A stretch of 64,000 nt of DNA from an uncultured Candidatus Saccharibacteria bacterium (lineage in GTDB: Bacteria; Patescibacteriota; Minisyncoccia; Phycocordibacterales; Phycocordibacteraceae): NCBI GenBank assembly GCA_964360855.1, contig CAYHXV010000001.1, forward strand, positions 20,042-84,041. Reading direction: 5' to 3'. Within the stretch, counting starts at the first letter, position 1, and every line of letters begins with the position of its first letter. Made by a program: the position numbers and the translations under genes. Below the pieces are notes generated by a model. It was not told where the DNA came from, did not search any database, and saw nothing but the letters and a program-made list of their open reading frames with translations. Shown here piece by piece: positions 1 through 64,000 of this stretch.

Positions 1-823
1 CACGCTTTAATTCAGCAAGTCGTGCATCAAGTTCTTTCTTAATATCGTCCACTGCATGGAGTCTTTCCTCTTCGTTTGCCACGAAGTGCTTGGCAGGAAA
101 TACAAAGAGTGAGTCTGGTTCCGCAGTCTTCTCTCGAGAAATTGCATCGAGTGTCTCTATGCGACTTATCTTGTCTTCATCAAACACAATGCGATACAGT
201 ACCCGTTCGTTCACCGGTATAAGCTCCACCGTGTTCCCCACCGCTCTCAATTGTCCTGGAGACAGATCTGCGGTTGTTCGCAGGAAGTGAATGCCAATAA
301 GTTTTCGAATGAGCGCAGCACGATTCTCCACTGCGCCCTTTTCTAGTTTGATATGTACCTTCTCATACTGTGCGGGAGAGCCAAGGCCATAAATTGCTGA
401 AACAGACGCCACAATAATAACGTCTTTGCGGGTAAGAAGTGCCTGGGTTGCGGCATGACGCAGACGATCAATCTCGGCATTAATCTGCGCTTCCTTCTCT
501 ATATAGGTATCTGAGTGCGCCAGGTATGCCTCTGGCTGGTAGTAGTCATAGTAGGAAACAAAATAGTGGACGGCATTCTCCGGGAAGAATTCCTTGTATT
601 CTTGAGCCAACTGGGCCGCAAGTGTTTTGTTGTGTGCGAGCACCAGCGTGGGCTTATCGAGAGCAGCGATTACGTTTGCTGCAGTGAAGGTCTTGCCCGA
701 GCCCGTCACCCCAAGCAGGGTTTGGTGCCGCATGCCTTTCTTTAGGCCCTCGGAAAGTTTAGCTATGGCTGCAGGCTGATCTCCTGCAGGAGGGAATGGG
801 GTGTGGAGTTTGAAGTTCGCCAT
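1..823 (-). CDS. uvrB: Excinuclease ABC subunit B (UvrB), N-terminal ~274 aa; gene continues past window start
   Basis: Manual minus-strand translation from ATG at 821-823 gives MANFKLHTPFPPAGDQPAAI...GVTGSGKTFTAANVIAALDKPTLVLAHNKTLAAQL...YFVSYYDYYQPEAY, the UvrB Walker A and helicase motifs. The ORF is truncated by the window edge, so it is absent from the ORF track. Confidence 0.85.
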   Translation of the reverse strand, partial: MANFKLHTPFPPAGDQPAAIAKLSEGLKKGMRHQTLLGVTGSGKTFTAANVIAALDKPTLVLAHNKTLAAQLAQEYKEFFPENAVHYFVSYYDYYQPEAYLAHSDTYIEKEAQINAEIDRLRHAATQALLTRKDVIIVASVSAIYGLGSPAQYEKVHIKLEKGAVENRAALIRKLIGIHFLRTTADLSPGQLRAVGNTVELIPVNERVLYRIVFDEDKISRIETLDAISREKTAEPDSLFVFPAKHFVANEEERLHAVDDIKKELDARLAELKR

Positions 824-896
824 ACGTAGAGAGACGATACCATACCAGAGGTATACTGAGTCCAGGCATGTTCCTTGCCTTTTGCGGAGGTATGTT

Positions 897-1307
897 ATGA
901 GCATCCATACGTTAGCCTCGCATATATCTGAAGTACGAGACCGTGGACTCTCACTCAAGGACTCCTGGTTTGCACGGTTCGGCGACCTCGGAGCACAACC
1001 GGACTGGTTCGAGTTGTGGACAGTCGTCCCGCTCGAACACCTAACCACAGATGACCTCATCTGGGCACTTGTTGCGGCAGCACTAGATCCTGAAGCTGCA
1101 AACCTGGTTCTGTTTGTCTTTCCCGGCACGTGCATCAACCCGGTGCAAAAAATTGAGGATCTTGTAGGGGAACTTGCCGCATATGGATTTTCCCCATACA
1201 ACCTCGACTGGGCTTTTGAAGAATCAGATGGGGATCACGTGCTGTTCCTCTCGGTGTTTTCTGAGTCGGAGGCGTACCACGTCCAAGATTTGTTCTACCC
1301 AAACTAG
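897..1307 (+). CDS. Hypothetical protein (136 aa from internal ATG)
   Basis: ORF 801..1307. The 5' part overlaps the uvrB start on the other strand. An internal ATG at 897 is preceded by GGAGG 6 nt upstream. No recognisable domain. Confidence 0.4.
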   Translation: MSIHTLASHISEVRDRGLSLKDSWFARFGDLGAQPDWFELWTVVPLEHLTTDDLIWALVAAALDPEAANLVLFVFPGTCINPVQKIEDLVGELAAYGFSPYNLDWAFEESDGDHVLFLSVFSESEAYHVQDLFYPN

Positions 1308-1308
1308 T

Positions 1309-1343
1309 GCAGAGGGCCGGTCCTAGAGACCGGCCCTATCGCT
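1309..1343. terminator. Perfect 10-bp stem hairpin (AGGGCCGGTC-ctaga-GACCGGCCCT) between convergent genes
   Basis: Palindrome seen directly in the sequence, between the stop of the 897..1307 gene and the tgt stop. No strong T-tract on either side. Confidence 0.45.
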
Positions 1344-2577
1344 ATCCATAGTATTCCCGCACAAACTCCGCCCGATACTGCGCAAACCTTCCCTCTTCAA
1401 TTGCTTCACGAGCGCCATCCACCAAACGGGTGAGAAACGCGAGGTTATGCAGCGATGCAATGATTTGCCCAAGCATTTCACCACTGCGCAATAGATGCGC
1501 AACGTATGCCACGGTGAATCCTTCACTGCCGCTTGGAAGCGTCCTCTCTAGAGATAGCTCAGAAAGTGTCGTGATGTCACCCTTATACTTTTCATTCAAA
1601 ATATTCATCGCTCCTCCTTTCGTATAGAGCACCCCATGCCTGCCATGCCTAGTGGGTGAGACACAATCAAACGTATCCACACCGTGCGAAATCGCAAGCA
1701 ACAAGTCTCCTGGCTCCCCCACCCCAAGTCCATGCCGAGGCAACTCTTCTGGTAGCTCCTCGAGCGCTTCTAGGGTAAGGGCGAGCATGCTCTCTCCATA
1801 CTTCTTGCTGAAAGACCCTCCGAGACCAAAGCCATCAAACCCCATCGCAGCAATTGCGCGAGTACTCTCTCTTCGCAGGTCAGGAAACTGTCCGCCTTGA
1901 GCGATACCGTAGATGCCCTGAGTCTGGTTAGCACTAATGTTCTGTCGGTGTGCTTTCAACGAACGCTCTGCCCAGCGATGCGTACGGTACATTGCTTCCT
2001 TCTGATACTCATACTCGGCAGATGGAGAGGTGCACTCATCAAAAGCAAAGAAAAGATCAGCACCAAGTTTATGCTGTATCTCAACAGAACGCTCGGGAGT
2101 AAATCGGTGGAGGGAGCCGTCTAGATGTGAGGTGAAGGTGACCCCTTCCTCGTCTATAATGGCCAATTGCCCATGCTGGCTTTGCACGTCCGCATCAAAT
2201 ACCGAGACTCCTTGCTCTGTGGCATTCTTTTCTTCTTCGGACACCGTTTGAATATTCTTTCCAAACCCCGCTCCAAGCGAGAACACCTGAAAGCCACCAG
2301 AGTCTGAAATAGTTGGGCCACTCCAACCCATAAACTTTCCGAGTCCTCCAGCAGTTTCCACCAATGCTTCTCCGGGCTGAAGGTACAGATGGTACGTATT
2401 GGCAAGCACCACCTGAGTACCAAGCATTGTTAATTGCTCAGGGAGAATGCCCTTCACACCAGCCTTGGTACCCACGGGCACGAATGCAGGAGTACGTATA
2501 TCTCCATGCGGAGTGGAGAGCACGCCTGAGCGTGCTTTTCCTTCGCGAGCGCTAATTGAAAATCGAACGGGTCTCAT
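1342..2577 (-). CDS. tgt: Queuine tRNA-ribosyltransferase (tRNA-guanine transglycosylase)
   Basis: 411 aa. Motifs VPVGTKAGVKG, LFFAFDECTSP and HGVDTFDCVSPTRHGRHG (zinc site) are characteristic of Tgt. Confidence 0.9.
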   Translation of the reverse strand: MRPVRFSISAREGKARSGVLSTPHGDIRTPAFVPVGTKAGVKGILPEQLTMLGTQVVLANTYHLYLQPGEALVETAGGLGKFMGWSGPTISDSGGFQVFSLGAGFGKNIQTVSEEEKNATEQGVSVFDADVQSQHGQLAIIDEEGVTFTSHLDGSLHRFTPERSVEIQHKLGADLFFAFDECTSPSAEYEYQKEAMYRTHRWAERSLKAHRQNISANQTQGIYGIAQGGQFPDLRRESTRAIAAMGFDGFGLGGSFSKKYGESMLALTLEALEELPEELPRHGLGVGEPGDLLLAISHGVDTFDCVSPTRHGRHGVLYTKGGAMNILNEKYKGDITTLSELSLERTLPSGSEGFTVAYVAHLLRSGEMLGQIIASLHNLAFLTRLVDGAREAIEEGRFAQYRAEFVREYYG

Positions 2578-2635
2578 ATATAGGTACCGTATGGGGGAAT
2601 AGCGTATTTAGCAAGAAGGTGATGCCGCGGCGAAG

Positions 2636-2670
2636 CTTGACAAGAGGACAATACAGGTATATACTATGTA
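2636..2670 (+). promoter_or_regulatory. Candidate sigma70-type promoter (TTGACA ... TATACT/TATATA) upstream of the lipoprotein gene
   Basis: A TTGACA hexamer is followed 15-18 nt later by TATATACTA. It sits about 60-90 nt upstream of the ATG at 2727. Confidence 0.35.
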
Positions 2671-2726
2671 TGTACTTGCTCTTTCCGTATTTGGACAGAG
2701 CGCAACTCTGGAAAGGAAGTTTCCCC

Positions 2727-3293
2727 ATGACCAACAACAAAAGGACGTGGGGGCTCGTCCTCGCGTCGGCTGCTTCAGCTTTCGTTCTCGGTGGCTGCCA
2801 AACTGTTCCGGGGCCGTACAACGGTCTTGGTCGGGACGGCGCGTCCATGGTCTATGTTCACAAGAACCGGGACTATGGGCCCATGACGGCCGAAGAATAC
2901 GGCGTGGTCACCGACCATGCCAATGACTGCCTCGTCGATGGACGGCGGCAGATGGCCTCAGTCGGCGAGACGTCCGGCACCATGGCCGCAGTTGGTGCCG
3001 TCTCTGGCAGCATCAGTGGCTCCCTCGTCACGCAGTTCATTCCGGGAGGAAGGACCAGCGTGTACGGTCCCTACATCGGCACCATGAATGCTATCAACGG
3101 CGGAGTCGGGGGTCTGGCTATGCAGTCGTCCGTGACGACCAACTTTGTCGGCAGCTGCACCAACGGAGACTTGTCTGACCCTCTCACGCGCGAGAAGGTC
3201 CCGGGCGTCCACGCGTATCCGGCGCCGGTACGAAGCAACAACCGGACCGGCAGAGTTCCTTCCTGGATTACTGCCGCTCCCGCGACCGAGTAG
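2727..3293 (+). CDS. Putative lipoprotein, Gly/Ser-rich, unknown function
   Basis: Start ATG at 2727 with GGAAAGGAAG upstream. Signal peptide with lipobox (LASAASAFVLGGC). The longer ORF-track start at 2556 overlaps the tgt start region. Confidence 0.6.
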   Translation: MTNNKRTWGLVLASAASAFVLGGCQTVPGPYNGLGRDGASMVYVHKNRDYGPMTAEEYGVVTDHANDCLVDGRRQMASVGETSGTMAAVGAVSGSISGSLVTQFIPGGRTSVYGPYIGTMNAINGGVGGLAMQSSVTTNFVGSCTNGDLSDPLTREKVPGVHAYPAPVRSNNRTGRVPSWITAAPATE

Positions 3294-3313
3294 CGCTCTA
3301 CTTCAAACGACTG

Positions 3314-3346
3314 AACCCGCCCCTCAACAGGCGGGTTCTTTGTATT
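3314..3346 (+). terminator. Rho-independent terminator (CCCGCC-loop-GGCGGG + TTCTTTGTATTCTT)
   Basis: GC stem followed by a T-rich run, immediately after the lipoprotein stop. Confidence 0.6.
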
Positions 3347-3360
3347 CTTGTAAGGGAAGG

Positions 3361-3885
3361 CTACTTAACTTCGAGTAGTTCTACTTCAAAGATAAGGGTG
3401 GCGTTCGGGGGAATTGAACTGCCTGCTCCCTGACTGCCATACGCTAGGTCTGGTGGAATAATAAGTTGGCGCTTCCCGCCCACTTTCATACCCGCTACTC
3501 CCTGATCCCATCCCTTGATCACCTGCCCTGCTCCAAGTGCAAAGCTAAACGCCTGTCCTCGAGGCTTTGAAGCATCGAACACGGTGCCATCCGGAAGCAT
3601 GCCCACATAGTGAACAGATACCGTCTTACCAGATACCGCTTCTGCGCCCGTACCCACCACAATATCTTTTCCGGTGAGGGTGGTTGGTAATTGTGCAGGG
3701 GCACCTGCTGGTGTTTCATCTCCATTCATAGCGGTTGGTGAGGTGGTAAGGGTTGTAGTTGCGAACTCAGGCTCTGGCAAGTTCTGCGGAGCCATGAGGG
3801 CCGCGATGGGGGCTCCAAAGAACAGAAGACCCCCTGCTGCAACAACGGCGATAGCGACTGCAATTCCGGTGCCAGTGACATTCAT
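3361..3885 (-). CDS. Membrane-anchored FKBP-type peptidyl-prolyl cis-trans isomerase
   Basis: The C-terminal domain ([16 protein letters not shown]...[38 protein letters not shown]...[10 protein letters not shown]) is a canonical FKBP fold. The N-terminal hydrophobic segment looks like a membrane anchor. The ORF-track start at 3891 is a TTG; the ATG at 3885 is preferred. Confidence 0.85.
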
Positions 3886-3914
3886 AGGCAAATTGATACT
3901 AAAAATTAATACAG

Positions 3915-4220
3915 TTAGTCGGCTTCCGACACGGCTAGTATATCATCCGCAATACTCTCCACAGCCTCTTGCACAGCCTGTTCAGCCCCCGGCACGCGGG
4001 TGGTCAAAAAGGCCTCGAGTGCCTCCTCATCTGCTTCTGCCTCCATAAGTGCGACAAACTCCTCTCGCGTTGGCTCGTCCATGTTCTCAATCATGCGCGC
4101 CAGGGAGCTTTTGAAGATAACCGAATTCAGATCAAGCAGCAATTCATTCTGCTCCTCAAGTGGAAGTGCGGAAAGATCGAGTGCGTCCATGAGTTTCTGG
4201 AAACGATTGGTATCAGTCAT
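3915..4220 (-). CDS. Small acidic hypothetical protein (101 aa)
   Basis: ORF is 2 nt downstream of the 913-aa gene. Very acidic, helical-looking sequence ([10 protein letters not shown]...[12 protein letters not shown]). No known domain recognised. Confidence 0.55.
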
Positions 4221-4222
4221 AG

Positions 4223-6964
4223 TTACTTGATTCGACTAGTAAAGGCTTGTGGATCAATCACCCCAATCATTTCTGGACCCTCGGGAGTCACTCCAACATG
4301 AAACCCCGTACGAGGATCAAACACTGCACTGGTAATCCACTTCTGAGGGATACCGTTGTACATAGTGAGCTTCCCTGCTTCAAAGTATATTTTTTCACCG
4401 GGGTGTTCTCGCGCAAGTTCTTGTACCCGCCTCAAGAATTCGTTATTGGTGGCGTCCCCGCCGCCATACACCAACAGCTGCCTGCCGCCGGGCGCGGACT
4501 CATCCGGCACCCCATACAAGTGGGTCACTGCTGGCTCCACAGGAACCTGGTGTTCGTTTACGAATGGCTCAAGTGCGGACTGTACCGGAGCCTCAGGGGT
4601 AGCTGGGGGTAATTGCTCTGGGGCCGGAGGAGTAACCGTCGCCTGTTCAGGAACTGGTGCTGAGGGTGGAACCTGTTCAGGAACCAGAGCCGCAGGCTCG
4701 CTTGGTAGAGTGCTGTCTAGCTCTTCAGGCTGGGTGAGTGTGTTGTGATCAGAACCATCTACAAACGTCTCAGGAGTAAGTATGGGTGTTCCGCCCGCTT
4801 GTGCACGGTTGAGAGCGGCACTAGGATCTTCAACTGGTGCCGCCGCAACCTCGGGAGAGTGACTTGGTGCCTCCTGAATAGAAGCGTGGTGGCGCAAGTC
4901 TGGCTGCATGGGTCCATCAATGTGCTTGGTCACATACCCGTCCGGAGCTTCAGCGGTTGGTGCAGTGTGTTCAAAAACCAATTGTGGGTCCTTGCCCACC
5001 GCCTGATACCAGACATGCTGGTCGCTATCCACAAAGAGCTTGTCTCCAGGCTGCAGAGTAAGACTCTGTCCATCATGCGCCGCCCCTAGAGCATGCGTGA
5101 GGGCATTGGGGTTTTGCTCTAGGAAGTGTTTCAACTCAGGAGACGCGTGTTCAAGTGTCCCAACTTGGTGCCGCAAATCCACCAACAGTTGTCCGAACCC
5201 TTCTCCTGGTTTGGTACTTACCTCAAGCACTGAAGTGCTTGGTGCAGTTGGGTGCACGGGTGCAGCCTCTGTCCCTGTGTTGAGGGGTGCGCCCTCGTGG
5301 GGGGCTGGGGCTGCTGCTGCAGGCACGTCTAGATCAGTGCCTTGGTGAGTTGGGGTGGCATATTCGTATGATGCTGATGCTCCCCCAAACAGGTGATGGG
5401 TGTCTGGTGCTTCTACGCTGTGCTCGTGTCCCCCAGACGCATGATGACCAAAAAGAAATCCTAAGCCAAGTGAGGTAAAAGCACTTGCAATACGACTCTG
5501 ACGAGCAATTGATTCCTTAACTACAAGTGCCTCTTTTCTCTTTTGAGAAAGACGGCGCAAATTTTTCTCGTCTCCTAAATCACCAAGATCCTTTCGATTA
5601 GAAAGAAGTGCAGAAGCTTTTGTTTCAGTTCCTCGAAAATCATGGCCCTTCTCTATACCCATTTTAACCAGTGCACCAAAAGCACCACCCACACTGGTGA
5701 ACCGAGAAGCGCCTCCAATCCATTTCTTTGCTTCTGGATTCTTGCTTTTTTCTGCCCAAAATCGAAGCGCTGCAGACGTACCCGCAAGACCCAGCGGCGC
5801 AAGTCCAATGACACTTCCGCCAAGAAGGACGCCCGCAGCCGCACCAACACCAAGGAGAGCAGCGGATGTACCAAAAATACGCACTGCCGGAGGAAGTTCC
5901 TTATACCGTTCATAAAACTTATCGAGAGCTTTCTTGTCTCGCTCGTTAAGTCCCTCCTGGCGCTTTTCTAGCTCCCGTTCCTCAAGACCGTCCACAAACG
6001 TGCGCATGGTTACTACGCGTTCATACCGTTCCCGTAGTTTACTTTCATCAATAGAGCCCTTTCCCTTGTATTTCTTTAAACTTTCCAGAACGGCTTCTTT
6101 GGAGCGAGGTCGAAGTGCAAGTCGTGTGTCTAGGGCGGCCTGTTGCGCGGTGTAGTGCTCTGCGCGTGCGCGCACCCAGGCACGTCGTAGGTCCTTAATC
6201 TGAGTTGGAGTACCAAGCTCACCCACATAATTCTCAAGGGCAATGCCCGCAACACCTCGACCCTTGTGATATTCCTTCAACTTCTCGAAGTACAAACTTT
6301 CGGCGTTCTTAGATATTTCTTGCCGTTCCCCAAGTTCGCGCATTCGTCCAGGTACAAATGCCCGAAAAGGGTCTGTGCTTTGTGCTAACCGCGCCTTCTC
6401 ACTTGCAACGGCTTCTTCAAGAGCCGCTCTGGTCTCATGCGCAGTAGCATCTAGCGGTAAACCAGTTTCCGGATCAGAGTCACGCAGCATATCAGAAATA
6501 TCTGCCTTCTTTTCAACGATCTGCTCAACAGGCTCTTCTTGAGCAGTTGGAGCATCATCGAGAGGCACAGTCGGCGACTCTTCTGGTTGCAGCCGCTTCT
6601 TTAGCTTTTCTGGTTTAATTCCAAGAAACTTCGGTTTAGGTCCATCTTTAAAATCTGATTCTTTCTTAGGTGTCCCTCTTTTCCTGCGTGCTGCATCTCG
6701 AGCGCCTTTTGGTTTTCCGCCAAGACTCACGCGCACCTTTTCAGCTTCGTCTTGTATTGTGGGACCATCATTTGATACTGCTGCATTGCGGAGCGCCTCC
6801 TGAGCTCTCTCAAGATCCGTGAGGGGTGCTTTCTCAATCACTACCTCCGGCTGATTGATACCTGCTCGACGCGCCAAATCACTGAGACGATTCAATGGGC
6901 CTGATTCTGGACTCTTGGGTGCCATAGAATTAGGAAAGGTACCGCGCTCTAATAGTGCTTTCAA
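4223..6964 (-). CDS. Large membrane/low-complexity protein (913 aa); putative structural partner of the VirB4-family ATPase
   Basis: Lys/Glu-rich N-terminal ~380 aa. Central hydrophobic segments (IFGTSAALLGVGAAAGVLLGGSVIGLAPLGLAGTSAAL; ASAFTSLGLGFLF). A Pro/Ala/Glu-rich low-complexity region with nucleotide-level short repeats. Globular C-terminal ~100 aa. It overlaps the upstream ATPase gene by 35 nt, suggesting translational coupling. Confidence 0.7.
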   Translation of the reverse strand: MKALLERGTFPNSMAPKSPESGPLNRLSDLARRAGINQPEVVIEKAPLTDLERAQEALRNAAVSNDGPTIQDEAEKVRVSLGGKPKGARDAARRKRGTPKKESDFKDGPKPKFLGIKPEKLKKRLQPEESPTVPLDDAPTAQEEPVEQIVEKKADISDMLRDSDPETGLPLDATAHETRAALEEAVASEKARLAQSTDPFRAFVPGRMRELGERQEISKNAESLYFEKLKEYHKGRGVAGIALENYVGELGTPTQIKDLRRAWVRARAEHYTAQQAALDTRLALRPRSKEAVLESLKKYKGKGSIDESKLRERYERVVTMRTFVDGLEERELEKRQEGLNERDKKALDKFYERYKELPPAVRIFGTSAALLGVGAAAGVLLGGSVIGLAPLGLAGTSAALRFWAEKSKNPEAKKWIGGASRFTSVGGAFGALVKMGIEKGHDFRGTETKASALLSNRKDLGDLGDEKNLRRLSQKRKEALVVKESIARQSRIASAFTSLGLGFLFGHHASGGHEHSVEAPDTHHLFGGASASYEYATPTHQGTDLDVPAAAAPAPHEGAPLNTGTEAAPVHPTAPSTSVLEVSTKPGEGFGQLLVDLRHQVGTLEHASPELKHFLEQNPNALTHALGAAHDGQSLTLQPGDKLFVDSDQHVWYQAVGKDPQLVFEHTAPTAEAPDGYVTKHIDGPMQPDLRHHASIQEAPSHSPEVAAAPVEDPSAALNRAQAGGTPILTPETFVDGSDHNTLTQPEELDSTLPSEPAALVPEQVPPSAPVPEQATVTPPAPEQLPPATPEAPVQSALEPFVNEHQVPVEPAVTHLYGVPDESAPGGRQLLVYGGGDATNNEFLRRVQELAREHPGEKIYFEAGKLTMYNGIPQKWITSAVFDPRTGFHVGVTPEGPEMIGVIDPQAFTSRIK

Positions 6965-9656
6965 CCAACGCGCGATCTCTTCCGTAGGTAAGGAAGGATA
7001 GTTCGCGCAAGTCGTCTACTTGATCTGGATTGCCTGGACGCAGGTCAACCGTCTTCATGTTGAAGGGCTTTTGCGGAACTCCGCCAGAGAGAATACGCAT
7101 ATATGCATTGCGATTCTCAATATTAACGAAGTCGAGAGCGGTGAACACCGGAGCAAACTGTTTTGCAAAGAACTCCGCATCTTCCTCTCCCACGCGAAAT
7201 ACCGCCATGTTGCCCACGTTGCCAAATATAGCTCCCCTAATCTTCTCGTCTACTTGCGCTAAATACTGGTGCGCAATAGTGAGCGAGAGTTTATATTTTC
7301 GAGCTTCAGAAAGAATGCCGGGAATAGAGGAGGTGGTGATGTTCTGGAACTCATCAATGTAGAGGTAGAACGGTGGGAAGTTGGTACCCACTGAGTCTGC
7401 TCGAGAGAGTGCCGCCATGAACAACTTGCCCACAATAATGAGACCGAGGAGGTTAGCGTTTCGCTCTCCCAATCTTCCCTTTGAAAGATTTACCAGCAGA
7501 ATCTTCTTGTTGTCTATAATCTCACGGAACTTAAACGAGGACTCTTGCTGCCCAATGATCGGCCGCATGAAGTCGTTTGAGGTGAACTCATCAATCTTGT
7601 TGGTGATGTAGGGCACTAAATTCTGAAGCGATGCCTCACCCTCGGTCTTGGTGGCAATTTCATTCCAGAACTGATTCACCACCGGGTTGTTGCAGCGAGA
7701 AAGTTTTAGATTCCTAAATTCTGCGTTAGACATCACCCGACCAATGTCCATAAGGGTGGAGCCGGATGCAGGATCCTCCATTACTAACTGTGTTGCATTG
7801 GTGAAATACTGCACGAACATTGGTCCCATTGATTCAGGAACATCGCCATACAACTGTTGGAATATTGCCAGCATCTCATTCACAATGAACGACTTCTGCT
7901 CCGGTCTGCTCGGATCGTACTCAAGCATATTGAGTCCGAACGGTCGGTCTAGGTTTGCGGGATCAAAGTAAATAACATCCTCGTATCGCTCTGGCGGAAT
8001 GCTGGCCAGTACTTCTATAACATCGTTTCCGTGCGGATCGATAAAACAGACGCCATTGCCTGCGCGAATATCCTGATCAATAAGGGTACGGAGCATTCCG
8101 GACTTTCCCGAGCCCGTCTGTCCAATAACATATAAGTGTCGCAACCGGTCCTCTGGTGAAAGACGTATCTCAGATTCTTGTCCACGATAGGTGCTGGTAC
8201 CAAGTATCGTGCCCTCGGTAGGAAGTCCAATAGGAGCAGGGGCGCTCGCTGAGCGGGACTGCTTCAAATGCGGCGAAGACTCAATACCATCGGGAGGGAA
8301 GTGGAATACGGTGGTGAGCTCTCGAAGAGACAGAGGAAGGTTCGTGGCTTTCTCAAATAAACGAAAGGTGAAGTCACGAAAGAAACTCTTGAGACTCCCT
8401 GTATTTGGTCTACGAAATTCAAACCTGTTCCCTTTAGTATTTTCAAACTGATTAAACGGAGCTTCTATTTCAGCAAGGAGCTGCTCCGCACGCTCCTTCT
8501 GCATAGACGAAGCAACGATACGTATATTTGTCTGCACAATGGGAGCCGAGCGTTTTTTCTCCACCTGCTCAATTGCGGCTTCGTCCGTGGGTCGGATCTC
8601 GTCCAACTTTTTCGGAGACACAAACAAGCCTGCCGCCTCGCGAGCAAATTCACCCGCAAGAGTTTCTGGCAATGAAAATGCCCTTCCGCGCTTCTCACCC
8701 TTTCGCAGCTCATGCAGTATGCGCCCATAGTGCTCCACATAGTGGTTGCCGTTTGGTTTGAAGATAATTTGAAGAGACGCGCCCTCGTCCTCGGGAGCAA
8801 TCTTGGCGAAAGCGTTTAGAAGCGCATTCAGTGGGTCATAATCAAAATCCTGGTAGTCTTTGAGGGGCAACATTGGTCTATCTTTGAACTCCGCCACCGA
8901 ACCAGCAGCAGATCCCCCATCAACAAAGACGTTATAGTCGTTTGGTTGTGCTAAGGCCACCGCCTCAGGGAATATGGCATGCAGTTGTTTCTCGAACAGA
9001 TCGCAGCGAGAGTTTGGCACCGAGGCATAAAACATTAAGTGAGAGCGATCCACCGGTACTGCCAACTCAAGCGTCATATACGCGGGCTCACCGCTACGAG
9101 CTGTCTCAAGCGAAAGCATGCCTGAATAAAACTGTTCCATGCCAGAAACCAGTTCCCGCAGGGGGCGCACCCTGTTCCCTTCCTCCGTCTTGTGTTCGGG
9201 AAGCGCTATCTCATACAGCGTCATGTGCAGAGCCTTCCACTCTGGCTGATTCTCTGCGAGTCCCTGTATAGGCATACCGGCAATAAGGTACTGTACGAGG
9301 AAACGGTGGAAGTCGTCGTCCAAGTGCGGACTAGCGAGCTTCTCTAGTACCGCAAAGGCGTTGCGCACCCCTTTCTGTTCTAGCACCCCGCGCAGTTCAT
9401 TAATCGTCTCGTCCGAGCTTGCGGGATCAAGATTAAGGACAAGCTTTTCGGTCTCCTCGTGCGTTAGTGCATACCCCGGTGCAAAGGTATCCTCAGGAGC
9501 CGCGTACCGGTGGTGCACAATACGCTCTCGGGCAACCTCGGTACGTGGCCGTGATTCATTAAGCACTGCAAGTTCTGCTTCCTTGCTCGCAATTTGCTCA
9601 CGCAAATACGCAAGTTCCTCCTCGGGTGAGGTGATTGGGTTCAGGGGCCCTTCCAT
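6930..9656 (-). CDS. VirB4/TraC-like type IV secretion ATPase (FtsK/HerA superfamily; VirB4 vs VirD4 not resolved)
   Basis: 908 aa. Walker A GQTGSGKS is followed by CFIDPHGNDV (a T4SS DPxG motif). Walker B is FYLYIDEFQN. An ARKYKLSLTIAHQ (RK...AHQ) motif is present. The soluble ~500-aa N-terminal domain has no TM helices, which favours VirB4-like over coupling-protein architecture. Confidence 0.75.
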   Translation of the reverse strand: MEGPLNPITSPEEELAYLREQIASKEAELAVLNESRPRTEVARERIVHHRYAAPEDTFAPGYALTHEETEKLVLNLDPASSDETINELRGVLEQKGVRNAFAVLEKLASPHLDDDFHRFLVQYLIAGMPIQGLAENQPEWKALHMTLYEIALPEHKTEEGNRVRPLRELVSGMEQFYSGMLSLETARSGEPAYMTLELAVPVDRSHLMFYASVPNSRCDLFEKQLHAIFPEAVALAQPNDYNVFVDGGSAAGSVAEFKDRPMLPLKDYQDFDYDPLNALLNAFAKIAPEDEGASLQIIFKPNGNHYVEHYGRILHELRKGEKRGRAFSLPETLAGEFAREAAGLFVSPKKLDEIRPTDEAAIEQVEKKRSAPIVQTNIRIVASSMQKERAEQLLAEIEAPFNQFENTKGNRFEFRRPNTGSLKSFFRDFTFRLFEKATNLPLSLRELTTVFHFPPDGIESSPHLKQSRSASAPAPIGLPTEGTILGTSTYRGQESEIRLSPEDRLRHLYVIGQTGSGKSGMLRTLIDQDIRAGNGVCFIDPHGNDVIEVLASIPPERYEDVIYFDPANLDRPFGLNMLEYDPSRPEQKSFIVNEMLAIFQQLYGDVPESMGPMFVQYFTNATQLVMEDPASGSTLMDIGRVMSNAEFRNLKLSRCNNPVVNQFWNEIATKTEGEASLQNLVPYITNKIDEFTSNDFMRPIIGQQESSFKFREIIDNKKILLVNLSKGRLGERNANLLGLIIVGKLFMAALSRADSVGTNFPPFYLYIDEFQNITTSSIPGILSEARKYKLSLTIAHQYLAQVDEKIRGAIFGNVGNMAVFRVGEEDAEFFAKQFAPVFTALDFVNIENRNAYMRILSGGVPQKPFNMKTVDLRPGNPDQVDDLRELSFLTYGRDRALVESTIRARYLS

Positions 9657-9659
9657 GCC

Positions 9660-9700
9660 TTTAATTATACGACAGAGTCGCTAGTTCTAACGACAAAAAC
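9660..9700 (-). promoter_or_regulatory. Candidate promoter with perfect TATAAT close to the ATPase start (short leader)
   Basis: The minus-strand reading ...gtcgTATAATtaaaggcATG places a perfect TATAAT about 7 nt before the start codon. The -35 is weak (TTAGAA). Confidence 0.3.
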
Positions 9701-9714
9701 TGTATACAAACAAA

Positions 9715-10053
9715 CTACTCCCCCTTGCGAATAATGATATGAAAGAATCCGTTCACCACAGACACCACAATAGAGAAGAGTACCGCAATCCAGAATCCAC
9801 CAATAGAGAAGTCTGGCACCAACAGATCTGCCAGCATCACCAATAGTGCATTGATAACGAGAGAGAAGAGTCCCAGGGTAAGGATAGTAACCGGAAGAGT
9901 GAGAACGGTAATGATGGGCTTCAAGAAAATGTTAAAGACTCCAAGCACTATCGCCAACACAATTGCGCCAAGCAGAGTGACGTGCACACCAGGGACTATG
10001 TAGGCAGCAATGAGTATGGCAACGACAGAAACAATCCAGTGTATGAGCGTCAT
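9715..10053 (-). CDS. DUF360 / phage-holin-4-like small membrane protein
   Basis: 112 aa with four predicted TM helices. The sequence pattern resembles the YvlD/DUF360 family. Confidence 0.55.
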   Translation of the reverse strand: MTLIHWIVSVVAILIAAYIVPGVHVTLLGAIVLAIVLGVFNIFLKPIITVLTLPVTILTLGLFSLVINALLVMLADLLVPDFSIGGFWIAVLFSIVVSVVNGFFHIIIRKGE

Positions 10054-10067
10054 AGGTGTTCAGTATA

Positions 10068-10748
10068 CTACGGCTTCACAAACGTGAAGGACTGCACAAC
10101 CTTGTCGAGCAGTTCATACTGCTTCTCAAGCTCAGTGTCCGGAATGTCTTCAGGACTGTCCGGGTCGTCCCGATAACTTGAACCAACGGCAATCTTCTCG
10201 AGCGCTACGCAGTACCCTTCATGTAGCGCTCGATATGAAATGCCTTTTACATACTGCTGCATGCCAGCGTTCTGAAACGCAAAGGCCTTCCAAGTAGTGC
10301 CATTCAGCACCACGTCTGGAAGTACCGTCTCTCCTTGATTGGGAGTTACCTTTAAACACTGAGCGAGTTCTTTTTTGTCCATACTCACCCCAACACGAAT
10401 GAGTGCGGTGTAGTAGCGGGGATAGCTGTGGTCACTCACCGTTGTGAAAGGAGCAATTGAAACAACCGGCGTGCCGGTGGCGTTTGGGAGCGCATTTGTC
10501 CTCCAGTAGGTGCCCAGGTGATAGGAAGTGCCAAAGGTGTTCTCCACGACGGCCGCTTCAGGATACAGGAGCATAAAACCGTATATACCGTTGGTGTATA
10601 TTGCGTCCCCAGTGCTTAGTGGTGTAGTGCTTGCATTTGGAGAACCAGGAGGAATAGCCTGTTTACTAGTTGATACCAGATACCAGGCCACACCTCCTGC
10701 AATAAGCGCAAGCACGAGCAAAAAAACTGCGAGTCCAAAACGTGTCAT
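10068..10748 (-). CDS. Membrane-anchored hypothetical protein
   Basis: An N-terminal TM (FGLAVFLLVLALIAGGVAWYLV) is followed by a ~200-aa extracytoplasmic domain of unknown family. Confidence 0.55.
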   Translation of the reverse strand: MTRFGLAVFLLVLALIAGGVAWYLVSTSKQAIPPGSPNASTTPLSTGDAIYTNGIYGFMLLYPEAAVVENTFGTSYHLGTYWRTNALPNATGTPVVSIAPFTTVSDHSYPRYYTALIRVGVSMDKKELAQCLKVTPNQGETVLPDVVLNGTTWKAFAFQNAGMQQYVKGISYRALHEGYCVALEKIAVGSSYRDDPDSPEDIPDTELEKQYELLDKVVQSFTFVKP

Positions 10749-10792
10749 TACTCCCTAGTATACGCGGGAAGGGGAAATCTCCCCAATGTCTG

Positions 10793-12364
10793 CTACCTGG
10801 AAGCTTCGCGCAACTGTCGCACCACATATTCCTTGGGCAACACTGAAAGAAACCAACCTGCCTTGGGGCCTGAATCGCGATTGAGAAATACTCGATAAAG
10901 TGCGGTGAACAAGTCTTTTGGTGCTATCGGTACTTCTGTTTTGAGTACATGCAAACGTTCATGCAACTCCTCTCCCGTCTTTGAACCCGTTTCTACGAAA
11001 TCTGCAATGAGCGAAAGTGCACGCTTCTGCTCCGGTGAGAGAACAAGTCCTTCAGGCAGTGTTTCTTGGAGACGATACTGGTACTGCTCCGGTGCATAGG
11101 TTGAAAGCCAATACAGAGCATAGGTTTCGCGCTCTTCCAGGAGGCGCACTTCTTCAGTCGATAGTGCGCTTCCTTTTACTTTCTCGGCTTCAGCGAGAAG
11201 AGAGATGTGGGGCATTTGTGCAATGAACGCCACTTGCGAGAAACGCAGCTGCCACGATGCAGCTTCCCCTGCACGATCTTGAGGGAGTTTGGTGTACGCG
11301 TACAGACGAGTGAAGTCATCTGAGACACCCGTGCGCACCAGTTCCGCTAGGTCGTCATGCCAGTCATACAGGCGAGGTACCGAGTCCCCTTCTGGATCCA
11401 CGTCTACCTGCTGGGCGATTTCCTTGCCGATAAGAGCCAATCGAAAAAGTTCTGGCGGGAACAAATCACTCATATCCTTTGCGGAAGACCCACGACCCTT
11501 GGACGAGGACATTTTCTTGCCACCAACTAAAAAGAACTCATACGGAACATCAAACGGCGCTTCAAAGTCAAAAAGCTCTCGGGCAATGTGCGCCGCTACG
11601 TCGCGTGCCCCACCCTTTGTGGAGTGGTCCTTACCAGCGCCCTCTATATCAACCCCCTGTACTACCCACTTGGCTGCCCACTCAACTTTCCAGAATAGTT
11701 TCGCAGCACCCTTCCATGGCCTAACACGTCCCTGGTGGCCACAGGGCACCGTACCATCGGGAGATTTGTCACAGGTATAGCCAACGGTCTCTCCATCAAA
11801 ATCATGTGCTCGTACGGTCATCATCTTGCCACACTGCTCACACACCACCGACACCGGAAGCCACGTCTCGTCCTTACTACTTCCTGAAACTGCTTTTAGA
11901 ATTCTTCGAACGTCGTCCGTGCGAGAGAGCGCAATGCGCATAGATTCGTCCATCTTTCCAGACTGATAGAGCTCCGTTGCTCGATAGTAGCTTGGAAAAA
12001 AGCCGGCCTTCGCTATTACTGCCTGAAGTTCTGCACCAAAGTATTCAGCGTAATTAGCGTATCCTTCCTCAGGTGAGGGCACCATATAAAGAGGCCTGCC
12101 TAGATGTTCGGTAAATCGCGCTTGGTCAAGGTAGCCAGGAATATTATCGAAGGGGTCGAAATCGTTTAACTCATATCGGTACTCGTTTTTCATTCCGAGC
12201 TCATTGAGTGCCTCGCTCACGAGCCCATGAATAGCCACGCCACGCATACTCCCCACGTGGACCCTCCCGGAGAGGGTTTTTTCATCACGAATCAAAAAGG
12301 ACGTACCGTTTTTCGGAGTACGACTTTCTTGTATTTCTTTTGCGATGCGATCTGCCCAAAACAT
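10793..12364 (-). CDS. lysK: Lysine--tRNA ligase, class I (archaeal-type LysRS)
   Basis: 523 aa. HIGH-like HVGSMRG near the N-terminus, KMSSSKG (KMSKS) motif, and a Cys cluster (CEQCGKMM...C..C) typical of the class I LysRS zinc insertion. Confidence 0.7.
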   Translation of the reverse strand: MFWADRIAKEIQESRTPKNGTSFLIRDEKTLSGRVHVGSMRGVAIHGLVSEALNELGMKNEYRYELNDFDPFDNIPGYLDQARFTEHLGRPLYMVPSPEEGYANYAEYFGAELQAVIAKAGFFPSYYRATELYQSGKMDESMRIALSRTDDVRRILKAVSGSSKDETWLPVSVVCEQCGKMMTVRAHDFDGETVGYTCDKSPDGTVPCGHQGRVRPWKGAAKLFWKVEWAAKWVVQGVDIEGAGKDHSTKGGARDVAAHIARELFDFEAPFDVPYEFFLVGGKKMSSSKGRGSSAKDMSDLFPPELFRLALIGKEIAQQVDVDPEGDSVPRLYDWHDDLAELVRTGVSDDFTRLYAYTKLPQDRAGEAASWQLRFSQVAFIAQMPHISLLAEAEKVKGSALSTEEVRLLEERETYALYWLSTYAPEQYQYRLQETLPEGLVLSPEQKRALSLIADFVETGSKTGEELHERLHVLKTEVPIAPKDLFTALYRVFLNRDSGPKAGWFLSVLPKEYVVRQLREASR

Positions 12365-12392
12365 GAGGGTATCGTACCACGCGCGCTGTATC

Positions 12393-13328
12393 CTAGCGCA
12401 GCAATGAATTAACCGGAGGAACGAGCCGTGAGGGGTTTGGAACCGCTACCGGTATCGGCACTCCCGCTGATGACTCTATGGGCATACGAGCGTCCTCCTT
12501 CTTTTGATTCTCCCGCTCATGAATAAGCGTCTCGAGAAGTCGCTTACCCACCGCAGGGGTGCTGGTGGCAGTTGTTGAAGCCTCTTCCCCTGACACTGAC
12601 ATTCCGGTCAGGAGACTGGTTGCGCGTACCCGTGCCTTCTCGGACACCTTGGCGCCCTTCTTAGCACTCTGTGCAGCAGGTGCTTCAGCAGCACCTTCAC
12701 GCAGACGGGCCACCTTGCGCACCACCGCCTGTCTAATATTGGTATCGTGCTCCTGGCCAGCTTGTGCGCTCAACTGAGCTTCTAGATTTGCACGGATGGC
12801 CAGAGACTCTGAAGCATCTCCTGACTGTTCAAGCTTGTCTGCCTCGTGCAGTGCCTTATCCGCCTCACCCTCAAAGCGGGAAGCAAGTTCTGCCTCAGTC
12901 TTTGCAGAGAGCGTTCCGCGCTCACGCAATACCTCTGCTTCCTGTACTCGACGCAGGGCAAGGAAGCTGTGGAGACGCGCCTTAGCTTCACCCGAGCCAG
13001 CAAACACTGCGCGTGCAGGTTCGTTCACTTTTGTCTTCACGGCATAGAGTGGCTCTCCCGGTACCGCGTTCTCTGCCGCAAATGCTGTGGCGGTGCCACC
13101 GCCCACAATAACCGCAAGTGCGAGAACACTAACCGCGAGAGTACGCGAGTGTCCTATCACTGACCCAAGGAAAGTTAGGGAGTTGAACGGGGCAGCTTCA
13201 ACTGCAGGCATGGTGTGGAGCTCTGCATACGCCATCAGTTCCTCACGGATACGAGTTCGGACCCCGTCTCCAAGACGGACCTTTTTAAGCTTATGTATGA
13301 AATTGTGTTCAGTGTTATTCATGGACAT
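12393..13328 (-). CDS. Anti-sigma factor-like membrane protein (partner of the ECF sigma)
   Basis: Start ATG (MSMNNTEH...) overlaps the last codons of the sigma-factor gene (ATGTCCATGAATAA). A single TM (LAVSVLALAVIVGGG) is followed by a coiled-coil/charged extracytoplasmic region. The longer ORF-track start lies inside the sigma gene. Confidence 0.6.
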   Translation of the reverse strand: MSMNNTEHNFIHKLKKVRLGDGVRTRIREELMAYAELHTMPAVEAAPFNSLTFLGSVIGHSRTLAVSVLALAVIVGGGTATAFAAENAVPGEPLYAVKTKVNEPARAVFAGSGEAKARLHSFLALRRVQEAEVLRERGTLSAKTEAELASRFEGEADKALHEADKLEQSGDASESLAIRANLEAQLSAQAGQEHDTNIRQAVVRKVARLREGAAEAPAAQSAKKGAKVSEKARVRATSLLTGMSVSGEEASTTATSTPAVGKRLLETLIHERENQKKEDARMPIESSAGVPIPVAVPNPSRLVPPVNSLLR

Positions 13329-13821
13329 GTAGGTGTTCGCGAACTTTCTTGAGAGCACGGTTGATACGAACAGATATCGCATTGGGCGTTTCGCCACGAA
13401 GTTCTGCAATTTCTGCGGGGGAGAATCCCTCAACGAAGCGCAGAAGCAAGGACTCGCGGCTCGGTTCGTCCAATGTGTTGATAACGGCCAACACTTCCTC
13501 GTTCATCGCATTGTGGAGTATAGGCACCTCGTCTGTTCCTTTGGCTTCAAAGCCTTCTTCACTTAGGGCATCGAGTGATGCCTCCTTTTTCTTCCGGTAC
13601 CAGTCAATGATGAGGTTGCGCGCAATGGCATACAGGAGTGCTCTATCGTTTCGCAAGACTGTTTCCTTTCGCAGTGCCTGCCAAAAACGCATAAACACTT
13701 CCTGCGTTATATCCTCTGCACGTGCTCTATCACTTACTTTCACCAAGGCAAAGCGAAAGATCGCATCCGCATACTGATCGTATGTTTGGAGGAAGTATTC
13801 GTTAGCTTCGATCTGGTCCAT
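13315..13821 (-). CDS. ECF-type RNA polymerase sigma-70 family factor (sigma-24-like)
   Basis: 168 aa with region 2 (DAIFRFALVKVSDRARAEDITQEVFMRFWQAL) and region 4 (LSPAEIAELRGETPNAISVRINRALKKV). Confidence 0.85.
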   Translation of the reverse strand: MDQIEANEYFLQTYDQYADAIFRFALVKVSDRARAEDITQEVFMRFWQALRKETVLRNDRALLYAIARNLIIDWYRKKKEASLDALSEEGFEAKGTDEVPILHNAMNEEVLAVINTLDEPSRESLLLRFVEGFSPAEIAELRGETPNAISVRINRALKKVREHLHVHE

Positions 13822-13875
13822 AGAGTATGACGGCCACCTCCCGACATTCTGTCAAGGGAGGGGCCTCCTCTATGG

Positions 13876-13916
13876 TGCCATAAAAGCAACAGCGCGCCCA
13901 GTGGACGCGCTGTTGC
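13876..13916 (-). terminator. Hairpin terminator (GCAACAGCGCG...CGCGCTGTTGC + T-tract) downstream of the Lys-rich gene
   Basis: An 11-bp GC-rich stem is followed by TTTTAT on the minus strand. Confidence 0.5.
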
Positions 13917-13932
13917 TTCTTATGCTCGAGAA

Positions 13933-14421
13933 CTAGCGCGCCTTCTTGACCGCTTTCTTAACGAGCTTCTTCACTGCCTTCACTTCCTTCTTAACCAACT
14001 TCTTTACGGCACCCTTCTTGGTGACGGCCTTCACTGCCTTCTTCACCGCTACTGAGGGCTCAAGTTCACGCTTTAGCTCGCCCCAATTCTTCTGGAGCTC
14101 ACGAACTGCCATATCAACGTCGTCACTAGCAACTCCCTTCATACCACGGTATGAAGCTGCAGCTTTCTCAACTGCGGCAGCCACCGTCTTAGCGTCCACC
14201 TTCTTAAGGTTTTTAATCTGCTTCAGAGCATCACGCTTGAGTCCCTTTGCCCACACACTTGCTGCGTGGCGATGCTTCTTGGCGTTCTTGGTTCCATAAA
14301 AGTAATACGTTGCGGCACCTGCTGCGGCAACGGCAGCAAGCACACCTGCACCAATTTCTACCGCCTCAAGGGTGCTCATGCCTTTCTTGCTCACTGCCTT
14401 CTTTGTTGTCTTCTTTGCCAT
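13933..14421 (-). CDS. Lysine-rich histone H1-like protein with N-terminal hydrophobic segment
   Basis: C-terminal AKK/VKK repeats (KKAVKAVTKKGAVKKLVKKEVKAVKKLVKKAVKKAR) as in bacterial H1/Hc1-like nucleoid proteins. Hydrophobic stretch LEAVEIGAGVLAAVAAAGAATYYFY near the N-terminus. Confidence 0.55.
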   Translation of the reverse strand: MAKKTTKKAVSKKGMSTLEAVEIGAGVLAAVAAAGAATYYFYGTKNAKKHRHAASVWAKGLKRDALKQIKNLKKVDAKTVAAAVEKAAASYRGMKGVASDDVDMAVRELQKNWGELKRELEPSVAVKKAVKAVTKKGAVKKLVKKEVKAVKKLVKKAVKKAR

Positions 14422-14437
14422 AAATGTAATTAAATTG

Positions 14438-14713
14438 TTAGGACCGCTTTGTGCGGGTTTTTCTTTTCTTCATGCCGCTCAGGAACCCAAACAAGTGGCC
14501 AATGCGTAGACCTTCCTTGTGTACATGCTCACGCACGTTTTGAATGTCTTCCCGAAGCTGCTCTCCCTCACCGCGCACCAGTGCCGTTACCTCATCTATC
14601 TTTTTAAGTATGCCAAGTACGCGCAGAAGTACCATCGTCAAGAGCACGGACAGTACCGTCGTTGCAAGAGTTGCAACGACGAAGAAAATATCCATCTTGA
14701 GAAAGTTGTCCAT
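14438..14713 (-). CDS. Small membrane protein, DUF948-like (TM + coiled coil)
   Basis: Internal ATG at 14713 preceded by AGGATAGAGGAA. N-terminal TM (IFFVVATLATTVLSVLLTMVLL), then a charged helix. The longer ORF start overlaps the neighbouring gene. Confidence 0.45.
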   Translation of the reverse strand: MDNFLKMDIFFVVATLATTVLSVLLTMVLLRVLGILKKIDEVTALVRGEGEQLREDIQNVREHVHKEGLRIGHLFGFLSGMKKRKTRTKRS

Positions 14714-14813
14714 CTGTTCCTCTATCCTATCTTGCCTGTGGGGGTATGCAAGGGTGTGGGCAAGGAAAATCAAAAGACCCGCACCGTTTCCGGGGCGGGT
14801 CCTCCTGAAGGGG

Positions 14814-15380
14814 TCACACTTCCGACTTGGCTCTTGCAACCGCGGCAAGCACCGTGTCTTCCAGTGTGGAATGGATCGGGAAGTGTAGGCCGTCTCCAAG
14901 CGTGTCGTTCAGCTCTCGTTGGATTTGATCCAAGCCATAGAACCGAGGATCGGCTCCAACCACGACCCTGAGCTCTGGGTCTTGCTCCAGGTACGCAGTC
15001 CACTTTCCAATTTCCCGTCGGGAATCCATCGCAAATGGCTCAGGTCCCGGATGGGGGTGTTCTTCGGATTCGAAGGCCAACCAGAACATCAGGCATCCAT
15101 TTCTAGCTGCCCTCAGCATATGATAGTTTTCCCAGGCCAACTGGCGCGCGAATACCGGATCATCATTAGAAACGCCCTGAATCTGTTTCCCCAGCAATGG
15201 GTGACCCGGATAGTCTTTTTCGTACCGCATTGGGATGGCTGCAACGAAGTGAACAAGCTGCTTCTCAAGCTCCCCATAGGCTTGGTACTGCCAGTCTCCG
15301 CCGCCTCGGACTGGACCGGCGAGAAAGATTAAGGGCGGCATCCAGTTTGTAGCGCGTTTTTTCGGTAGAATTACACTCAT
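14814..15380 (-). CDS. Hypothetical protein, possibly nucleoside 2-deoxyribosyltransferase-like fold
   Basis: Start MSVILPKK with GGGAGA upstream. An N-terminal LIFLAGPVRGGGDWQ motif resembles the Rossmann-like NDT/YtoQ-type family. Weak assignment. Confidence 0.3.
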   Translation of the reverse strand: MSVILPKKRATNWMPPLIFLAGPVRGGGDWQYQAYGELEKQLVHFVAAIPMRYEKDYPGHPLLGKQIQGVSNDDPVFARQLAWENYHMLRAARNGCLMFWLAFESEEHPHPGPEPFAMDSRREIGKWTAYLEQDPELRVVVGADPRFYGLDQIQRELNDTLGDGLHFPIHSTLEDTVLAAVARAKSEV

Positions 15381-15430
15381 TTCACGTCTCCCTACTTCTA
15401 GGAAGAGTCTGCCAATATATATCAGTAAAG

Positions 15431-15670
15431 TCAAATAGAATCCGGTACTCTAACAAATCGGGGTCCCGAGTACCCAATCTCCGGTTTGTCCACCGTATCC
15501 ATAAACATTTCAAGCGGGCGTATAAAGAATTCAGGAATGTCTGCTTCGTACAGCCGCTTGTACAGCACCATCTTCTCCTCAGTTTCGGTGTGGAAAGCGA
15601 CCCCCAGCACCTCATAGTGTTTGGCGGGGTCTTTGAAGTGATAATAGATGCCAAGCTCAGGTTCTTTCAT
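15431..15670 (-). CDS. DUF1653 family protein
   Basis: 79 aa. YYHFKDPAKHYEVLGVAFHTETEEKMVLYKRLY matches the conserved DUF1653 core pattern. Confidence 0.65.
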   Translation of the reverse strand: MKEPELGIYYHFKDPAKHYEVLGVAFHTETEEKMVLYKRLYEADIPEFFIRPLEMFMDTVDKPEIGYSGPRFVRVPDSI

Positions 15671-15729
15671 TCACAGAGTATAGCAGTCTGCTCATATGAT
15701 AATTAGGCAACATGTGTTAGGGTGTGTCC

Positions 15730-16611
15730 ATGTCTTCCTCTCGCCGAAAACCTGGCTTCCAAATTAAGAAAGTGGTTGTTGCAAAGAAACCGACTCGTGC
15801 GGTTCGTCATGCGGTATCCAAAAGGAGAGTTGAGGCCAAGCCAGTGGAGTCACTTCCTCGTTTAGTTAAGCCTCGGGGTCCTGCTCCCCTCCCGAGTGCA
15901 ACCTTGTACCCCATGCGTATTAATAAGTACCTTGCCCAACAGGGGCATGCCACACGCCGTGAGGCTGATGCCCTTGTTGAAAAGAAGGCAGTGCTCATCA
16001 ATGGGCGCATCGCTCAAGTGGGAGACAAGATACTTGAGAGCGATGTTATTGAAGTACGTCGCAATGCCCGTCCCGGGCGCTATACGTACCTTGCCTTTAA
16101 TAAGCCGGTGGACGTTGATACCCATCGAGAAGACACGGGCTCTTCGAACGTGTTTGATCTGCTGCCTCCCGAAGTGAAACAGCTGAAGCTCTTTCCGGTG
16201 GGCAGACTTGATAAGGCTTCGCATGGACTCATCATTCTCACCAACGATGGCAGGATTACCGACCGTCTCTTGAATCCTGATCACGCGCACGAGAAGACAT
16301 ACGAGGTGCGCACGAAACAGCCGCTACGGACCACCTTCAAAGAGAACATGCAGTCTGGCGTGCTCATTGAAGGGTATATGACCAAACCTGCCAAGGTGAA
16401 TATTCTTGGCGAGAAGGCATTTCGTATTGTCCTTACCGAGGGAAAGAGTCACCAGATTCGACGTATGGTATCCGCACTCCACAACGAGGTATCAGACCTG
16501 CGGCGTATGAGCATTATGAATATTAAATTGAATGCGCTCAAGGCCGGGAGTTATCGAGCTATTGAAGGAGAGGAGCTGAAGGAGTTTTTGCATTCATTAG
16601 GGTTGGGGTAA
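15730..16611 (+). CDS. Pseudouridine synthase, RsuA/RluB family, with basic N-terminal extension and S4 domain
   Basis: S4-like MRINKYLAQQGHATRREADALVEKKAVLINGR. Catalytic core FPVGRLDKASHGLIILTNDG ... GKSHQIRRM. The ORF-track start at 15724 is a GTG; the ATG at 15730 is preferred. Confidence 0.85.
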   Translation: MSSSRRKPGFQIKKVVVAKKPTRAVRHAVSKRRVEAKPVESLPRLVKPRGPAPLPSATLYPMRINKYLAQQGHATRREADALVEKKAVLINGRIAQVGDKILESDVIEVRRNARPGRYTYLAFNKPVDVDTHREDTGSSNVFDLLPPEVKQLKLFPVGRLDKASHGLIILTNDGRITDRLLNPDHAHEKTYEVRTKQPLRTTFKENMQSGVLIEGYMTKPAKVNILGEKAFRIVLTEGKSHQIRRMVSALHNEVSDLRRMSIMNIKLNALKAGSYRAIEGEELKEFLHSLGLG

Positions 16612-16618
16612 GTAGCAA

Positions 16619-16647
16619 CCCCCGGACTTTTGATCCGGGGGTTTTTG
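16619..16647 (+). terminator. Rho-independent terminator (CCCCCGGA-loop-TCCGGGGG + TTTTT)
   Basis: Seen directly in the sequence, after the pseudouridine synthase stop. Confidence 0.7.
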
Positions 16648-16668
16648 GAGTGACTGGAGTGCGAATGT

Positions 16669-17064
16669 TTAGAGCTTCAAGGTACCCGCATTGCGGATGA
16701 GGAGGTGATAGTCAGTGCCCCAGACCTCGTCGCAGTCGAATGAGTCCTCGCACAAGCGCCAGCGCCCAGCATGACCAATGCTCCCAACGGAAACACCTCC
16801 CTCCACATTCTCCTTAAAGTAGAAATAGCGGTGATTGGTGCGCCGTGACTCCTCCATAGCCTCATCGTCGGTCACGGTGTGTTTGCCGTCGATGAGCCGC
16901 TGGGCGAGTTCTTCTATGGGGGTGTTCGGGGACACGTCAGCAATCGAAGCCGCCCATTCCCTGAAGCGCCCAGGGTGCGCTGGGACGAAGTCTGAGATTA
17001 GAGGGGTGGGTAACGACTCACGCATTGCCTTTCTCCATGGGCTGAACTCTCTATGAATAATCAT
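16669..17064 (-). CDS. Hypothetical protein (131 aa)
   Basis: ORF only; no recognisable motifs. Confidence 0.4.
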   Translation of the reverse strand: MIIHREFSPWRKAMRESLPTPLISDFVPAHPGRFREWAASIADVSPNTPIEELAQRLIDGKHTVTDDEAMEESRRTNHRYFYFKENVEGGVSVGSIGHAGRWRLCEDSFDCDEVWGTDYHLLIRNAGTLKL

Positions 17065-17123
17065 ACCACACGTATGACGAGTTTGTCAAATAAATGGTAC
17101 TTATCCCTTAACGCCAAGTAGAC

Positions 17124-17759
17124 CTATTTATTACTCACTTCAATTTGGCAGGTCTTTTCGTCACAATAAATTACTTCGCCGTGTGCGCTAATAGCACTGA
17201 AAACAAACGTACCATCGCTCAAATCATAGTCACCTTTTGTACCAAGACGCCATCCTTTAGGAAACCCATCTTGAGTAAACCTCTCTTGATCTTTATGAAT
17301 TGGGTAGTACCAGGATCCTGTAGGAGCAGATGCACACATACTGCCAGGATTTGGATTGTATTGTATTGTTGGATACTGCAAGTTGTACCCAGCCAATACG
17401 CACTGTAAAGCGATTTCGCGCCTGGATTCCATGAATTCAAGTACAGTTGACGCGGGAAGCACTTCTCTCTCGGGCACAAGTCCTCCCCAGCGGGTAATAA
17501 CTCCTATTGATGCAGTTGCAAATAGTACCAATAAAATTGAAAGAAGAGTCCAGCGCTTTTGGAAAGAAAGCGCCAGGAGTGCAACAAATACAACCACAAG
17601 AAGGAATACGCCTATAAAAAGCCTCGTTGGTTGGAAGTCATCCCCAATACCAATATGGAGGGTAAGTGGGTCAAGAATAAAACTCAGCCCTGCAGTAAAG
17701 ACCGCCACAAAAATTGGGACACCGCGCATCACTAAATGTTTATGGTTTGATGGATCCAT
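17124..17759 (-). CDS. Hypothetical membrane protein (211 aa)
   Basis: Three or four predicted TM helices in the N-terminal half, then a soluble C-terminal domain with two Cys. Confidence 0.45.
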   Translation of the reverse strand: MDPSNHKHLVMRGVPIFVAVFTAGLSFILDPLTLHIGIGDDFQPTRLFIGVFLLVVVFVALLALSFQKRWTLLSILLVLFATASIGVITRWGGLVPEREVLPASTVLEFMESRREIALQCVLAGYNLQYPTIQYNPNPGSMCASAPTGSWYYPIHKDQERFTQDGFPKGWRLGTKGDYDLSDGTFVFSAISAHGEVIYCDEKTCQIEVSNK

Positions 17760-17877
17760 GAGAGCGTAGATTACTTCTATTTTATCATGCCAGTTCCAAC
17801 ATCTACGAAAACAACCTATACTAACCTGTGTATGTCCTCCTCAGACCGTAAGCACTTTTTCGATATCCTCAAGAAAG

Positions 17878-18699
17878 TTATCGGCACGCCCTCAGTAAAA
17901 GCAAAGCGAACAGCGGCACCGGAGAAGCGCGATAGGTATACCGCCAAGCAAACTCGTCCAAGTACGCCTGCAGGTGCTGTGGAGAAACAAAAGCGTACGT
18001 CCCGCGGACCGAACGCTTAAACTGACCCCAGAAGCCTTCAATAGTGTTGGTGTGGCTTTCGCCCCAGGTGTAGTGGTTCTTGCCGTGTTTGACTGAAGTG
18101 TGCATGTAGCCATAGCCACGTCCTGTTAGGCGCCCATATGCCTGATACTCGTCGCTCATGATGTGCGTCTTCGGTTCTACATTCTTTTGAATGAGAGGAA
18201 GTACAACCTCAGCCTTGCGGCTTGATACTTTCTGCACCCGTACCGCTCCCTTGCGCTCAACCATGCCGAATACCGCACTCTTGTTCTTGAACTTAACGGC
18301 ATTCTTTCCGCCCTTGCCGTAGTACGTTTCGTCTACCTCAACCACGCCTGAGAGCGGGTCGCTGCCTTGCTCCATGAGCGCGCAGATCTGGTGCCCTATA
18401 CGCCATGCCGTCTTGTACGTAACGCCAAGCTGGCGCTGAAGCTCCATTGCAGAGACCCCGTTCTTCGAGGACGCGAATAGGAATATTGCATGGAACCAGA
18501 GGGAAAGCGGAGTCGAGGAGTTCTCGAAGATAGTCCCTGCAAGCGGGTGTATCTGGTGTCCTTGGGGATTCGCATACGCCTTGCGCTTATTCATACGGGA
18601 ATACTGCTTCGCTTCGGGGAACTTCTGGCGGAAGATGTAGTCCAAGCAGGCTTCGTCCGTAGGAAACTCTTTCTTCAAGTCTTTAATGGTGTACTTCAT
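17878..18699 (-). mobile_element. IS1595-family (ISXO2-like) DDE transposase gene; element ends not defined
   Basis: 273 aa. The GTIFENSSTPLSLWFHAIFLFASSKNGVSAMELQRQLGVTYKTAWRIGHQI and ...SDEYQAYGRL...HTSVKHGKNHYTWG...TNTIEGFWGQFKRS...YLDEFAWRYTYR motifs match IS1595 DDE transposases. The N-terminal zinc-ribbon region lacks the usual CxxC pairs. Confidence 0.75.
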
Positions 18700-18776
18700 T
18701 ACACCTATTGTATTCTATAGGCTACTTGGCGTAGAGGGATAGGTACCAAATAAGTAAATCTTATCCCCATTGACCC

Positions 18777-18790
18777 ATGAACCGTAGTTC
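18777..18790 (+). promoter_or_regulatory. Cheo-type LexA (SOS) box TGAACCGTAGTTCA in the lexA promoter
   Basis: A GAAC-N4-GTTC palindrome sits 17 nt upstream of the lexA ATG, within the spacer of a candidate TTGACC...TACACT promoter. Confidence 0.7.
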
Positions 18791-18806
18791 ACATACACTG
18801 GGAGTT

Positions 18807-19376
18807 ATGGACTACCACTCACGAAAACGTGCCGTTATGGGTTTCTGGCAGCAACACCGGCGTATGCCCGGGTATCAGGAGTTTATGAAAATACTCGGCG
18901 TGAAATCAAAGAACTCCGTATACCGCTTTATCGAGAAGCTCGTAGAGGAAGGCGTGTTGGAGAAAGACCTCCAAGGGAGACTCTCTCCCGGGCGAGAGCT
19001 TCGTGGCGTTCCCTTACTGGGACTCGTGGAGGCTGGCTTCCCCACTCCGGCCGAGGAAGAGATGCTTGATGTCATGGACTTTGATGAGTACCTCACCCCA
19101 AACAAAGAGTCGAGCTATGTGCTCAAGGTTAAGGGGGACTCCATGATAGAAGCCGGGATACACCCGGGAGACTTGGTGATCGTTGAGCGGAAACCAACAT
19201 ACAAGATAGGACAAATTGTTATTGCATCCATTGAGGGCGAATACACCATGAAGTATCTGCGGAAAAAGAACGAGAGCTACTATCTTGAACCCGCCAATAG
19301 TGCCTATAAGCCTATCTATCCGAAAGGCAACCTGAACATTGAAGCCGTGGTGACGGCCATTGTGCGCAAATACTAA
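18807..19376 (+). CDS. lexA: LexA repressor (S24 peptidase family)
   Basis: An N-terminal wHTH is followed by the S24 domain, with the catalytic serine in VKGDSMIEAGI and the lysine in KYLRKKN. Start at ATG 18807 with GGGAG upstream; the ORF-track TTG start at 18777 lies inside the SOS box. Confidence 0.85.
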   Translation: MDYHSRKRAVMGFWQQHRRMPGYQEFMKILGVKSKNSVYRFIEKLVEEGVLEKDLQGRLSPGRELRGVPLLGLVEAGFPTPAEEEMLDVMDFDEYLTPNKESSYVLKVKGDSMIEAGIHPGDLVIVERKPTYKIGQIVIASIEGEYTMKYLRKKNESYYLEPANSAYKPIYPKGNLNIEAVVTAIVRKY

Positions 19377-19381
19377 CGATC

Positions 19382-20632
19382 ATGATTCTCCATGTGGACG
19401 GGGATGCGTTCTTTGCCATGTGTGAGGTCTCACGCAGACCAGACTTACGTGGCCGGCCGGTGGTAACCGGAAGAGAACGCGGCATTGTCACCGCAGCAAC
19501 GTACGAAGCTAAGGCACTCGGTATTAGTCGCGCCACGCCAATACACGAAGTCCGGAGTCGCTTTCCGCAGGTAACCATACTCCCTTCGGACTATGAGCTC
19601 TATGCACTGGTCTCGAAACGCATGTATGCCATCACCCGCAGACACGCACCACTGGTTGAAGAATACGGAACGGACGAGTGCTTTGCTGATCTCTCTCACC
19701 TTGGCAATCCACTCGAATCTGCACGAACAATTAAAGAAGAACTCCAGAGTGAACTTAATATGACCTTCTCCCTCGGGATTGGTCCCACCAAGGTATTAGC
19801 GAAGCTCGCCTCCAAACATAAGAAGCCCGACGGGTTCTGGGTGATAACTCCGGAGAACCGTGAAGAGTGTCTGGCACAGACTCCGGTTCGCTTCGTGTGG
19901 GGACTTGGACCAAAGACCGCAAGCAGACTTGAGGGCATGGGGGTACTAACGGCGCTCGACTTCGTACGGCTTTCTAAGTCCTTCGTAGCTCGCGAATTCA
20001 ACGCACCAATTCTTGCACTCTGGGAAGAGTTAACCGGAAACAGCGTACTTCCGGTAGATTCTGCAAATGAAACCGATCAGAAGTCGGTGCAACGTACCCG
20101 CAGTTTCTACCCACCCACCACTGATCCCCAAAGGCTTTTCTCTGAGCTCTCCCAACATGTGGAGCATGGGTGCAGGAAGGTACGCAGACTGGGGATGGTT
20201 GCCACCGGTGCCAGTTTCTTCCTGAAGACCCAAGCATTTCGGTTCCATGGAGGAGCTATAAAACTCACGGTTGGTACTAGTAGCCCGGGAGACATCATTC
20301 CTCTCTTGCGCACTCAGTTTCTGAAGGTATATCAGAAAGATACCCTGTACCGCACCACCGGTATCACCCTGCATGGCCTAGTGCCTAGCGGGAACGCGCA
20401 GCAGGAGTTGTTTGATACGGAGCATAAAGTAGAGAAGAATGAACGACTCATGCTGGCGCTCGACGCACTTGAACACAAGTTTGGTGAACACACGCTCTAT
20501 TTGGGAACGAGCGCACGCAGCATCATGCGGGACCGGGCGCAACCCATTGCTTCGCAAATGCATACAGATGCACTCATACACACCAGCGAGGGTGCGAAGC
20601 GGTTTCCTATTCCGTATATGGGTACCGTTTGA
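19382..20632 (+). CDS. dinB: Y-family DNA polymerase (DinB/Pol IV-like)
   Basis: ILHVDGDAFFAMCEV...GRPVVTGRERGIVTAATYEAKALGI...EEYGTDECFADL is the Y-family palm. It lies 5 nt after the lexA stop, so it is an SOS operon. The gene ends with TGA. Confidence 0.85.
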   Translation: MILHVDGDAFFAMCEVSRRPDLRGRPVVTGRERGIVTAATYEAKALGISRATPIHEVRSRFPQVTILPSDYELYALVSKRMYAITRRHAPLVEEYGTDECFADLSHLGNPLESARTIKEELQSELNMTFSLGIGPTKVLAKLASKHKKPDGFWVITPENREECLAQTPVRFVWGLGPKTASRLEGMGVLTALDFVRLSKSFVAREFNAPILALWEELTGNSVLPVDSANETDQKSVQRTRSFYPPTTDPQRLFSELSQHVEHGCRKVRRLGMVATGASFFLKTQAFRFHGGAIKLTVGTSSPGDIIPLLRTQFLKVYQKDTLYRTTGITLHGLVPSGNAQQELFDTEHKVEKNERLMLALDALEHKFGEHTLYLGTSARSIMRDRAQPIASQMHTDALIHTSEGAKRFPIPYMGTV

Positions 20633-20704
20633 GAACTAAGTTATTCGGTATTCTGGTAAATAAAGAATCGCGCCCACCAGGGACGCGACTGAGTTTGCTT
20701 GTAA

Positions 20705-21325
20705 CTAGTGATTGTGTTGCTCAATGTTAATCACATGGGGCTTCCGAGGGTCTGCGTCGGGCGCAAGCAGAAGCAGCTCGCAATTGCCGAAATGAAACAA
20801 GGTGAGCATCGCAGGCCACGAGATCCCGTAATAGGACGCGTAGAGCATCTTCCCGAAATCCCCATGGGTCACCAGAAGGACTGAACCTTCCTGAGGCGCT
20901 CTTTCCACAGTGTTCGAAAGAGCATCATGTGCGCGCTCGAGAAGCATGGGAAAGGTCTCGGCTCCTTCAGGAGAGAGGAAATAAGTGATTGTGTCGGTCT
21001 TAACCACTTCAGGTGCGCACAACCGCTCAATATCGCTCGCTGGTCTGCCTGTCATCACGCCAAAATCCCGTTCAATGAGCAAGTCCACTACGACGGGAAC
21101 GGGTAGCTCGAGCCGTTCGCATACAACCTGAGCAGTTGTATGCGCACGTGATAGTGGTGAGGAATACACAGCATCAAACGTGTACCCTTCCCGAACAATA
21201 CCGTCGGCAAGCTGATGAGCCTGTCGCAGCCCCTGCTCGGTCAACGGCCTGTCTCGATGTCCATTGAGAATGCCTTCAGCATTGTCTTCGTTCTGGCCGT
21301 GTCGTGCAAGATAGATCTTCAACAT
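20705..21325 (-). CDS. Histidine phosphatase family protein (phosphoglycerate mutase-like)
   Basis: An RHG motif at the N-terminus (LARHGQNEDN) and the second catalytic His in a VLLVTHGDFG motif. Confidence 0.8.
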   Translation of the reverse strand: MLKIYLARHGQNEDNAEGILNGHRDRPLTEQGLRQAHQLADGIVREGYTFDAVYSSPLSRAHTTAQVVCERLELPVPVVVDLLIERDFGVMTGRPASDIERLCAPEVVKTDTITYFLSPEGAETFPMLLERAHDALSNTVERAPQEGSVLLVTHGDFGKMLYASYYGISWPAMLTLFHFGNCELLLLAPDADPRKPHVINIEQHNH

Positions 21326-21384
21326 TTTGTGCTCCTTACTGCGAATCTGGAGTTAGAATACCCTGAAAGGCGCAAATGTCTAGG

Positions 21385-21645
21385 CTATGGCAGTTCTATA
21401 TTCCTCATGCTTTCTTTCTCCCGATGAGATAGTTTTTTTATCGCGTGCTCCCGCACACTCGCCGCGCTTCTGTTTGCACACTGCTCGCTATATACCAAAA
21501 CAACCGGTCGCTTTGTTCGGGTGTACTTTGCACCTTTCGGGGACTCATTGTGCTCTTGAATTCGTCGAGAGATGTCTGTGGTGATACCGCTATACAGTGT
21601 TCCGTCCGCACACTCCACCATGTATACATGCCAGAGTGATTCCAT
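21385..21645 (-). CDS. GIY-YIG nuclease family protein (UPF0213-like)
   Basis: 86 aa. [29 protein letters not shown] is a GIY-YIG core. Confidence 0.75.
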
Positions 21646-21650
21646 AGTCT

Positions 21651-23141
21651 CTATTTCTTTCCGAGATCGAGCACATCGTCTATGCGAATCTGCGAGACAA
21701 ACTCTGGCACGTGGGAGACCAGCACCATAGCGCCCTCGTATTGATGCAGGGCCTTTGCTATCACGGGCAAGTGTCTAAAGTTGATGTGGTTAGTTGGCTC
21801 GTCTAGTACCAAGAGGCCAGGACGCATCAGAACAAGCCGCGCGAACGCTACCAGTCCCTTCTGCCCTTCAGACAAGGAACCAATCTTCTTGTTCATGGAT
21901 TCCGCCGTGATAATGAAGCCGGCGGCAACTTTGCGCATTGCCTCCTCTTCTGGTTTATCCATAGCGGCAAGCAGCTCTTCACGTACCGTGCGCTCAAAAT
22001 CAAGCGTGGAGAAGTCCTGACGATAGTACCCAACACGAACTCCTTTGGCGATGGTGGCGCCTTCTGCGGTTCCGTTGGCAAGGTGCTCGAGTAGAGTGGT
22101 CTTTCCAATACCATTAGGACCCTTCAACTGCAGGTGCTGCTTTTTCTTAAGTACGATATCTGCCTTGTGCGGCACCGGCACATGCTTCTTTGCGTCCATG
22201 GTGGTGAAGGAAGTGATGGAGAGAAGCTCACCAATGATTTCCGGCTGTGCCGGAATAACAAAAGGACGAATAGTCTTATCTTCCTTGCGCACGTCCACCT
22301 TGTCTTCTTCCATTTCCTCGATTGCGGTACGCATCTTCTTTGCTACGTTGCGCATCTTGCCTCCCTTCTGCGCAAAGAAGTTTGCCTTGTCCTTGTTGTC
22401 CTGAATCTGCTTTTCAAGCTGAGCATTCTTTCGGTTCTCGCGCTCAATACGAGCAGAGATTTCTTTCAGGAGATCATAATAGTTACCCACATACTGCTCG
22501 ATCTTTCTGGTGTGCACATCAAGATAGAGCACACCTTCGGTGAATGAGTTCAGGAATTCTGCATCATGGGAAATAACCATCACACTCTTCTCATAGTTCT
22601 TGAGGAAGGTGGTGAGGTGTTCAATACCGGCAGTGTCCAGGTTGTTGGTTGGCTCATCTAGGAGAAGTAGGTCGGGGTCCTGAATGAGTGCAGAAGCCAA
22701 GAGCAGGCGCGCCTGCTGCCCTCCTGAGAAACTCTTAATGATGCGATCATGCGGAGCGTGTAGGTTCACCACATCCAGTACCGCATCAATCTTGGGGTCT
22801 ATGTCGTATACCTTTTCGGTGAATCGCTTTTCAAAGAAGGCTCGGACCGTGAGGTCTCGCTCATCAAGTGCAATTACCTGAGAGGAGAGCGCAATGGAGA
22901 GCCCGCGGGGAATCTGTATCTTTCCGCTCTCAGGTTTGAGCGTGCCCATGATGAGGCTAAAGAGTGTAGATTTGCCAGCTCCATTTTGTCCCATGAGGGT
23001 CACCTTCATACCCCGACGTAGGGTAAAGTTCACCGTCTCAACGATAGGGTGATTGTGACCGTATCCAAATGACACGTCCTCGAATCTGACCAAGGCCTCT
23101 TTGGGAGGCCCTCCTTGTTCTGTATTGGTTTTACTTGCCAC
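21651..23141 (-). CDS. ABC-F family ATPase (tandem ABC domains, no TM; EttA/Uup-like)
   Basis: Two Walker A motifs (GQNGAGKST; GPNGIGKTT), two ABC signatures (LSGGQQARL; LSEGQKGLV) and an inter-domain charged linker. Confidence 0.85.
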
Positions 23142-23236
23142 GTTTCTGGTACTGTACCACGTTTTCGAGGGGTTGGTAAATATTACACAACCGTGCTATA
23201 TCTCTGTCCAGAGGTTGCAAGGAAAAGGAGTCTCGC

Positions 23237-23689
23237 ATGCGCCACGACGAATTGTATAAGCGGCTGTTGGAGATTCCTGAAGACCACTACGTCATGCACG
23301 GATCCCCGTATGAGTTGGAAATCATTGAGCCCCGTCGCACCGGACGCGATGATGTACCTGCCTACAACCACCTGGGCGTCTACGCAACTACTTGCATAGA
23401 AATTGCCCTGCTGTATGCGACCATCCACACAAAGCGAACCGAGTGGGGATTTGCACCACAAACAGCGGGCTCGACACTGGATGTCCGTGTGCCTCTGGGC
23501 TTCATCCACGGACCCGGTTTCGTGTATATCCTCCCGAAAGAGGGGTTTAGGAATCTCAGCCCCGCTGCCTTCGTATCACATAGACCTGTACGACCAGTAG
23601 AAGTCTTTCCGATAGACCGCGACGTTCTCTTCGAAATGATAGAGAACAGAACGGTGGAGGTCGGCATCTACGACCCGGCCCTCACCTAA
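23237..23689 (+). CDS. Hypothetical protein (150 aa)
   Basis: AAGGAAAAGGAG RBS before the ATG. No recognisable domain. Confidence 0.5.
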   Translation: MRHDELYKRLLEIPEDHYVMHGSPYELEIIEPRRTGRDDVPAYNHLGVYATTCIEIALLYATIHTKRTEWGFAPQTAGSTLDVRVPLGFIHGPGFVYILPKEGFRNLSPAAFVSHRPVRPVEVFPIDRDVLFEMIENRTVEVGIYDPALT

Positions 23690-23708
23690 TACGTGAGGGC
23701 CATTCGTT

Positions 23709-24956
23709 TTATGCGTTCTTGCCCGCCAAGTACCCTGTCGTCCAACACAACTGAAGCGAGTACCCGCCCGATGGTCTGCTGATATCAAGAAGGTCTCCCG
23801 TCACAAACAGGTTGCTAACCTTCTTCGAGCGCATCGTGCGCATGTCTACTTCCGTAAGAGACACTCCGCCATCTGCAACAACCGCTCTACTCATTCCCAT
23901 AAGACCCGAGACGGACACGGGTAAGGCCTTAAGAAGATCGATAAGTACTCTACGTTCTTCCTTCGTCACACTGTGCACTTTGGTGTCGGGACTAATAGCA
24001 GGCACCAGTGAAAGGAGAACTTCCACACTTCCTGGAGGAATAATCTGCGGCAGCGTGTTGCGCAACAACTTATTCTTGTTTGCATCAAACAGGGACACTA
24101 GCTCTGCATCAAGTATCCCAATGTCTTTGGTTGGAAACAGGTCTATGGTGGCGGTCACATTCCCTTCATACAGCAGGTCTGCCACATCTCCTGCGAGATT
24201 TAGAATCGTTGGCCCAGATAGTCCAAAGTGCGTAAGGAGAATATTCCCCTTCTTGGAGAACTTTCGTGCACCTTCCAGAAAGAAGGTGATCTTGGCATCC
24301 GTAAGCGTCTTCCCCTTTAGTTTCTTTATCCAGGAGTCTTTGCAGGCAAGCGGCACGATGGTTGGTGTGGGTGCCGTCACGGTATGCCCGAGCTCACTGA
24401 GCCAATCAAACCCGTCCCCGGTGGAGCCGGTCTCCGGATGCGATACCCCGCCAGTAGCAAATACGTATGAATGGGCAGAGAATTCAAATCCCTGCGCCAC
24501 CACTGAAGTTATGGCCCCGTTCTCTGTCTTGATCCGAGCAATTGCCGTACCGGTACGTATTTCCACCTTATTCTTGCGCAGGAACTGCTCGAGTGCAGCC
24601 ACCACACTTGGGGCATGCTCGGAAACAGGAAATGCACGCTTGCGCTGCTCCACCATAGTGGGCACACCTATGCGCTCAAAGAAAGCGGTTGCTTCTGCAA
24701 CTCCAAATTCACTGAACGCTGAGTATAGGAATGGCGCTGCTTCGCCATAGTTGGCCAGCAGTACATGCTCATCCTCCTCTGCGTTCAGAATATTGCACCG
24801 GCCGCCGCCCGATATCGCAAGCTTAGCGCCGAGATCTTCATTCTTTTCTATCAAGAGTACTCGCTTACCATTCTCGCTCGCTATGCCAGCGGCCATCATT
24901 CCTGCGGCGCCGCCACCCACAACAATAACGTCGTACGGGTGCTCACTCTTAGACAT
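23709..24956 (-). CDS. HI0933-family FAD-dependent oxidoreductase
   Basis: N-terminal dinucleotide-binding motif (YDVIVVGGGAAGMMAAGIASENGKRVLLIEK) and GGGRCN, typical of HI0933/BaiN-like flavoproteins. Confidence 0.8.
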   Translation of the reverse strand: MSKSEHPYDVIVVGGGAAGMMAAGIASENGKRVLLIEKNEDLGAKLAISGGGRCNILNAEEDEHVLLANYGEAAPFLYSAFSEFGVAEATAFFERIGVPTMVEQRKRAFPVSEHAPSVVAALEQFLRKNKVEIRTGTAIARIKTENGAITSVVAQGFEFSAHSYVFATGGVSHPETGSTGDGFDWLSELGHTVTAPTPTIVPLACKDSWIKKLKGKTLTDAKITFFLEGARKFSKKGNILLTHFGLSGPTILNLAGDVADLLYEGNVTATIDLFPTKDIGILDAELVSLFDANKNKLLRNTLPQIIPPGSVEVLLSLVPAISPDTKVHSVTKEERRVLIDLLKALPVSVSGLMGMSRAVVADGGVSLTEVDMRTMRSKKVSNLFVTGDLLDISRPSGGYSLQLCWTTGYLAGKNA

Positions 24957-25830
24957 TGAAAGAAGGTTGCGCCACCAGGTTCTCCATACATTCTACCGAA
25001 CAACAGGTTCCCTCTTCTTTCTGGCAGTTCTCGCATGCAAGGAAGTGCAGGTGGCAAAAGTTGTTTGCACAGTTTACATATTTCTCGGTGGAGTCTCCAC
25101 ACAATTTGCAACGACCAATTACCTCGCGGTCTCCTCCGAAGTCCATGGTGAGGCGCTTATCAAAGGTATAGAGCGTCCCCAGGAAGTCCTTTCCTGGATA
25201 CTGCTCCATGTATGCATGCATGCCATTCTCTAGCTGGTATACGTCCGTGAACCCATTCTCCAAAAGAAAGGCAGACATCTTTTCACACCGCACGCCGCCC
25301 GTGCAGACGGTGAGCACCGTTTTATCCTTGAGTGCTTCAAGCTTTGGAAGCGCCTCGGGCAAGTCACGGGAGTTTTCCAGTCCTGGGTTAATTGAATCCT
25401 TAAAATGCCCCGACTGATATTCGTAATCGTTGCGCATGTCTACCACCACAAAGTCCTTGCCTTCTTCATACCAGCTTCGCAGTTCCTCTGGCTTCAGGTG
25501 CGGAGCGGTACGCACGCGCGGGTCTACATTCTTTGGAAATCGTGTACCTACAATTTCATCCCGTACCTTTACGTATAGTTTGCTGAACGACGTTCCCGTT
25601 CCTTCACTTCTCTTCACATTCATATCGGCGAGACGCGGATCGCGCAGCATCTCTAGGGCGAAAGCTTCAGTATCTTCTCTTGATCCCTCGAGGGTACCGT
25701 TAATTCCCTCTTCTGCCACGAGCACCCGCCCAAGCAGGTGATGCTTGGTGGCAAGCACGCGAAGACTATCCCGAAGCTGTGCGGGGTCCTCGATGGTTAC
25801 ATATTTATAGAAGAGTAATACTTGGGGCAT
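24949..25830 (-). CDS. trhO: Rhodanese-domain tRNA uridine(34) hydroxylase-like protein (UPF0176/TrhO)
   Basis: LLFYKY...EEGINGT N-terminal motif, a rhodanese segment with CTGGVRCEK, and a C-terminal Cys cluster (CKLCGDS...CANNFC...CENC). Confidence 0.8.
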   Translation of the reverse strand: MPQVLLFYKYVTIEDPAQLRDSLRVLATKHHLLGRVLVAEEGINGTLEGSREDTEAFALEMLRDPRLADMNVKRSEGTGTSFSKLYVKVRDEIVGTRFPKNVDPRVRTAPHLKPEELRSWYEEGKDFVVVDMRNDYEYQSGHFKDSINPGLENSRDLPEALPKLEALKDKTVLTVCTGGVRCEKMSAFLLENGFTDVYQLENGMHAYMEQYPGKDFLGTLYTFDKRLTMDFGGDREVIGRCKLCGDSTEKYVNCANNFCHLHFLACENCQKEEGTCCSVECMENLVAQPSFNV

Positions 25831-25862
25831 CGATGGCAGTCTAGCAGGAATGGAGGAAATCG

Positions 25863-26396
25863 TCAGCCGGTGAGCGGGTACGCACCAACCTGCTTCCAGG
25901 TACTGGTGTCTCCCGGAGTGCTATACAAGTGCACGCTCTCCACTTCAAAGGAAGTGCCGTTCAAGTACTGCAGCGAGTCAATTGTCTGGAGTTTCTGATC
26001 CTGCGCATAGTTTCCATACAGCAGACTCAGATGTGGCAGGTACTGATTCTGCCGCATACCAAATAGTTCACCTGCCTGGCGATGTCTAAGCGAAATCTCT
26101 TCGGAATTACGCACTCTCATATACAGCGCTCTAAAGAATGAATCCTGGGCGCCGAAGCCTTCAAGGGTACAAGTGAAAGGCGTGAGCGTGCAGGCAAGTT
26201 CTTTAGTCTTTGCAATGAATTCCTCTTCACTACTCTCAGGAATCGCTGCAAGCAACGTGACATGCGGAACAAATACTGGCCCACCGTACTGAGCTGCAAG
26301 TGTGGCTATCACTGTGCTCAGGCGCTCGCGCGCCTCGCCCTTCGGTTCAAGAAGCAAATGATACCCCTCTGTCTTGTTGCTCGATGGGTCTATCAT
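25863..26396 (-). CDS. 2H phosphoesterase superfamily protein (LigT/CPDase-like)
   Basis: Two H-x-T/S-x motifs (HVTL ... HLSL) at the appropriate spacing. Start taken at the internal Met (MIDPSS). Confidence 0.6.
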   Translation of the reverse strand: MIDPSSNKTEGYHLLLEPKGEARERLSTVIATLAAQYGGPVFVPHVTLLAAIPESSEEEFIAKTKELACTLTPFTCTLEGFGAQDSFFRALYMRVRNSEEISLRHRQAGELFGMRQNQYLPHLSLLYGNYAQDQKLQTIDSLQYLNGTSFEVESVHLYSTPGDTSTWKQVGAYPLTG

Positions 26397-26397
26397 G

Positions 26398-26874
26398 TTA
26401 TTCCTGATCAAAGGCTTCCTGCAGTTTGGCAATGTCTATCTTGGTCATCTGCATCATTGCTTGCATGATGCGAGACGCTTGCGCAGGAGTTGCAGAGCTC
26501 ATGAGCTGCCCCATGACCGAGGGCACGATCTGCCACGATACTCCAAACCGGTCCTTCAGCCAGCCACACTGTTGCTTCTCTCCTCCACCCTCAGAAAGCT
26601 TTTCCCAAAACTCATCAACTTCTTCCTGTGTTTTGCAATCCACCACAAAAGAAATAGCAGGCGAAAAGCTAAACTGAGGGCCACCATTGAGAAGTAGGAA
26701 CTCCTGGCCATCAAGGATGATGGAACCAACAAGCATTGCGCCTTCTGGACCTGGAGCTCCTGCGGGGTTCCGTGTTGCACTCACTACCTTCGAATTCTTA
26801 AACACTGAAGTATAGAGATTCATGGCCTCCTCAGCCTGATCGTTGAACCAGAGGAAGGGGGTTATTTTTTGCAT
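26398..26874 (-). CDS. VOC/glyoxalase-fold protein (PhnB-like)
   Basis: MQKITPFLWFNDQAEEAMNLYTSVF ... DRFGVSWQIVP matches the PhnB/3-demethylubiquinone-9 methyltransferase-like VOC family. Confidence 0.7.
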   Translation of the reverse strand: MQKITPFLWFNDQAEEAMNLYTSVFKNSKVVSATRNPAGAPGPEGAMLVGSIILDGQEFLLLNGGPQFSFSPAISFVVDCKTQEEVDEFWEKLSEGGGEKQQCGWLKDRFGVSWQIVPSVMGQLMSSATPAQASRIMQAMMQMTKIDIAKLQEAFDQE

Positions 26875-26883
26875 AGAGCTATA

Positions 26884-27873
26884 TTAACGCAGCGCCGTTC
26901 GTCGGTACACAACCGAAGACCAGTACGCAGCCAGTACAAACACGAGCCCAATAGTTCCGGTTATCACCTCCGGCACATGGAAGAGGAGGTCGGCAAACAT
27001 AGAAATAGCAAGACCGAATATTGCCCAGTGTGCGCCGTGCTCAAGATACACCAGACTATCCAGTGTCTTTCGTTCAACAAGATAAATGGTGAGGGAGCGC
27101 ACATACCAGGCTCCAATACCAAGACCGGCCACTATGATGGGAAGAGCAGTGGTGAGGGCAAAAGCTCCCACCACACTGTCGAGCGAAAAGGCAGAGTCCA
27201 GAATGTTTAAGTAGATGAAAAGCGCCAGACCACTCTTGGCAGCACTGCCCACTTCAAGTGAGAAGGAACTTGCCAGCCCCTGCATAACAATAAAAAGCAC
27301 CATACCAATGATCCCAGCAACAAGGACCGTGCCCTGCTCCACACCCGGTACCAGAAATGAGATAGCAGCCAGAGCAGCCAGAGCAAGACCAATCTCAATT
27401 GCCTCAATGCGCCCCCAGCGCGATAGATGCCGTTCAATTGACCGTATCCAGTGCACATTCTTGTTGTCGTCAAGGAAGTACTTCAAGGAGACCATGAGCA
27501 AGAACACGCCACCAAAGGCGTAGATGGCGTAACGAGCTCCCTCAAGCAGGTGTCCATACTCTTCTGGCGCAAATGCGGCGAGCTTTGCAACAGCTAAAGG
27601 AGACAAGAGCACACTGACAGACACAATCAGTACCGGAAGCACCAATCGAGTCCCAAGTACGGCAATGAGCATGCCCCAGGTGAGGAAGCGTCTTCGCCAT
27701 ACGGCACTCATGCCGGAGAGCACCCGCGCATTAACCACGGCATTATCAAAGGAGAGGGTGACCTCAAGAATAGTCAGGAGTACGGCGGTGACAAAGGCTG
27801 CCCAGCCAAAGCCAAGTCCGATACCTATGAGTATAAGAAAGGAGACGAGTGTGGGAACGAGGAAATATTTCAT
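26884..27873 (-). CDS. DUF475/TerC-family integral membrane protein
   Basis: Multiple TM helices. The TLSFDNAVVNA motif is characteristic of the TerC/DUF475 family. Confidence 0.65.
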   Translation of the reverse strand: MKYFLVPTLVSFLILIGIGLGFGWAAFVTAVLLTILEVTLSFDNAVVNARVLSGMSAVWRRRFLTWGMLIAVLGTRLVLPVLIVSVSVLLSPLAVAKLAAFAPEEYGHLLEGARYAIYAFGGVFLLMVSLKYFLDDNKNVHWIRSIERHLSRWGRIEAIEIGLALAALAAISFLVPGVEQGTVLVAGIIGMVLFIVMQGLASSFSLEVGSAAKSGLALFIYLNILDSAFSLDSVVGAFALTTALPIIVAGLGIGAWYVRSLTIYLVERKTLDSLVYLEHGAHWAIFGLAISMFADLLFHVPEVITGTIGLVFVLAAYWSSVVYRRTALR

Positions 27874-27888
27874 TCGTGCAGTGTATCA

Positions 27889-28899
27889 CTATCGAGAATG
27901 ATCCACCGTGTCACCATTAATGGTGCCCACAGCTTTGGCGAGTCGTTCATAGCGCTCACTCAACTCAAACCACTTATCCTTGGGCACAGCTGTTTTGCCA
28001 AGATTGCGTAGACCCGTAAGTATCTCTGGCAGTGCGGCTCTGACGCTTCTGCGTTCGAGGCTTGCAAGTGCTTCTGCTTCAGTATCGATGGAGAACAATT
28101 CATCAATATCAACTGAGCTTTCAACTCTATCAAACAGTTCTTTTAGGTATATAAAGACACCTTCACTCAAGGACATCTCAGGTTGATTCTTTGCATGTTC
28201 TGCTTGCTCCTCTTCGAAGAGAACGTGAATCCTTTCGAGATAGGTTTCGCAACTCTTTCGAGTTCCTTGATCTGCAATTTCAGTTATTGCTGCACGTAGC
28301 GCGGTCTCATCAAAAGACAGTTTGATTTGTCCTTGTTTTTCATAGGTGTATTCCCATGGCCTGAACTCCGGCAAATACTTAACGGCTCCGTCGGCATTTT
28401 TCGAGTAGTTGCTTTCCTTTGGTCTAAAGCCCAGAGGTAGACCTATGCGCGTAAGATCAGCTTCCACCGAGGGTATCTTTCCACCCATTTCATTGAACAT
28501 CTTGGTCTCTGCGCCGTAGGTGGCCCGACCAGCTGCGCGCTGTTTTTGAAATGCTTCCTGACCTTTTGTGTGTGCGACTCGCTCTCTATCAATGGTCTGC
28601 TGGAAATCAAGCGTTTCTCCGACCTGATAGACGTCAGGGACGCTCTGTGGGAGCAAGAGGTGCGCAATCTTGGTGAGATAATAGACACCCTTTAATTTGC
28701 GTGGACTGTCTCGATCAATACCGACGACTTCAGTATGTAAAGCAATAGCCTCGCCTTTCGGTCCCGGTATAATAACTGCCCCTTTCGACTCAAGTATCGA
28801 AACCACTTTCTCTTCATTCAGCGGATTGACATGTACCTCCTTAGTATTTGAGGCACCAATTGGTTTCTTCCCCTCACTATTGAATCGGTCCAGTCTCAT
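27889..28899 (-). CDS. Hypothetical protein (336 aa)
   Basis: Long soluble ORF. No recognisable motifs. Confidence 0.5.
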   Translation of the reverse strand: MRLDRFNSEGKKPIGASNTKEVHVNPLNEEKVVSILESKGAVIIPGPKGEAIALHTEVVGIDRDSPRKLKGVYYLTKIAHLLLPQSVPDVYQVGETLDFQQTIDRERVAHTKGQEAFQKQRAAGRATYGAETKMFNEMGGKIPSVEADLTRIGLPLGFRPKESNYSKNADGAVKYLPEFRPWEYTYEKQGQIKLSFDETALRAAITEIADQGTRKSCETYLERIHVLFEEEQAEHAKNQPEMSLSEGVFIYLKELFDRVESSVDIDELFSIDTEAEALASLERRSVRAALPEILTGLRNLGKTAVPKDKWFELSERYERLAKAVGTINGDTVDHSR

Positions 28900-28988
28900 A
28901 CTGCTCAGTATAGCAACAGGAGGAACTTGAATGGAAACTCCTCTCTAAGGTAGGCAGTTATACCAACCGGACAAGAGGGAGAAATGTC

Positions 28989-29513
28989 ATGAAAACCGTC
29001 ATACGCCGGGCAACGCAAGAAGATGTTGCGCATATTGGCGCCATAAACAGCGCAGTCTTCCTCGGAGACAGAAAAGAGGGAGAGGGCGCCGTCTCCTGGG
29101 TGCAGTGTTGGTTCAACGCATTCCCCCTCTATCAGTACTTTGTTGTTGAAGAGGCGGGAGTGATCGTTGGCTACGCGGGCTGGCAACTGCATGGTGGGTT
29201 CCATCGCGCAGAGCCCGTCATTGAACTCGATCAGATCGGTGTGCTTCCCGCCAACCAAGGGAAAGGACTAGCTCCCAAACTCATTCAGCACTGTATGCAG
29301 GAGTTGCTTGAATGGGCCAAGGAGCACAACGATCGCATCGAGAGCCACCTCACCTTCGTGGTGTGGGCATACGCACTCAACTTCAATGCGGTGAGCGTGT
29401 ACGCCAAGTACTTTACCGATGGAGTGAGTGGTCTGCGCACTCAGTTTGGTGCCAGAGCTGAGAACATGCTCCGGGTGCGCATTCCTATCGTGCGGCCGGT
29501 CCGAGAGGAGTAG
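28989..29513 (+). CDS. GNAT family N-acetyltransferase
   Basis: VIVGYAGWQL...IELDQIGVLPANQGKGLAPKLIQ fits the acetyl-CoA binding motif A (Q/RxxGxG/A). Confidence 0.8.
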   Translation: MKTVIRRATQEDVAHIGAINSAVFLGDRKEGEGAVSWVQCWFNAFPLYQYFVVEEAGVIVGYAGWQLHGGFHRAEPVIELDQIGVLPANQGKGLAPKLIQHCMQELLEWAKEHNDRIESHLTFVVWAYALNFNAVSVYAKYFTDGVSGLRTQFGARAENMLRVRIPIVRPVREE

Positions 29514-29518
29514 CTAGT

Positions 29519-29556
29519 GCCCCGAGTGTAAAAGCTCGGGGCACTCTCACTTAACG
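29519..29556. terminator. 11-bp palindromic hairpin (AGTGCCCCGAG...CTCGGGGCACT) between convergent GNAT and YdeI-like genes
   Basis: Seen directly in the sequence. No clear T-tract. Confidence 0.4.
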
Positions 29557-29796
29557 ATGAGAGCAGCCCTCCCAACAGCAGGGTCTGCGCATTCCACCCT
29601 TAAGCTTAGACAGTGCTTTTTCAATACGGATAGCCCTCGTTTCCGCTTTCTTTCCAGAAGTAACCCAACAAATCCACTCGTTGCGCGCGAGAGGGGTGAT
29701 ATCTTGCCACAGTGTCAGTGCCGCAGAGGAGTCAGTTAGAGCCTTTCGTAAGTCCTCAGGCAGTTTGTGTACCGTGCCAGAGGCAAGTCCTTTCAT
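29551..29796 (-). CDS. YdeI/OmpD-associated-family-like small protein
   Basis: 81 aa. LPEDLRKAL...W..ITPLARNEWICWVTSGKKAETRAIRIEK resembles the PF13376 pattern. Confidence 0.45.
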   Translation of the reverse strand: MKGLASGTVHKLPEDLRKALTDSSAALTLWQDITPLARNEWICWVTSGKKAETRAIRIEKALSKLKGGMRRPCCWEGCSHR

Positions 29797-29945
29797 GGGG
29801 TAACTATAGCAATAAAAGACGTGCAGCAGAAAGGGGATCAGGAGCCTTTATTCGCGAACTGTCAATGATCAAGTCTGTATGGTGAGTTCTTGGAGTCTTA
29901 TACGATGCGTCTCGTATAAGAGGCTGGTATCTTGATCACCCACCT

Positions 29946-30626
29946 CTAGTTTGCAGGCTCATTAAATTTAAAGCTGGAAAGGATTTTCTGAAGAGTTGGA
30001 TTCAAGCCATTAATGGCGGGGCTGATCATGATCTTTAATCCATATTTGCTGTTGATCGGTACGATATATACAGCTGGAGATTGGTGTAAAAAGGCATATG
30101 CTTGAATTCCGCCGACTGTCGCGTTTGATGCGACTACTTTAGTAGTAACATTCTTCGCTTCTCTACAATACGTGCTCATGTTGAAGTCTGTACAGCTTAT
30201 GCTGACCCACTCCTTTTTAGACGAGTCATACATGATTTCAGCGGAAGGATCTTCACCGACCCGAAGATTCCCTATGGGAAGAACTTCGACCGAAGCTCTC
30301 ATTCTTTGTGCTGAATCTGATGAGGCGTAAGAAAAATTATAGGTATCCTCTCGCTTCCAATTAGAAGGTACTTCGAAGCCAAAGCCTCTCTCGTCCGCAT
30401 ACCGTATCCATTCCGTTTCGTTAGCAGTCTTGATAACTGGATTTTGTATTGCAGCCTCTCCTGCTATATCATTTTTTTCTGTCGTTGAAGTAGAAGAAGT
30501 GCTTGCCGCTTTCTTCATTTGGTCTGGACTGGAAACAGATCTCTTTGCAAAGACGTAATATCCTCCGATAGCGAGAATTACGATAAGTATGAGACCGAAT
30601 AGGATTTGATAGCGTTGAGTTTTCAT
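29946..30626 (-). CDS. Membrane-anchored hypothetical protein
   Basis: N-terminal TM (ILFGLILIVILAIGGYYVF), then a ~190-aa extracytoplasmic domain. Confidence 0.5.
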   Translation of the reverse strand: MKTQRYQILFGLILIVILAIGGYYVFAKRSVSSPDQMKKAASTSSTSTTEKNDIAGEAAIQNPVIKTANETEWIRYADERGFGFEVPSNWKREDTYNFSYASSDSAQRMRASVEVLPIGNLRVGEDPSAEIMYDSSKKEWVSISCTDFNMSTYCREAKNVTTKVVASNATVGGIQAYAFLHQSPAVYIVPINSKYGLKIMISPAINGLNPTLQKILSSFKFNEPAN

Positions 30627-30698
30627 GAAGAAATTGTATCACCCTTATAGTTTCCAGAGAGCCGTTAGATTTCTCGAACGCAAGAACCTAACACAACT

Positions 30699-30772
30699 TG
30701 GCTGGGAGATTAGGGATCGAACCTAAATTCACGGCTTCAAAGGCCGCTGTCCTACCATTAGACGATCTCCCA
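30699..30772 (-). tRNA. tRNA-Gln (anticodon TTG), CCA encoded
   Basis: Manual fold: acceptor TGGGAGA/TCTCCCA, anticodon stem GCGGC/GCCGT with loop CTTTGAA, T-arm TTAGG-TTCGATC-CCTAA, discriminator G. Confidence 0.8.
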
Positions 30773-30784
30773 ATAGCGCACAAA

Positions 30785-31819
30785 CTAATCTTGCCTAGAA
30801 ACCTCCAACACTGCAAGCTCGAGCGGCAGTGCTGGAATGGGGCTAAAGCGCATCCGACTCGCCGCATCGAGAAACATGCGCAGAGTGTTGTGTGTCAGCT
30901 TTGAATCTTTGGTACTCGCCAGTGCCTCCACTTCTCCATACACATCTGCCCCAAGCTCAGCTTGAATGTCTTTGCGCAGCTCTGGCGCGTGCCGCACCAG
31001 AAGCACCGAGCGCATGAATTCAAGCACCAACGAAAGATAGAGATTCATGTCCACGTCCTGCCCGCTCGCACTACGCACCGCAACCAGCGCCTCCTCTGTC
31101 TTCCCCTCAGACAGAGCCCGAACAAGCGCACACACTAGTGCATGCTTTGGCGCTCCGGTAGCTTGTTCAACCTCTACCAGAGACAGTTTCTTGTCCGTTG
31201 CCGAGGCAAGTACTTTCTCAAGCACCGAGAGTGCGTCACGGTATGAACCATCGGCAAGCATACCAATGAGATCTGCTCCAGCTAGCTCGAGGCTGTATCC
31301 CTCCTTCTTTGCCACACTCGCAACGAGCGTGGACAACCCTTCTCGGTTTGGCTTCCTAAACTCAAACACCTGGCAGCGAGACCGCACCGTCTCCGGAACT
31401 TTCTCAAGCTCAGTGGTGGCAAGAATGAAGATGGCATGTGCAGGAGGCTCCTCGAGCGTCTTCAAGAAAGCATTCCATGCTCCTTTAGATAGCATGTGTG
31501 CCTCGTCCAAGATGTACACCTTGTACGGGGAATTGAACGGCAGGGTGTACACCTGCTCGGTCAGAGAGCGTATCTCATCCACCCCGTTGTTTGAAGCAGC
31601 ATCAATCTCATAGAGATCTCTATCTGAAACTCCTAACTCTTGAGCAAAAATGCGCGCAACAGAAGTCTTCCCCAGTCCCCGACTTCCGGCAAACAAATAC
31701 GCATGTCCCACTTTCTTAAGAGAGAGTTGCTCCTGAAGCGGCCTCACGATCTGATCCTGCCCAATGAGGTCTTTAAAGGTGTGCGGACGATATGCGCGAT
31801 ACAGGGACTGGTGTGCCAT
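30785..31819 (-). CDS. dnaX: DNA polymerase III subunit gamma/tau, short form (~344 aa)
   Basis: AHQSLYRAYRPHTFKDLIGQDQIV...GSRGLGKTSVARIFA...YILDEAHML...SRCQVFEF are clamp-loader AAA+ motifs. Start MAHQSLY; the ORF-track upstream extension overlaps dus. Confidence 0.85.
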   Translation of the reverse strand: MAHQSLYRAYRPHTFKDLIGQDQIVRPLQEQLSLKKVGHAYLFAGSRGLGKTSVARIFAQELGVSDRDLYEIDAASNNGVDEIRSLTEQVYTLPFNSPYKVYILDEAHMLSKGAWNAFLKTLEEPPAHAIFILATTELEKVPETVRSRCQVFEFRKPNREGLSTLVASVAKKEGYSLELAGADLIGMLADGSYRDALSVLEKVLASATDKKLSLVEVEQATGAPKHALVCALVRALSEGKTEEALVAVRSASGQDVDMNLYLSLVLEFMRSVLLVRHAPELRKDIQAELGADVYGEVEALASTKDSKLTHNTLRMFLDAASRMRFSPIPALPLELAVLEVSRQD

Positions 31820-31826
31820 AGGGGGA

Positions 31827-32774
31827 TTATAGCAGTGCCCTAAACGAAGCGTAATCATCTGCTTCCATGAGTTTGGTGCGAAGCTCGCCAGACCCCTCAA
31901 ATCCCGTCACAAACGCTTTCACATGCTTCTTCAATATATGGAAGGACTTCTGGGGACGGAGCTGCTCATACCCACTTGCTAGCTCGAGCAGTGCCTTCAG
32001 TTTCTCCTCTCGGGAGACATCAAAGCGCTCGGTAAACAACCAAGGATTCCCGAATATTGCCCGCCCTAGCATAATGCCGTCTGCTCCAGACTCATGAGCG
32101 CGCACCCGTGCCTCTGCAATATCCTGCACATCCCCGTTCCCGAGTATGAGCGTCTCGGGACTCACTCGATCACGAATACGCACCGCTTCGGGCATCAATT
32201 CCCAGTGTGCGGGAACCTTACTCATTTCTTTGCGTGTACGCAGGTGCACGGTGAGGGCTGCTGGTTTTTCCTCAAGCACACTCGTTAACCACTCCCCCAT
32301 GTTCTCACTGTTGTATCCAATGCGCGTCTTCACCGAGACGGGCAGGCCACTCTGGGCTGCCGCTCGAATAATTTCCTTAGCGCGTTCAGGATTCTTAATC
32401 ATAGCGGCCCCACAACCCTGCTTTTCAATAGACTTATCAGGGCACCCCATATTGATGTCTACCCCATCAAATCCGAGAGAAGCACAAAGCTTCGCTGCGT
32501 ACGCCATGTTCTCCGGGTTACTCGAGAACAACTGCGCCACAATAGGGCGCTCTGCTTCGGAGAAGAGAAGATCCCGCATGAGCGGATTCTCTTCGTCCTT
32601 CATGCCCTTCTTTTCGCGTGTATGAAAAATACCATCCGCTGAAACAAACTCCGTCCAGGTGACGTCCGCCGCCCCATAGGCAGCGATTATCTTGCGGTAT
32701 GCCGGGTCCGTCACATCCGCCATGGGGGCGAGTGCAAAGAATGGCTTTGGTAGCTTGGTCCAGAATGAATCCAT
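31827..32774 (-). CDS. dus: tRNA-dihydrouridine synthase
   Basis: FALAPMADVTD..., VDINMGCPDKS, GCGAAMIK are Dus family motifs. Confidence 0.85.
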   Translation of the reverse strand: MDSFWTKLPKPFFALAPMADVTDPAYRKIIAAYGAADVTWTEFVSADGIFHTREKKGMKDEENPLMRDLLFSEAERPIVAQLFSSNPENMAYAAKLCASLGFDGVDINMGCPDKSIEKQGCGAAMIKNPERAKEIIRAAAQSGLPVSVKTRIGYNSENMGEWLTSVLEEKPAALTVHLRTRKEMSKVPAHWELMPEAVRIRDRVSPETLILGNGDVQDIAEARVRAHESGADGIMLGRAIFGNPWLFTERFDVSREEKLKALLELASGYEQLRPQKSFHILKKHVKAFVTGFEGSGELRTKLMEADDYASFRALL

Positions 32775-32806
32775 GTGTAATGACTACCGCATTGCCCACC
32801 CTCTGT

Positions 32807-33745
32807 CTACTCACTGCTTCCGCGCTTGCGCAGATACACCTTGCGCTCAAAGCGCAAATCAACATACTCAACACTTCCATCATTCAAGGAGAGTGTGGGG
32901 AATACACTTGCGGCAAGGGTAGCCGCTGCTCGCTCCTGGCCGATGATGTAGGTGATGCGAGTTCTCCCAGTTGTATAGAAATCAGCTTCGTCCCCTCGAA
33001 ACGCCACCTCTGCAATATTGGCGTTTAGTCCTTTCAGTGCACGCGCAAGCTGCAGAGTATTTGGAATACTCTCGGTGTTCGTTAGATGAGAGCGTATCGG
33101 CGTAAGGGGGTCTCCATCAATAGGCGCATACATACGAAGGTGAAGTGTTGAGGATGCCACCGGCACTTCTCCCGTATAGGGCGCAAAGATAAGTCCGTCC
33201 GGGTCTGCGGCATAACAAGGCTCCGTTGCTGTCTCGCGCGCAACACCGCACCATACAAAGGCACTGGTGCGCGCTATGGGCACCACATGGAGCGTGGTTA
33301 GCCCCTCAGGCTTGAATGAAACCGCAACAATATCGGGGTGCTCTTTGAGTATTCTCTTTCTAATGTCGGACTCTGGAATAAAGAACAGGGAGTTGCGCGG
33401 AACTATAAGGAAGTAGCTGCCCCTTAGGGCTCCCATACTTAGTTCGATCACACTCTCGCTACTAGCTCCCTCTGCGGTCACCTGCTGTATGCGAAGCGGC
33501 GGAAGCCAGACAAGATAAAACAAGCACGCGAGTGAAAGCACCACAACTATCGAGAGGCCAATAAAGAAAAACTTCTTAGCCCGTTTACGACGAAGCTTCA
33601 GTGGTTCACTCGAAACTGGCGGGCGAGCTTTACGAACTGCCTTCACGGGAGCAGCGCGTTTAACAGCGCTAGCAGCGCGAACGGGAACCGGTCGCGTTGC
33701 TGCTACCGGCTTACGCTCGATGTCCCAGGATTTCTTTGCCGACAT
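32807..33745 (-). CDS. ftsQ: Cell division protein FtsQ/DivIB-like (POTRA domain)
   Basis: Basic N-terminus, single TM (FFFIGLSIVVVLSLACLFYLVWL), then a POTRA-like region (IQQVTAEGASS...YFLIVP...I..HPDIVAVSF). Start at the internal Met, overlapping the serS 3' end by 35 nt. Confidence 0.6.
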   Translation of the reverse strand: MSAKKSWDIERKPVAATRPVPVRAASAVKRAAPVKAVRKARPPVSSEPLKLRRKRAKKFFFIGLSIVVVLSLACLFYLVWLPPLRIQQVTAEGASSESVIELSMGALRGSYFLIVPRNSLFFIPESDIRKRILKEHPDIVAVSFKPEGLTTLHVVPIARTSAFVWCGVARETATEPCYAADPDGLIFAPYTGEVPVASSTLHLRMYAPIDGDPLTPIRSHLTNTESIPNTLQLARALKGLNANIAEVAFRGDEADFYTTGRTRITYIIGQERAAATLAASVFPTLSLNDGSVEYVDLRFERKVYLRKRGSSE

Positions 33746-34979
33746 AGGGAACGAGTACCTCGGGCACACGTACCGTGCCGTCCTCCTGCTGATAGTTCTC
33801 AACTATAGATACCAAGATGCGTGGCGTTGGAATAGCTGTTGAATTCAAAGAGTGTGCGAAACGAAGTACCCCTGCTTCATCTCGATAGCGAATATTTAAT
33901 CTGCGGGTCTGGAAATCGTGGAAGTATGAAGCGGAACTAATCTCCCGATACGTATTCTCTCCGGGAACCCACAACTCAATATCATATTTCTTCACCTGTC
34001 CCAGACCCAAATCTCCTCCACAGTTAATAACCGTATGATACGGAATGCCCAAGAGTTCAATAAACTCTTCGGTGTTGCGGTTCAGCCAATCATGCAAGCG
34101 CACAGACTCAGTGTGGTCTGCTCGGCAAAGCACCACCTGCTCCCACTTCTGGAACTCGTGTACTCTGATAAGTCCCCGCACATCTTTTCCATGCGAGCCA
34201 GCTTCTCGTCTAAAGCAGGGAGAGAAGGCCAGGAACTTTGTTGTATCCTTTTCTAAATCAATCGTCTCATTCATGTAGTACCCCATAGTGGCTACTTCCG
34301 CCGTACCCGAGAGGTACTCCCCATCCTGGGTCTTATACAAATCCTCTTCACTCTGAGGCAAATACCCGGTTCCCATGAAAGTCTCTCGACGTACCAATGA
34401 AGGAACAATCATGGGCTCAAGGCCCTTTGCGGAAAAGTGCTTGAGCGCAAGTTGCGAAATCGCGTTGGCCAAGAGTACCCCGTCTCCCTTCAAGAAATAT
34501 CCCCGGAATCCCGCAACCTTGGTACCGCGTTCAAAGTCCGCCATGCCAAGGGCGGTCATAATATCCACATGGTTCTTGGGAGTGAAAGAGAACTGCGTTG
34601 GCTCTCCGTGTCTCGTCACTTCCACATTGTCCTGGTCCCCATCTCCCTCAGGCACCGTCATATCGGGAATGTTAGGCACGGAGAGCATAAGTGTCTGCCA
34701 CTCCTCGAGCACCGTCTTTAATTTCTCTTCCTGTTCCTGCATGCCGTCCTTAAGCATACGGAGGGACTCAAGAAGTTTATTCTTCTCCTCTCCTTGAATA
34801 TTGGTGATATTAAAGCTGGCACGATTCTGCTCTGCACGCCTGGCATCAAGTTCCTGCCGGAGACTCTTGCGCTCATCGTCCACCGCAATCAAGCGGTCGA
34901 TATCGACCTCAATATGCTTCTTGCGCGCGCCCTCCTTAATCAGGTCTGCGTTCTCCCGGATGAAATGGATATCAAGCAT
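33711..34979 (-). CDS. serS: Serine--tRNA ligase
   Basis: 422 aa with an N-terminal coiled-coil arm and class II motifs (FRREAGSHGKDVRGLIRVHEF; GTV). Overall SerRS layout. Confidence 0.9.
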   Translation of the reverse strand: MLDIHFIRENADLIKEGARKKHIEVDIDRLIAVDDERKSLRQELDARRAEQNRASFNITNIQGEEKNKLLESLRMLKDGMQEQEEKLKTVLEEWQTLMLSVPNIPDMTVPEGDGDQDNVEVTRHGEPTQFSFTPKNHVDIMTALGMADFERGTKVAGFRGYFLKGDGVLLANAISQLALKHFSAKGLEPMIVPSLVRRETFMGTGYLPQSEEDLYKTQDGEYLSGTAEVATMGYYMNETIDLEKDTTKFLAFSPCFRREAGSHGKDVRGLIRVHEFQKWEQVVLCRADHTESVRLHDWLNRNTEEFIELLGIPYHTVINCGGDLGLGQVKKYDIELWVPGENTYREISSASYFHDFQTRRLNIRYRDEAGVLRFAHSLNSTAIPTPRILVSIVENYQQEDGTVRVPEVLVPYVGKEILGHRA

Positions 34980-34984
34980 AGGAT

Positions 34985-35614
34985 TTATCGCTGATCAAGG
35001 GCTACCTTTCCCGCAAGCAGCACAAGTACTGCTCCCATTGCCTGTTCGACACGATGCAAAGAGCGAGTCAGTAAATTCTTAAAATAAGTCACGTTAAGGA
35101 AAAGTGTAAGGATTGAAAACCAAATACCAACAAGAACAGCAACCTCAAGGCCGTATGCAACTTTTAACACAAACGGTGTATTAATATTTATAACCTGGGT
35201 AAATATAGCAAGAAAGAATAGTGTTGCTTTTGGATTTAGTACATTGGTCAAGAAACCTTCCCTAAAGGAGGTAATGAGAGTTGTGTTTGGAGAGGTTTGA
35301 CTAAAAACTTCCTTCGCGCCCTCGGTTTTTTTGGAGAAGAGCATGTTAAGTCCTAGATAGAGCAGGTAGATAGCTCCGAGCCACTTAACGATAGTGAATG
35401 CAAGAATTGATTGCGAAACCAGTGTCCCTATGCCAATTATAGAATATGTGGCGTGCACTAAACAACCTGTAGCGACCCCGAGTGCTGTGACGATACCCGC
35501 ACGTTTGGAGCTGATAACGGCATTCTTGACCACCATAGCAAAATCGGGGCCAGGGCTCATGGCCCCAAGTAATGCCACTGCGCCTACAGAAAAAAATCCC
35601 AATACGTACTCCAT
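34985..35614 (-). CDS. LysE/RhtB family amino-acid exporter
   Basis: Six TM helices. N-terminal GAMSPGPDF motif typical of the LysE superfamily. Confidence 0.75.
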   Translation of the reverse strand: MEYVLGFFSVGAVALLGAMSPGPDFAMVVKNAVISSKRAGIVTALGVATGCLVHATYSIIGIGTLVSQSILAFTIVKWLGAIYLLYLGLNMLFSKKTEGAKEVFSQTSPNTTLITSFREGFLTNVLNPKATLFFLAIFTQVININTPFVLKVAYGLEVAVLVGIWFSILTLFLNVTYFKNLLTRSLHRVEQAMGAVLVLLAGKVALDQR

Positions 35615-35653
35615 AATAGAAAGCATAGTATGGAGAACGATTTGCGACAACTC

Positions 35654-36484
35654 ATGCCAGACGAATACCCCGCACAATTGCGGGAAATTCCCCAGGTTCC
35701 AAAGCATCTCTGGCTTCGCGGAACCCTCCCACCTTCCGACACAAAGTACCTGGCGGTGGTGGGTTCTAGAGCACTTACCCCCTACGGGCGGGAGGTTACC
35801 CGCACCCTTATTAAAGGACTCGCAGGATACCCCATCTCTATAGTTTCTGGATTAGCGTTGGGTACAGACGCAGAAGCACACCGAGCAGCGCTTGAATCCG
35901 GACTTCACACGGTTGCAATGCCAGGCTCAGGTATTGCAGACTCGGCCATTGCGCCTCGCACCAACTTTCAACTCGCTCAAGAAATTCTTAAGCAAGGCGG
36001 TGCCCTTCTCTCTGAATATCCGCCGGAGAGCCACGCAGCCACCTGGACATTCCCCCAGAGAAACAGACTCATGGTTGGGCTCTCGCATGCGGTACTGGTG
36101 ATAGAAGCAGGAGAGCGATCCGGCACTCTTATAACAGCCCGACTTGCCGGGGAATACAATCGAGACTTGTTGTGTGTCCCGCATCGTATTGGAGACGTGC
36201 ATGGATACGGTGCACACCTCTTTATTAGACTTGGTGCAGGACTCGTGAGTGAGAGCGCACACATTCTTGAGGCTCTGGGAATACGAGAGCGAGATGCTGT
36301 TGGTACTGCGCAAGTGCTCTCGCCAGACGAGCAGACGGTGTTCGACTTACTGGATAAACCACTGTCTCGCGAAGAGGTGATTGAACGCTCTTCCTTGTCT
36401 TCGGGAGACACGCTTTCGACACTGGTGATGCTTGAGCTGCGAGGGGTGGTGAAGGAAGAAATGGGGGTGTGGCGCAGGACATGA
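35654..36484 (+). CDS. dprA: DNA processing protein DprA (Smf)
   Basis: YLAVVGSRALTPYG...IVSGLALGTDAEAHRAAL is the DprA Rossmann-like domain. Start ambiguous (35630 or 35654). Confidence 0.85.
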   Translation: MPDEYPAQLREIPQVPKHLWLRGTLPPSDTKYLAVVGSRALTPYGREVTRTLIKGLAGYPISIVSGLALGTDAEAHRAALESGLHTVAMPGSGIADSAIAPRTNFQLAQEILKQGGALLSEYPPESHAATWTFPQRNRLMVGLSHAVLVIEAGERSGTLITARLAGEYNRDLLCVPHRIGDVHGYGAHLFIRLGAGLVSESAHILEALGIRERDAVGTAQVLSPDEQTVFDLLDKPLSREEVIERSSLSSGDTLSTLVMLELRGVVKEEMGVWRRT

Positions 36485-36536
36485 CAGAGAGGAATTTTAT
36501 GATATAGTTCGCTCGGATTAGAAAAAGGGACAAGTT

Positions 36537-36782
36537 ATGTCACTTCCGAAACCTGCCTGGCACTCCCTCTTTGAAGAAATGCCTACTCTCGCGAGTACTG
36601 ATGCACGACAAGATCTGAGTGCGACAATCCGATTGGTTGAGCAAGAACGGTCTCGAGTGCTGCTAACAACCTATGGTGCGCCACGCGCTGCGCTCATTTC
36701 GCTTCCCGATCTTGCACTGCTTCGCGTTCTCGATCAGCATCCTGGACTTCTGAAGAAAGTACGGTCTTTCATTCCAAACTGA
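36537..36782 (+). CDS. Phd/YefM-family antitoxin-like protein (no cognate toxin recognised)
   Basis: 81 aa. ARQDLSATIRLVEQERSRVLLTTYGAPRAALISLPDLALL fits the Phd/YefM N-terminal pattern. Confidence 0.45.
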   Translation: MSLPKPAWHSLFEEMPTLASTDARQDLSATIRLVEQERSRVLLTTYGAPRAALISLPDLALLRVLDQHPGLLKKVRSFIPN

Positions 36783-36793
36783 AGGAGATAGTA

Positions 36794-37165
36794 ATGCCTG
36801 TTATCAAGGTGTGGTGCTTGCCGCCACAATCTGAAGAGCAGTTGAAAGCGCTCTTTGACTCCATCATCGCGGCCACCGTCTCGGTGCGAGGATTCAACTT
36901 CAAAGGCATGACGGATACCACCGTTCTGTTTCCGTCCGACATGATGTCTTTCGGTATCGGAACCGATATCTGCATCGAAGCCGGAAGCCAGGCGTTCGCG
37001 CCTAGCAAGGTCGGTCAGGAAGAGCGCAACGCCTTCGCGCAAGCGATGGTTGGCGCCGTTGCCAAGCATTTCCCGAAAGCGAAGATTGAGTGCATCGCCT
37101 TCTCGTACAACTCGGGTGTTGACTGCGGGGTCGCTCACTACGAACCCGAGTCGAACTTGTCCTAG
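36794..37165 (+). CDS. Hypothetical protein, possibly tandem tautomerase-like fold
   Basis: Begins MPVIKVWCLPPQSEEQLKAL...FGIG, reminiscent of 4-OT-like tautomerases (Pro1). Weak assignment. Confidence 0.3.
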   Translation: MPVIKVWCLPPQSEEQLKALFDSIIAATVSVRGFNFKGMTDTTVLFPSDMMSFGIGTDICIEAGSQAFAPSKVGQEERNAFAQAMVGAVAKHFPKAKIECIAFSYNSGVDCGVAHYEPESNLS

Positions 37166-37257
37166 GGAAGGGCGCTCGAGCACACGTATCTGCATCTATT
37201 CTAAGGTCGCGTCCATGCCTATTGGATGCCCCAATAATCTGCATTGATGCAAACTTC

Positions 37258-37302
37258 CGCCCACCAAAGCCACTCGGCTTTGGTGGGTGGTTTCTGTTTT
37301 CT
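37258..37302 (+). terminator. Rho-independent terminator (CCCACCAAAGCC-loop-GGCTTTGGTGGG + T-rich)
   Basis: 12-bp stem followed by TGGTTTCTGTTTTCTT. Confidence 0.7.
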
Positions 37303-37353
37303 TAGAGGTTGTACCTTGACCTACCTATATAAGGTGCGGTATGAGTGAGCTAC

Positions 37354-39756
37354 ATGGCTTCCAAACTTCTCATTGTCGAGTCCCCCGCAAAGGCACGCAC
37401 TATTCAGCAGTATCTGGGTACCGGATACGAGGTGCTTGCTTCGGTGGGCCACGTGCGAGACCTGCCCAAGTCCAACAAGGATGCGGTGGATATTGAAAAC
37501 GACTTCACGCCACGGTACGTTATCTCGCCTGATAAACGCGAGGTGATTGAGAAGATAACAAGGGCAGCAGCGAAGGCAGACGAAATCTTCCTTGCTACTG
37601 ACCCGGACCGCGAAGGAGAAGCTATTGCCTGGCATATCAAAGAGGCAGTCGGCATGAAAAAGCCAAAGCGGGTTGTCTTTCATGAGATAACAAAAGCTGC
37701 AGTGGAGGAAGCACTTGAGCACCCGCGCCTCATAGACGAGAACCTCAGACAAGCACAAGAAGCCCGCCGGGTTCTAGACCGCATTGTGGGGTACGATCTC
37801 TCCGGACTTATCTGGAAGAAGGTGCGCTATGGTCTCTCTGCCGGACGCGTGCAATCTCCGGCACTGCGCATTCTTGCAGAGCGTGAACGTGAGATTAAAG
37901 CATTCGTTCCTGAAACTTATTATTCTCTTGATGCCCTCTTCAAAGCCAAGGGAGGAGAGTTCCCTGCCGCGTGTACCGTTGAACCAACAACCGCTGAAGA
38001 GTCCGAGCGCATTGTTACACTCGGACGCGCAAGCTCCTGGAGCATCGCTGAAATTAGTGAACGAGAGGAGGAGCGCAATCCGCGTCCTCCCTTCACCACC
38101 TCCACCCTACAACAGGTGGCGTCCACACGCCTTGGCTTCTCACCAAGTCGCACAATGCGCGCTGCACAGAAGCTCTATGAATCTGGCTTCATCACCTATA
38201 TGCGTACGGACTCGGTGAATCTTTCGGTGGACGCCGTCTCAAAGATTGCCGAGGTGGTGGTGAAGGAATTTGGAAAGGACTATCTTGAAACGCGCGCATA
38301 CAAAACTAAGAGCAAGAATGCACAGGAGGCACACGAAGCCGTGCGTCCAACAGACTCAAATCGCGCACACGCGGGAAGCCCTGGGGATGAACAGCACCTG
38401 TACGAATTAATCCGCGCACGCACCGTTGCCTCTCAAATGAAGGCAGCGAAAATGCTTCGCACCAGCGTGAAAGTGAAAGCAGCTGCGGATATTCCTCTCT
38501 TTAGTACGAACGGTTCTCGTTTACTCTTTCCGGGCTGGCTTGCCTGCGACACCAAGGCGCGAGGTGAAGATGTCGAACTGCCAAAGCTTGCAGAGGGTGA
38601 GGCGGTCTCCCTTGTGTCTCTCGGTTCTCTTGAAAAGCAAACGGAGCCACCGAACCGATACACCGAAGCAGGGCTGGTGAAGGAGCTCGAGAAGCGCGGT
38701 ATCGGGAGACCATCCACCTATGCCAGTATCATGAAGACTATTCAGGATCGTGGGTATGTGGAGAAGACGGGACGCACCCTCACTCCAACTGCCACCGGTA
38801 TGGTGGTGTCCGGCTGGCTTGAGGAGCACTTTGCGGAGTATGTCTCAGACTCCTTCACGGCAGAAATGGAAGACGAGCTTGATGAAATTGCACGCGGCGA
38901 GCGTGGATACGCTGCCACTCTGCAGGAGTTCTATACTCCCTTTGCGAAAGCGGTGGCAAGCAAGGAGGACTTGCCAAAGGCAACGTCTCTTGGAGCAGTT
39001 CCCGCAGAGTTTGTGTGTCCACTGTGTAGTGCCTCAATGGAATTCAAGTTAGGACGTGGAGGCATATTCATGAGCTGTACCCGGTATCCGGAGTGCGAAG
39101 GCGCTCGCCAAGAGGATGGGACGGAGGTGAAACCGGAAGAGGCAATTGGAAACGACCCAGCTACCGGCGGACCTATTTTTGTGAAGACCGGACGCTTTGG
39201 TCCGTATGTTGAATTGGTACTTCCAATGAAAGAAGTTGTTGCGGTTCCTGAGACTCCACTTTTGACCAAGTCCGGCAAGCCAAGCAAACGAAAACCAAAG
39301 AAGGTGGCCGGGCCAAAGCCGGAACTGCGACGCGCAAGTATTCCCGCAGGAGTACCGCTTGATACCGTGGATCTGAAGTTAGCACTGCACTATCTCTCTC
39401 TTCCTCGTGAGCTCGGAAGCCACCCAACCAGTGGCAAACCAATTATTGCTAACATTGGTCGCTTCGGTCCGTACGTGGGACACGATGGAGAGTTTCGTTC
39501 ACTCAAGAAGTTAGACGACCCATACACCATAACGCTTGAACGCGCGATTGCCGTGCTTGCCGAGCCAAAGCTTCCTCCAAAGGGCGTGACTATTATTCGT
39601 GAACTAGGGAAACATCCGAAGACTGGCAAAACACTCACCTTATACAAATCAAAGTCCGGGTATTTCTTAAAGAAAGGACTGCGTCGCATCTCACTTCCTG
39701 AGAGCATGAATCCGGATACTCTTTCCGCTGAAGAAGCGGCAAGCTACCTTACATAA
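37354..39756 (+). CDS. topA: DNA topoisomerase I
   Basis: TOPRIM (LLIVESPAKARTI...LATDPDREGEAIAWH). The catalytic Tyr region, a zinc ribbon (CPLCSASMEF...CTRYPEC) and repeated GRFGPYV C-terminal modules are all present. Start at ATG 37354; the ORF-track start is a GTG. Confidence 0.9.
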   Translation: MASKLLIVESPAKARTIQQYLGTGYEVLASVGHVRDLPKSNKDAVDIENDFTPRYVISPDKREVIEKITRAAAKADEIFLATDPDREGEAIAWHIKEAVGMKKPKRVVFHEITKAAVEEALEHPRLIDENLRQAQEARRVLDRIVGYDLSGLIWKKVRYGLSAGRVQSPALRILAEREREIKAFVPETYYSLDALFKAKGGEFPAACTVEPTTAEESERIVTLGRASSWSIAEISEREEERNPRPPFTTSTLQQVASTRLGFSPSRTMRAAQKLYESGFITYMRTDSVNLSVDAVSKIAEVVVKEFGKDYLETRAYKTKSKNAQEAHEAVRPTDSNRAHAGSPGDEQHLYELIRARTVASQMKAAKMLRTSVKVKAAADIPLFSTNGSRLLFPGWLACDTKARGEDVELPKLAEGEAVSLVSLGSLEKQTEPPNRYTEAGLVKELEKRGIGRPSTYASIMKTIQDRGYVEKTGRTLTPTATGMVVSGWLEEHFAEYVSDSFTAEMEDELDEIARGERGYAATLQEFYTPFAKAVASKEDLPKATSLGAVPAEFVCPLCSASMEFKLGRGGIFMSCTRYPECEGARQEDGTEVKPEEAIGNDPATGGPIFVKTGRFGPYVELVLPMKEVVAVPETPLLTKSGKPSKRKPKKVAGPKPELRRASIPAGVPLDTVDLKLALHYLSLPRELGSHPTSGKPIIANIGRFGPYVGHDGEFRSLKKLDDPYTITLERAIAVLAEPKLPPKGVTIIRELGKHPKTGKTLTLYKSKSGYFLKKGLRRISLPESMNPDTLSAEEAASYLT

Positions 39757-39794
39757 AGAGGAAGCCCGCAGTCTTTCGACTGCGGGGCTGATTC

Positions 39795-39965
39795 CTATCC
39801 GAGCAGCTCGAGCTGCTCGATTGTAGGACGGGGAGATTCTTCCTGGGGCGAATCGATGAAGAATTGAGGCTGATGTGCAGCCACACACTCTGAACCGTCC
39901 CGGGCGTCCCCTTGCTCATGAACTTCTCCGCAGAAAATGCAGAGAGTAGAAGTCGACATAACCAT
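39795..39965 (-). CDS. Small Cys-containing ORF (56 aa) with strong Shine-Dalgarno
   Basis: Manual translation gives MVMSTSTLCIFCGEVHEQGDARDGSECVAAHQ... GAGGAGGTG lies 5 nt upstream of the ATG. It is below the ORF-track cutoff. The longer overlapping track ORF 39749..40474 is in another frame. Confidence 0.3.
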   Translation of the reverse strand: MVMSTSTLCIFCGEVHEQGDARDGSECVAAHQPQFFIDSPQEESPRPTIEQLELLG

Positions 39966-40033
39966 GGTGCACCTCCTCTACTTTTATAACACACCTGTTT
40001 GTCGCAATTGAAGGGGCGCAGTATGCTGAGGAG

Positions 40034-41659
40034 ATGACCACCGTCAAGGAGATTCTCGGGCACATGAGCTCCCCCACACCAGAGGATAAGGCGTTGGTGG
40101 AGAAGGCATACGAATTTGCTAAGAATGCTCATGAGGGACATACCCGCTACTCTGGTGAGCCGTACTTCATACATCCAAGCGCAGTAGCCAAGCACCTCGC
40201 TGAACTTGGGCTGGACGCACCCACCATTGCCGCTGCCCTCCTGCACGACGCTATCGAGGACACGAATGTGACGCACGAAGAAGTAGAAAAGGAATTTGGC
40301 GCTGAGGTGCTCTTTTTGGTCGAGGGAGTTACCAAGCTCGGCCAACACAAGTACCAGGGCACAGAGCGCCATGCAGAGAGTCTGAGGCGCCTTCTGGTGG
40401 CTACCGCAGCTGATGTACGGGTACTTATCGTGAAGCTTGCAGACCGCTACCACAACATGACCACGCTTGAGCATGTGCCTGCAGAAAAACGTAAACGTAT
40501 CGCGCTTGAAACGCTTGAGATATACGCTCCCCTTGCAGACAGACTAGGTATGGGTCGCATTCGTAAGGACTTCGAGGACCTGGCATTTCCGTTCATAGAT
40601 CCCGATGCCTATCAGCATGCCGTTGAGGTACGCAAGCTTGCGGCAAAGGAAACAGAAGCAGGACTCACTAAGGTTCAGAAGGAAGTGCGTCATGCGCTTG
40701 CTCGCAAAGGTATTCGCGACTTCAGCACTGGCATTCGCATGAAGGGATTGTGGAGCTTGCATCAGAAGCTGAAGAGAAAAGGGGATGACATCACCCGCAT
40801 CCACGACATTGCCGCACTGCGTATTATTGTGCCAACCGTGAGTGACGCCTATACCGCGCTCGGGGTGCTGCATTCTCTCTGGAAACCGCTTCCGGGTGAA
40901 TTCAAAGACTACATAGCCGTACCAAAACCTTCAAGTGGCTATCAATCCCTCCATACAACCGTGGTGACGCCAGAGGCCGGTATTGTCGAGATTCAAATAC
41001 GCACTAAGGAAATGCACGAGCAAGCGGAGTTTGGTATTGCTTCGCACGGCTCATACAAAGCACTCGGGAAGAATGCAAAACAAAGTAGTGTGTCGAGACT
41101 CTCTCTTCCTTGGATAAAGGATCTGTTGCCGAACCTGCTCAACATGAAGCGCTCCACGCAGACAAGTGCGACGCCTTCGCTTAAGTCGACTCAAAAAAAT
41201 ACTTCAGTGGCACCCCGGTGGCTTTCGGACCTTGCTGATGCGCACGCAAAAGTCGCTGAGTCCGGAGAGTTTGTGGAGGGACTCAAGAATGATTTCTTCT
41301 CGCATCGCATCTTTGTGTTCAGTCCCCGGGGAGACGTAATAGACCTTCCCACAGGCTCAACACCCGTGGACTTTGCCTATGCCATACATAGTGATTTGGG
41401 AGAGCATATGCAGGGAGCTAAAATAAATGGGAAGTTGGTTTCTTTTGATACGGAGCTGCGCAACGGAGATATCATTGAAATATTAAAGAGCAAGAATGCA
41501 CGACCAACCGCCAAGTGGCATGACTACGCGCGCACGAGCATGGCGCGCCGGCATATCAGAAATTATCTCGATACGCATGAGCGCACACAATCAACAATTC
41601 CGGAGATAAAACCGTTGCGTATTAAGAAAAAGAAGAATCCAAAAGGTTCTAGACCGTAA
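40034..41659 (+). CDS. rel: Bifunctional (p)ppGpp synthetase/hydrolase, RelA/SpoT family (HD + synthetase + TGS; no ACT)
   Basis: HD motif HEGHTRYSGEPYFIHP...LLHDAIED. Synthetase core DIAALRIIV...YQSLHTTV...EIQIRT. TGS segment IFVFSPRGDVIDLPTGSTPVDFAY. Confidence 0.9.
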   Translation: MTTVKEILGHMSSPTPEDKALVEKAYEFAKNAHEGHTRYSGEPYFIHPSAVAKHLAELGLDAPTIAAALLHDAIEDTNVTHEEVEKEFGAEVLFLVEGVTKLGQHKYQGTERHAESLRRLLVATAADVRVLIVKLADRYHNMTTLEHVPAEKRKRIALETLEIYAPLADRLGMGRIRKDFEDLAFPFIDPDAYQHAVEVRKLAAKETEAGLTKVQKEVRHALARKGIRDFSTGIRMKGLWSLHQKLKRKGDDITRIHDIAALRIIVPTVSDAYTALGVLHSLWKPLPGEFKDYIAVPKPSSGYQSLHTTVVTPEAGIVEIQIRTKEMHEQAEFGIASHGSYKALGKNAKQSSVSRLSLPWIKDLLPNLLNMKRSTQTSATPSLKSTQKNTSVAPRWLSDLADAHAKVAESGEFVEGLKNDFFSHRIFVFSPRGDVIDLPTGSTPVDFAYAIHSDLGEHMQGAKINGKLVSFDTELRNGDIIEILKSKNARPTAKWHDYARTSMARRHIRNYLDTHERTQSTIPEIKPLRIKKKKNPKGSRP

Positions 41660-42677
41660 AGCTAGAAACAGAATACAAATCCTCTTCTGGTTGAGGTGGG
41701 GGTACTGGTAGCTGCTCTATAACAGGCGGCAACTGGGTAGTATTTGGAAATGTCTTTGGGGCGTCATCCGCAACAACTTCTGCAGGAGCTTCTTGCTCAA
41801 CTGCAAGCTCCGCCTCACGGGCTGCCAGAATTCCGGCAATGTGCGAGAGGTCTTCGGGAGAGAGGAATTCAATAAGCACTCTGCCGCCCTGAGGGCGGTT
41901 CTCAATAAGCACGCGAGTGCCAAGGGTTTCTGAAAGACTCTTCTCAAGCTCCATCATCTCGAGTGTTTTATCGTGTTTGCGAATGCGATCAGTAGCTATA
42001 CGGCGCGCTAGCTGCTCCACCATACGCACGCTCGTCTTCTTCATCACAATCTCTTTGAAGAGTGTGTTCAACTCCTCTGGTCTATCCTGAAGCATCAAAA
42101 GTGCGCGCCCATGTCCCTCCGTTATTTGATTTGAAACAATGGCTTCCTGCATAAATTCAGGCAGAAGCAGCAGGCGAATGGAGTTTGATACGTATTCACG
42201 ACTGCGTCCCACCTTTGCACCAACCTCTACATGCGAGAGACCGAATGCTTCGGCTAGTTGTGCAAACGCCTTGGCACGATCAATAGGATTTAAGTCTTCG
42301 CGCTGCAAGTTCTCGATGATGGCAAGCTCGAGCTTCATCTTGTCTGACTGCTCGCCAGCACGTATCACCACCGGTACTTCCCGCAACCCAATCAATTTCG
42401 AGGCACGAAGTCTGCGCTCTCCGGCGATGAGTTCATAGGCTGCTTGGAGACCCCCTCCGGCCTTTTCCATTTCCGTGCGTGTGACCACAAGCGGCTGCAG
42501 CACGCCATACTGGCGAATACTTTCCGCAAGTGCTTTCAGGCGGTCTTCATCAAACTCCCGCCTGGGCTGATAGGGGTTGGGTTGAATGCGGTCGGTCTCC
42601 ACCCAAAATACGGAGTCGTATTTGGTAGGTTCAACAAACTTTTGCCGGGTGGGGTCGGCACTGCCAAACATGTTCAT
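41649..42677 (-). CDS. parB: ParB/Spo0J chromosome partitioning protein with Pro-rich C-terminal tail
   Basis: ParB box (LIAGERRLRASKLIGL) and an HTH region. Confidence 0.85.
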   Translation of the reverse strand: MNMFGSADPTRQKFVEPTKYDSVFWVETDRIQPNPYQPRREFDEDRLKALAESIRQYGVLQPLVVTRTEMEKAGGGLQAAYELIAGERRLRASKLIGLREVPVVIRAGEQSDKMKLELAIIENLQREDLNPIDRAKAFAQLAEAFGLSHVEVGAKVGRSREYVSNSIRLLLLPEFMQEAIVSNQITEGHGRALLMLQDRPEELNTLFKEIVMKKTSVRMVEQLARRIATDRIRKHDKTLEMMELEKSLSETLGTRVLIENRPQGGRVLIEFLSPEDLSHIAGILAAREAELAVEQEAPAEVVADDAPKTFPNTTQLPPVIEQLPVPPPQPEEDLYSVSSFTV

Positions 42678-42736
42678 GCGGCAATTCTAACATGAGCGTT
42701 GCGAAGCAGACTATGAGCGCGTAGGATAATCCTATT

Positions 42737-42817
42737 GCCGGGGTGGCGGAATGGTATACGCGATTGATTCAAAACCAATTCCTGAAAGGGTTGAGGGTTC
42801 AAGTCCCTCCCCCGGCA
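42737..42817 (+). tRNA. tRNA-Leu (anticodon CAA), class II with long variable arm
   Basis: Acceptor GCCGGGG/CCCCGGC, anticodon loop TTCAAAA, variable stem CCT-GAA-AGG, T-arm GAGGG-TTCAAGT-CCCTC, discriminator A. No CCA. Confidence 0.75.
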
Positions 42818-42967
42818 CATATTGAGGGCCTGCAAATTATTGCTCTCATTTCACCCACGTTTACGGCATGGAAGGAGGGGGAGAATCCCTTCACCCCAGA
42901 CGGCAGAGAACTCGTTCCTCCCGTTCGCCCAAAAACGAACTGGCATGAGCTCACTCGTGACTACTAA

Positions 42968-43005
42968 AAGAACCGGCGACCCTCAAGGTCGCCGGAACTT
43001 TTTTA
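42968..43005 (+). terminator. Rho-independent terminator (CCGGCGACC-ctcaa-GGTCGCCGG + AACTTTTTT)
   Basis: A 9-bp perfect stem and T-tract lie about 150 nt downstream of tRNA-Leu(CAA). Confidence 0.7.
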
Positions 43006-43051
43006 GTGTGCTATCCTCTTACTTCCCGCAACGATAGTAATAGGATGTAAA

Positions 43052-43222
43052 ATGTCGTTTGGAGTGATTAATTTGTTCTTCCCCGTTGTTGTAGGCGTAC
43101 TGCTTGCACCCGCGACCACAACCCGTCGCGATGACGGCGCAAGCACAGACAAGCCGCCTCTGGTAGGCGGCGAAGACTTTGCCACGTGGGGTGTGTCCGA
43201 ACGCGCACGCTCACACGGCTAA
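43052..43222 (+). CDS. Candidate small hydrophobic protein (56 aa)
   Basis: MSFGVINLFFPVVVGVLLAPATTTRRDDG... has a single TM. AGGATG lies 7 nt upstream. Flanked by two terminators. Below the ORF-track cutoff. Confidence 0.25.
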   Translation: MSFGVINLFFPVVVGVLLAPATTTRRDDGASTDKPPLVGGEDFATWGVSERARSHG

Positions 43223-43233
43223 GGCAACAACGG

Positions 43234-43265
43234 GAAAAGCCCGCCGCAGAATGCGACGGGCTTTT
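43234..43265. terminator. Hairpin (GCCCGCCGCAGAATGCGACGGGC) + TTTTTC; bidirectional candidate
   Basis: Seen in the sequence just downstream of the peroxiredoxin stop (minus strand) and of the small ORF (plus strand). Confidence 0.5.
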
Positions 43266-43273
43266 TCATACTC

Positions 43274-43936
43274 CTAAATCTTCCCCACCAAATCCATTCC
43301 CGGCTCAAGCGTATCGTCTCCCGGTTCCCAACTAGCCGGACACACCTGCCCTGCGTGGCTCTCCACAAACTGCGCCGCTTGGAGCTTGCGCAGGGTCTCC
43401 TTTGCCGAGCGTCCCACGCTGTTATCGTGTATCTCCATGGTGCGCAGTGTTCCAGTTGGATCAACAATGAAGGTACCGCGCAGTGCAAGTCCCTCGTCCG
43501 GAGTGAGGACGGTGTCTCCTCCCTCGATAAGCACCCCAAAGGCGTTTGCAATCTTTCCGGATGGATCAGCACCCATAGGGAAGGTTATTTTCTTGATTGC
43601 TTCTGAGGTATCGTGCCAGGCTTTGTGCACAAACACGGTGTCCGTGGAGAAAGACACCACCTCCGTATTCATCTCCTTCATTTTTGGATAGAGGTTTGCC
43701 AGGTCTTCAAGTTCAGTTGGACACACGAAAGTGAAGTCTGCAGGGTAGAACATAATAACGAGCCACTTCCCTCGAAAGTCTGAGAACTTCATGGGTTTTA
43801 CCTCGTCGTTCTGGAATGCTTCGAATTCGTAGTCCGGAATGGTCTCGCCAATGCGTACGGAACTTGAATACTCTCGAAACGGATCGTGAAAGTCTCCACA
43901 GTACTCACAGTAATTACTCTTTTGTTCTTTAGTCAT
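43274..43936 (-). CDS. 2-Cys peroxiredoxin (AhpC/Prx1) with N-terminal CxxC-containing extension
   Basis: FYPADFTFVCPTE is the peroxidatic Cys and C-terminal VCP is the resolving Cys. A ~25-aa extension carries NYCEYCGDFH. Confidence 0.85.
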   Translation of the reverse strand: MTKEQKSNYCEYCGDFHDPFREYSSSVRIGETIPDYEFEAFQNDEVKPMKFSDFRGKWLVIMFYPADFTFVCPTELEDLANLYPKMKEMNTEVVSFSTDTVFVHKAWHDTSEAIKKITFPMGADPSGKIANAFGVLIEGGDTVLTPDEGLALRGTFIVDPTGTLRTMEIHDNSVGRSAKETLRKLQAAQFVESHAGQVCPASWEPGDDTLEPGMDLVGKI

Positions 43937-43989
43937 AGGTTGTGCCGTTATTTCAGGCTCATGATAGCATCCACTGTATTAGTACGCAC

Positions 43990-44817
43990 ATGAGCTCCCT
44001 GCCCCTAGTATGCGTCGTTGGACCCACCGCTTCGGGCAAGTCTGCTCGGGCGATTAGCCTTGCCAAAGAGCTAAACGGTGAAGTTATTTCAGTAGACTCA
44101 CGCCAGGTATACCGAACACTCGATATTGGTACTGAGAAGCTTTCTCAAGAGGAGATGGAGGGAATCCCTCATCATCTTATCGATATCAAAGACCCCCGAG
44201 AAACCTATAGCGCACAAGAATTTGTGGAAGACGCCACGCACCTCATAGCTGAAATTCAAGCACGGGGAAAGCGCCCCATACTTGCGGGAGGAACGCACTT
44301 TTATTTCGAAGCATTGTTGTATGGACTTCCCGAAACTCAGAAGCCAGACCCGGAACTGCGAACGGCGCTTGAACTGCTCCCAACCGAAGAGCTGGTGCGA
44401 CGCATTCAGGAAAGCGACCCGCATCGTGCAGAGCGCATAGATCTGCAGAACCGCAGACGACTGGTGCGCTCGCTTGAGATAATTGCGGAGCATGGGCATG
44501 TTCCTCTGCGCAATACAGAGAACCCTCGGTACGAAGTTGAATGGGTGGTGATTAACCCTGAGAGAGAGGTATTGCGCGAGCGCATTGGTATTCGTCTAGA
44601 GAGCGCATTTGAACGAGGTCTTGTGGAAGAAGTACGAAGGGTACGTGAGTATGTGGGGGACACTCGACTGAATGAACTTGGTCTTGAGTATCGGGTTATT
44701 GGAGAATACTTGCGTGGTGAGCGGAGTGAAGACTCCTTACTCCCAACCCTGCACTCGAAACTCTGGCATTACGCCAGGCATCAGAAGGCGTGGTTGCGAA
44801 AGTTACTTCTAGACTAG
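43990..44817 (+). CDS. miaA: tRNA dimethylallyltransferase
   Basis: Start MSSLPLVCVVGPTASGKSARAI (P-loop) ... VDSRQVYRTLDIGTEK are MiaA motifs. Confidence 0.85.
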   Translation: MSSLPLVCVVGPTASGKSARAISLAKELNGEVISVDSRQVYRTLDIGTEKLSQEEMEGIPHHLIDIKDPRETYSAQEFVEDATHLIAEIQARGKRPILAGGTHFYFEALLYGLPETQKPDPELRTALELLPTEELVRRIQESDPHRAERIDLQNRRRLVRSLEIIAEHGHVPLRNTENPRYEVEWVVINPEREVLRERIGIRLESAFERGLVEEVRRVREYVGDTRLNELGLEYRVIGEYLRGERSEDSLLPTLHSKLWHYARHQKAWLRKLLLD

Positions 44818-44818
44818 T

Positions 44819-45769
44819 TCAATACAACGAGAAGTGGCTTCCGGTTATGTGCCCATATCCGTTATCGCTCTTACAATACGCAGATATTCCTTTTGCTCGA
44901 GCAGCGTCACGGAGTGCGCAATCAAAAGTCTCAAAGACGGGACGTAGTCCCGCCAGCTGCGCTGCTGCAGCAAAGGAAGCAATGTTTGCAGCTGTATAGG
45001 TGGTGGGACTTCTGAACGAAGCATCAATACAGGTCCCATTCGCGTGGCATTTGTTGGTATGTGTTGACGTCGGAGGGAATGCCTCCGTTACCACCCAGGT
45101 GCCATTAAAGGTGGTATTGAGTTTCCCTATCTTTGGTGCAACGTTAGGATCAAGAGTGCAGTTGTTCGTGCACGTCACTCCATACGTCTTTAGTGAGACA
45201 CACGTAGGACATCCGGCAGTTCCGGTAGTGGTGCCTCCCGGCGTCGGTGTATTGACCACGAGCTGAGCGGCAGTAATTGCTCCAGAGAAAAGCTTCTGTG
45301 TTTCTGATTCCACAACGCAGGCCGAACCATTCCGCAATATACTATTCCACGGCCCCCACCCCGACTCGTTTGGGTTGTATAGCGTCTTCATAACAAAATC
45401 AACCATGAGCCAGGCGGTGAGCATGATGAGTAGCCCAATCGCCGCATTCCCGAGCATCTTCTTTGCACTACTGCGCGCTTCGGGATTGACTCCAGAAATA
45501 ATAAATAGGAACCCTGCCCACGCAATGATGATGGTGAAAATAAGAACACCAAATGAGATGCCAACGTTAATGAAGCGCTGTGCTATTTCCATAACTGCAC
45601 CAAAGGACAATGGAGCACCCTCAGGGCATGCAGGATCTATGTCGTGTGCACTGGGAACAATGTGGAAATTACTATCCAAGCTTGTTCCACTTGCCGCATG
45701 TGCAAAAGGCACCGCTACAGTACTGCCAAGCAATATGAGGAGGGTGATTACTAGTGTTCGGATATGCAT
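44819..45769 (-). CDS. Secreted TrbC/VirB2-like pilin module fused to Cys-rich C-terminal domain of unknown function
   Basis: Signal peptide. The N-terminal ~150 aa are paralogous to 46318..47322 (GISFGVLIFTIIIAWAGFLFI...NPEARS.AKKML.NAAIGLLIMLTAWLMVDFVMK.LY...WGPWNSIL). The C-terminal 150 aa are Cys-rich (CPTCVS...C.NNC...KCHANGTC) and end ...YGHITGSHF. Confidence 0.6.
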   Translation of the reverse strand: MHIRTLVITLLILLGSTVAVPFAHAASGTSLDSNFHIVPSAHDIDPACPEGAPLSFGAVMEIAQRFINVGISFGVLIFTIIIAWAGFLFIISGVNPEARSSAKKMLGNAAIGLLIMLTAWLMVDFVMKTLYNPNESGWGPWNSILRNGSACVVESETQKLFSGAITAAQLVVNTPTPGGTTTGTAGCPTCVSLKTYGVTCTNNCTLDPNVAPKIGKLNTTFNGTWVVTEAFPPTSTHTNKCHANGTCIDASFRSPTTYTAANIASFAAAAQLAGLRPVFETFDCALRDAARAKGISAYCKSDNGYGHITGSHFSLY

Positions 45770-45772
45770 ACG

Positions 45773-46321
45773 CTAAGGGAGCTTCACCGCACCCGGACAG
45801 AAACTGAGTCCAAGATTCTCATACTGCGAGTACACCTCACTCACGTCTGGCGTCACCGATATAATCGTATTTAAACTACAGAGCTCGCTATCCGAGAGCG
45901 CAAGCAAGTTTCTCAAGTACGTTTGTGCTTCTAACCGAGCTGCTCCAATAGGCTCGGCAATAAGTATTATGAGAAATTGTGAATCAGATTCAGAATACTG
46001 AATCGAGAAGGTGAATCCTTCGGTAGAATATTCCGGTCCGTATAAGTTATAGAATCGCCCACCAGGGGTATCCAGTGGTTCTTTTCCAGACAAGACGTTG
46101 GGTACCATTACCGCTTCTCCACTCCTCGCATGGACACTCATCGTCTTTGGCACGTACGTGGTGCTTCCTCCAGGATTCAGAATTCCTCCAAAGGGATTGA
46201 GAGGTTGCGTGCTCCCTGGTGACTGCCGTCCAAACATCTGAAGGCCCACATAGCCAAGTACACCAATACTCAGAACAATGAGCACGACCGCAACCACAAT
46301 AATAAGTCTCTGCTTCGTCAT
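45773..46321 (-). CDS. Membrane-anchored hypothetical protein in the pilin-fusion operon
   Basis: N-terminal TM (LIIVVAVVLIVLSIGVLGYVGL). Stop/start overlaps with both flanking genes. Confidence 0.55.
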   Translation of the reverse strand: MTKQRLIIVVAVVLIVLSIGVLGYVGLQMFGRQSPGSTQPLNPFGGILNPGGSTTYVPKTMSVHARSGEAVMVPNVLSGKEPLDTPGGRFYNLYGPEYSTEGFTFSIQYSESDSQFLIILIAEPIGAARLEAQTYLRNLLALSDSELCSLNTIISVTPDVSEVYSQYENLGLSFCPGAVKLP

Positions 46322-47322
46322 GGTAGTAATGATACCCCACGAGTAATCAGTGTCTGAAGAGCAAGTGGCAGTGGCGTGGAGCCTGCGTCAGCGAGCCCAC
46401 ACTTCCCTGCAGTAGACCACTCCTTCCAGCCGGTGCGCTTGTTGGTCGCAACCGCTTCGGCAATATTGGCACTCGCGGTCTTTGCTGCCGCCACACAGCG
46501 CGCGTAAAGTGCTTCATCCTTCACTCTCGCGGTATAGTTTTTGCCCGTAAAGGCGGAAGGGCAGTTAAGTCCCGCGACAGAATGGTAGGTGAGATTTATT
46601 TGAAATAGACCAAAAGAGAATGCGCGACGTTGAGGATCGTTATGCATGTAGTCACTACCACTAACGCGTTGCACAACACCGCCACTCTCGGCATAGCAAA
46701 TTTGTGCAGCCTGTCTCGCGGTTTCCTCAGAACCAAAAGCTGCAATGAAATTAGTATACGCACACGCTCCACTGGTGGGTATCCGACAACTCCCCGGTCC
46801 TCCTCCTGCCACTCCTGGAGTGCCGCCAGAGGTAGAGAGCTCTGCGGCGGTGATGGCGCCACTGAAGAGCGGTATTGTTTCAAATGAGGTCACACACATG
46901 TCGCCCCCGGTGAGGATACTGTTCCAGGGTCCGAACTCTCCCTTGGTACCATCAGGTCCGCTATAGAGCGCCTTCATAACAAAGTCCACAATAAGCCATG
47001 CGGAGAGCACAATGAGAAGTCCAACAGCAGCATTTATAAGCATCTTGTTTGCTTGGCTTCGAGCCTCGGGGTTTGCAGGTGTGGTGATATAGAGAAACCC
47101 GGCCCACGCAATGATGATAACGGCAAATAAAACACCTATCGATATCCCCCCGTTCACCAGGTTCTGAACGGTTCCTAATACTCCTGCAAATCCGCAGGGG
47201 CACGCTCTGCAGGCTTCGGGTACCAAGCTCCACCCAGAAGAAAGAAAGGGCATATCTGCAGCTGCCACAGAAAGCGGAAGCACACTGAGTGTTAGTAGGG
47301 AGAGAGCCCGCAACCGATTCAT
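46318..47322 (-). CDS. Secreted TrbC/VirB2-like pilin module fused to lytic transglycosylase/lysozyme-like domain (VirB1-like)
   Basis: Signal peptide plus an N-terminal two-helix pilin-like module paralogous to 44819..45769. C-terminal QICYAESGG...FGLFQIN...Y fits SLT/goose-lysozyme-family catalytic motifs (E-S ... GLMQ-like). Confidence 0.6.
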   Translation of the reverse strand: MNRLRALSLLTLSVLPLSVAAADMPFLSSGWSLVPEACRACPCGFAGVLGTVQNLVNGGISIGVLFAVIIIAWAGFLYITTPANPEARSQANKMLINAAVGLLIVLSAWLIVDFVMKALYSGPDGTKGEFGPWNSILTGGDMCVTSFETIPLFSGAITAAELSTSGGTPGVAGGGPGSCRIPTSGACAYTNFIAAFGSEETARQAAQICYAESGGVVQRVSGSDYMHNDPQRRAFSFGLFQINLTYHSVAGLNCPSAFTGKNYTARVKDEALYARCVAAAKTASANIAEAVATNKRTGWKEWSTAGKCGLADAGSTPLPLALQTLITRGVSLLP

Positions 47323-47401
47323 GGCTGTATTGTACCGTGTGCAGGAGCCTCTTCCCCGCTTTTCCCCGCCTCCTTTGTCTGGTATCGTGAAGAAGTTCCA
47401 A

Positions 47402-47475
47402 GGGCCTATAGTTTAATGGTAGAACATTGGTCTCCAAAACCAATAGTGTAGGTTCGATTCCTACTGGGCCCGCCA
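47402..47475 (+). tRNA. tRNA-Trp (anticodon CCA), CCA encoded
   Basis: Acceptor GGGCCTA/TGGGCCC, anticodon stem TTGGT/ACCAA with loop CTCCAAA, T-arm GTAGG-TTCGATT-CCTAC. Confidence 0.8.
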
Positions 47476-47486
47476 CATAAAACTCC

Positions 47487-47975
47487 ATGCTCATACCTGT
47501 AGTAGATGCTAACGATATTCAGATAGGGCTTAAAGAGCGCGAGGATATTACCTCTGGCGATATCTACCGTGTTTCTGCGCTTTGGCTCACGAACTCTAAT
47601 GGGGATGTTCTTCTCACACAGCGCTCATATACAAAGAAGAATAGCCCTGGTGCGTGGAGCGCGGCAGTTGCCGGGACGGTAGAGTGTTCAGAAAGTTACG
47701 AGGAAAATATACTGAAAGAGACTCAGGAGGAATTGGGATTTCTACTTTCTTCCAGCGAGCTTCGGCTTGGCCCCAAAAAGCGCATGCCGCATCTGTTTTG
47801 TCAGTGGTATTTTGCTACAAAGAACATCGCTCTCAATACACTCATTCTCCAGCCAGACGAAGTTATAGATGCGCAGTGGGTAACGCCCCAAGACTTACGA
47901 CGATGGGTCTCCGAACGACCTGAGGAATTTACTGGAAGCATGCCTCTAGTACTTGATGAGTTCCTTGCCCTATAG
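47487..47975 (+). CDS. NUDIX hydrolase
   Basis: Nudix box GTVECSESYEENILKETQEELG. Confidence 0.75.
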   Translation: MLIPVVDANDIQIGLKEREDITSGDIYRVSALWLTNSNGDVLLTQRSYTKKNSPGAWSAAVAGTVECSESYEENILKETQEELGFLLSSSELRLGPKKRMPHLFCQWYFATKNIALNTLILQPDEVIDAQWVTPQDLRRWVSERPEEFTGSMPLVLDEFLAL

Positions 47976-48034
47976 CCCCATTCCAGTTATCCCCACCCCC
48001 TCCAAAACCCCTTGACACCAAAACCCCCTTCCTG

Positions 48035-48122
48035 TAGTCTTCGTAAGTGCTTGTGAGCTTTTGGTTTCGGCCAGACTTTCACAGGCACACTGGAGAAACG
48101 GCTTTCGGGCCGTTTTTCCATT
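48035..48122 (+). ncRNA. Candidate small RNA (~75-85 nt): near-consensus promoter, 10-bp internal stem, intrinsic terminator
   Basis: TTGACA-17nt-TAGTCT promoter. The transcribed segment contains a GTGCTTGTGA/TCACAGGCAC perfect stem with a 22-nt loop, then ACGGC...GCCGT + TTTTT. No coding potential. Confidence 0.4.
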
Positions 48123-48139
48123 TCCCCCTTTCAATAGTT

Positions 48140-48170
48140 AAAAGGAAAACCGCCCTCTCGGGCGGTTTTC
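48140..48170. terminator. Bidirectional terminator hairpin (CCGCCC-tctc-GGGCGG flanked by T-runs)
   Basis: Seen in the sequence immediately downstream of the rpmG stop; T-rich on both strands. Confidence 0.6.
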
Positions 48171-48172
48171 TC

Positions 48173-48325
48173 TTACTTCTTCACTTCCTTATATAGCTCG
48201 TGCTTCCTGGTGTTTGGATCGTAATGCTTGAATTCAAGCTTTCGGGTGACCTTCTTCTTATTCTTCGTGGTCATACGAATATGTCCTGAGGGGGACTTCA
48301 TTTTCTGCAGGCGGTCTTGTGACAT
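48173..48325 (-). CDS. rpmG: 50S ribosomal protein L33
   Basis: C-terminal TTKNKKKVTRKLEFKHYDPNTRKHELYKEVKK matches the L33 consensus. This is a non-zinc form. Start ambiguous. Confidence 0.7.
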   Translation of the reverse strand: MSQDRLQKMKSPSGHIRMTTKNKKKVTRKLEFKHYDPNTRKHELYKEVKK

Positions 48326-48353
48326 AGGTAGGGAGACTATACCAGCCTGGGCA

Positions 48354-51035
48354 CTAGGACGCAACCGCGTGAGGAACCTTCACCCGCACCTTTCGCGCAG
48401 TCTTCTGCACCTCGAATGTTGGTATCCCTGCTTTAAGCACCACCCGCACACTTCCCCCCTCCATAATCCCTTGCCCAACCATGAGGCTCGCTATGGGGGT
48501 CAGAATCTTGTCCTGAATAACGCGCTTCAAGGGACGAGCTCCGTACTGTGGGTTGTATCCCTTTTCTGCCAGCCAGGTCTTCACCTCGGGAGAAAGCTCA
48601 AGGGTGATGCGCTTAGAACTAAGGCGCGCAACCACTTCCTTCACCTGCTTCTCCACAATCTTCTCAAGTGCTTCCTTGCTCAAGACATCAAAGATAACGA
48701 TGTCGTCCAAACGATTCAGGAACTCAGGACGGAACTGCGCTTTGAGTGCTTGCATCACGCGCTCCTTGATTTGTTCCCGCTCGGCCTCCCCTTCGGCACT
48801 CGACGCGGCAAAACCAATACCGCTCAAGCGATCGATAAACTCAGAACCAATGTTACTGGTCAGCACAATGATGGTGTTCTTGAAGTTCACCTTGCGTCCC
48901 TTGCCGTCCGTGAGGTGTCCGGAGTCAAGAACCTGTAAGAGGATGTTGAATACCTCTGGGTGCGCCTTCTCTATTTCGTCAAACAACACCACCGCGTACG
49001 GTCGATGACGAATACGCTCGGTGAGTGTTCCTGCCTCTTCGTATCCCACATAGCCAGGAGGAGCGCCAATCAGCTTTGAAACTGAGTGCTTCTCCATGAA
49101 CTCAGACATATCCACCCGAACCAAAGCCTCGGGATCGTTAAACATAAACTCAGCTAATTTGCGCGAGAGTTCTGTCTTGCCAACACCCGTTGGCCCCATA
49201 AACAGGAAGGAGCCAATGGGGCGGTTTGGGTCACTAATGCCCACACGGGAGCGCTTCACCGCGTCCGTGATGGTTTGCACCGCAGGGTCCTGCCCAATTA
49301 CCGAAGCGCGGAGTTCTTCTTCCATACGCGCGAGCTTTGCTGCTTCTTCCTCAAGCATCTTGAGAACCGGAATACCTGTCCAGCGAGCAACCACTCCGGC
49401 AATCTCCTGCTCCGTTACTTCCTCGTGCAATACCCTGCGTGACTTCTGCAATGTCTTTAGACGCTTGCTCTTTATTTCGAGCTCCTTTTGGAGGGCAGGC
49501 ATTTGTCCATACCTAATCTCTGCGGCGGTACCAAGATCTGCAGTGGCTTCGGCATTGTCTGAGGCAACGCGCATTTTATCCAATTCGCCCTTCAGCGCAC
49601 GAATGCTTTCAATGACCTCCTTTTCATTGCGCCACTTGAGCTCAAGTTCGCTCGTCTTCTCTCGTAAGTCCGCAATCTCTGTATCAATAGCGCTAATACG
49701 CTCTCGAATCTCCTTCCCGCTCTCTCCCTCTTCGTCCTTCTTTAAGGCTTCGCGCTCAATTTCAAGCCGACGAATCCTTCTATCTGTCTCTTCAAGAGCA
49801 GGAGGCTTGTTCTCTAGTGCAATGCGCAACCCTGAAGCGGCTTCATCAATAAGGTCGATTGCTTTATCCGGGAGAAACCTGTCGGTGATATAGCGACTCG
49901 AGAGGTCAACCGCCGCAACAAGCGCGCCGTCCGTAATGCGGACTCCATGGAAGAGTTCATACCGGTCGCGCAGCCCCCGCAGAATTGCCACCGCATCCTC
50001 AATTGAAGGCTCATTTACATACACCGGCTGGAACCTGCGCGTGAGCGCACCATCTTTCTCAATGTGCTGCTGGTATTCCTTCAGGGTAGTGGCTCCAATC
50101 ATACGAATTTCCCCTCGGGAAAGTGCGGGCTTCAGCATGTTGCTCGCGTCCAGTGCGCCATCTGCGCTTCCGGCTCCCACAATGGTATGTAGCTCGTCCA
50201 CAAAGAGAATCACCTTGCCTTCGGAGCGCTCCACCTCCTTCATCACATTCTTCATACGCTCCTCAAATTCCCCACGGTACTTGGTACCTGCAACCATCAT
50301 TCCCAAATCAAGGGAGAGAAGCTCCTTACCCTTTAGAGACTCTGGTACGTCCCCACTCGCAATGCGTGCAGCGAGTCCTTCAGCAACGGTGGTCTTGCCC
50401 GTTCCTGGCTCTCCAATCAGTACGGGATTGTTCTTGGTTCTGCGAGACAATATTTGAATCACCCGATGAATCTCCTGATCGCGGCCAATAACTGGGTCTA
50501 ACACGTTATCCGCCGCAAGTTTGGTCAGGTTGCGGGTGAATTTGGCGAGGGCACGAAACTTCTTTTCTCCAGTTGCCTGCCCATCCTTAGAATTTTTCAG
50601 TTCTTTCAAAACATTCATGACCGTATCCACATCAATTTTGAATTGTTTCAATATCTCATCCGCAGGGCCCGGATGTTCAATACTCGCAACAAACAAGTGC
50701 TCGGTGCCCACGAATGAATCATTCATACGGGCGGCGACTTTAGCTGCTGCTTCAAGAGCAGCTGCAAGCTCAGGGGTCAGATACAAATTATAGGAAGGAG
50801 AAAGGGTACTCGAGCTTTCCGGCATCTCAAGAGACTCAAGTATGGTGTCTGCCAGAAGCAACGTATCAACATTCATATGATCAAGCACGGAGAACACGAG
50901 ACTTTCCTCCTGATATATAAGGGCAGCCAGCAAGTGAAGCGGGCTCACATGATTTTGTCCACGCTCAATAGCAAGCTCGTGCGATTTCTTTATCGCTTCT
51001 TTGGCCTTGGTAGTGAAGTTTTTGAAAGGGGGCAT
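48354..51035 (-). CDS. clpB: ATP-dependent chaperone ClpB
   Basis: 893 aa. Clp N-domain, two AAA+ modules (GEPGTGKT; GPTGVGKT) and a long middle coiled-coil. Confidence 0.9.
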
Positions 51036-51081
51036 AGAGAAGGTGAGCTACGCTAGTAATGACGCTATCGGCGCCTCCTCC

Positions 51082-51837
51082 TTACTTGGCAGGTGAGGAG
51101 GTTGCGGAAAGGAGGGTGAGGATCTTATCACTAGAGGCGATGAGTCCCGGAACTCCGGTGGCAATACCGATCAAGTCCCCTGAAATGTTTACCACACCAG
51201 CGCCAGCAGGAACACCGGGCAAATCGGCATGCACGCCGTCCGCATCAACCTTGGAAATAATGGCGGTGGTGGCGCTGCCATCACGCGTAATACCAACTGC
51301 GGTCTGTCCTTGTTTAAGTGCTGCACTCTTTACTAAGTCCGGAGAACCAATACTCGGTAGTTTTGCTGAATCAGCAAATCCATAAATGGTGAGAGTTGCG
51401 CCTGCGCGCGAAACAGAAGCGGGTACGCCAACACCTCCAGGGAATACAATGATCGCTTCCTTAGGAAGTCCCACACCCGTTGCCGTTACCACCGCGCGTG
51501 CTTTAGGGATATAGGTTGCCGTTGCAATAGCCGGAGTGGAAGTGCTCTGATTGTATATGTACACGGTGCGTGCGGCATTGGCGCCAATTGCGGCCGCAAG
51601 CAAATCTTCGTCCTTAATAACTACGGTTGTTTGCTTGGTGACAATACCCGGAATCTGGGTAGTCTGCGCAGCACTTTCCACCGTACGCTCGACGATGTGG
51701 TTAATGGTTTGCGTTACCGTTGGAGGAGCCTGATCGAGTAGAGAAACGGTAAGCACCGCGGTAGCAATCGCCGTGACGAAGTTCACCAGGATGGTGAGGA
51801 GGAGGAGTTGTGTTTTGTTTAGGTCTTCAATATCCAT
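51082..51837 (-). CDS. Membrane-anchored hypothetical protein
   Basis: N-terminal TM, then an Ala/Thr/Gly/Val-rich extracytoplasmic region. No catalytic motifs. Confidence 0.5.
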   Translation of the reverse strand: MDIEDLNKTQLLLLTILVNFVTAIATAVLTVSLLDQAPPTVTQTINHIVERTVESAAQTTQIPGIVTKQTTVVIKDEDLLAAAIGANAARTVYIYNQSTSTPAIATATYIPKARAVVTATGVGLPKEAIIVFPGGVGVPASVSRAGATLTIYGFADSAKLPSIGSPDLVKSAALKQGQTAVGITRDGSATTAIISKVDADGVHADLPGVPAGAGVVNISGDLIGIATGVPGLIASSDKILTLLSATSSPAK

Positions 51838-51839
51838 GG

Positions 51840-53006
51840 CTAGAGTATACCAGTGCTGTCCAGAAACTTCACCGCCGCAACCACTGCGTGTGCAGCTCGA
51901 GTAATCTCACTCTCGGAGGTTGTTGGTCCCCAAGAAATTCGGAGCGTGGTGCGGGCGCGTTCCTCGTCTCCCGTCAAACCAAGTACTGCGCGAGACCCCT
52001 CTTCATTTGTCTCACAACTACTACGCGTAGAGACCGCAACCCTCGCCTTGTCGAGTAGAGCGACCAAGTAATCAGTGTCGCGCCCTAGGAGAGAAATATT
52101 TAGAATGTGTGGCGTTTGTTCCTTCCCTTCGTTCACCACAAGTCGAGGTATCGAAGCAACTATAGCAAGAAATGTCGCGCGAAACTCCTGAGCACGAGTG
52201 AGGAATGATTCTCGTGACTCGTGTGCTTCTTGAAGCGCAGCAGCAAAAGCACTTGCGAGTGCTGATGATGGAGTTCCCGAGCGCAGCCCTCGCTCTTGTC
52301 CACCACCCGCATACAGTGGAGCGAGTGGCACCCGACGAGGTGCTATGAGTGCACCAATCCCTCGCACACCACCCACCTTCTGTGCATCAAGGGTGAGCAT
52401 ATCGGCCCCAAGGCGGGTGAGTTCAAAGGGAGCCACAAACGGGAGCTGGCTTGCGTCCACAAACAGGACTACCCCTTCGTGTACTCTATCGAGTACACGC
52501 CGAATGTCTCGCACCGGAGTGATAGCCCCCGTCTCGCCGCAGACCGCAGACACTGCGACGAGTACGGTGTTTGTGCGAATTTGCGTTGCGAGTGCGTTTA
52601 GATCAAGTTCTCCATCTTTGTATATAAGGGCTTCAGTCTGTACACCTTCTGTACGAAGCCTGTCTATGTTCTTTGTGACGGAGCTGTGTGCGCCTTGTGT
52701 GTACAGGACATGCAGGTCTTCATAGGGTCTCCCTAGAGCTTTGATATGCCCAAGAAGCCCAAGAGCGTTTGCTTCGGTTGCAGAGCCCGTGAATATAACC
52801 GCCTCCGTTTTCACTTCAGCACATGTGGCAATAGTGGCTCGAGCTTGCTCTAGTACCTCTCGAGCCTGCCTACCTTCCTCGTGTACAGAGCCAGGATTGC
52901 CATATAGGTGTGCGCACACTTCGAAAGCTCGCTGAGCCTTTGGGGAGACTGGGGCTGCGGCAGCCCAGTCTAGATAGACCCTCGATTTCTGAAGAAATGA
53001 AAACAT
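51840..53006 (-). CDS. Cysteine desulfurase / class V aminotransferase (IscS/NifS-like)
   Basis: PLP-lysine context LDAQKVGGVRGIGAL with N-terminal YLDWAAAAP. Class V fold. Confidence 0.75.
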   Translation of the reverse strand: MFSFLQKSRVYLDWAAAAPVSPKAQRAFEVCAHLYGNPGSVHEEGRQAREVLEQARATIATCAEVKTEAVIFTGSATEANALGLLGHIKALGRPYEDLHVLYTQGAHSSVTKNIDRLRTEGVQTEALIYKDGELDLNALATQIRTNTVLVAVSAVCGETGAITPVRDIRRVLDRVHEGVVLFVDASQLPFVAPFELTRLGADMLTLDAQKVGGVRGIGALIAPRRVPLAPLYAGGGQERGLRSGTPSSALASAFAAALQEAHESRESFLTRAQEFRATFLAIVASIPRLVVNEGKEQTPHILNISLLGRDTDYLVALLDKARVAVSTRSSCETNEEGSRAVLGLTGDEERARTTLRISWGPTTSESEITRAAHAVVAAVKFLDSTGIL

Positions 53007-53057
53007 AGGTAAAGCCTAGGCTACTTTTCTTTTTGAAGCAATCCAATTAATTGAAAA

Positions 53058-53087
53058 CCCCTTAGTTTGTGATATAATCCCGAAATT
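53058..53087 (+). promoter_or_regulatory. Candidate promoter TTGAAA-16-TATAAT ending 9 nt before the infB ATG (leaderless or near-leaderless)
   Basis: ...TTGAAAacccctTAGTTTGTGATATAATcccgaaattATG. No Shine-Dalgarno between the -10 and the start codon. Confidence 0.45.
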
Positions 53088-54569
53088 ATGGCTTCTACTC
53101 CCCGCCCGCCCATTGTTGCTGTTATGGGACATATCGACCACGGAAAGTCGTCTCTTCTCGACTATATCCGCAAGGCAAACGTCACCGAAGGCGAAGCGGG
53201 TGGTATTACCCAGCATGTGTCGGCCTACGAAGCGGAACATGAACACGAAGGTACCGCTCGCAAGATTACTTTCCTCGACACTCCCGGACACGAGGCGTTC
53301 CGCGCACTTCGTGCACGCGGTGCCCAGGCAGCAGACGTGGCAATTTTGGTAGTGGCAGCAGACGATGGGGTGAAGCCCCAGACGCTTGAGGCATACGAGG
53401 CTATTCAGGAAGCGGGTACCCCGTTTGTGGTCGCATTCACCAAGATTGATAAGAACGGTGCTGATGTTGAGAAGGCAAAGTATGCCGTTCTTGAACACGG
53501 CATCTACTTGGAAGGACTGGGCGGTTCTATTTCATACGTTGGCGTATCTTCAGAGACGGGAGAGGGTATTCCCGAGCTTCTTGATTTGGTGCTCCTCACC
53601 GCAGACATGGCGGAACTCACCACCGATCCTTCTCTCCCGGCCTCTGGCTTCGTTTTGGAGTCTTCCCAAGACCCCAAGCAAGGCACCACCGCCACACTCA
53701 TTCTAAAAGACGGTACGCTTAGTCTAGGAAATGTCGTGGTGGCAGGAAGCGCTATGGTGCCCGTGCGTTTCATCGAGAACTTTGCGGGAAAGCGCATTGA
53801 TACTGCTACCGCTTCGCAACCTATTCGTGTTGCCGGCTGGAATGTGTTGCCTCCCTCGGGAACTCCCTTTGTGTCCACTAATTCAAAGAAGGAAGCGGAG
53901 AAGCTTGTGGCGACCCCTGAGCGTCCTTCACTTCGTTTGAGTACTCTGACTGCTGAGGAGAAAGACAAGACGCTGCTCCCCCTCATCATAAAGGCAGACG
54001 CCTCCGGCAGTATTGCCGCTATCAAGCACGAGCTGGATAAGATAACGCACGATCGGGTGATTGTGCGAATCATTTCTGAAGGACTGGGGAGTGTTTCTGA
54101 GAGCGACGTGAAGACGGCGCAAGCAGGGGGGGCCGTCATCATTGCTTTCACGGTGAGCACAGACAACTCGGCACGTGAACTTGCTGAGCGTGCAGGAATT
54201 GCTATCGAAACCTTCTCCATTATTTATGACTTGGCCGAACGCATTTCAGCACTCGTAAAGGAACGTTCCCCGCGCATGATGGAAGAAGAGATTCTTGGGG
54301 CCGCTAAGATTTTGAAGGTATTCAGTGTAGCGGGCGTGAAGCACGTACTCGGTGCTCGCTGGGAGCAAGGTGCTCTCACTGTGGGTGACATGGTGAAGGT
54401 GGACCGTCGGGGTATTCCCCTCGGAAATATGAAGCTCACCAACCTTCAGCAGGTCCGTCAGGACGTGAGGGAAATACACGTGGAGGGTGAGTTTGGGTTG
54501 CAGCTTGAAGGTAAGGTTGAGATTGCTGCGGGAGACACCATTCAAACCTTCACCATGACAGAAAAATAA
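53088..54569 (+). CDS. infB: Translation initiation factor IF-2, short form
   Basis: Starts directly with the G domain ([18 protein letters not shown]...DTPGHEAF...TKID), then domains II-IV. No N-terminal extension. Confidence 0.9.
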
Positions 54570-54570
54570 T

Positions 54571-54918
54571 ATGAGTATCCGAGACAATCGCATTAGTATT
54601 CAGCTCATGGAGCAGGCGGGTGCATATATTGCACGCGAGGCAGGGAGAAGTACCCTCATCACCCCTACGCGTGTGGCGCTCTCGAAGGATGGAAAAGACG
54701 CCACGATATTTGTGAGCGTGTACCCCACCACCGATACCGATAACGCACTTGCCTTCTTGCTTCGGCACAAGGACCTATTCCGAAATAGTTTGCGCAAGAG
54801 TACGCGTATTGGGCGCATTCCTTATATCCGCTTTGAGTTTGATCAGGGAGAGGCGAATCGCCAGCACATAGACGATATTTCGCGAGAAATCACAGGAGGA
54901 GCTAATCCGGAAGCGTAG
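54571..54918 (+). CDS. rbfA: Ribosome-binding factor A
   Basis: RISIQLMEQAGAYIARE...TRVALSKDGKDATIFVS. Conserved infB-rbfA order. Confidence 0.8.
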   Translation: MSIRDNRISIQLMEQAGAYIAREAGRSTLITPTRVALSKDGKDATIFVSVYPTTDTDNALAFLLRHKDLFRNSLRKSTRIGRIPYIRFEFDQGEANRQHIDDISREITGGANPEA

Positions 54919-55150
54919 CTCCGGTGTGAACGGCCAGTGACTTTATCTGACGCGTGTGTCGCGCGATCGCTACGGCTCCAGCCGCATGTTCTTCAAGGCT
55001 TGCAGAGATAAGTCCGGTTAGTCCATCTATCTTCACTCCTATAGAATCAATTTTGTCGTGGAGCTCGCCGACCTCAAGTGTAAGGTCTGCGAGTGCTTCT
55101 TTGGTGGCAAAGACGCCCTTGAGTTTCGTAATATCCTGATCCGTAATCAT
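54902..55150 (-). CDS. Possible small coiled-coil protein (82 aa)
   Basis: Internal Met of a longer track ORF that would otherwise run through two tRNA genes. No RBS. Weak. Confidence 0.2.
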   Translation of the reverse strand: MITDQDITKLKGVFATKEALADLTLEVGELHDKIDSIGVKIDGLTGLISASLEEHAAGAVAIARHTRQIKSLAVHTGATLPD

Positions 55151-55176
55151 CGGGAATATGATAGCATGCGAATATT

Positions 55177-55248
55177 GGCCCAGTGGTGAAGCAGAAACAC
55201 GACTGATTGCAAACCAGTTATGCGCGGGTGCGATTCCCGCCTGGGCCT
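55177..55248 (+). tRNA. tRNA-Cys (anticodon GCA), non-canonical D and T loops
   Basis: Perfect acceptor GGCCCAG/CTGGGCC with discriminator U. Anticodon loop TTGCAAA. T-arm GCGGG-TGCGATT-CCCGC, with G where U55 is expected. 3-bp D stem and D-loop AGCAGAA without GG. Confidence 0.55.
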
Positions 55249-55276
55249 CAAACAAGTGTGGTATCTTCCTCTTTAG

Positions 55277-55362
55277 GCTGGGGTGATGGAATGGTAGACA
55301 TAGAGGACTTAAACTCCTCAGGCAGCAATGCCGTGCGGGTTCAAGTCCCGCCCCCAGCACCA
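55277..55362 (+). tRNA. tRNA-Leu (anticodon TAA), CCA encoded
   Basis: Acceptor GCTGGGG/CCCCAGC. Anticodon stem GAGGA/TCCTC with loop CTTAAAC. Long variable arm. T-arm GCGGG-TTCAAGT-CCCGC. Confidence 0.8.
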
Positions 55363-55368
55363 ATAGCT

Positions 55369-56517
55369 ATGAATATTTTAGATAAGTTGCGTTTTAAGTT
55401 TTCCTCCAACAAACCCCTCATCGAGGTGGGTATTTCAAAGTCTGCACTCTTGCACAATCTCCACACGTATCAGAAGGCATTCCCGGAACTTCAGATTGCA
55501 CCCGTACTGAAAAGTAACGCCTATGGGCACGACCTTGGTCTCGTAGCGCGTCTCTTGGATCGAGAGAACATTGCGTTCTTCATGGTTGACTCGCTATACG
55601 AGGCGAGACGGCTTAGAAGTGCTGGAGCAGGCTCACGCATAATGGTGATGGGGTATGTACGTCCTGAGGAGATGGCCGCTTCGCGACTTTCACGAGTGGA
55701 CTTTGCCATAACGGACATTGACCAGGTGCGTGCCCTTCTCTTGCTCGCCCATACTCCTATCCGGGTTCATTTGAAGATTGATACGGGTATGCACCGCCAG
55801 GGCATTCCTCTCAGTCTGCTTTCGGAGACCGTGGCATTGTTGAAGCAGAATTCCAACCTGATAGTGGCGGGTGTGTGTTCGCACTTCGCAGACGCGGACA
55901 CCGCCAATTCAACACACACGAACCTCCAGCTCACCCACTGGAAAACGGCTCTTGCACTCTGCATGCTCGAGTTCCCTTCCATTGAGTACCGCCACTTTGG
56001 GGCCACCAAGGGCATGCGCTTCGCAAAAGAAGCAAATACGAATGTTGCACGATTGGGTATTGGTCTCTATGGGTTTGATACGGCTCCTGAGCACGATACA
56101 ACACTAGAACCGGTCCTCGAAATGCGCTCCCTTATTGGTGAGCTTCGAGTGGTGCCCAAGGGAGATTCGGTGGGATACAACGCAACACACACCACTGTTC
56201 GGGAGACGCGTGTGGGAACCGTCCCTGCGGGGTACTTTGAAGGAATTGATCGTCGGCTCTCAAACAACGGCACGGTACAAGTGCGGGGAGTTGCCTGTCC
56301 CATCATTGGACGCGTCTCCATGAATATGACCACCATAGACGTTACCGATATTCCCGATGTTGCGGTTGGAGACCCGGTGACGCTCATTAGTCGCAATCTG
56401 GAAGCGCCGAACTCAGTGCCCAGCATCGCACGAAGCGTGAGCACGGACGCATATCGAGAGAGTGAGTATGTGGTGCTTGTCCACATACCCCAGCACCTGA
56501 AGCGGGTACTTGAATAA
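55369..56517 (+). CDS. alr: Alanine racemase
   Basis: PLP-lysine motif APVLKSNAYGHDLG. Start at MNILDK, 7 nt after tRNA-Leu(TAA). The ORF-track start at 55207 would span two tRNAs. Confidence 0.85.
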   Translation: MNILDKLRFKFSSNKPLIEVGISKSALLHNLHTYQKAFPELQIAPVLKSNAYGHDLGLVARLLDRENIAFFMVDSLYEARRLRSAGAGSRIMVMGYVRPEEMAASRLSRVDFAITDIDQVRALLLLAHTPIRVHLKIDTGMHRQGIPLSLLSETVALLKQNSNLIVAGVCSHFADADTANSTHTNLQLTHWKTALALCMLEFPSIEYRHFGATKGMRFAKEANTNVARLGIGLYGFDTAPEHDTTLEPVLEMRSLIGELRVVPKGDSVGYNATHTTVRETRVGTVPAGYFEGIDRRLSNNGTVQVRGVACPIIGRVSMNMTTIDVTDIPDVAVGDPVTLISRNLEAPNSVPSIARSVSTDAYRESEYVVLVHIPQHLKRVLE

Positions 56518-56569
56518 GTCCCTTCTTTTGTATATGATTCGTTCAATCCACTCTGGTGGATAGTTGTTT

Positions 56570-56642
56570 GCGCCCTTAGCTCAGTTGGTAGAGCAACTCC
56601 CTCTTAAGGAGATGGTCCCTGGTTCGAATCCAGGAGGGCGCA
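56570..56642 (+). tRNA. tRNA-Lys (anticodon CTT)
   Basis: Acceptor GCGCCCT/AGGGCGC, D-arm GCTC-AGTTGGTA-GAGC, anticodon loop CTCTTAA, T-arm CCTGG-TTCGAAT-CCAGG. Confidence 0.8.
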
Positions 56643-56683
56643 CACTCGCTTCGTCGATTCTCTTGGTGTACAGTATTCATATT

Positions 56684-56765
56684 GCCCGGGTGGTGAAATT
56701 GGTATACACGCTTGCCTTAGGAGCAGGTCCCTTCGGGGGTGGAGGTTCAAGTCCTCTCCCGGGCA
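56684..56765 (+). tRNA. tRNA-Leu (anticodon TAG)
   Basis: Acceptor GCCCGGG/CCCGGGC. Anticodon stem CTTGC/GCAGG with loop CTTAGGA. Variable arm CCC-TTCG-GGG. T-arm GGAGG-TTCAAGT-CCTCT. Confidence 0.75.
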
Positions 56766-56881
56766 CACACACTTGACTTTTAGTATTATTTCGTGGTATA
56801 CTGTATTCAGACCCTAGCTCCTTGAAAGCATCAAGGTGCGGGTATTCATCAACCGGAACATAGGCCAAGGAGGCCACCTCG

Positions 56882-57964
56882 ATGTCCCTACTCACCACGA
56901 CTATGATTGCGGGTGGCGTTGCGCTTGGAGCCTACTTCGGTGGTCCCTTCGCTCTCGTCCCGCTCGCAAACAACGATACCTTCGTTACCTACATCTCTCC
57001 CGGAGACGGGAAAATGATTCTGAAGGGTGGCGAATTCCATGACTTCTTTATCTCGCTACCAGGTTCTCACCTGAATCGTCCTGGCGCCAGCTACTACGAA
57101 AAGAAGGAGCGGCCGTGGGAAATCCTCCCCAACGCTCCGGGCACCATTGACGACGACTACGATGAGCGTCCAGCGTGGATGAAGACGTTCGGCTACTTCC
57201 CCGTCGGCATTCCGTTCCAACGGAGCGTGAACGAGGAGGTGTTCGAGTGGAAGGAAGAGTCCGGCGGACAAATCATTCCTCGCCGGGAGCTAACGCGTAA
57301 ATTCAAGGTGAATGCCTTCCCGTATGTCATCGTGCAAACGGAAGTCATTTCGCGAGACGGACTCCCCCTACGGCTGACATACATCGTCGGCCTGCGTATC
57401 ATCAATCCACACAAGGCTTTGATCGAAACCGAGGATTGGTTGGTTCAGCTCGAGGCCGCAATCCAACAAGCTGTTCGCAACTGGGCAGCTGGATTCAAGT
57501 TCATGGAGCTCATCTCCCAGACTGATGCTCGCGGCAGTAAAGCCAGAATGAAGGAAAACTTCGAACTAGAAGTGTGCAAGCTTAGCAATGAGATGCGCAT
57601 CAGGTTCGGCGTTGCTGTCGAGACCGCGGACCTGAAGGCTCCCATGCCTGAAGGCCCGAAAGCCCAAGCCCATCTGGACAGTATCGCTGCCCCCTTCGCT
57701 GCCAAGCAAGCCGCGGAGGTGAAAGTGATAGACGCCACTGCGCAAGCGGCGGCCGAGGAAGCGGTTGGGATGGTCAAGGCCAAGGTCGACAAAGCTTTAG
57801 CCGAGGCCGCTGTGGCGGGCGAGGTTGCCCGCTACAAAGCAGCTGAAGAAAACAAGGAAGGCGCATCTGTTGTTATCGCTGGCGAAGCGCTTAAGGGCGC
57901 AACAGTATTTGCGATGCCAGCGGGTGTATCAAAGCTTGTCGACAAGCTGGGCGAAAAACTCTAA
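56882..57964 (+). CDS. Membrane-anchored protein, possibly SPFH/band-7-like
   Basis: AAGGAGG RBS. An N-terminal hydrophobic segment is followed by VIVQTEVISRDGLPLRLTYIVGLRIINPHKALIETEDWLVQLEAAIQQAVRNW, which resembles the SPFH core, and an Ala/Glu-rich coiled tail. Confidence 0.4.
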   Translation: MSLLTTTMIAGGVALGAYFGGPFALVPLANNDTFVTYISPGDGKMILKGGEFHDFFISLPGSHLNRPGASYYEKKERPWEILPNAPGTIDDDYDERPAWMKTFGYFPVGIPFQRSVNEEVFEWKEESGGQIIPRRELTRKFKVNAFPYVIVQTEVISRDGLPLRLTYIVGLRIINPHKALIETEDWLVQLEAAIQQAVRNWAAGFKFMELISQTDARGSKARMKENFELEVCKLSNEMRIRFGVAVETADLKAPMPEGPKAQAHLDSIAAPFAAKQAAEVKVIDATAQAAAEEAVGMVKAKVDKALAEAAVAGEVARYKAAEENKEGASVVIAGEALKGATVFAMPAGVSKLVDKLGEKL

Positions 57965-57977
57965 GGGAGCTGAAGGA

Positions 57978-58739
57978 ATGACTCGTAGGAAGAAAACTAT
58001 CCTTCAGAGAATTCCTCTGGGGGTGAAGCTGCTGATTGGACTCATCATCCTGTCATTTGTAATCGCGATGATGGGTAAGTCCTCGGCTCCGGTGGAAACC
58101 GGTCTCTGGATCTTCACCATCATCCTTGTAGTGAGCGCAGTAGTGCTGATTCTCGTTGCTCTCTTCGTCTCCTATCGAAAGAAGGGGGAACAAAAAAGAG
58201 CACGTGACGAGCGCGTTCAAGAAGTGGATACCAACGCGGATAAGGCTCATACGCCACCCCCAACCGCTCCACCGGCTCCGGCCGGTGGGCACACCAGCAA
58301 GAGTGGGGGTCTGCTTCGCTTCTCCTTCAACCTTCTGGTCCTCGGTCTCGTGTGCCTCGTGCTGTGGTTCTTCGGAACCCTAGTATACCGGTACATTGGT
58401 CTCGGAGAGGCTCCGGCACTGCGCACACAAAACTCCGGTTTCGTGGCGCAGAGTCCTCGCATACGCCCCTCCCAACCCACTTGGACCTCTGTCAGTGCCC
58501 CAAGCACTGGTTGGCTCGTGGTATCGGTTCTTCCGGGGCACACCCTCTCACACTGCGACCAGGCCACAAGCCTGGTGCGTTGTGCGGCGGCAGACCCCGT
58601 TGGATACCGAGCCAAGTGCACGGACGAACAAGGGCACGACCATCTATGGCCAGAATCCTGCACGAAGACCACCTTCATGTCCTTTCAATCGAAAACGGGT
58701 CAATCAGCCCCCATTCGTCTGAAAGACAATGAACCTTGA
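57978..58739 (+). CDS. Hypothetical membrane protein (253 aa)
   Basis: Start MTRRKKT with AAGGAA RBS. Two to three TM helices, a Pro-rich linker and a C-terminal Cys/His-containing region. Confidence 0.45.
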   Translation: MTRRKKTILQRIPLGVKLLIGLIILSFVIAMMGKSSAPVETGLWIFTIILVVSAVVLILVALFVSYRKKGEQKRARDERVQEVDTNADKAHTPPPTAPPAPAGGHTSKSGGLLRFSFNLLVLGLVCLVLWFFGTLVYRYIGLGEAPALRTQNSGFVAQSPRIRPSQPTWTSVSAPSTGWLVVSVLPGHTLSHCDQATSLVRCAAADPVGYRAKCTDEQGHDHLWPESCTKTTFMSFQSKTGQSAPIRLKDNEP

Positions 58740-58797
58740 TGCACTTGCGCTCTGCGCACACCGCTCTCCCTTCCACAAGGAGAGCGGTTTTTCATGT

Positions 58798-59043
58798 CTA
58801 GGGTGCGCCCACCGTCTGCTTAATAACCGCAATGATGGCATTGGCACCAAATAAAATAACGAGTCCAATGATGCCCCACAACATATGCTGCTGCCCCACC
58901 TTTCGTTTCTCATCATTATCGGCTCCTGCAATAAACTGCACCACCCCCCATGCAAAAAGCACGAATGCAGAAAGCGACAAGAGAACAACGATAGGCATCA
59001 GTATCGCCAATTCTATTTTGGTGAGAAATTGTTGGTATGTCAT
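58798..59043 (-). CDS. TrbC/VirB2-like pilin paralog 1 (81 aa)
   Basis: Two hydrophobic helices flank an acidic/basic loop (FVLFAWGVVQFIAGADNDEKRKVGQQHMLWGIIGLVILFG). Paralogous to the four genes upstream. Confidence 0.55.
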   Translation of the reverse strand: MTYQQFLTKIELAILMPIVVLLSLSAFVLFAWGVVQFIAGADNDEKRKVGQQHMLWGIIGLVILFGANAIIAVIKQTVGAP

Positions 59044-59110
59044 AGGTATATTCTAGCAAACGACCGCACCAAAAAGCGCGGTCGTCCACAGAGAAACTCG
59101 GTTTTCACTC

Positions 59111-59473
59111 CTATCGATTCACATTCGTTGGTGCCGTTGGGTAACTTGGTGTGCGGCTATTTAGATTAACCGAACCGGTAAGGATACTCACCAATCCCCA
59201 TACCGATACCATCACAAAGAACCCAATGAGTCCGTAGAGCATAAGTGCTCTACCTTTCTCTTTTGCTGCCTCATCATTGGCACCAATAATGAACACTTGG
59301 AACACGCCCCAAATGAACACAATAAACGCAAGAGCAAATACCACCGGCACTGCAACAGTGTTGATAAGACCAATTATAAAGGCACCGACATCCTGAACAC
59401 TTCCAACTGTAGTCTGGGCTGCCGCAAGAAATGGCAACGCAAGCAAGGCACCAATAAATCCGAGTTTCTTCAT
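59111..59473 (-). CDS. TrbC/VirB2-like pilin paralog 2 (120 aa, signal peptide)
   Basis: MKKLGFIGALLALPFLAAAQ signal peptide, then VVFALAFIVFIWGVFQVFIIGANDEAAKEKGRALMLYGLIGFFVMVSVWGLV. Confidence 0.6.
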   Translation of the reverse strand: MKKLGFIGALLALPFLAAAQTTVGSVQDVGAFIIGLINTVAVPVVFALAFIVFIWGVFQVFIIGANDEAAKEKGRALMLYGLIGFFVMVSVWGLVSILTGSVNLNSRTPSYPTAPTNVNR

Positions 59474-59557
59474 AGAGAATAGTTAGCTAGATACCTCTAT
59501 AGGATAGACCAGCTGTGGTAAGCGTCAATAGAGTAATGCGTGTACTGGGGAAAACTG

Positions 59558-60043
59558 TTAAATGGATATAAGGGGGTTACTTGAGGACGGTGGCACTTCA
59601 GCTGGTGCTGGATCATTGTTAGGGACAATAGTTTCAAACACATTCTTGTTTTGTGACTCAGTCCCAGCTTTCTGGGTTCCCTGCCCAAAGGTGGGAAAGT
59701 CTGGCGTTCGGTTGTCCAGGTTCCCAAATAAACTTCCGAACAAATTAACGAGTCCCCAAATAGAAATCATCACCGCAAATCCAATAACAGACCAGAGTAC
59801 AAACTTTGCTCCTTCCTTGCGTTTCTCCTCATTTGCACCATTCAATATAAATGCTTGAAAGACACCCCAAATAAATACTATGAACGCAATGGCAAATACC
59901 ACCGGTACCACTACCGTATTTAGGATGCCAATGATGGAAGCTGAAATATCTTCTATAGGGGCCGTGTTCAGTCCTCCAGACTGCGCAGACGCTGAAGGAG
60001 CTCCGAGTACCAGAGCGAGTACGATAAAAAGGTATTTTTTCAT
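59558..60043 (-). CDS. TrbC/VirB2-like pilin paralog 3 (signal peptide; extended C-terminal tail)
   Basis: Start at MKKYLFIVLALVLGAPSASA. Core VVFAIAFIVFIWGVFQAFILNGANEEKRKEGAKFVLWSVIGFAVMISIWGLV is near-identical in pattern to paralog 2. Confidence 0.6.
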   Translation of the reverse strand: MKKYLFIVLALVLGAPSASAQSGGLNTAPIEDISASIIGILNTVVVPVVFAIAFIVFIWGVFQAFILNGANEEKRKEGAKFVLWSVIGFAVMISIWGLVNLFGSLFGNLDNRTPDFPTFGQGTQKAGTESQNKNVFETIVPNNDPAPAEVPPSSSNPLISI

Positions 60044-60092
60044 ATATCCATAGCCTAGCAGGCAACGGGTCTCGCGCAAGACGTTATCCCAC

Positions 60093-60332
60093 CTAGGCGG
60101 GCAGTACGCTCAGCAAGAGCCGTACAATACCCCACACACCAAATAGCACCACAAACCCTATCATGCCCCACAACATGAACACTCTTCCTTTTTGTCTCCC
60201 TTCCTCACCCTCCATAAAGAAGAACCGCACCATACCAATGAGGAAGAGCAGGAAGGCAAGGGCATACAATAGCGGCATCACCGCCGTGTCTACTACCTTC
60301 ACCAAACTATCAACCAATTGCGCAAAGGTCAT
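60093..60332 (-). CDS. TrbC/VirB2-like pilin paralog 4 (79 aa)
   Basis: LLYALAFLLFLIGMVRFFFMEGEEGRQKGRVFMLWGMIGFVVLFGVWGIV. Start overlaps the stop of paralog 5. Confidence 0.55.
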   Translation of the reverse strand: MTFAQLVDSLVKVVDTAVMPLLYALAFLLFLIGMVRFFFMEGEEGRQKGRVFMLWGMIGFVVLFGVWGIVRLLLSVLPA

Positions 60333-60730
60333 CGTAAGGAATCAACGGTAGAACCAATCACCATGCCAATGGTTTGGGCTCCCAGAAGCACCAACCCACC
60401 TATCACCGTCCACATAAGCGCACTGCGCGCGTTCTTAAGCTCCTCTTCTTTTCCTTGTGCCTTAACAAACAGGAAGCCAACATAAACAATAGCGAGGGTA
60501 AGCACAATGGTACCTAGCTGCACCACCGCACCTAAGATGGCATCGAGAAAGTCAGGGAGCGAGTTAATACTGTTGAGCGGGTTGGTAAGGCCACCACCAC
60601 CTGATTCTGGAGCACTAGGAGCGCCTACAGAACTCGTTGCACTGAGGACAAGATGTGGACCCAAAAAACTGAAAGTTAGAAACACTGCCAGGAATCCTAC
60701 CGTACGAAGTGTTTGTAAAAAGTGTTTCAT
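60329..60730 (-). CDS. TrbC/VirB2-like pilin paralog 5 (133 aa, signal peptide)
   Basis: Signal peptide, Gly-rich spacer, then TIVLTLAIVYVGFLFVKAQGKEEELKNARSALMWTVIGGLVLLGAQTIGMV. Start overlaps the stop of the SBP-fold gene. Confidence 0.55.
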   Translation of the reverse strand: MKHFLQTLRTVGFLAVFLTFSFLGPHLVLSATSSVGAPSAPESGGGGLTNPLNSINSLPDFLDAILGAVVQLGTIVLTLAIVYVGFLFVKAQGKEEELKNARSALMWTVIGGLVLLGAQTIGMVIGSTVDSLR

Positions 60731-62028
60731 TTAAATGTTGCGCTAATAGCCTGATCAAGCGTACCAAGAGCGTCGGACACTCCCTGTCGCCCACTCGTCA
60801 CACTACTCACCATGGTAGCAAAGAGAGTGTCCGTCTTTAGTGGTGCTGGGGACAGCCATCCGCGCGCCACCAGTGCCTGCGGGAAATACACGGACTCATA
60901 CAAGTCACCCTGTGCAGGAATAAGTAGCGCACGCTGTGCAGGAACCATGTGGAGTGCACGCGCCAGTGTTGGCAATACCTCTGAAGCAGATAATGCGTAC
61001 GCAGTACGCAGAGCTCCTTCAGGATTAGCAGAGGCCTTAGGTATAGCAAATCCATATATGCGACCATACGTGGTACGGGTTTCAGAAGTAGCGGGGTGCG
61101 GGACTGATGCCATATCAAAGTCTAAGTTTGGATTCCCTGCAGCAATAAGAGACACCTCAGATGCAAACCCAAAGTAGAGGGAGAGGTCACCAGCGAGAAA
61201 CGCCTGTCGGTCTCCCGCAATGCTTCGATTCCAGCTGTAGCTAGTCTTCGCGGGATTTGCAAACTGTAGATAGTAGTTCAATGCAGACACCGCAGGCGAA
61301 GGGCCAGCACTGTCTCCCACGGGGCGGGTAAGCGTTGCCGAGATACTGTCTAGAGTTCGCTCGGTAATAGAGTACCCGGACTGTAACAATAGAAGTGACA
61401 CCACTGCCCGCGCATTCTCACTATTTTCGTATGCACCAAATGCCAGACCACTTCGCACAATCGCTCCTGAAGCATCTTGGCGGGTAAGTACCGGAGACAA
61501 GCCCGCCACTGCTTCCCACGTCGGAGGAGCCACTGCAGCTCCCACACTTGCTAGGTGTGTGCGGTTGTAATACAGGACGAGGGGGTCAAGCACAAACGGT
61601 ATGGCATAGGCGCCCTTGCCCGCGAGAAAGAGTTCCGCCTCGGGTAGATAGGTATCCCGGAAGGTACGCTCACTGGTAGCAGAATTCGAAATGAGTTGAA
61701 TTTTGTTTTGTTCAGCCGCAAGTTGCTCTTGTGAAATAAGAATTAAATCGGGACCATTTCCAGAAGCAATTGCGTCAGACAATTGCTCGTCAAATGTGCT
61801 TAGTTGTTTTTCCTCATAGGACACTTTGGCAAGCTCCCCATGTGTCTGCTTTAAGGTAGCCAGTGCCTCCTGCATCGTTCGCGCGGGCAGGGTGCCCCAC
61901 ACAGTAACTGGCCCCACGGGCTTCACGCCGCCAGTAAATCCTTGGAAGTTTGCAAAGAGAAACAAGCCCACCAGTGCGGTAATACCAAACACCGCCATGA
62001 GAATTATTTGAAAGGGTTTCATTTGCAT
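60727..62028 (-). CDS. Extracellular solute-binding-protein-fold protein (family 1-like), first gene of the pilin array operon
   Basis: N-terminal TM/signal anchor. A segment (GPDLILISQEQL...YAIPFVLDPLVLYYNRTHL) resembles sugar-type ABC substrate-binding proteins. No adjacent permease or ATPase genes. Confidence 0.45.
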   Translation of the reverse strand: MQMKPFQIILMAVFGITALVGLFLFANFQGFTGGVKPVGPVTVWGTLPARTMQEALATLKQTHGELAKVSYEEKQLSTFDEQLSDAIASGNGPDLILISQEQLAAEQNKIQLISNSATSERTFRDTYLPEAELFLAGKGAYAIPFVLDPLVLYYNRTHLASVGAAVAPPTWEAVAGLSPVLTRQDASGAIVRSGLAFGAYENSENARAVVSLLLLQSGYSITERTLDSISATLTRPVGDSAGPSPAVSALNYYLQFANPAKTSYSWNRSIAGDRQAFLAGDLSLYFGFASEVSLIAAGNPNLDFDMASVPHPATSETRTTYGRIYGFAIPKASANPEGALRTAYALSASEVLPTLARALHMVPAQRALLIPAQGDLYESVYFPQALVARGWLSPAPLKTDTLFATMVSSVTSGRQGVSDALGTLDQAISATFK

Positions 62029-62049
62029 AGATAAATCATACCGTACTCC

Positions 62050-62583
62050 TTATGCAGGAGCCGTGAACACAATGGAGTAGTGGTGCGGACCGGCACGGAA
62101 GTCCTTCAGCTTGTGAAAACCGTTCGTAATGAATAATTCAAGAGCAGTTGGTTCCGGAACTACATGACGCGGGTGCGGACCCATACCTTCATAACTTCCC
62201 GCCCAATCAATAACGAGAAGCCGTCCTCCTGGCTTGAGGATTCTTTTGATCTCAAGCACAGCAGGAACCTTGTCCTCAAGTTGAAAGAGCGTGTTGGAAA
62301 GAATCACCGCGTCCATTGAGTGTTCCTTGAGCGTGGTGCCACCCTGCTTTTCTATGTTTCCCCACACCGTCTCTATGTTTTTAAGTCCCCGCGTCTGTGC
62401 GTTGTCTAGTAAGTGTCGCAAGACTTCTTCTTGCACATCTATCGCGTACACTCTCCCGGTGTTTCCAACGATATTCGCTGCACTAAGGGCATAGTGCCCC
62501 ACACCACTTCCCAAATCCGCAACCTTCATGCCTTCACGGAGTCCCAACTGAAGGACGTTACTCTGGGGGTCGCTAAAGTTCAT
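62050..62583 (-). CDS. Class I SAM-dependent methyltransferase
   Basis: SAM motif I VADLGSGVGHYAL, plus motif II (RVYAIDV) and post-II motifs (GGRLLVIDW). Confidence 0.75.
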   Translation of the reverse strand: MNFSDPQSNVLQLGLREGMKVADLGSGVGHYALSAANIVGNTGRVYAIDVQEEVLRHLLDNAQTRGLKNIETVWGNIEKQGGTTLKEHSMDAVILSNTLFQLEDKVPAVLEIKRILKPGGRLLVIDWAGSYEGMGPHPRHVVPEPTALELFITNGFHKLKDFRAGPHHYSIVFTAPA

Positions 62584-62642
62584 TACTCTTAAAATAACAC
62601 GAGCCACCCAAAGGGTGGCTCGTATCAACAGGCAAAGATGAG

Positions 62643-62996
62643 TTATTGCGAGAGGGGAGTTGCGAGTGTAATTTCTCCGTTCTTGTGCAGAGTGGCCGTA
62701 AGCGGGAAGCCGGAACCAGTCGTTAACTCTACTGTTACATCTACGTTTTCGTCGAGTGTTCGACTATGGTCATACTTTCCTTTCCCGCGCTCTTCTGGAG
62801 TAGCCACGTTGAATCTCTCAATCCAGCTCACAAAACTCTCAACAGGAGTGCCCGTTACGGTCATTGCCATCCACGTACTTAATGCCTGCCCATCGAGATT
62901 GTGTGATAGAGCACTCAATACCTGTTCCTCGCTAGTAAGCACGCTCTTCTCCCGATTAACCGTTGGTGTTGCAAAACTTTCAAATCTTTCAGTCAT
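62643..62996 (-). CDS. Hypothetical protein (117 aa)
   Basis: ORF only. Confidence 0.4.
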   Translation of the reverse strand: MTERFESFATPTVNREKSVLTSEEQVLSALSHNLDGQALSTWMAMTVTGTPVESFVSWIERFNVATPEERGKGKYDHSRTLDENVDVTVELTTGSGFPLTATLHKNGEITLATPLSQ

Positions 62997-63012
62997 AAGT
63001 ATTTTTAGTGTG

Positions 63013-64000
63013 TTATAGCGCTACCATACTGGCAATCGAATCCCCCTCCCGCATCTTCATAATACGAACACCCTGAGTGGCACGGGAGAGACTTGGAATC
63101 TCACCCGTGGACACTCGTATTACCTGCCCCTTCTTTGATATCACCACGATCTCTTCCTCCTCACTCTTCCCGCCAACCAACACCTTTGCCCCAATAATGC
63201 TTCCGGTCTTTGCAGTTACGTCTGCAGTCTTAATACCTGAACCTCCGCGTCCCTGTATTTTGTATTCGCTCAGTAGGGTCTTCTTGCCATAGCCCTTATC
63301 CATAAGGATAAGAAGGGTAGCTCCCTTAGCTTCAGCCGGGACTACCTCCGCAGAGACAATCCGATCTCCCTTCTTAACGGTCATACCGCGGACTCCTGCG
63401 GCCGTGCGCCCCATGGCGCGGGTCTCCCCTTCGTCAAAGCGAATACTTTGTCCGGCACTCGTCACAATAGATACGCTGTCTCCTTCACTCGTGAGTTGTG
63501 CCGTCACTAACTTGTCTGAGCCCTTAAGGGCAATAGCAATGATGCCCGAACGGCGCACGTCAGCGAAGTTCTTGGCTTCCACCTTCTTCACCACTCCTTC
63601 CTGCGTCACAAAGAATACCGAAAGCGCGTCCCGAGCGGCGCCCTTCGGCACGGCCAGCACACTGGTTACCTTCTCATCACTTGCAATAGAGAGGAAGTTC
63701 ATAATGGACTTGCCCTTCGTTGCGCGCTTGCCTTCCGGAAGCTCGTACATCTTGAGCTGATATGCCTTGCCGTAGTCGGTGAAGAAGAGGAGGTCAGAAT
63801 GCGCGCTTGCTGAGAGGAAGTGGGTCACCACATCCTCTTCCTTGGTAGACATATCAATCACGCCAATGCCGCCGCGCTTCTGTGCTTTGTATTCGTCCGG
63901 GTTGGCGCGCTTCACGTACCCGCCTTGGGTCAGCACCAGTACACTCTCCTCGTCTGGAACGAGATCTTCTACGGAAATATTCTTCACCCCGCTCTTCACG
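63013..64000 (-). CDS. gyrA: DNA gyrase subunit A, C-terminal beta-pinwheel domain (gene continues beyond window end)
   Basis: A GyrA-box-like QKRGGIG is followed by repeated blades (VLTQGGYVKR...; LFFTDYGKAYQLK...; FFVTQEGVVKK...; IVTSAGQSIRF...; ILMDKGYGKK...; VVISKKGQVIRV...). Confidence 0.75.
   Translation of the reverse strand, partial: VKSGVKNISVEDLVPDEESVLVLTQGGYVKRANPDEYKAQKRGGIGVIDMSTKEEDVVTHFLSASAHSDLLFFTDYGKAYQLKMYELPEGKRATKGKSIMNFLSIASDEKVTSVLAVPKGAARDALSVFFVTQEGVVKKVEAKNFADVRRSGIIAIALKGSDKLVTAQLTSEGDSVSIVTSAGQSIRFDEGETRAMGRTAAGVRGMTVKKGDRIVSAEVVPAEAKGATLLILMDKGYGKKTLLSEYKIQGRGGSGIKTADVTAKTGSIIGAKVLVGGKSEEEEIVVISKKGQVIRVSTGEIPSLSRATQGVRIMKMREGDSIASMVAL

Follow-up and report, generated by a model that had tools for sequence, protein, structure and literature searches.

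Tandem arrays of VirB2-like pilins have already been published for Patescibacteria, so an array of this kind is not in itself new. The example closest to the present locus is SEML1_0014-0019 of Southlakia epibionticum (Quiñonero-Coronel et al. 2025, PMC12102498; Wang et al. 2023, PMC10633639), in which the array is essential (PMC10633639), and in Paceibacteria T4SS pilins rank with the most highly expressed secreted genes (PMC10936435). Host-range or antigenic variation has been suggested for such arrays (PMC12102498, PMC10633639). The locus analysed here, on the minus strand of a 64-kb stretch of DNA (the window), shares with them the tandem organization of small PF18895/PF04956 proteins (2-11 per set) with low mutual identity, the chromosomal location in monoderm ultra-small bacteria, and the lack of a relaxase context. 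However, the Southlakia array lies inside a T4SS cluster beside virB4, virB6, and prgI, without a solute-binding protein (SBP) or a methyltransferase (MTase), whereas the present array lies a long way from any T4SS motor gene, is headed by MTase and SBP genes, and consists of five fixed positional orthologues with a promoter and terminator layout of their own. The variation suggested for the other arrays does not fit it. On our best reading, the locus is the form that the patescibacterial T4SS 'pilin' module takes in Paceibacteria, a large group of ultra-small, host-dependent bacteria. The conserved MTase-SBP-pilin block, the positional orthology of the pilins, the three-unit layout, and the SBP without ABC neighbours were absent from the literature that we found.

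In agreement with the preliminary description, an ORF check recovered six minus-strand ORFs, namely a 433-aa SBP gene (60727-62028) and, directly after it, five small pilin genes, p1 to p5 (58798-60730). Together with a gene for a class I SAM-dependent MTase (62050-62583, minus strand; 177 aa from ATG, extendable to a TTG at 62628), they make up a fixed seven-gene set. The SBP gene had been taken as the first gene, overlapping its neighbour by 4 nt; the overlap with p1 (ATGA) is there, but the MTase gene precedes SBP. Likewise, the overlap of starts and stops claimed for all genes is limited to the SBP/p1 and p1/p2 junctions, both ATGA, and the remaining pilin junctions are gaps of 49, 84, and 67 nt when the p3 start is taken as ATG. 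Across species, recurrent ATGA overlaps or gaps of a few nt were seen at the MTase/SBP, SBP/p1, and p1/p2 junctions, and among 68 loci the distance from the MTase stop to the SBP start was, with few exceptions, -4 to +27 nt.

PF18895 (T4SS_pilin) was the best Pfam match for all five small proteins, four of them above the gathering cut-off and p4 below it, and weaker PF04956 TrbC matches also appeared among the five. In the orthologues, PF18895 was matched in 33 of 35 and TrbC in 12 of 35. The profile searches returned pilin families, not holin or stress-protein families, and the TrbC/VirB2-like assignment made earlier is thereby upheld. Against solved VirB2-type pilins, no significant match emerged from either sequence or fold searches. 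Of the five paralogues, p1 (60329-60730; 133 aa; PF18895 5e-8, TrbC 4e-4) is the most divergent and also the most TrbC-like, with a signal peptide, an NPLN motif, and two TM helices; p2 (60093-60332; 79 aa; PF18895 1e-6) has no signal peptide. The third pilin, p3 (59558-60043; PF18895 5e-8), has a signal peptide, two TM helices, and a Pro-rich, variable C-terminal tail, the total length ranging from 115 to 243 aa across loci; the ATG at 60043, which corresponds to the start of its orthologues, is the most likely start of the 173-aa ORF, giving a predicted protein of 161 aa (MKKYLF...). The most conserved paralogue, with a mean orthologue identity of 58.7%, is p4 (59111-59473; 120 aa; PF18895 25.9 bits vs a cut-off of 26.6), which has a signal peptide and two TM helices and was modelled as a helical hairpin (H26-63 and H68-102). 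The last gene, p5 (58798-59043; 81 aa; PF18895 4e-7), lacks a signal peptide and is duplicated in relatives with 6-7 copies, the extra short copies lying at the array end.

Identity was 44-59% within an array position and 17-43% between positions, and paralogues inside one genome were 16-49% identical. Across about 48 species, the best match was to the same position in 67-96% of cases, depending on the position (p1, 84%; p4, 96%; p5, 96%). Moreover, the presence of a signal peptide and the promoter context differ systematically by position. Judged by sequence, the five pilins are ancient positional orthologues rather than fast-varying copies. Two paralogues had been described as near-identical in the core; this was overstated, because the most similar pair, p3 and p4, is 48.6% identical overall and only the first TM helix is nearly identical.

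The predicted signals divide the locus into three transcription units, that is, a leaderless MTase-SBP-p1-p2-p3 unit, p4 alone, and a leaderless p5, where a single co-transcribed operon headed by SBP had been proposed; conserved promoters and terminators point to at least three units with MTase as the first cistron. A GC hairpin and an extended -10 element, TGTTATTTT, lie at 62584-62630 (minus strand) as the predicted promoter of a leaderless MTase transcript. The element ends 7 nt 5' of the MTase ATG, and TGnTAnnnT ends 6-11 nt (mostly 6-7) before this ATG in 61 of 70 loci. The upstream hairpin (mean z -3.2) is predicted to insulate the MTase unit from the gyrA unit. By consensus scan, an internal p4 promoter was predicted at 59501-59553 (minus strand), composed of the box TTTCCCCA at 59546-59553 and the elements TTGACG (-35) and TATCCT (-10) at 59528-59501. 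The pattern TTGAC-N16-19-TAnnnT was found upstream of p4, 25-38 nt before its ATG, in 41 of 46 loci vs 0.6% of shuffles, and a T[GT]TCC[AC]CA box in 38 of the 46. The p4/p5 spacer (59050-59087, minus strand) holds a terminator-like GC-rich hairpin at 59060-59087 (mean z -4.6; below -2 in 88% of 42 loci), followed by the extended -10 element TGCTAGAAT at 59050-59058, which ends 6 nt before the p5 ATG and from which a leaderless p5 transcript is predicted. In 31 of 42 loci, TGnTAnnnT precedes the p5 ATG by 6-8 nt, vs 4.7% of shuffles. A further terminator-like hairpin, CCGCTCTCC-N9-GGGAGAGCGG, lies 3' of p5 between convergent genes (58761-58787, minus strand), and the 60-nt stretch that follows the last pilin gene has a mean folding z of -3.6 (59 loci). 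A division into major and minor pilins fits this layout.

The MTase matches Pfam Methyltransf_31/11/25; against NCBIfam, it was generically ArsM/UbiE-like at best, far below the cut-offs. Its homologues are 69-96% identical among the best 120 matches, and it is more conserved than the neighbouring genes. This high conservation would also fit an unrelated housekeeping role.

The SBP was confirmed as a membrane-anchored family-1 (CUT1/MalE-like) protein (SBP_bac_1 3e-16) with one N-terminal TM helix (residues 8-26), and conservation is equal in the anchor and in the globular part (0.62 vs 0.62). With the AF2 model (pLDDT 74.7), a Foldseek search, as had been recommended, gave oligosaccharide SBPs as the best matches (E about 1e-18); as to the ligand site, the invariant E101 and D148 align with the MalE sugar ligands D65 and E111. 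The family forms a discrete group (1463 clusters at E<=1e-30) that stands well apart from ordinary SBPs. Neither an ABC ATPase (an ORF with Walker-A and LSGGQ) nor a BPD_transp_1 permease was found within ±7 kb of the SBP gene in 74 related loci; the preliminary description was right that the gene has no ABC partner nearby, and in relatives, too, it does not stand beside ABC genes. A published survey counted only 3±3 ABC proteins per patescibacterial genome and named the K02027 SBP among the retained transporters, with no cognate permease named (PMC7137472).

The MTase-SBP-pilin block, usually with five pilins, was conserved in 13 of 13 genomic context look-ups. With duplicates excluded, 66 species-level loci had at least 1.7 kb of downstream sequence; all of them had 3-7 pilin genes directly after the SBP gene, and 48 had exactly five. 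Even where SBP identity falls to 30-40%, as it does in MAGs labelled Nomurabacteria and Kaiserbacteria, the block persists, and this recurrence, with the same arrangement at every related locus examined, is far beyond chance. The embedding of the SBP gene among pilins noted earlier is therefore a strict linkage over a wide evolutionary range. Its retention in every relative examined suggests that the binding protein works with a secretion filament and not with a nutrient pump. However, the gyrA-to-IF-2 neighbourhood as a whole (gyrA, MTase, IF-2, alanine racemase) is syntenic within the clade, so the adjacency could be an inherited gene order with no functional link. In Yanofskyibacterium, a block of gyrA, MTase, and four pilins is transcribed and has no SBP, indicating that SBP is not indispensable to the pilin set.

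A family-built HMM found exactly seven pilin modules in the window, the number counted previously: the five of the array and two at 44819-45769 and 46318-47322 (minus strand). The 46318-47322 product joins a signal peptide and a pilin module (PF18895 2.6e-10) to a lysozyme-like domain (SLT_3 0.0019, weak) and is a candidate VirB1-like wall hydrolase anchored by its pilin module. The 44819-45769 product has a signal peptide, a pilin module (PF18895 1.1e-7), and a Cys-rich C-terminal domain that matched no known family. The window contains a single T4SS-type motor gene, which lies about 49 kb away from the array and encodes a VirD4/TraD-type coupling-protein-like ATPase (6930-9656, minus strand; Pfam DUF87, TraG-D_C, TrwB; NCBIfam TraD 1e-11 and CD1115 VirD4-like 9e-9); VirB4 and other core T4SS genes were not found in the 64 kb.

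We speculate, with about even confidence, that the abundant subunit of the filament is p4, together with p5, and that a stoichiometric accessory set is formed by MTase, SBP, and p1-p3, in which SBP serves as a glycan receptor or adhesin. Since its genes are tightly spaced or translationally coupled, the first unit should yield a cytoplasmic MTase, the membrane-anchored MalE-like SBP, and p1-p3 in matched, modest amounts. The second unit, p4 alone with its own sigma-70-type promoter and hairpin terminator, would give the abundant structural subunit, and p5 would be read from its leaderless transcript. The VirB2-like proteins would be inserted in the membrane such that the charged loop faces inward and the two termini outward, from where a T4SS-type machine encoded elsewhere may extract them into a short filament or a conduit through the wall. 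In this scheme, p1-p3 and SBP would be a minor or initiating complex, comparable to the minor pilins and tip adhesin of other systems. The retained sugar-binding cleft of SBP may recognise a host-surface glycan or a released oligosaccharide, so that SBP would act as an adhesin or a sensor and not as an ABC-importer receptor; a role as adhesin or tip component had been proposed before. MTase may modify a component of the seven-gene set.

SBP could instead be the receptor of an ordinary carbohydrate ABC importer whose permease and ATPase genes are distant, its position being a frozen gene order. In its fold and in the two aligned carboxylates, the protein matches functional CUT1 SBPs, the flanking synteny is likewise conserved, Yanofskyibacterium retains the pilin block without SBP, and source annotations and one published survey (PMC7137472) regard the protein as a sugar-transport SBP. 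We nevertheless consider this unlikely, as no ABC gene lies within ±7 kb in the 74 loci and the SBP gene belongs to a series of translationally coupled genes and in many species overlaps both of its neighbours by ATGA. CUT1 SBP genes normally adjoin their permeases. Furthermore, SBP has been kept in place down to 30% identity while the downstream flank was rearranged, and its family is sharply separate from other SBPs.

The pilins might also stay in the membrane and form, with the SBP anchor, a new, pilin-derived hetero-oligomeric channel of about 11 helices importing the ligand captured by SBP. Five non-interchangeable paralogues fit a defined hetero-oligomer better than a homopolymeric filament, the anchor helix is conserved, these organisms have very few transporters (PMC7137472), and specialists have speculated on an import role of the patescibacterial T4SS (PMC11665869). 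However, the separate promoters of p4 and p5, along with a terminator, imply the unequal dosage typical of major and minor filament subunits; the pilin copy number varies from 3 to 7; the pilin modules fused to wall-hydrolase-like domains elsewhere in the window point to a wall-spanning apparatus; and no energy-coupling component is linked, all of which makes such a channel improbable. For the VirB2 paralogues of Bartonella and Anaplasma, antigenic or host-range variation has been proposed, and the preliminary description had likewise considered antigenically varied subunits. The within-genome identities given above are in the range reported for such arrays, and the p1 and p3 tails vary in length between species. 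Interchangeable or varied copies are nevertheless contradicted by the positional orthology: in about 48 species, every position forms a conserved orthologous family of its own, the positions differ systematically in signal peptide and promoter context, and recent duplication is confined to p5. We regard this last explanation as very improbable.

As for known systems, SBP resembles CUT1 SBPs (MalE, GacH, and the Thermotoga and Listeria oligosaccharide SBPs) in its SBP_bac_1/8 matches, the two conserved cleft carboxylates, and the predicted two-lobe fold (best Foldseek matches 5ci5, 2zyo, 4r9g, 5f7v, and 3puy). Unlike them, it has no adjacent permease or ATPase, is anchored by a conserved N-terminal TM helix rather than a lipobox, and lies within a pilin operon; the nearest solved SBP is matched at only E about 1e-10. 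As an SBP-fold protein tied to a T4SS, it can be likened to PrgZ/TraC of enterococcal conjugative plasmids and ChvE of Agrobacterium, SBP-fold receptors that are encoded with or act on a T4SS and sense an external ligand, supply of their own transporter not being the main role. PrgZ and TraC are family-5 OppA homologues that still pass peptide to the chromosomal Opp permease, and ChvE signals through VirA; translational coupling to pilin genes is not known for any of the three.

The pilins share with Gram-negative TrbC/VirB2/TraA the Pfam-level homology (TrbC matches), the small size, the optional long signal peptide, and two hydrophobic helices with a short charged loop between them. They differ in the monoderm host, in having five different subunits vs one, and in matching none of the solved pilin structures or sequences significantly. 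A VirB5 tip protein, genes for cyclisation or a TraX-type acetylase, and an outer-membrane core complex are all missing here. The best NCBIfam match of all five pilins was the Mbov_0395/MMCAP2_0565 family of Mollicutes ICEs (NF045849; E 3e-8 to 8e-5), with all scores below the family cut-off (at most 33 bits vs 40). Both are small VirB2-like proteins of wall-less or monoderm bacteria; however, the Mollicutes proteins are encoded by single genes within mobile elements, whereas the present pilins form a chromosomal five-gene set with an SBP.

The gene for the 433-aa membrane-anchored family-1 solute-binding-fold protein (SBP; 60727-62028, minus strand) is followed on the same strand by five small genes, here numbered p1 (60329-60730, 133 aa), p2 (60093-60332, 79 aa), p3 (59558-60079, 173 aa from a TTG start, 161 aa from the likelier ATG at 60043), p4 (59111-59473, 120 aa), and p5 (58798-59043, 81 aa). 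The open reading frames and their matches to PF18895 T4SS_pilin (TrbC/VirB2-like) confirmed the five minus-strand pilin-like genes that the preliminary description had placed beside the SBP gene. With a curated gathering cut-off of 26.6 bits for PF18895, p1 (33.3 bits), p2 (29.2 bits), p3 (33.4 bits), and p5 (30.5 bits) scored above it, and p4 (25.9 bits) just under it. PF18895 was also matched at E<=0.01 in 33 of 35 orthologues. TrbC/VirB2 matches to the small proteins were found as well, weaker than those to PF18895, and the top NCBIfam match of all five was a Mollicutes 'pilin-like conjugal transfer protein' model, under its cut-off. Hydropathy analysis predicted two transmembrane (TM) helices in each of p1-p5; p1, p3, and p4 additionally start with a signal peptide, which p2 and p5 lack. 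The AF2 model of p4 contains helices at residues 26-63 and 68-102, and an EEKR-G loop between the helices aligns across the pilins. We are highly confident that p1-p5 are members of the pilin family. A PDB profile search for solved pilins with a 35-sequence pilin alignment stayed at chance level (best E = 0.29); Foldseek with the p4 model (pLDDT 67) returned nothing under E = 2, helical hairpins discriminating poorly in such a search; and no structure of any patescibacterial VirB2-like filament was found in the literature searched.

The family HMM found exactly seven copies of the module in the 64 kb, namely p1-p5 and two fusion genes, the same number as counted before. The overlapping starts and stops reported for the array were found at the SBP/p1 and p1/p2 junctions (ATGA), and the other junctions are gaps of 49, 84, and 67 nt. 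Two of the paralogues had also been called 'near-identical in the core', which is an overstatement: the closest pair, p3 and p4, is 48.6% identical, and near-identity is confined to the first helix.

The order gyrA, (small ORF), SAM methyltransferase (MTase; 62050-62583 in the window, minus strand), SBP, and PF18895 genes was observed in 13 of 13 context look-ups, among them some with SBPs just 30-36% identical to that of the window and some from MAGs with Nomurabacteria and GW2011 Parcubacteria labels. The PF18895 genes in these look-ups numbered mostly five; one locus has four contiguous pilin genes and a fifth beyond two intervening genes. Furthermore, a scan of species-representative genomes yielded 73 loci, in which pilins were called with an HMM built from those of the window. 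The count was restricted to loci that are not duplicates and extend at least 1.7 kb downstream, of which there are 66. In every one of them, three to seven same-strand pilin ORFs directly followed the SBP gene, and no pilin ORF lay away from this run within ±7 kb. Exactly five pilins were present in 48 loci, and the six- and seven-gene loci add short p5-like copies at the end. The window is part of the chromosome of a member of the Paceibacteria (Parcubacteria, CPR/Patescibacteria). It carries housekeeping genes (gyrA, IF-2, ClpB, topoisomerase I, class-I LysRS, and ParB) and seven tRNAs, and its nearest protein relatives are found in MAGs labelled 'Patescibacteria group' or 'Paceibacterota'. 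Two genes convergent with the array lie downstream of it (56882-58739, plus strand); they code for a 360-aa Band_7/SPFH protein and for a protein with three TM helices, whose ORF has 304 aa in the window and about 217 aa in relatives. This pair adjoins the array in many relatives, not in all.

The top BLAST match of each pilin in every other locus was then compared by position among the 48 five-gene loci. Same-position best matches accounted for 84% at p1, 73% at p2, 67% at p3 (the remainder being mostly p4), and 96% at both p4 and p5. Core identity averaged 44-59% among pilins of one position and 17-43% across positions. The positions also carry marks of their own: an NPLN motif besides the signal peptide in p1, a variable tail rich in Pro in p3, and the highest conservation in p4. 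The positional orthology, together with the systematic differences between positions, points to p1-p5 as old paralogues that are not interchangeable and act as specialised subunits.

The arrangement of transcription units was deduced from conserved sequence motifs. The distance from the MTase stop to the SBP start was -4 to +27 nt in nearly all of 68 loci. An extended -10 element (TGCTATACT, TGCTATTTT, or TGGTATTTT) stands upstream of MTase in 61 of 70 loci, its end 6-11 nt (mostly 6-7) from the ATG; a GC hairpin and a TTGATT box usually precede it, so that a leaderless transcript insulated from gyrA is predicted to begin at MTase. Upstream of p4, a putative promoter of the form TTGAC-N16-19-TAnnnT (mostly TTGACG…TATCCT) was located 25-38 nt before the ATG in 41 of 46 loci (shuffles, 0.6%). 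Upstream of this promoter lies a T[GT]TCC[AC]CA box (38 of 46 loci; 59546-59553 in the window, minus strand), which could be a regulator-binding site. The p4-p5 gap contains a GC-rich hairpin (mean z -4.6; z < -2 in 88% of 42 loci), and another hairpin follows the last pilin (mean z -3.6, 59 loci). For p5, the extended -10 motif TGCTAnnAT was found in 31 of 42 loci (shuffles, 4.7%), with its end 6-8 nt from the ATG, and a leaderless p5 transcript is thus predicted as well. In the window, the box before MTase lies within 62584-62630 and that before p5 at 59050-59058 (minus strand), and such boxes end 6-7 nt before the starts in most species. These predictions imply that leaderless mRNAs are probably a conserved feature of the clade.

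The predicted layout is accordingly MTase–SBP–p1–p2–p3 / p4 / p5. It replaces the single operon headed by SBP that had been proposed, as the conserved motifs would start the unit at MTase and split off p4 and p5. The p4-p5 gap is short in more distant lineages, so the p4/p5 split may be specific to a subclade. In a generic scan for promoters and terminators, promoters in this region were not enriched over shuffles, and the signal emerged only through cross-species conservation. In two lineages, an IS200/IS605-type Y1 transposase sits between gyrA and the MTase unit (at 6236-6928 in locus L005 and 3621-4259 in locus L080, both SBP-bearing loci from other genomes), and the downstream operon is intact.

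The SBP matched SBP_bac_1 with 60.7 bits (cut-off 26; E 3e-16) and has a single N-terminal TM helix by hydropathy, with no lipobox in this anchor. Its many homologues form a uniform group, with lengths near 430 aa and identities of 50-84%. An exhaustive profile search gathered 1463 50%-identity clusters at E<=1e-30 and only 5113 at E<=1e-3, indicating a large, discrete family far from ordinary CUT1 SBPs. By Foldseek, the AlphaFold model (pLDDT 74.7) resembles oligosaccharide-binding CUT1 proteins (E ~1e-18, TM 0.6-0.65), the matches being 5ci5, cyclodextrin-, mannooligosaccharide-, and cycloalternan-binding proteins, and MalE in its transporter complex; the top PDB match by sequence reached only 1.7e-10. 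The family-invariant residues E101 and D148 fall on D65 and E111 of Escherichia coli MalE in an hhalign alignment that covers residues 84-188 only, the C-lobe being unaligned. D65 and E111 are established as sugar-hydrogen-bonding residues of MalE, and this correspondence argues for retention of the ligand cleft in the SBP. Moreover, the anchor is as conserved as the globular part (majority frequency 0.62 vs 0.62), more than would usually be expected of a simple tether. The literature supplements on CPR contain another orphan SBP theme: a family-5 (OppA-like) SBP adjoins secG in Southlakia (SEML1_0634-0636, with a holin-family gene too) and at PMX_810_sub_00080-00081. This OppA-like SBP is essential in Southlakia Tn-seq and strongly expressed in Yanofskyibacterium.

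The MTase is a class-I SAM enzyme of generic type; it resembles ArsM/UbiE, scores far under every NCBIfam cut-off, and is more conserved than its neighbours. Its homologues among the matches listed all have at least 69% identity and do not reach SBP-less lineages. Such a lineage is found in the Ca. Yanofskyibacterium bin, in which gyrA, a methyltransferase, four PF18895 genes, and tRNA-Leu(tag) are consecutive (PMX_810_sub_00750-00755; Kuroda 2024, Table S2); every gene of this block is transcribed, and SBP is missing from it (Kuroda 2024). The association of methyltransferase and pilins is therefore wider than that with SBP, which was either inserted into an MTase-pilin operon or lost from it. 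The window has its tRNA-Leu(tag) at 56684-56766, about 2 kb beyond p5. By analogy with the acetylation of F-pilin by TraX and the methylation of type IV pilins by PilD, we speculate that the MTase might modify the pilins.

Other T4SS-related genes lie elsewhere in the window. The two fusion genes (44819-45769 and 46318-47322, minus strand; PF18895 scores of 32.3 and 40.6 bits) encode proteins with a signal peptide, a PF18895 module, and a C-terminal domain, and a 182-aa single-TM protein is encoded between them. One C-terminal domain, with a weak SLT_3 lysozyme-like match and an AESGG motif, is a candidate VirB1-like domain; the other is Cys-rich and of no family. The fusions may be wall hydrolases tethered via the pilin module. 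A 908-aa ATPase (6930-9656, minus strand), with no TM helix predicted, matched T4SS ATPase families. We call it coupling-protein-like and not VirB4, its NCBIfam matches being TraD/VirD4 coupling-protein families; no virB4 was found within the window, this VirD4/TraD-like ATPase being its only T4SS-type motor gene. In the same stretch (4223-10053, minus strand), the ATPase is preceded by a 913-aa low-complexity (Pro/Ala/Glu-rich) protein with one TM helix and no family match, and followed by a Phage_holin_4_2 family gene (9715-10053).

We infer a mechanism in which the pilins would enter the membrane in the orientation of VirB2, the two termini outside and the conserved EEKR-G loop on the inner side, and a T4SS-type machine encoded elsewhere would extract them into a wall-spanning filament or conduit. 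The p4 protein, with its private promoter and terminator, would be the abundant subunit of the shaft, accompanied by p5. MTase, SBP, and p1-p3, made in coupled amounts, would form a low-copy accessory or initiation set, within which the SBP would recognise a ligand, as a host glycan adhesin or as a sensor. We judge this scheme of a p4/p5 filament and an MTase–SBP–p1–p3 accessory set with an SBP receptor to have an even chance of being right.

The main competitor is that the SBP is an ordinary ABC receptor with distant partners, as its CUT1-like fold would allow. The preliminary description had noted that the SBP has no ABC partner nearby, and this was borne out when the relatives were tested for adjoining ABC genes, none being present within ±7 kb in 74 loci. 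The central idea of that description withstood the refuting conditions given with it. Neither permease genes (two BPD_transp_1) nor an ATPase accompany SBP in the 13 Pfam-annotated contexts, and no ORF with Walker-A and LSGGQ motifs was detected in the 74 loci. Only four polytopic ORFs occur in these loci, none of them a permease: a ceramidase-like protein, a DUF1295 protein, and two of no family. A published survey counted only 3±3 ABC proteins per patescibacterial genome (PMC7137472), which fits a widespread orphan SBP and is no proof of it. We regard the ABC receptor as rather unlikely. A membrane uptake complex that forms no filament is another explanation, to which we give little credence. 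Antigenic variation, suggested earlier by the term 'antigenically varied' subunits and allowed for by the low identity among the paralogues, is contradicted by the positional orthology of p1-p5 across the 48 five-gene loci and is very improbable.

Going further than the p4/p5 filament with its accessory set, the SBP may have been re-wired from a permease to a T4SS pilin assembly. Anchored by its conserved TM helix, it would be placed at the foot or the tip of the p4/p5 filament and either dock the ultra-small cell on a specific host glycan or feed host oligosaccharide into a pilin-lined conduit, being made in step with three minor subunits and with MTase as a dedicated modifier. This is a long shot; if true, it would describe a T4SS-derived import or attachment organelle. 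Patescibacteria are possibly a large share of bacterial diversity and live attached to other cells, and the T4SS-like system and pilin array are essential in the sole genetically tractable species. A class-wide, fixed pilin–SBP partnership is a testable handle on the role of the patescibacterial T4SS, offering a soluble ectodomain for ligand screening, a predicted major paralogue, predicted transcription starts, and a candidate modifying enzyme. The partnership also advises caution in counting the SBP as evidence of sugar ABC transport in metabolic reconstructions of these genomes.

Tandem VirB2-like pilin arrays of Patescibacteria have been catalogued in 383 assemblies (441 arrays, 2-11 genes each; mean mutual identity 25%, maximum 54%), and host-range or antigenic versatility was suggested for them (Quiñonero-Coronel et al. 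2025, PMC12102498). An array is defined there as at least two PF18895/PF04956 genes, in tandem or one gene apart, with low mutual identity; the present locus, with five tandem genes and a pairwise core identity of 16-49%, is an array in this sense. The array lies in or adjoins a virB4 T4SS cluster in 1135 of 1948 assemblies and in the Southlakia prototype (PMC12102498). In contrast, no VirB4, VirB6, or PrgI family match was found within ±7 kb in any related locus listed here. The six-gene array of Southlakia epibionticum, which is essential, lies within its T4SS cluster (PMC10633639; review, PMC12857230) and has no SBP, whereas the nearest T4SS-type ATPase in the window is about 49 kb from the array. 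The secreted genes with the highest expression in Paceibacteria enrichment cultures include those of T4SS pilins (PMC10936435), and specialists call the function of the patescibacterial T4SS-like system and its pilin array "completely unknown" (PMC11665869). The 'Pam pilus' of a 2026 preprint was considered as a relative and set aside, as it is an unrelated donor-strand-exchange pilus with Ig-like folds. The published patescibacterial array and T4SS texts examined make no mention of an SBP beside pilins. The association of an orphan MalE-like protein and an MTase with five fixed pilin paralogues across Paceibacteria, in a predicted major/minor transcription layout, is to our knowledge undescribed; the pilin array itself is already known biology.
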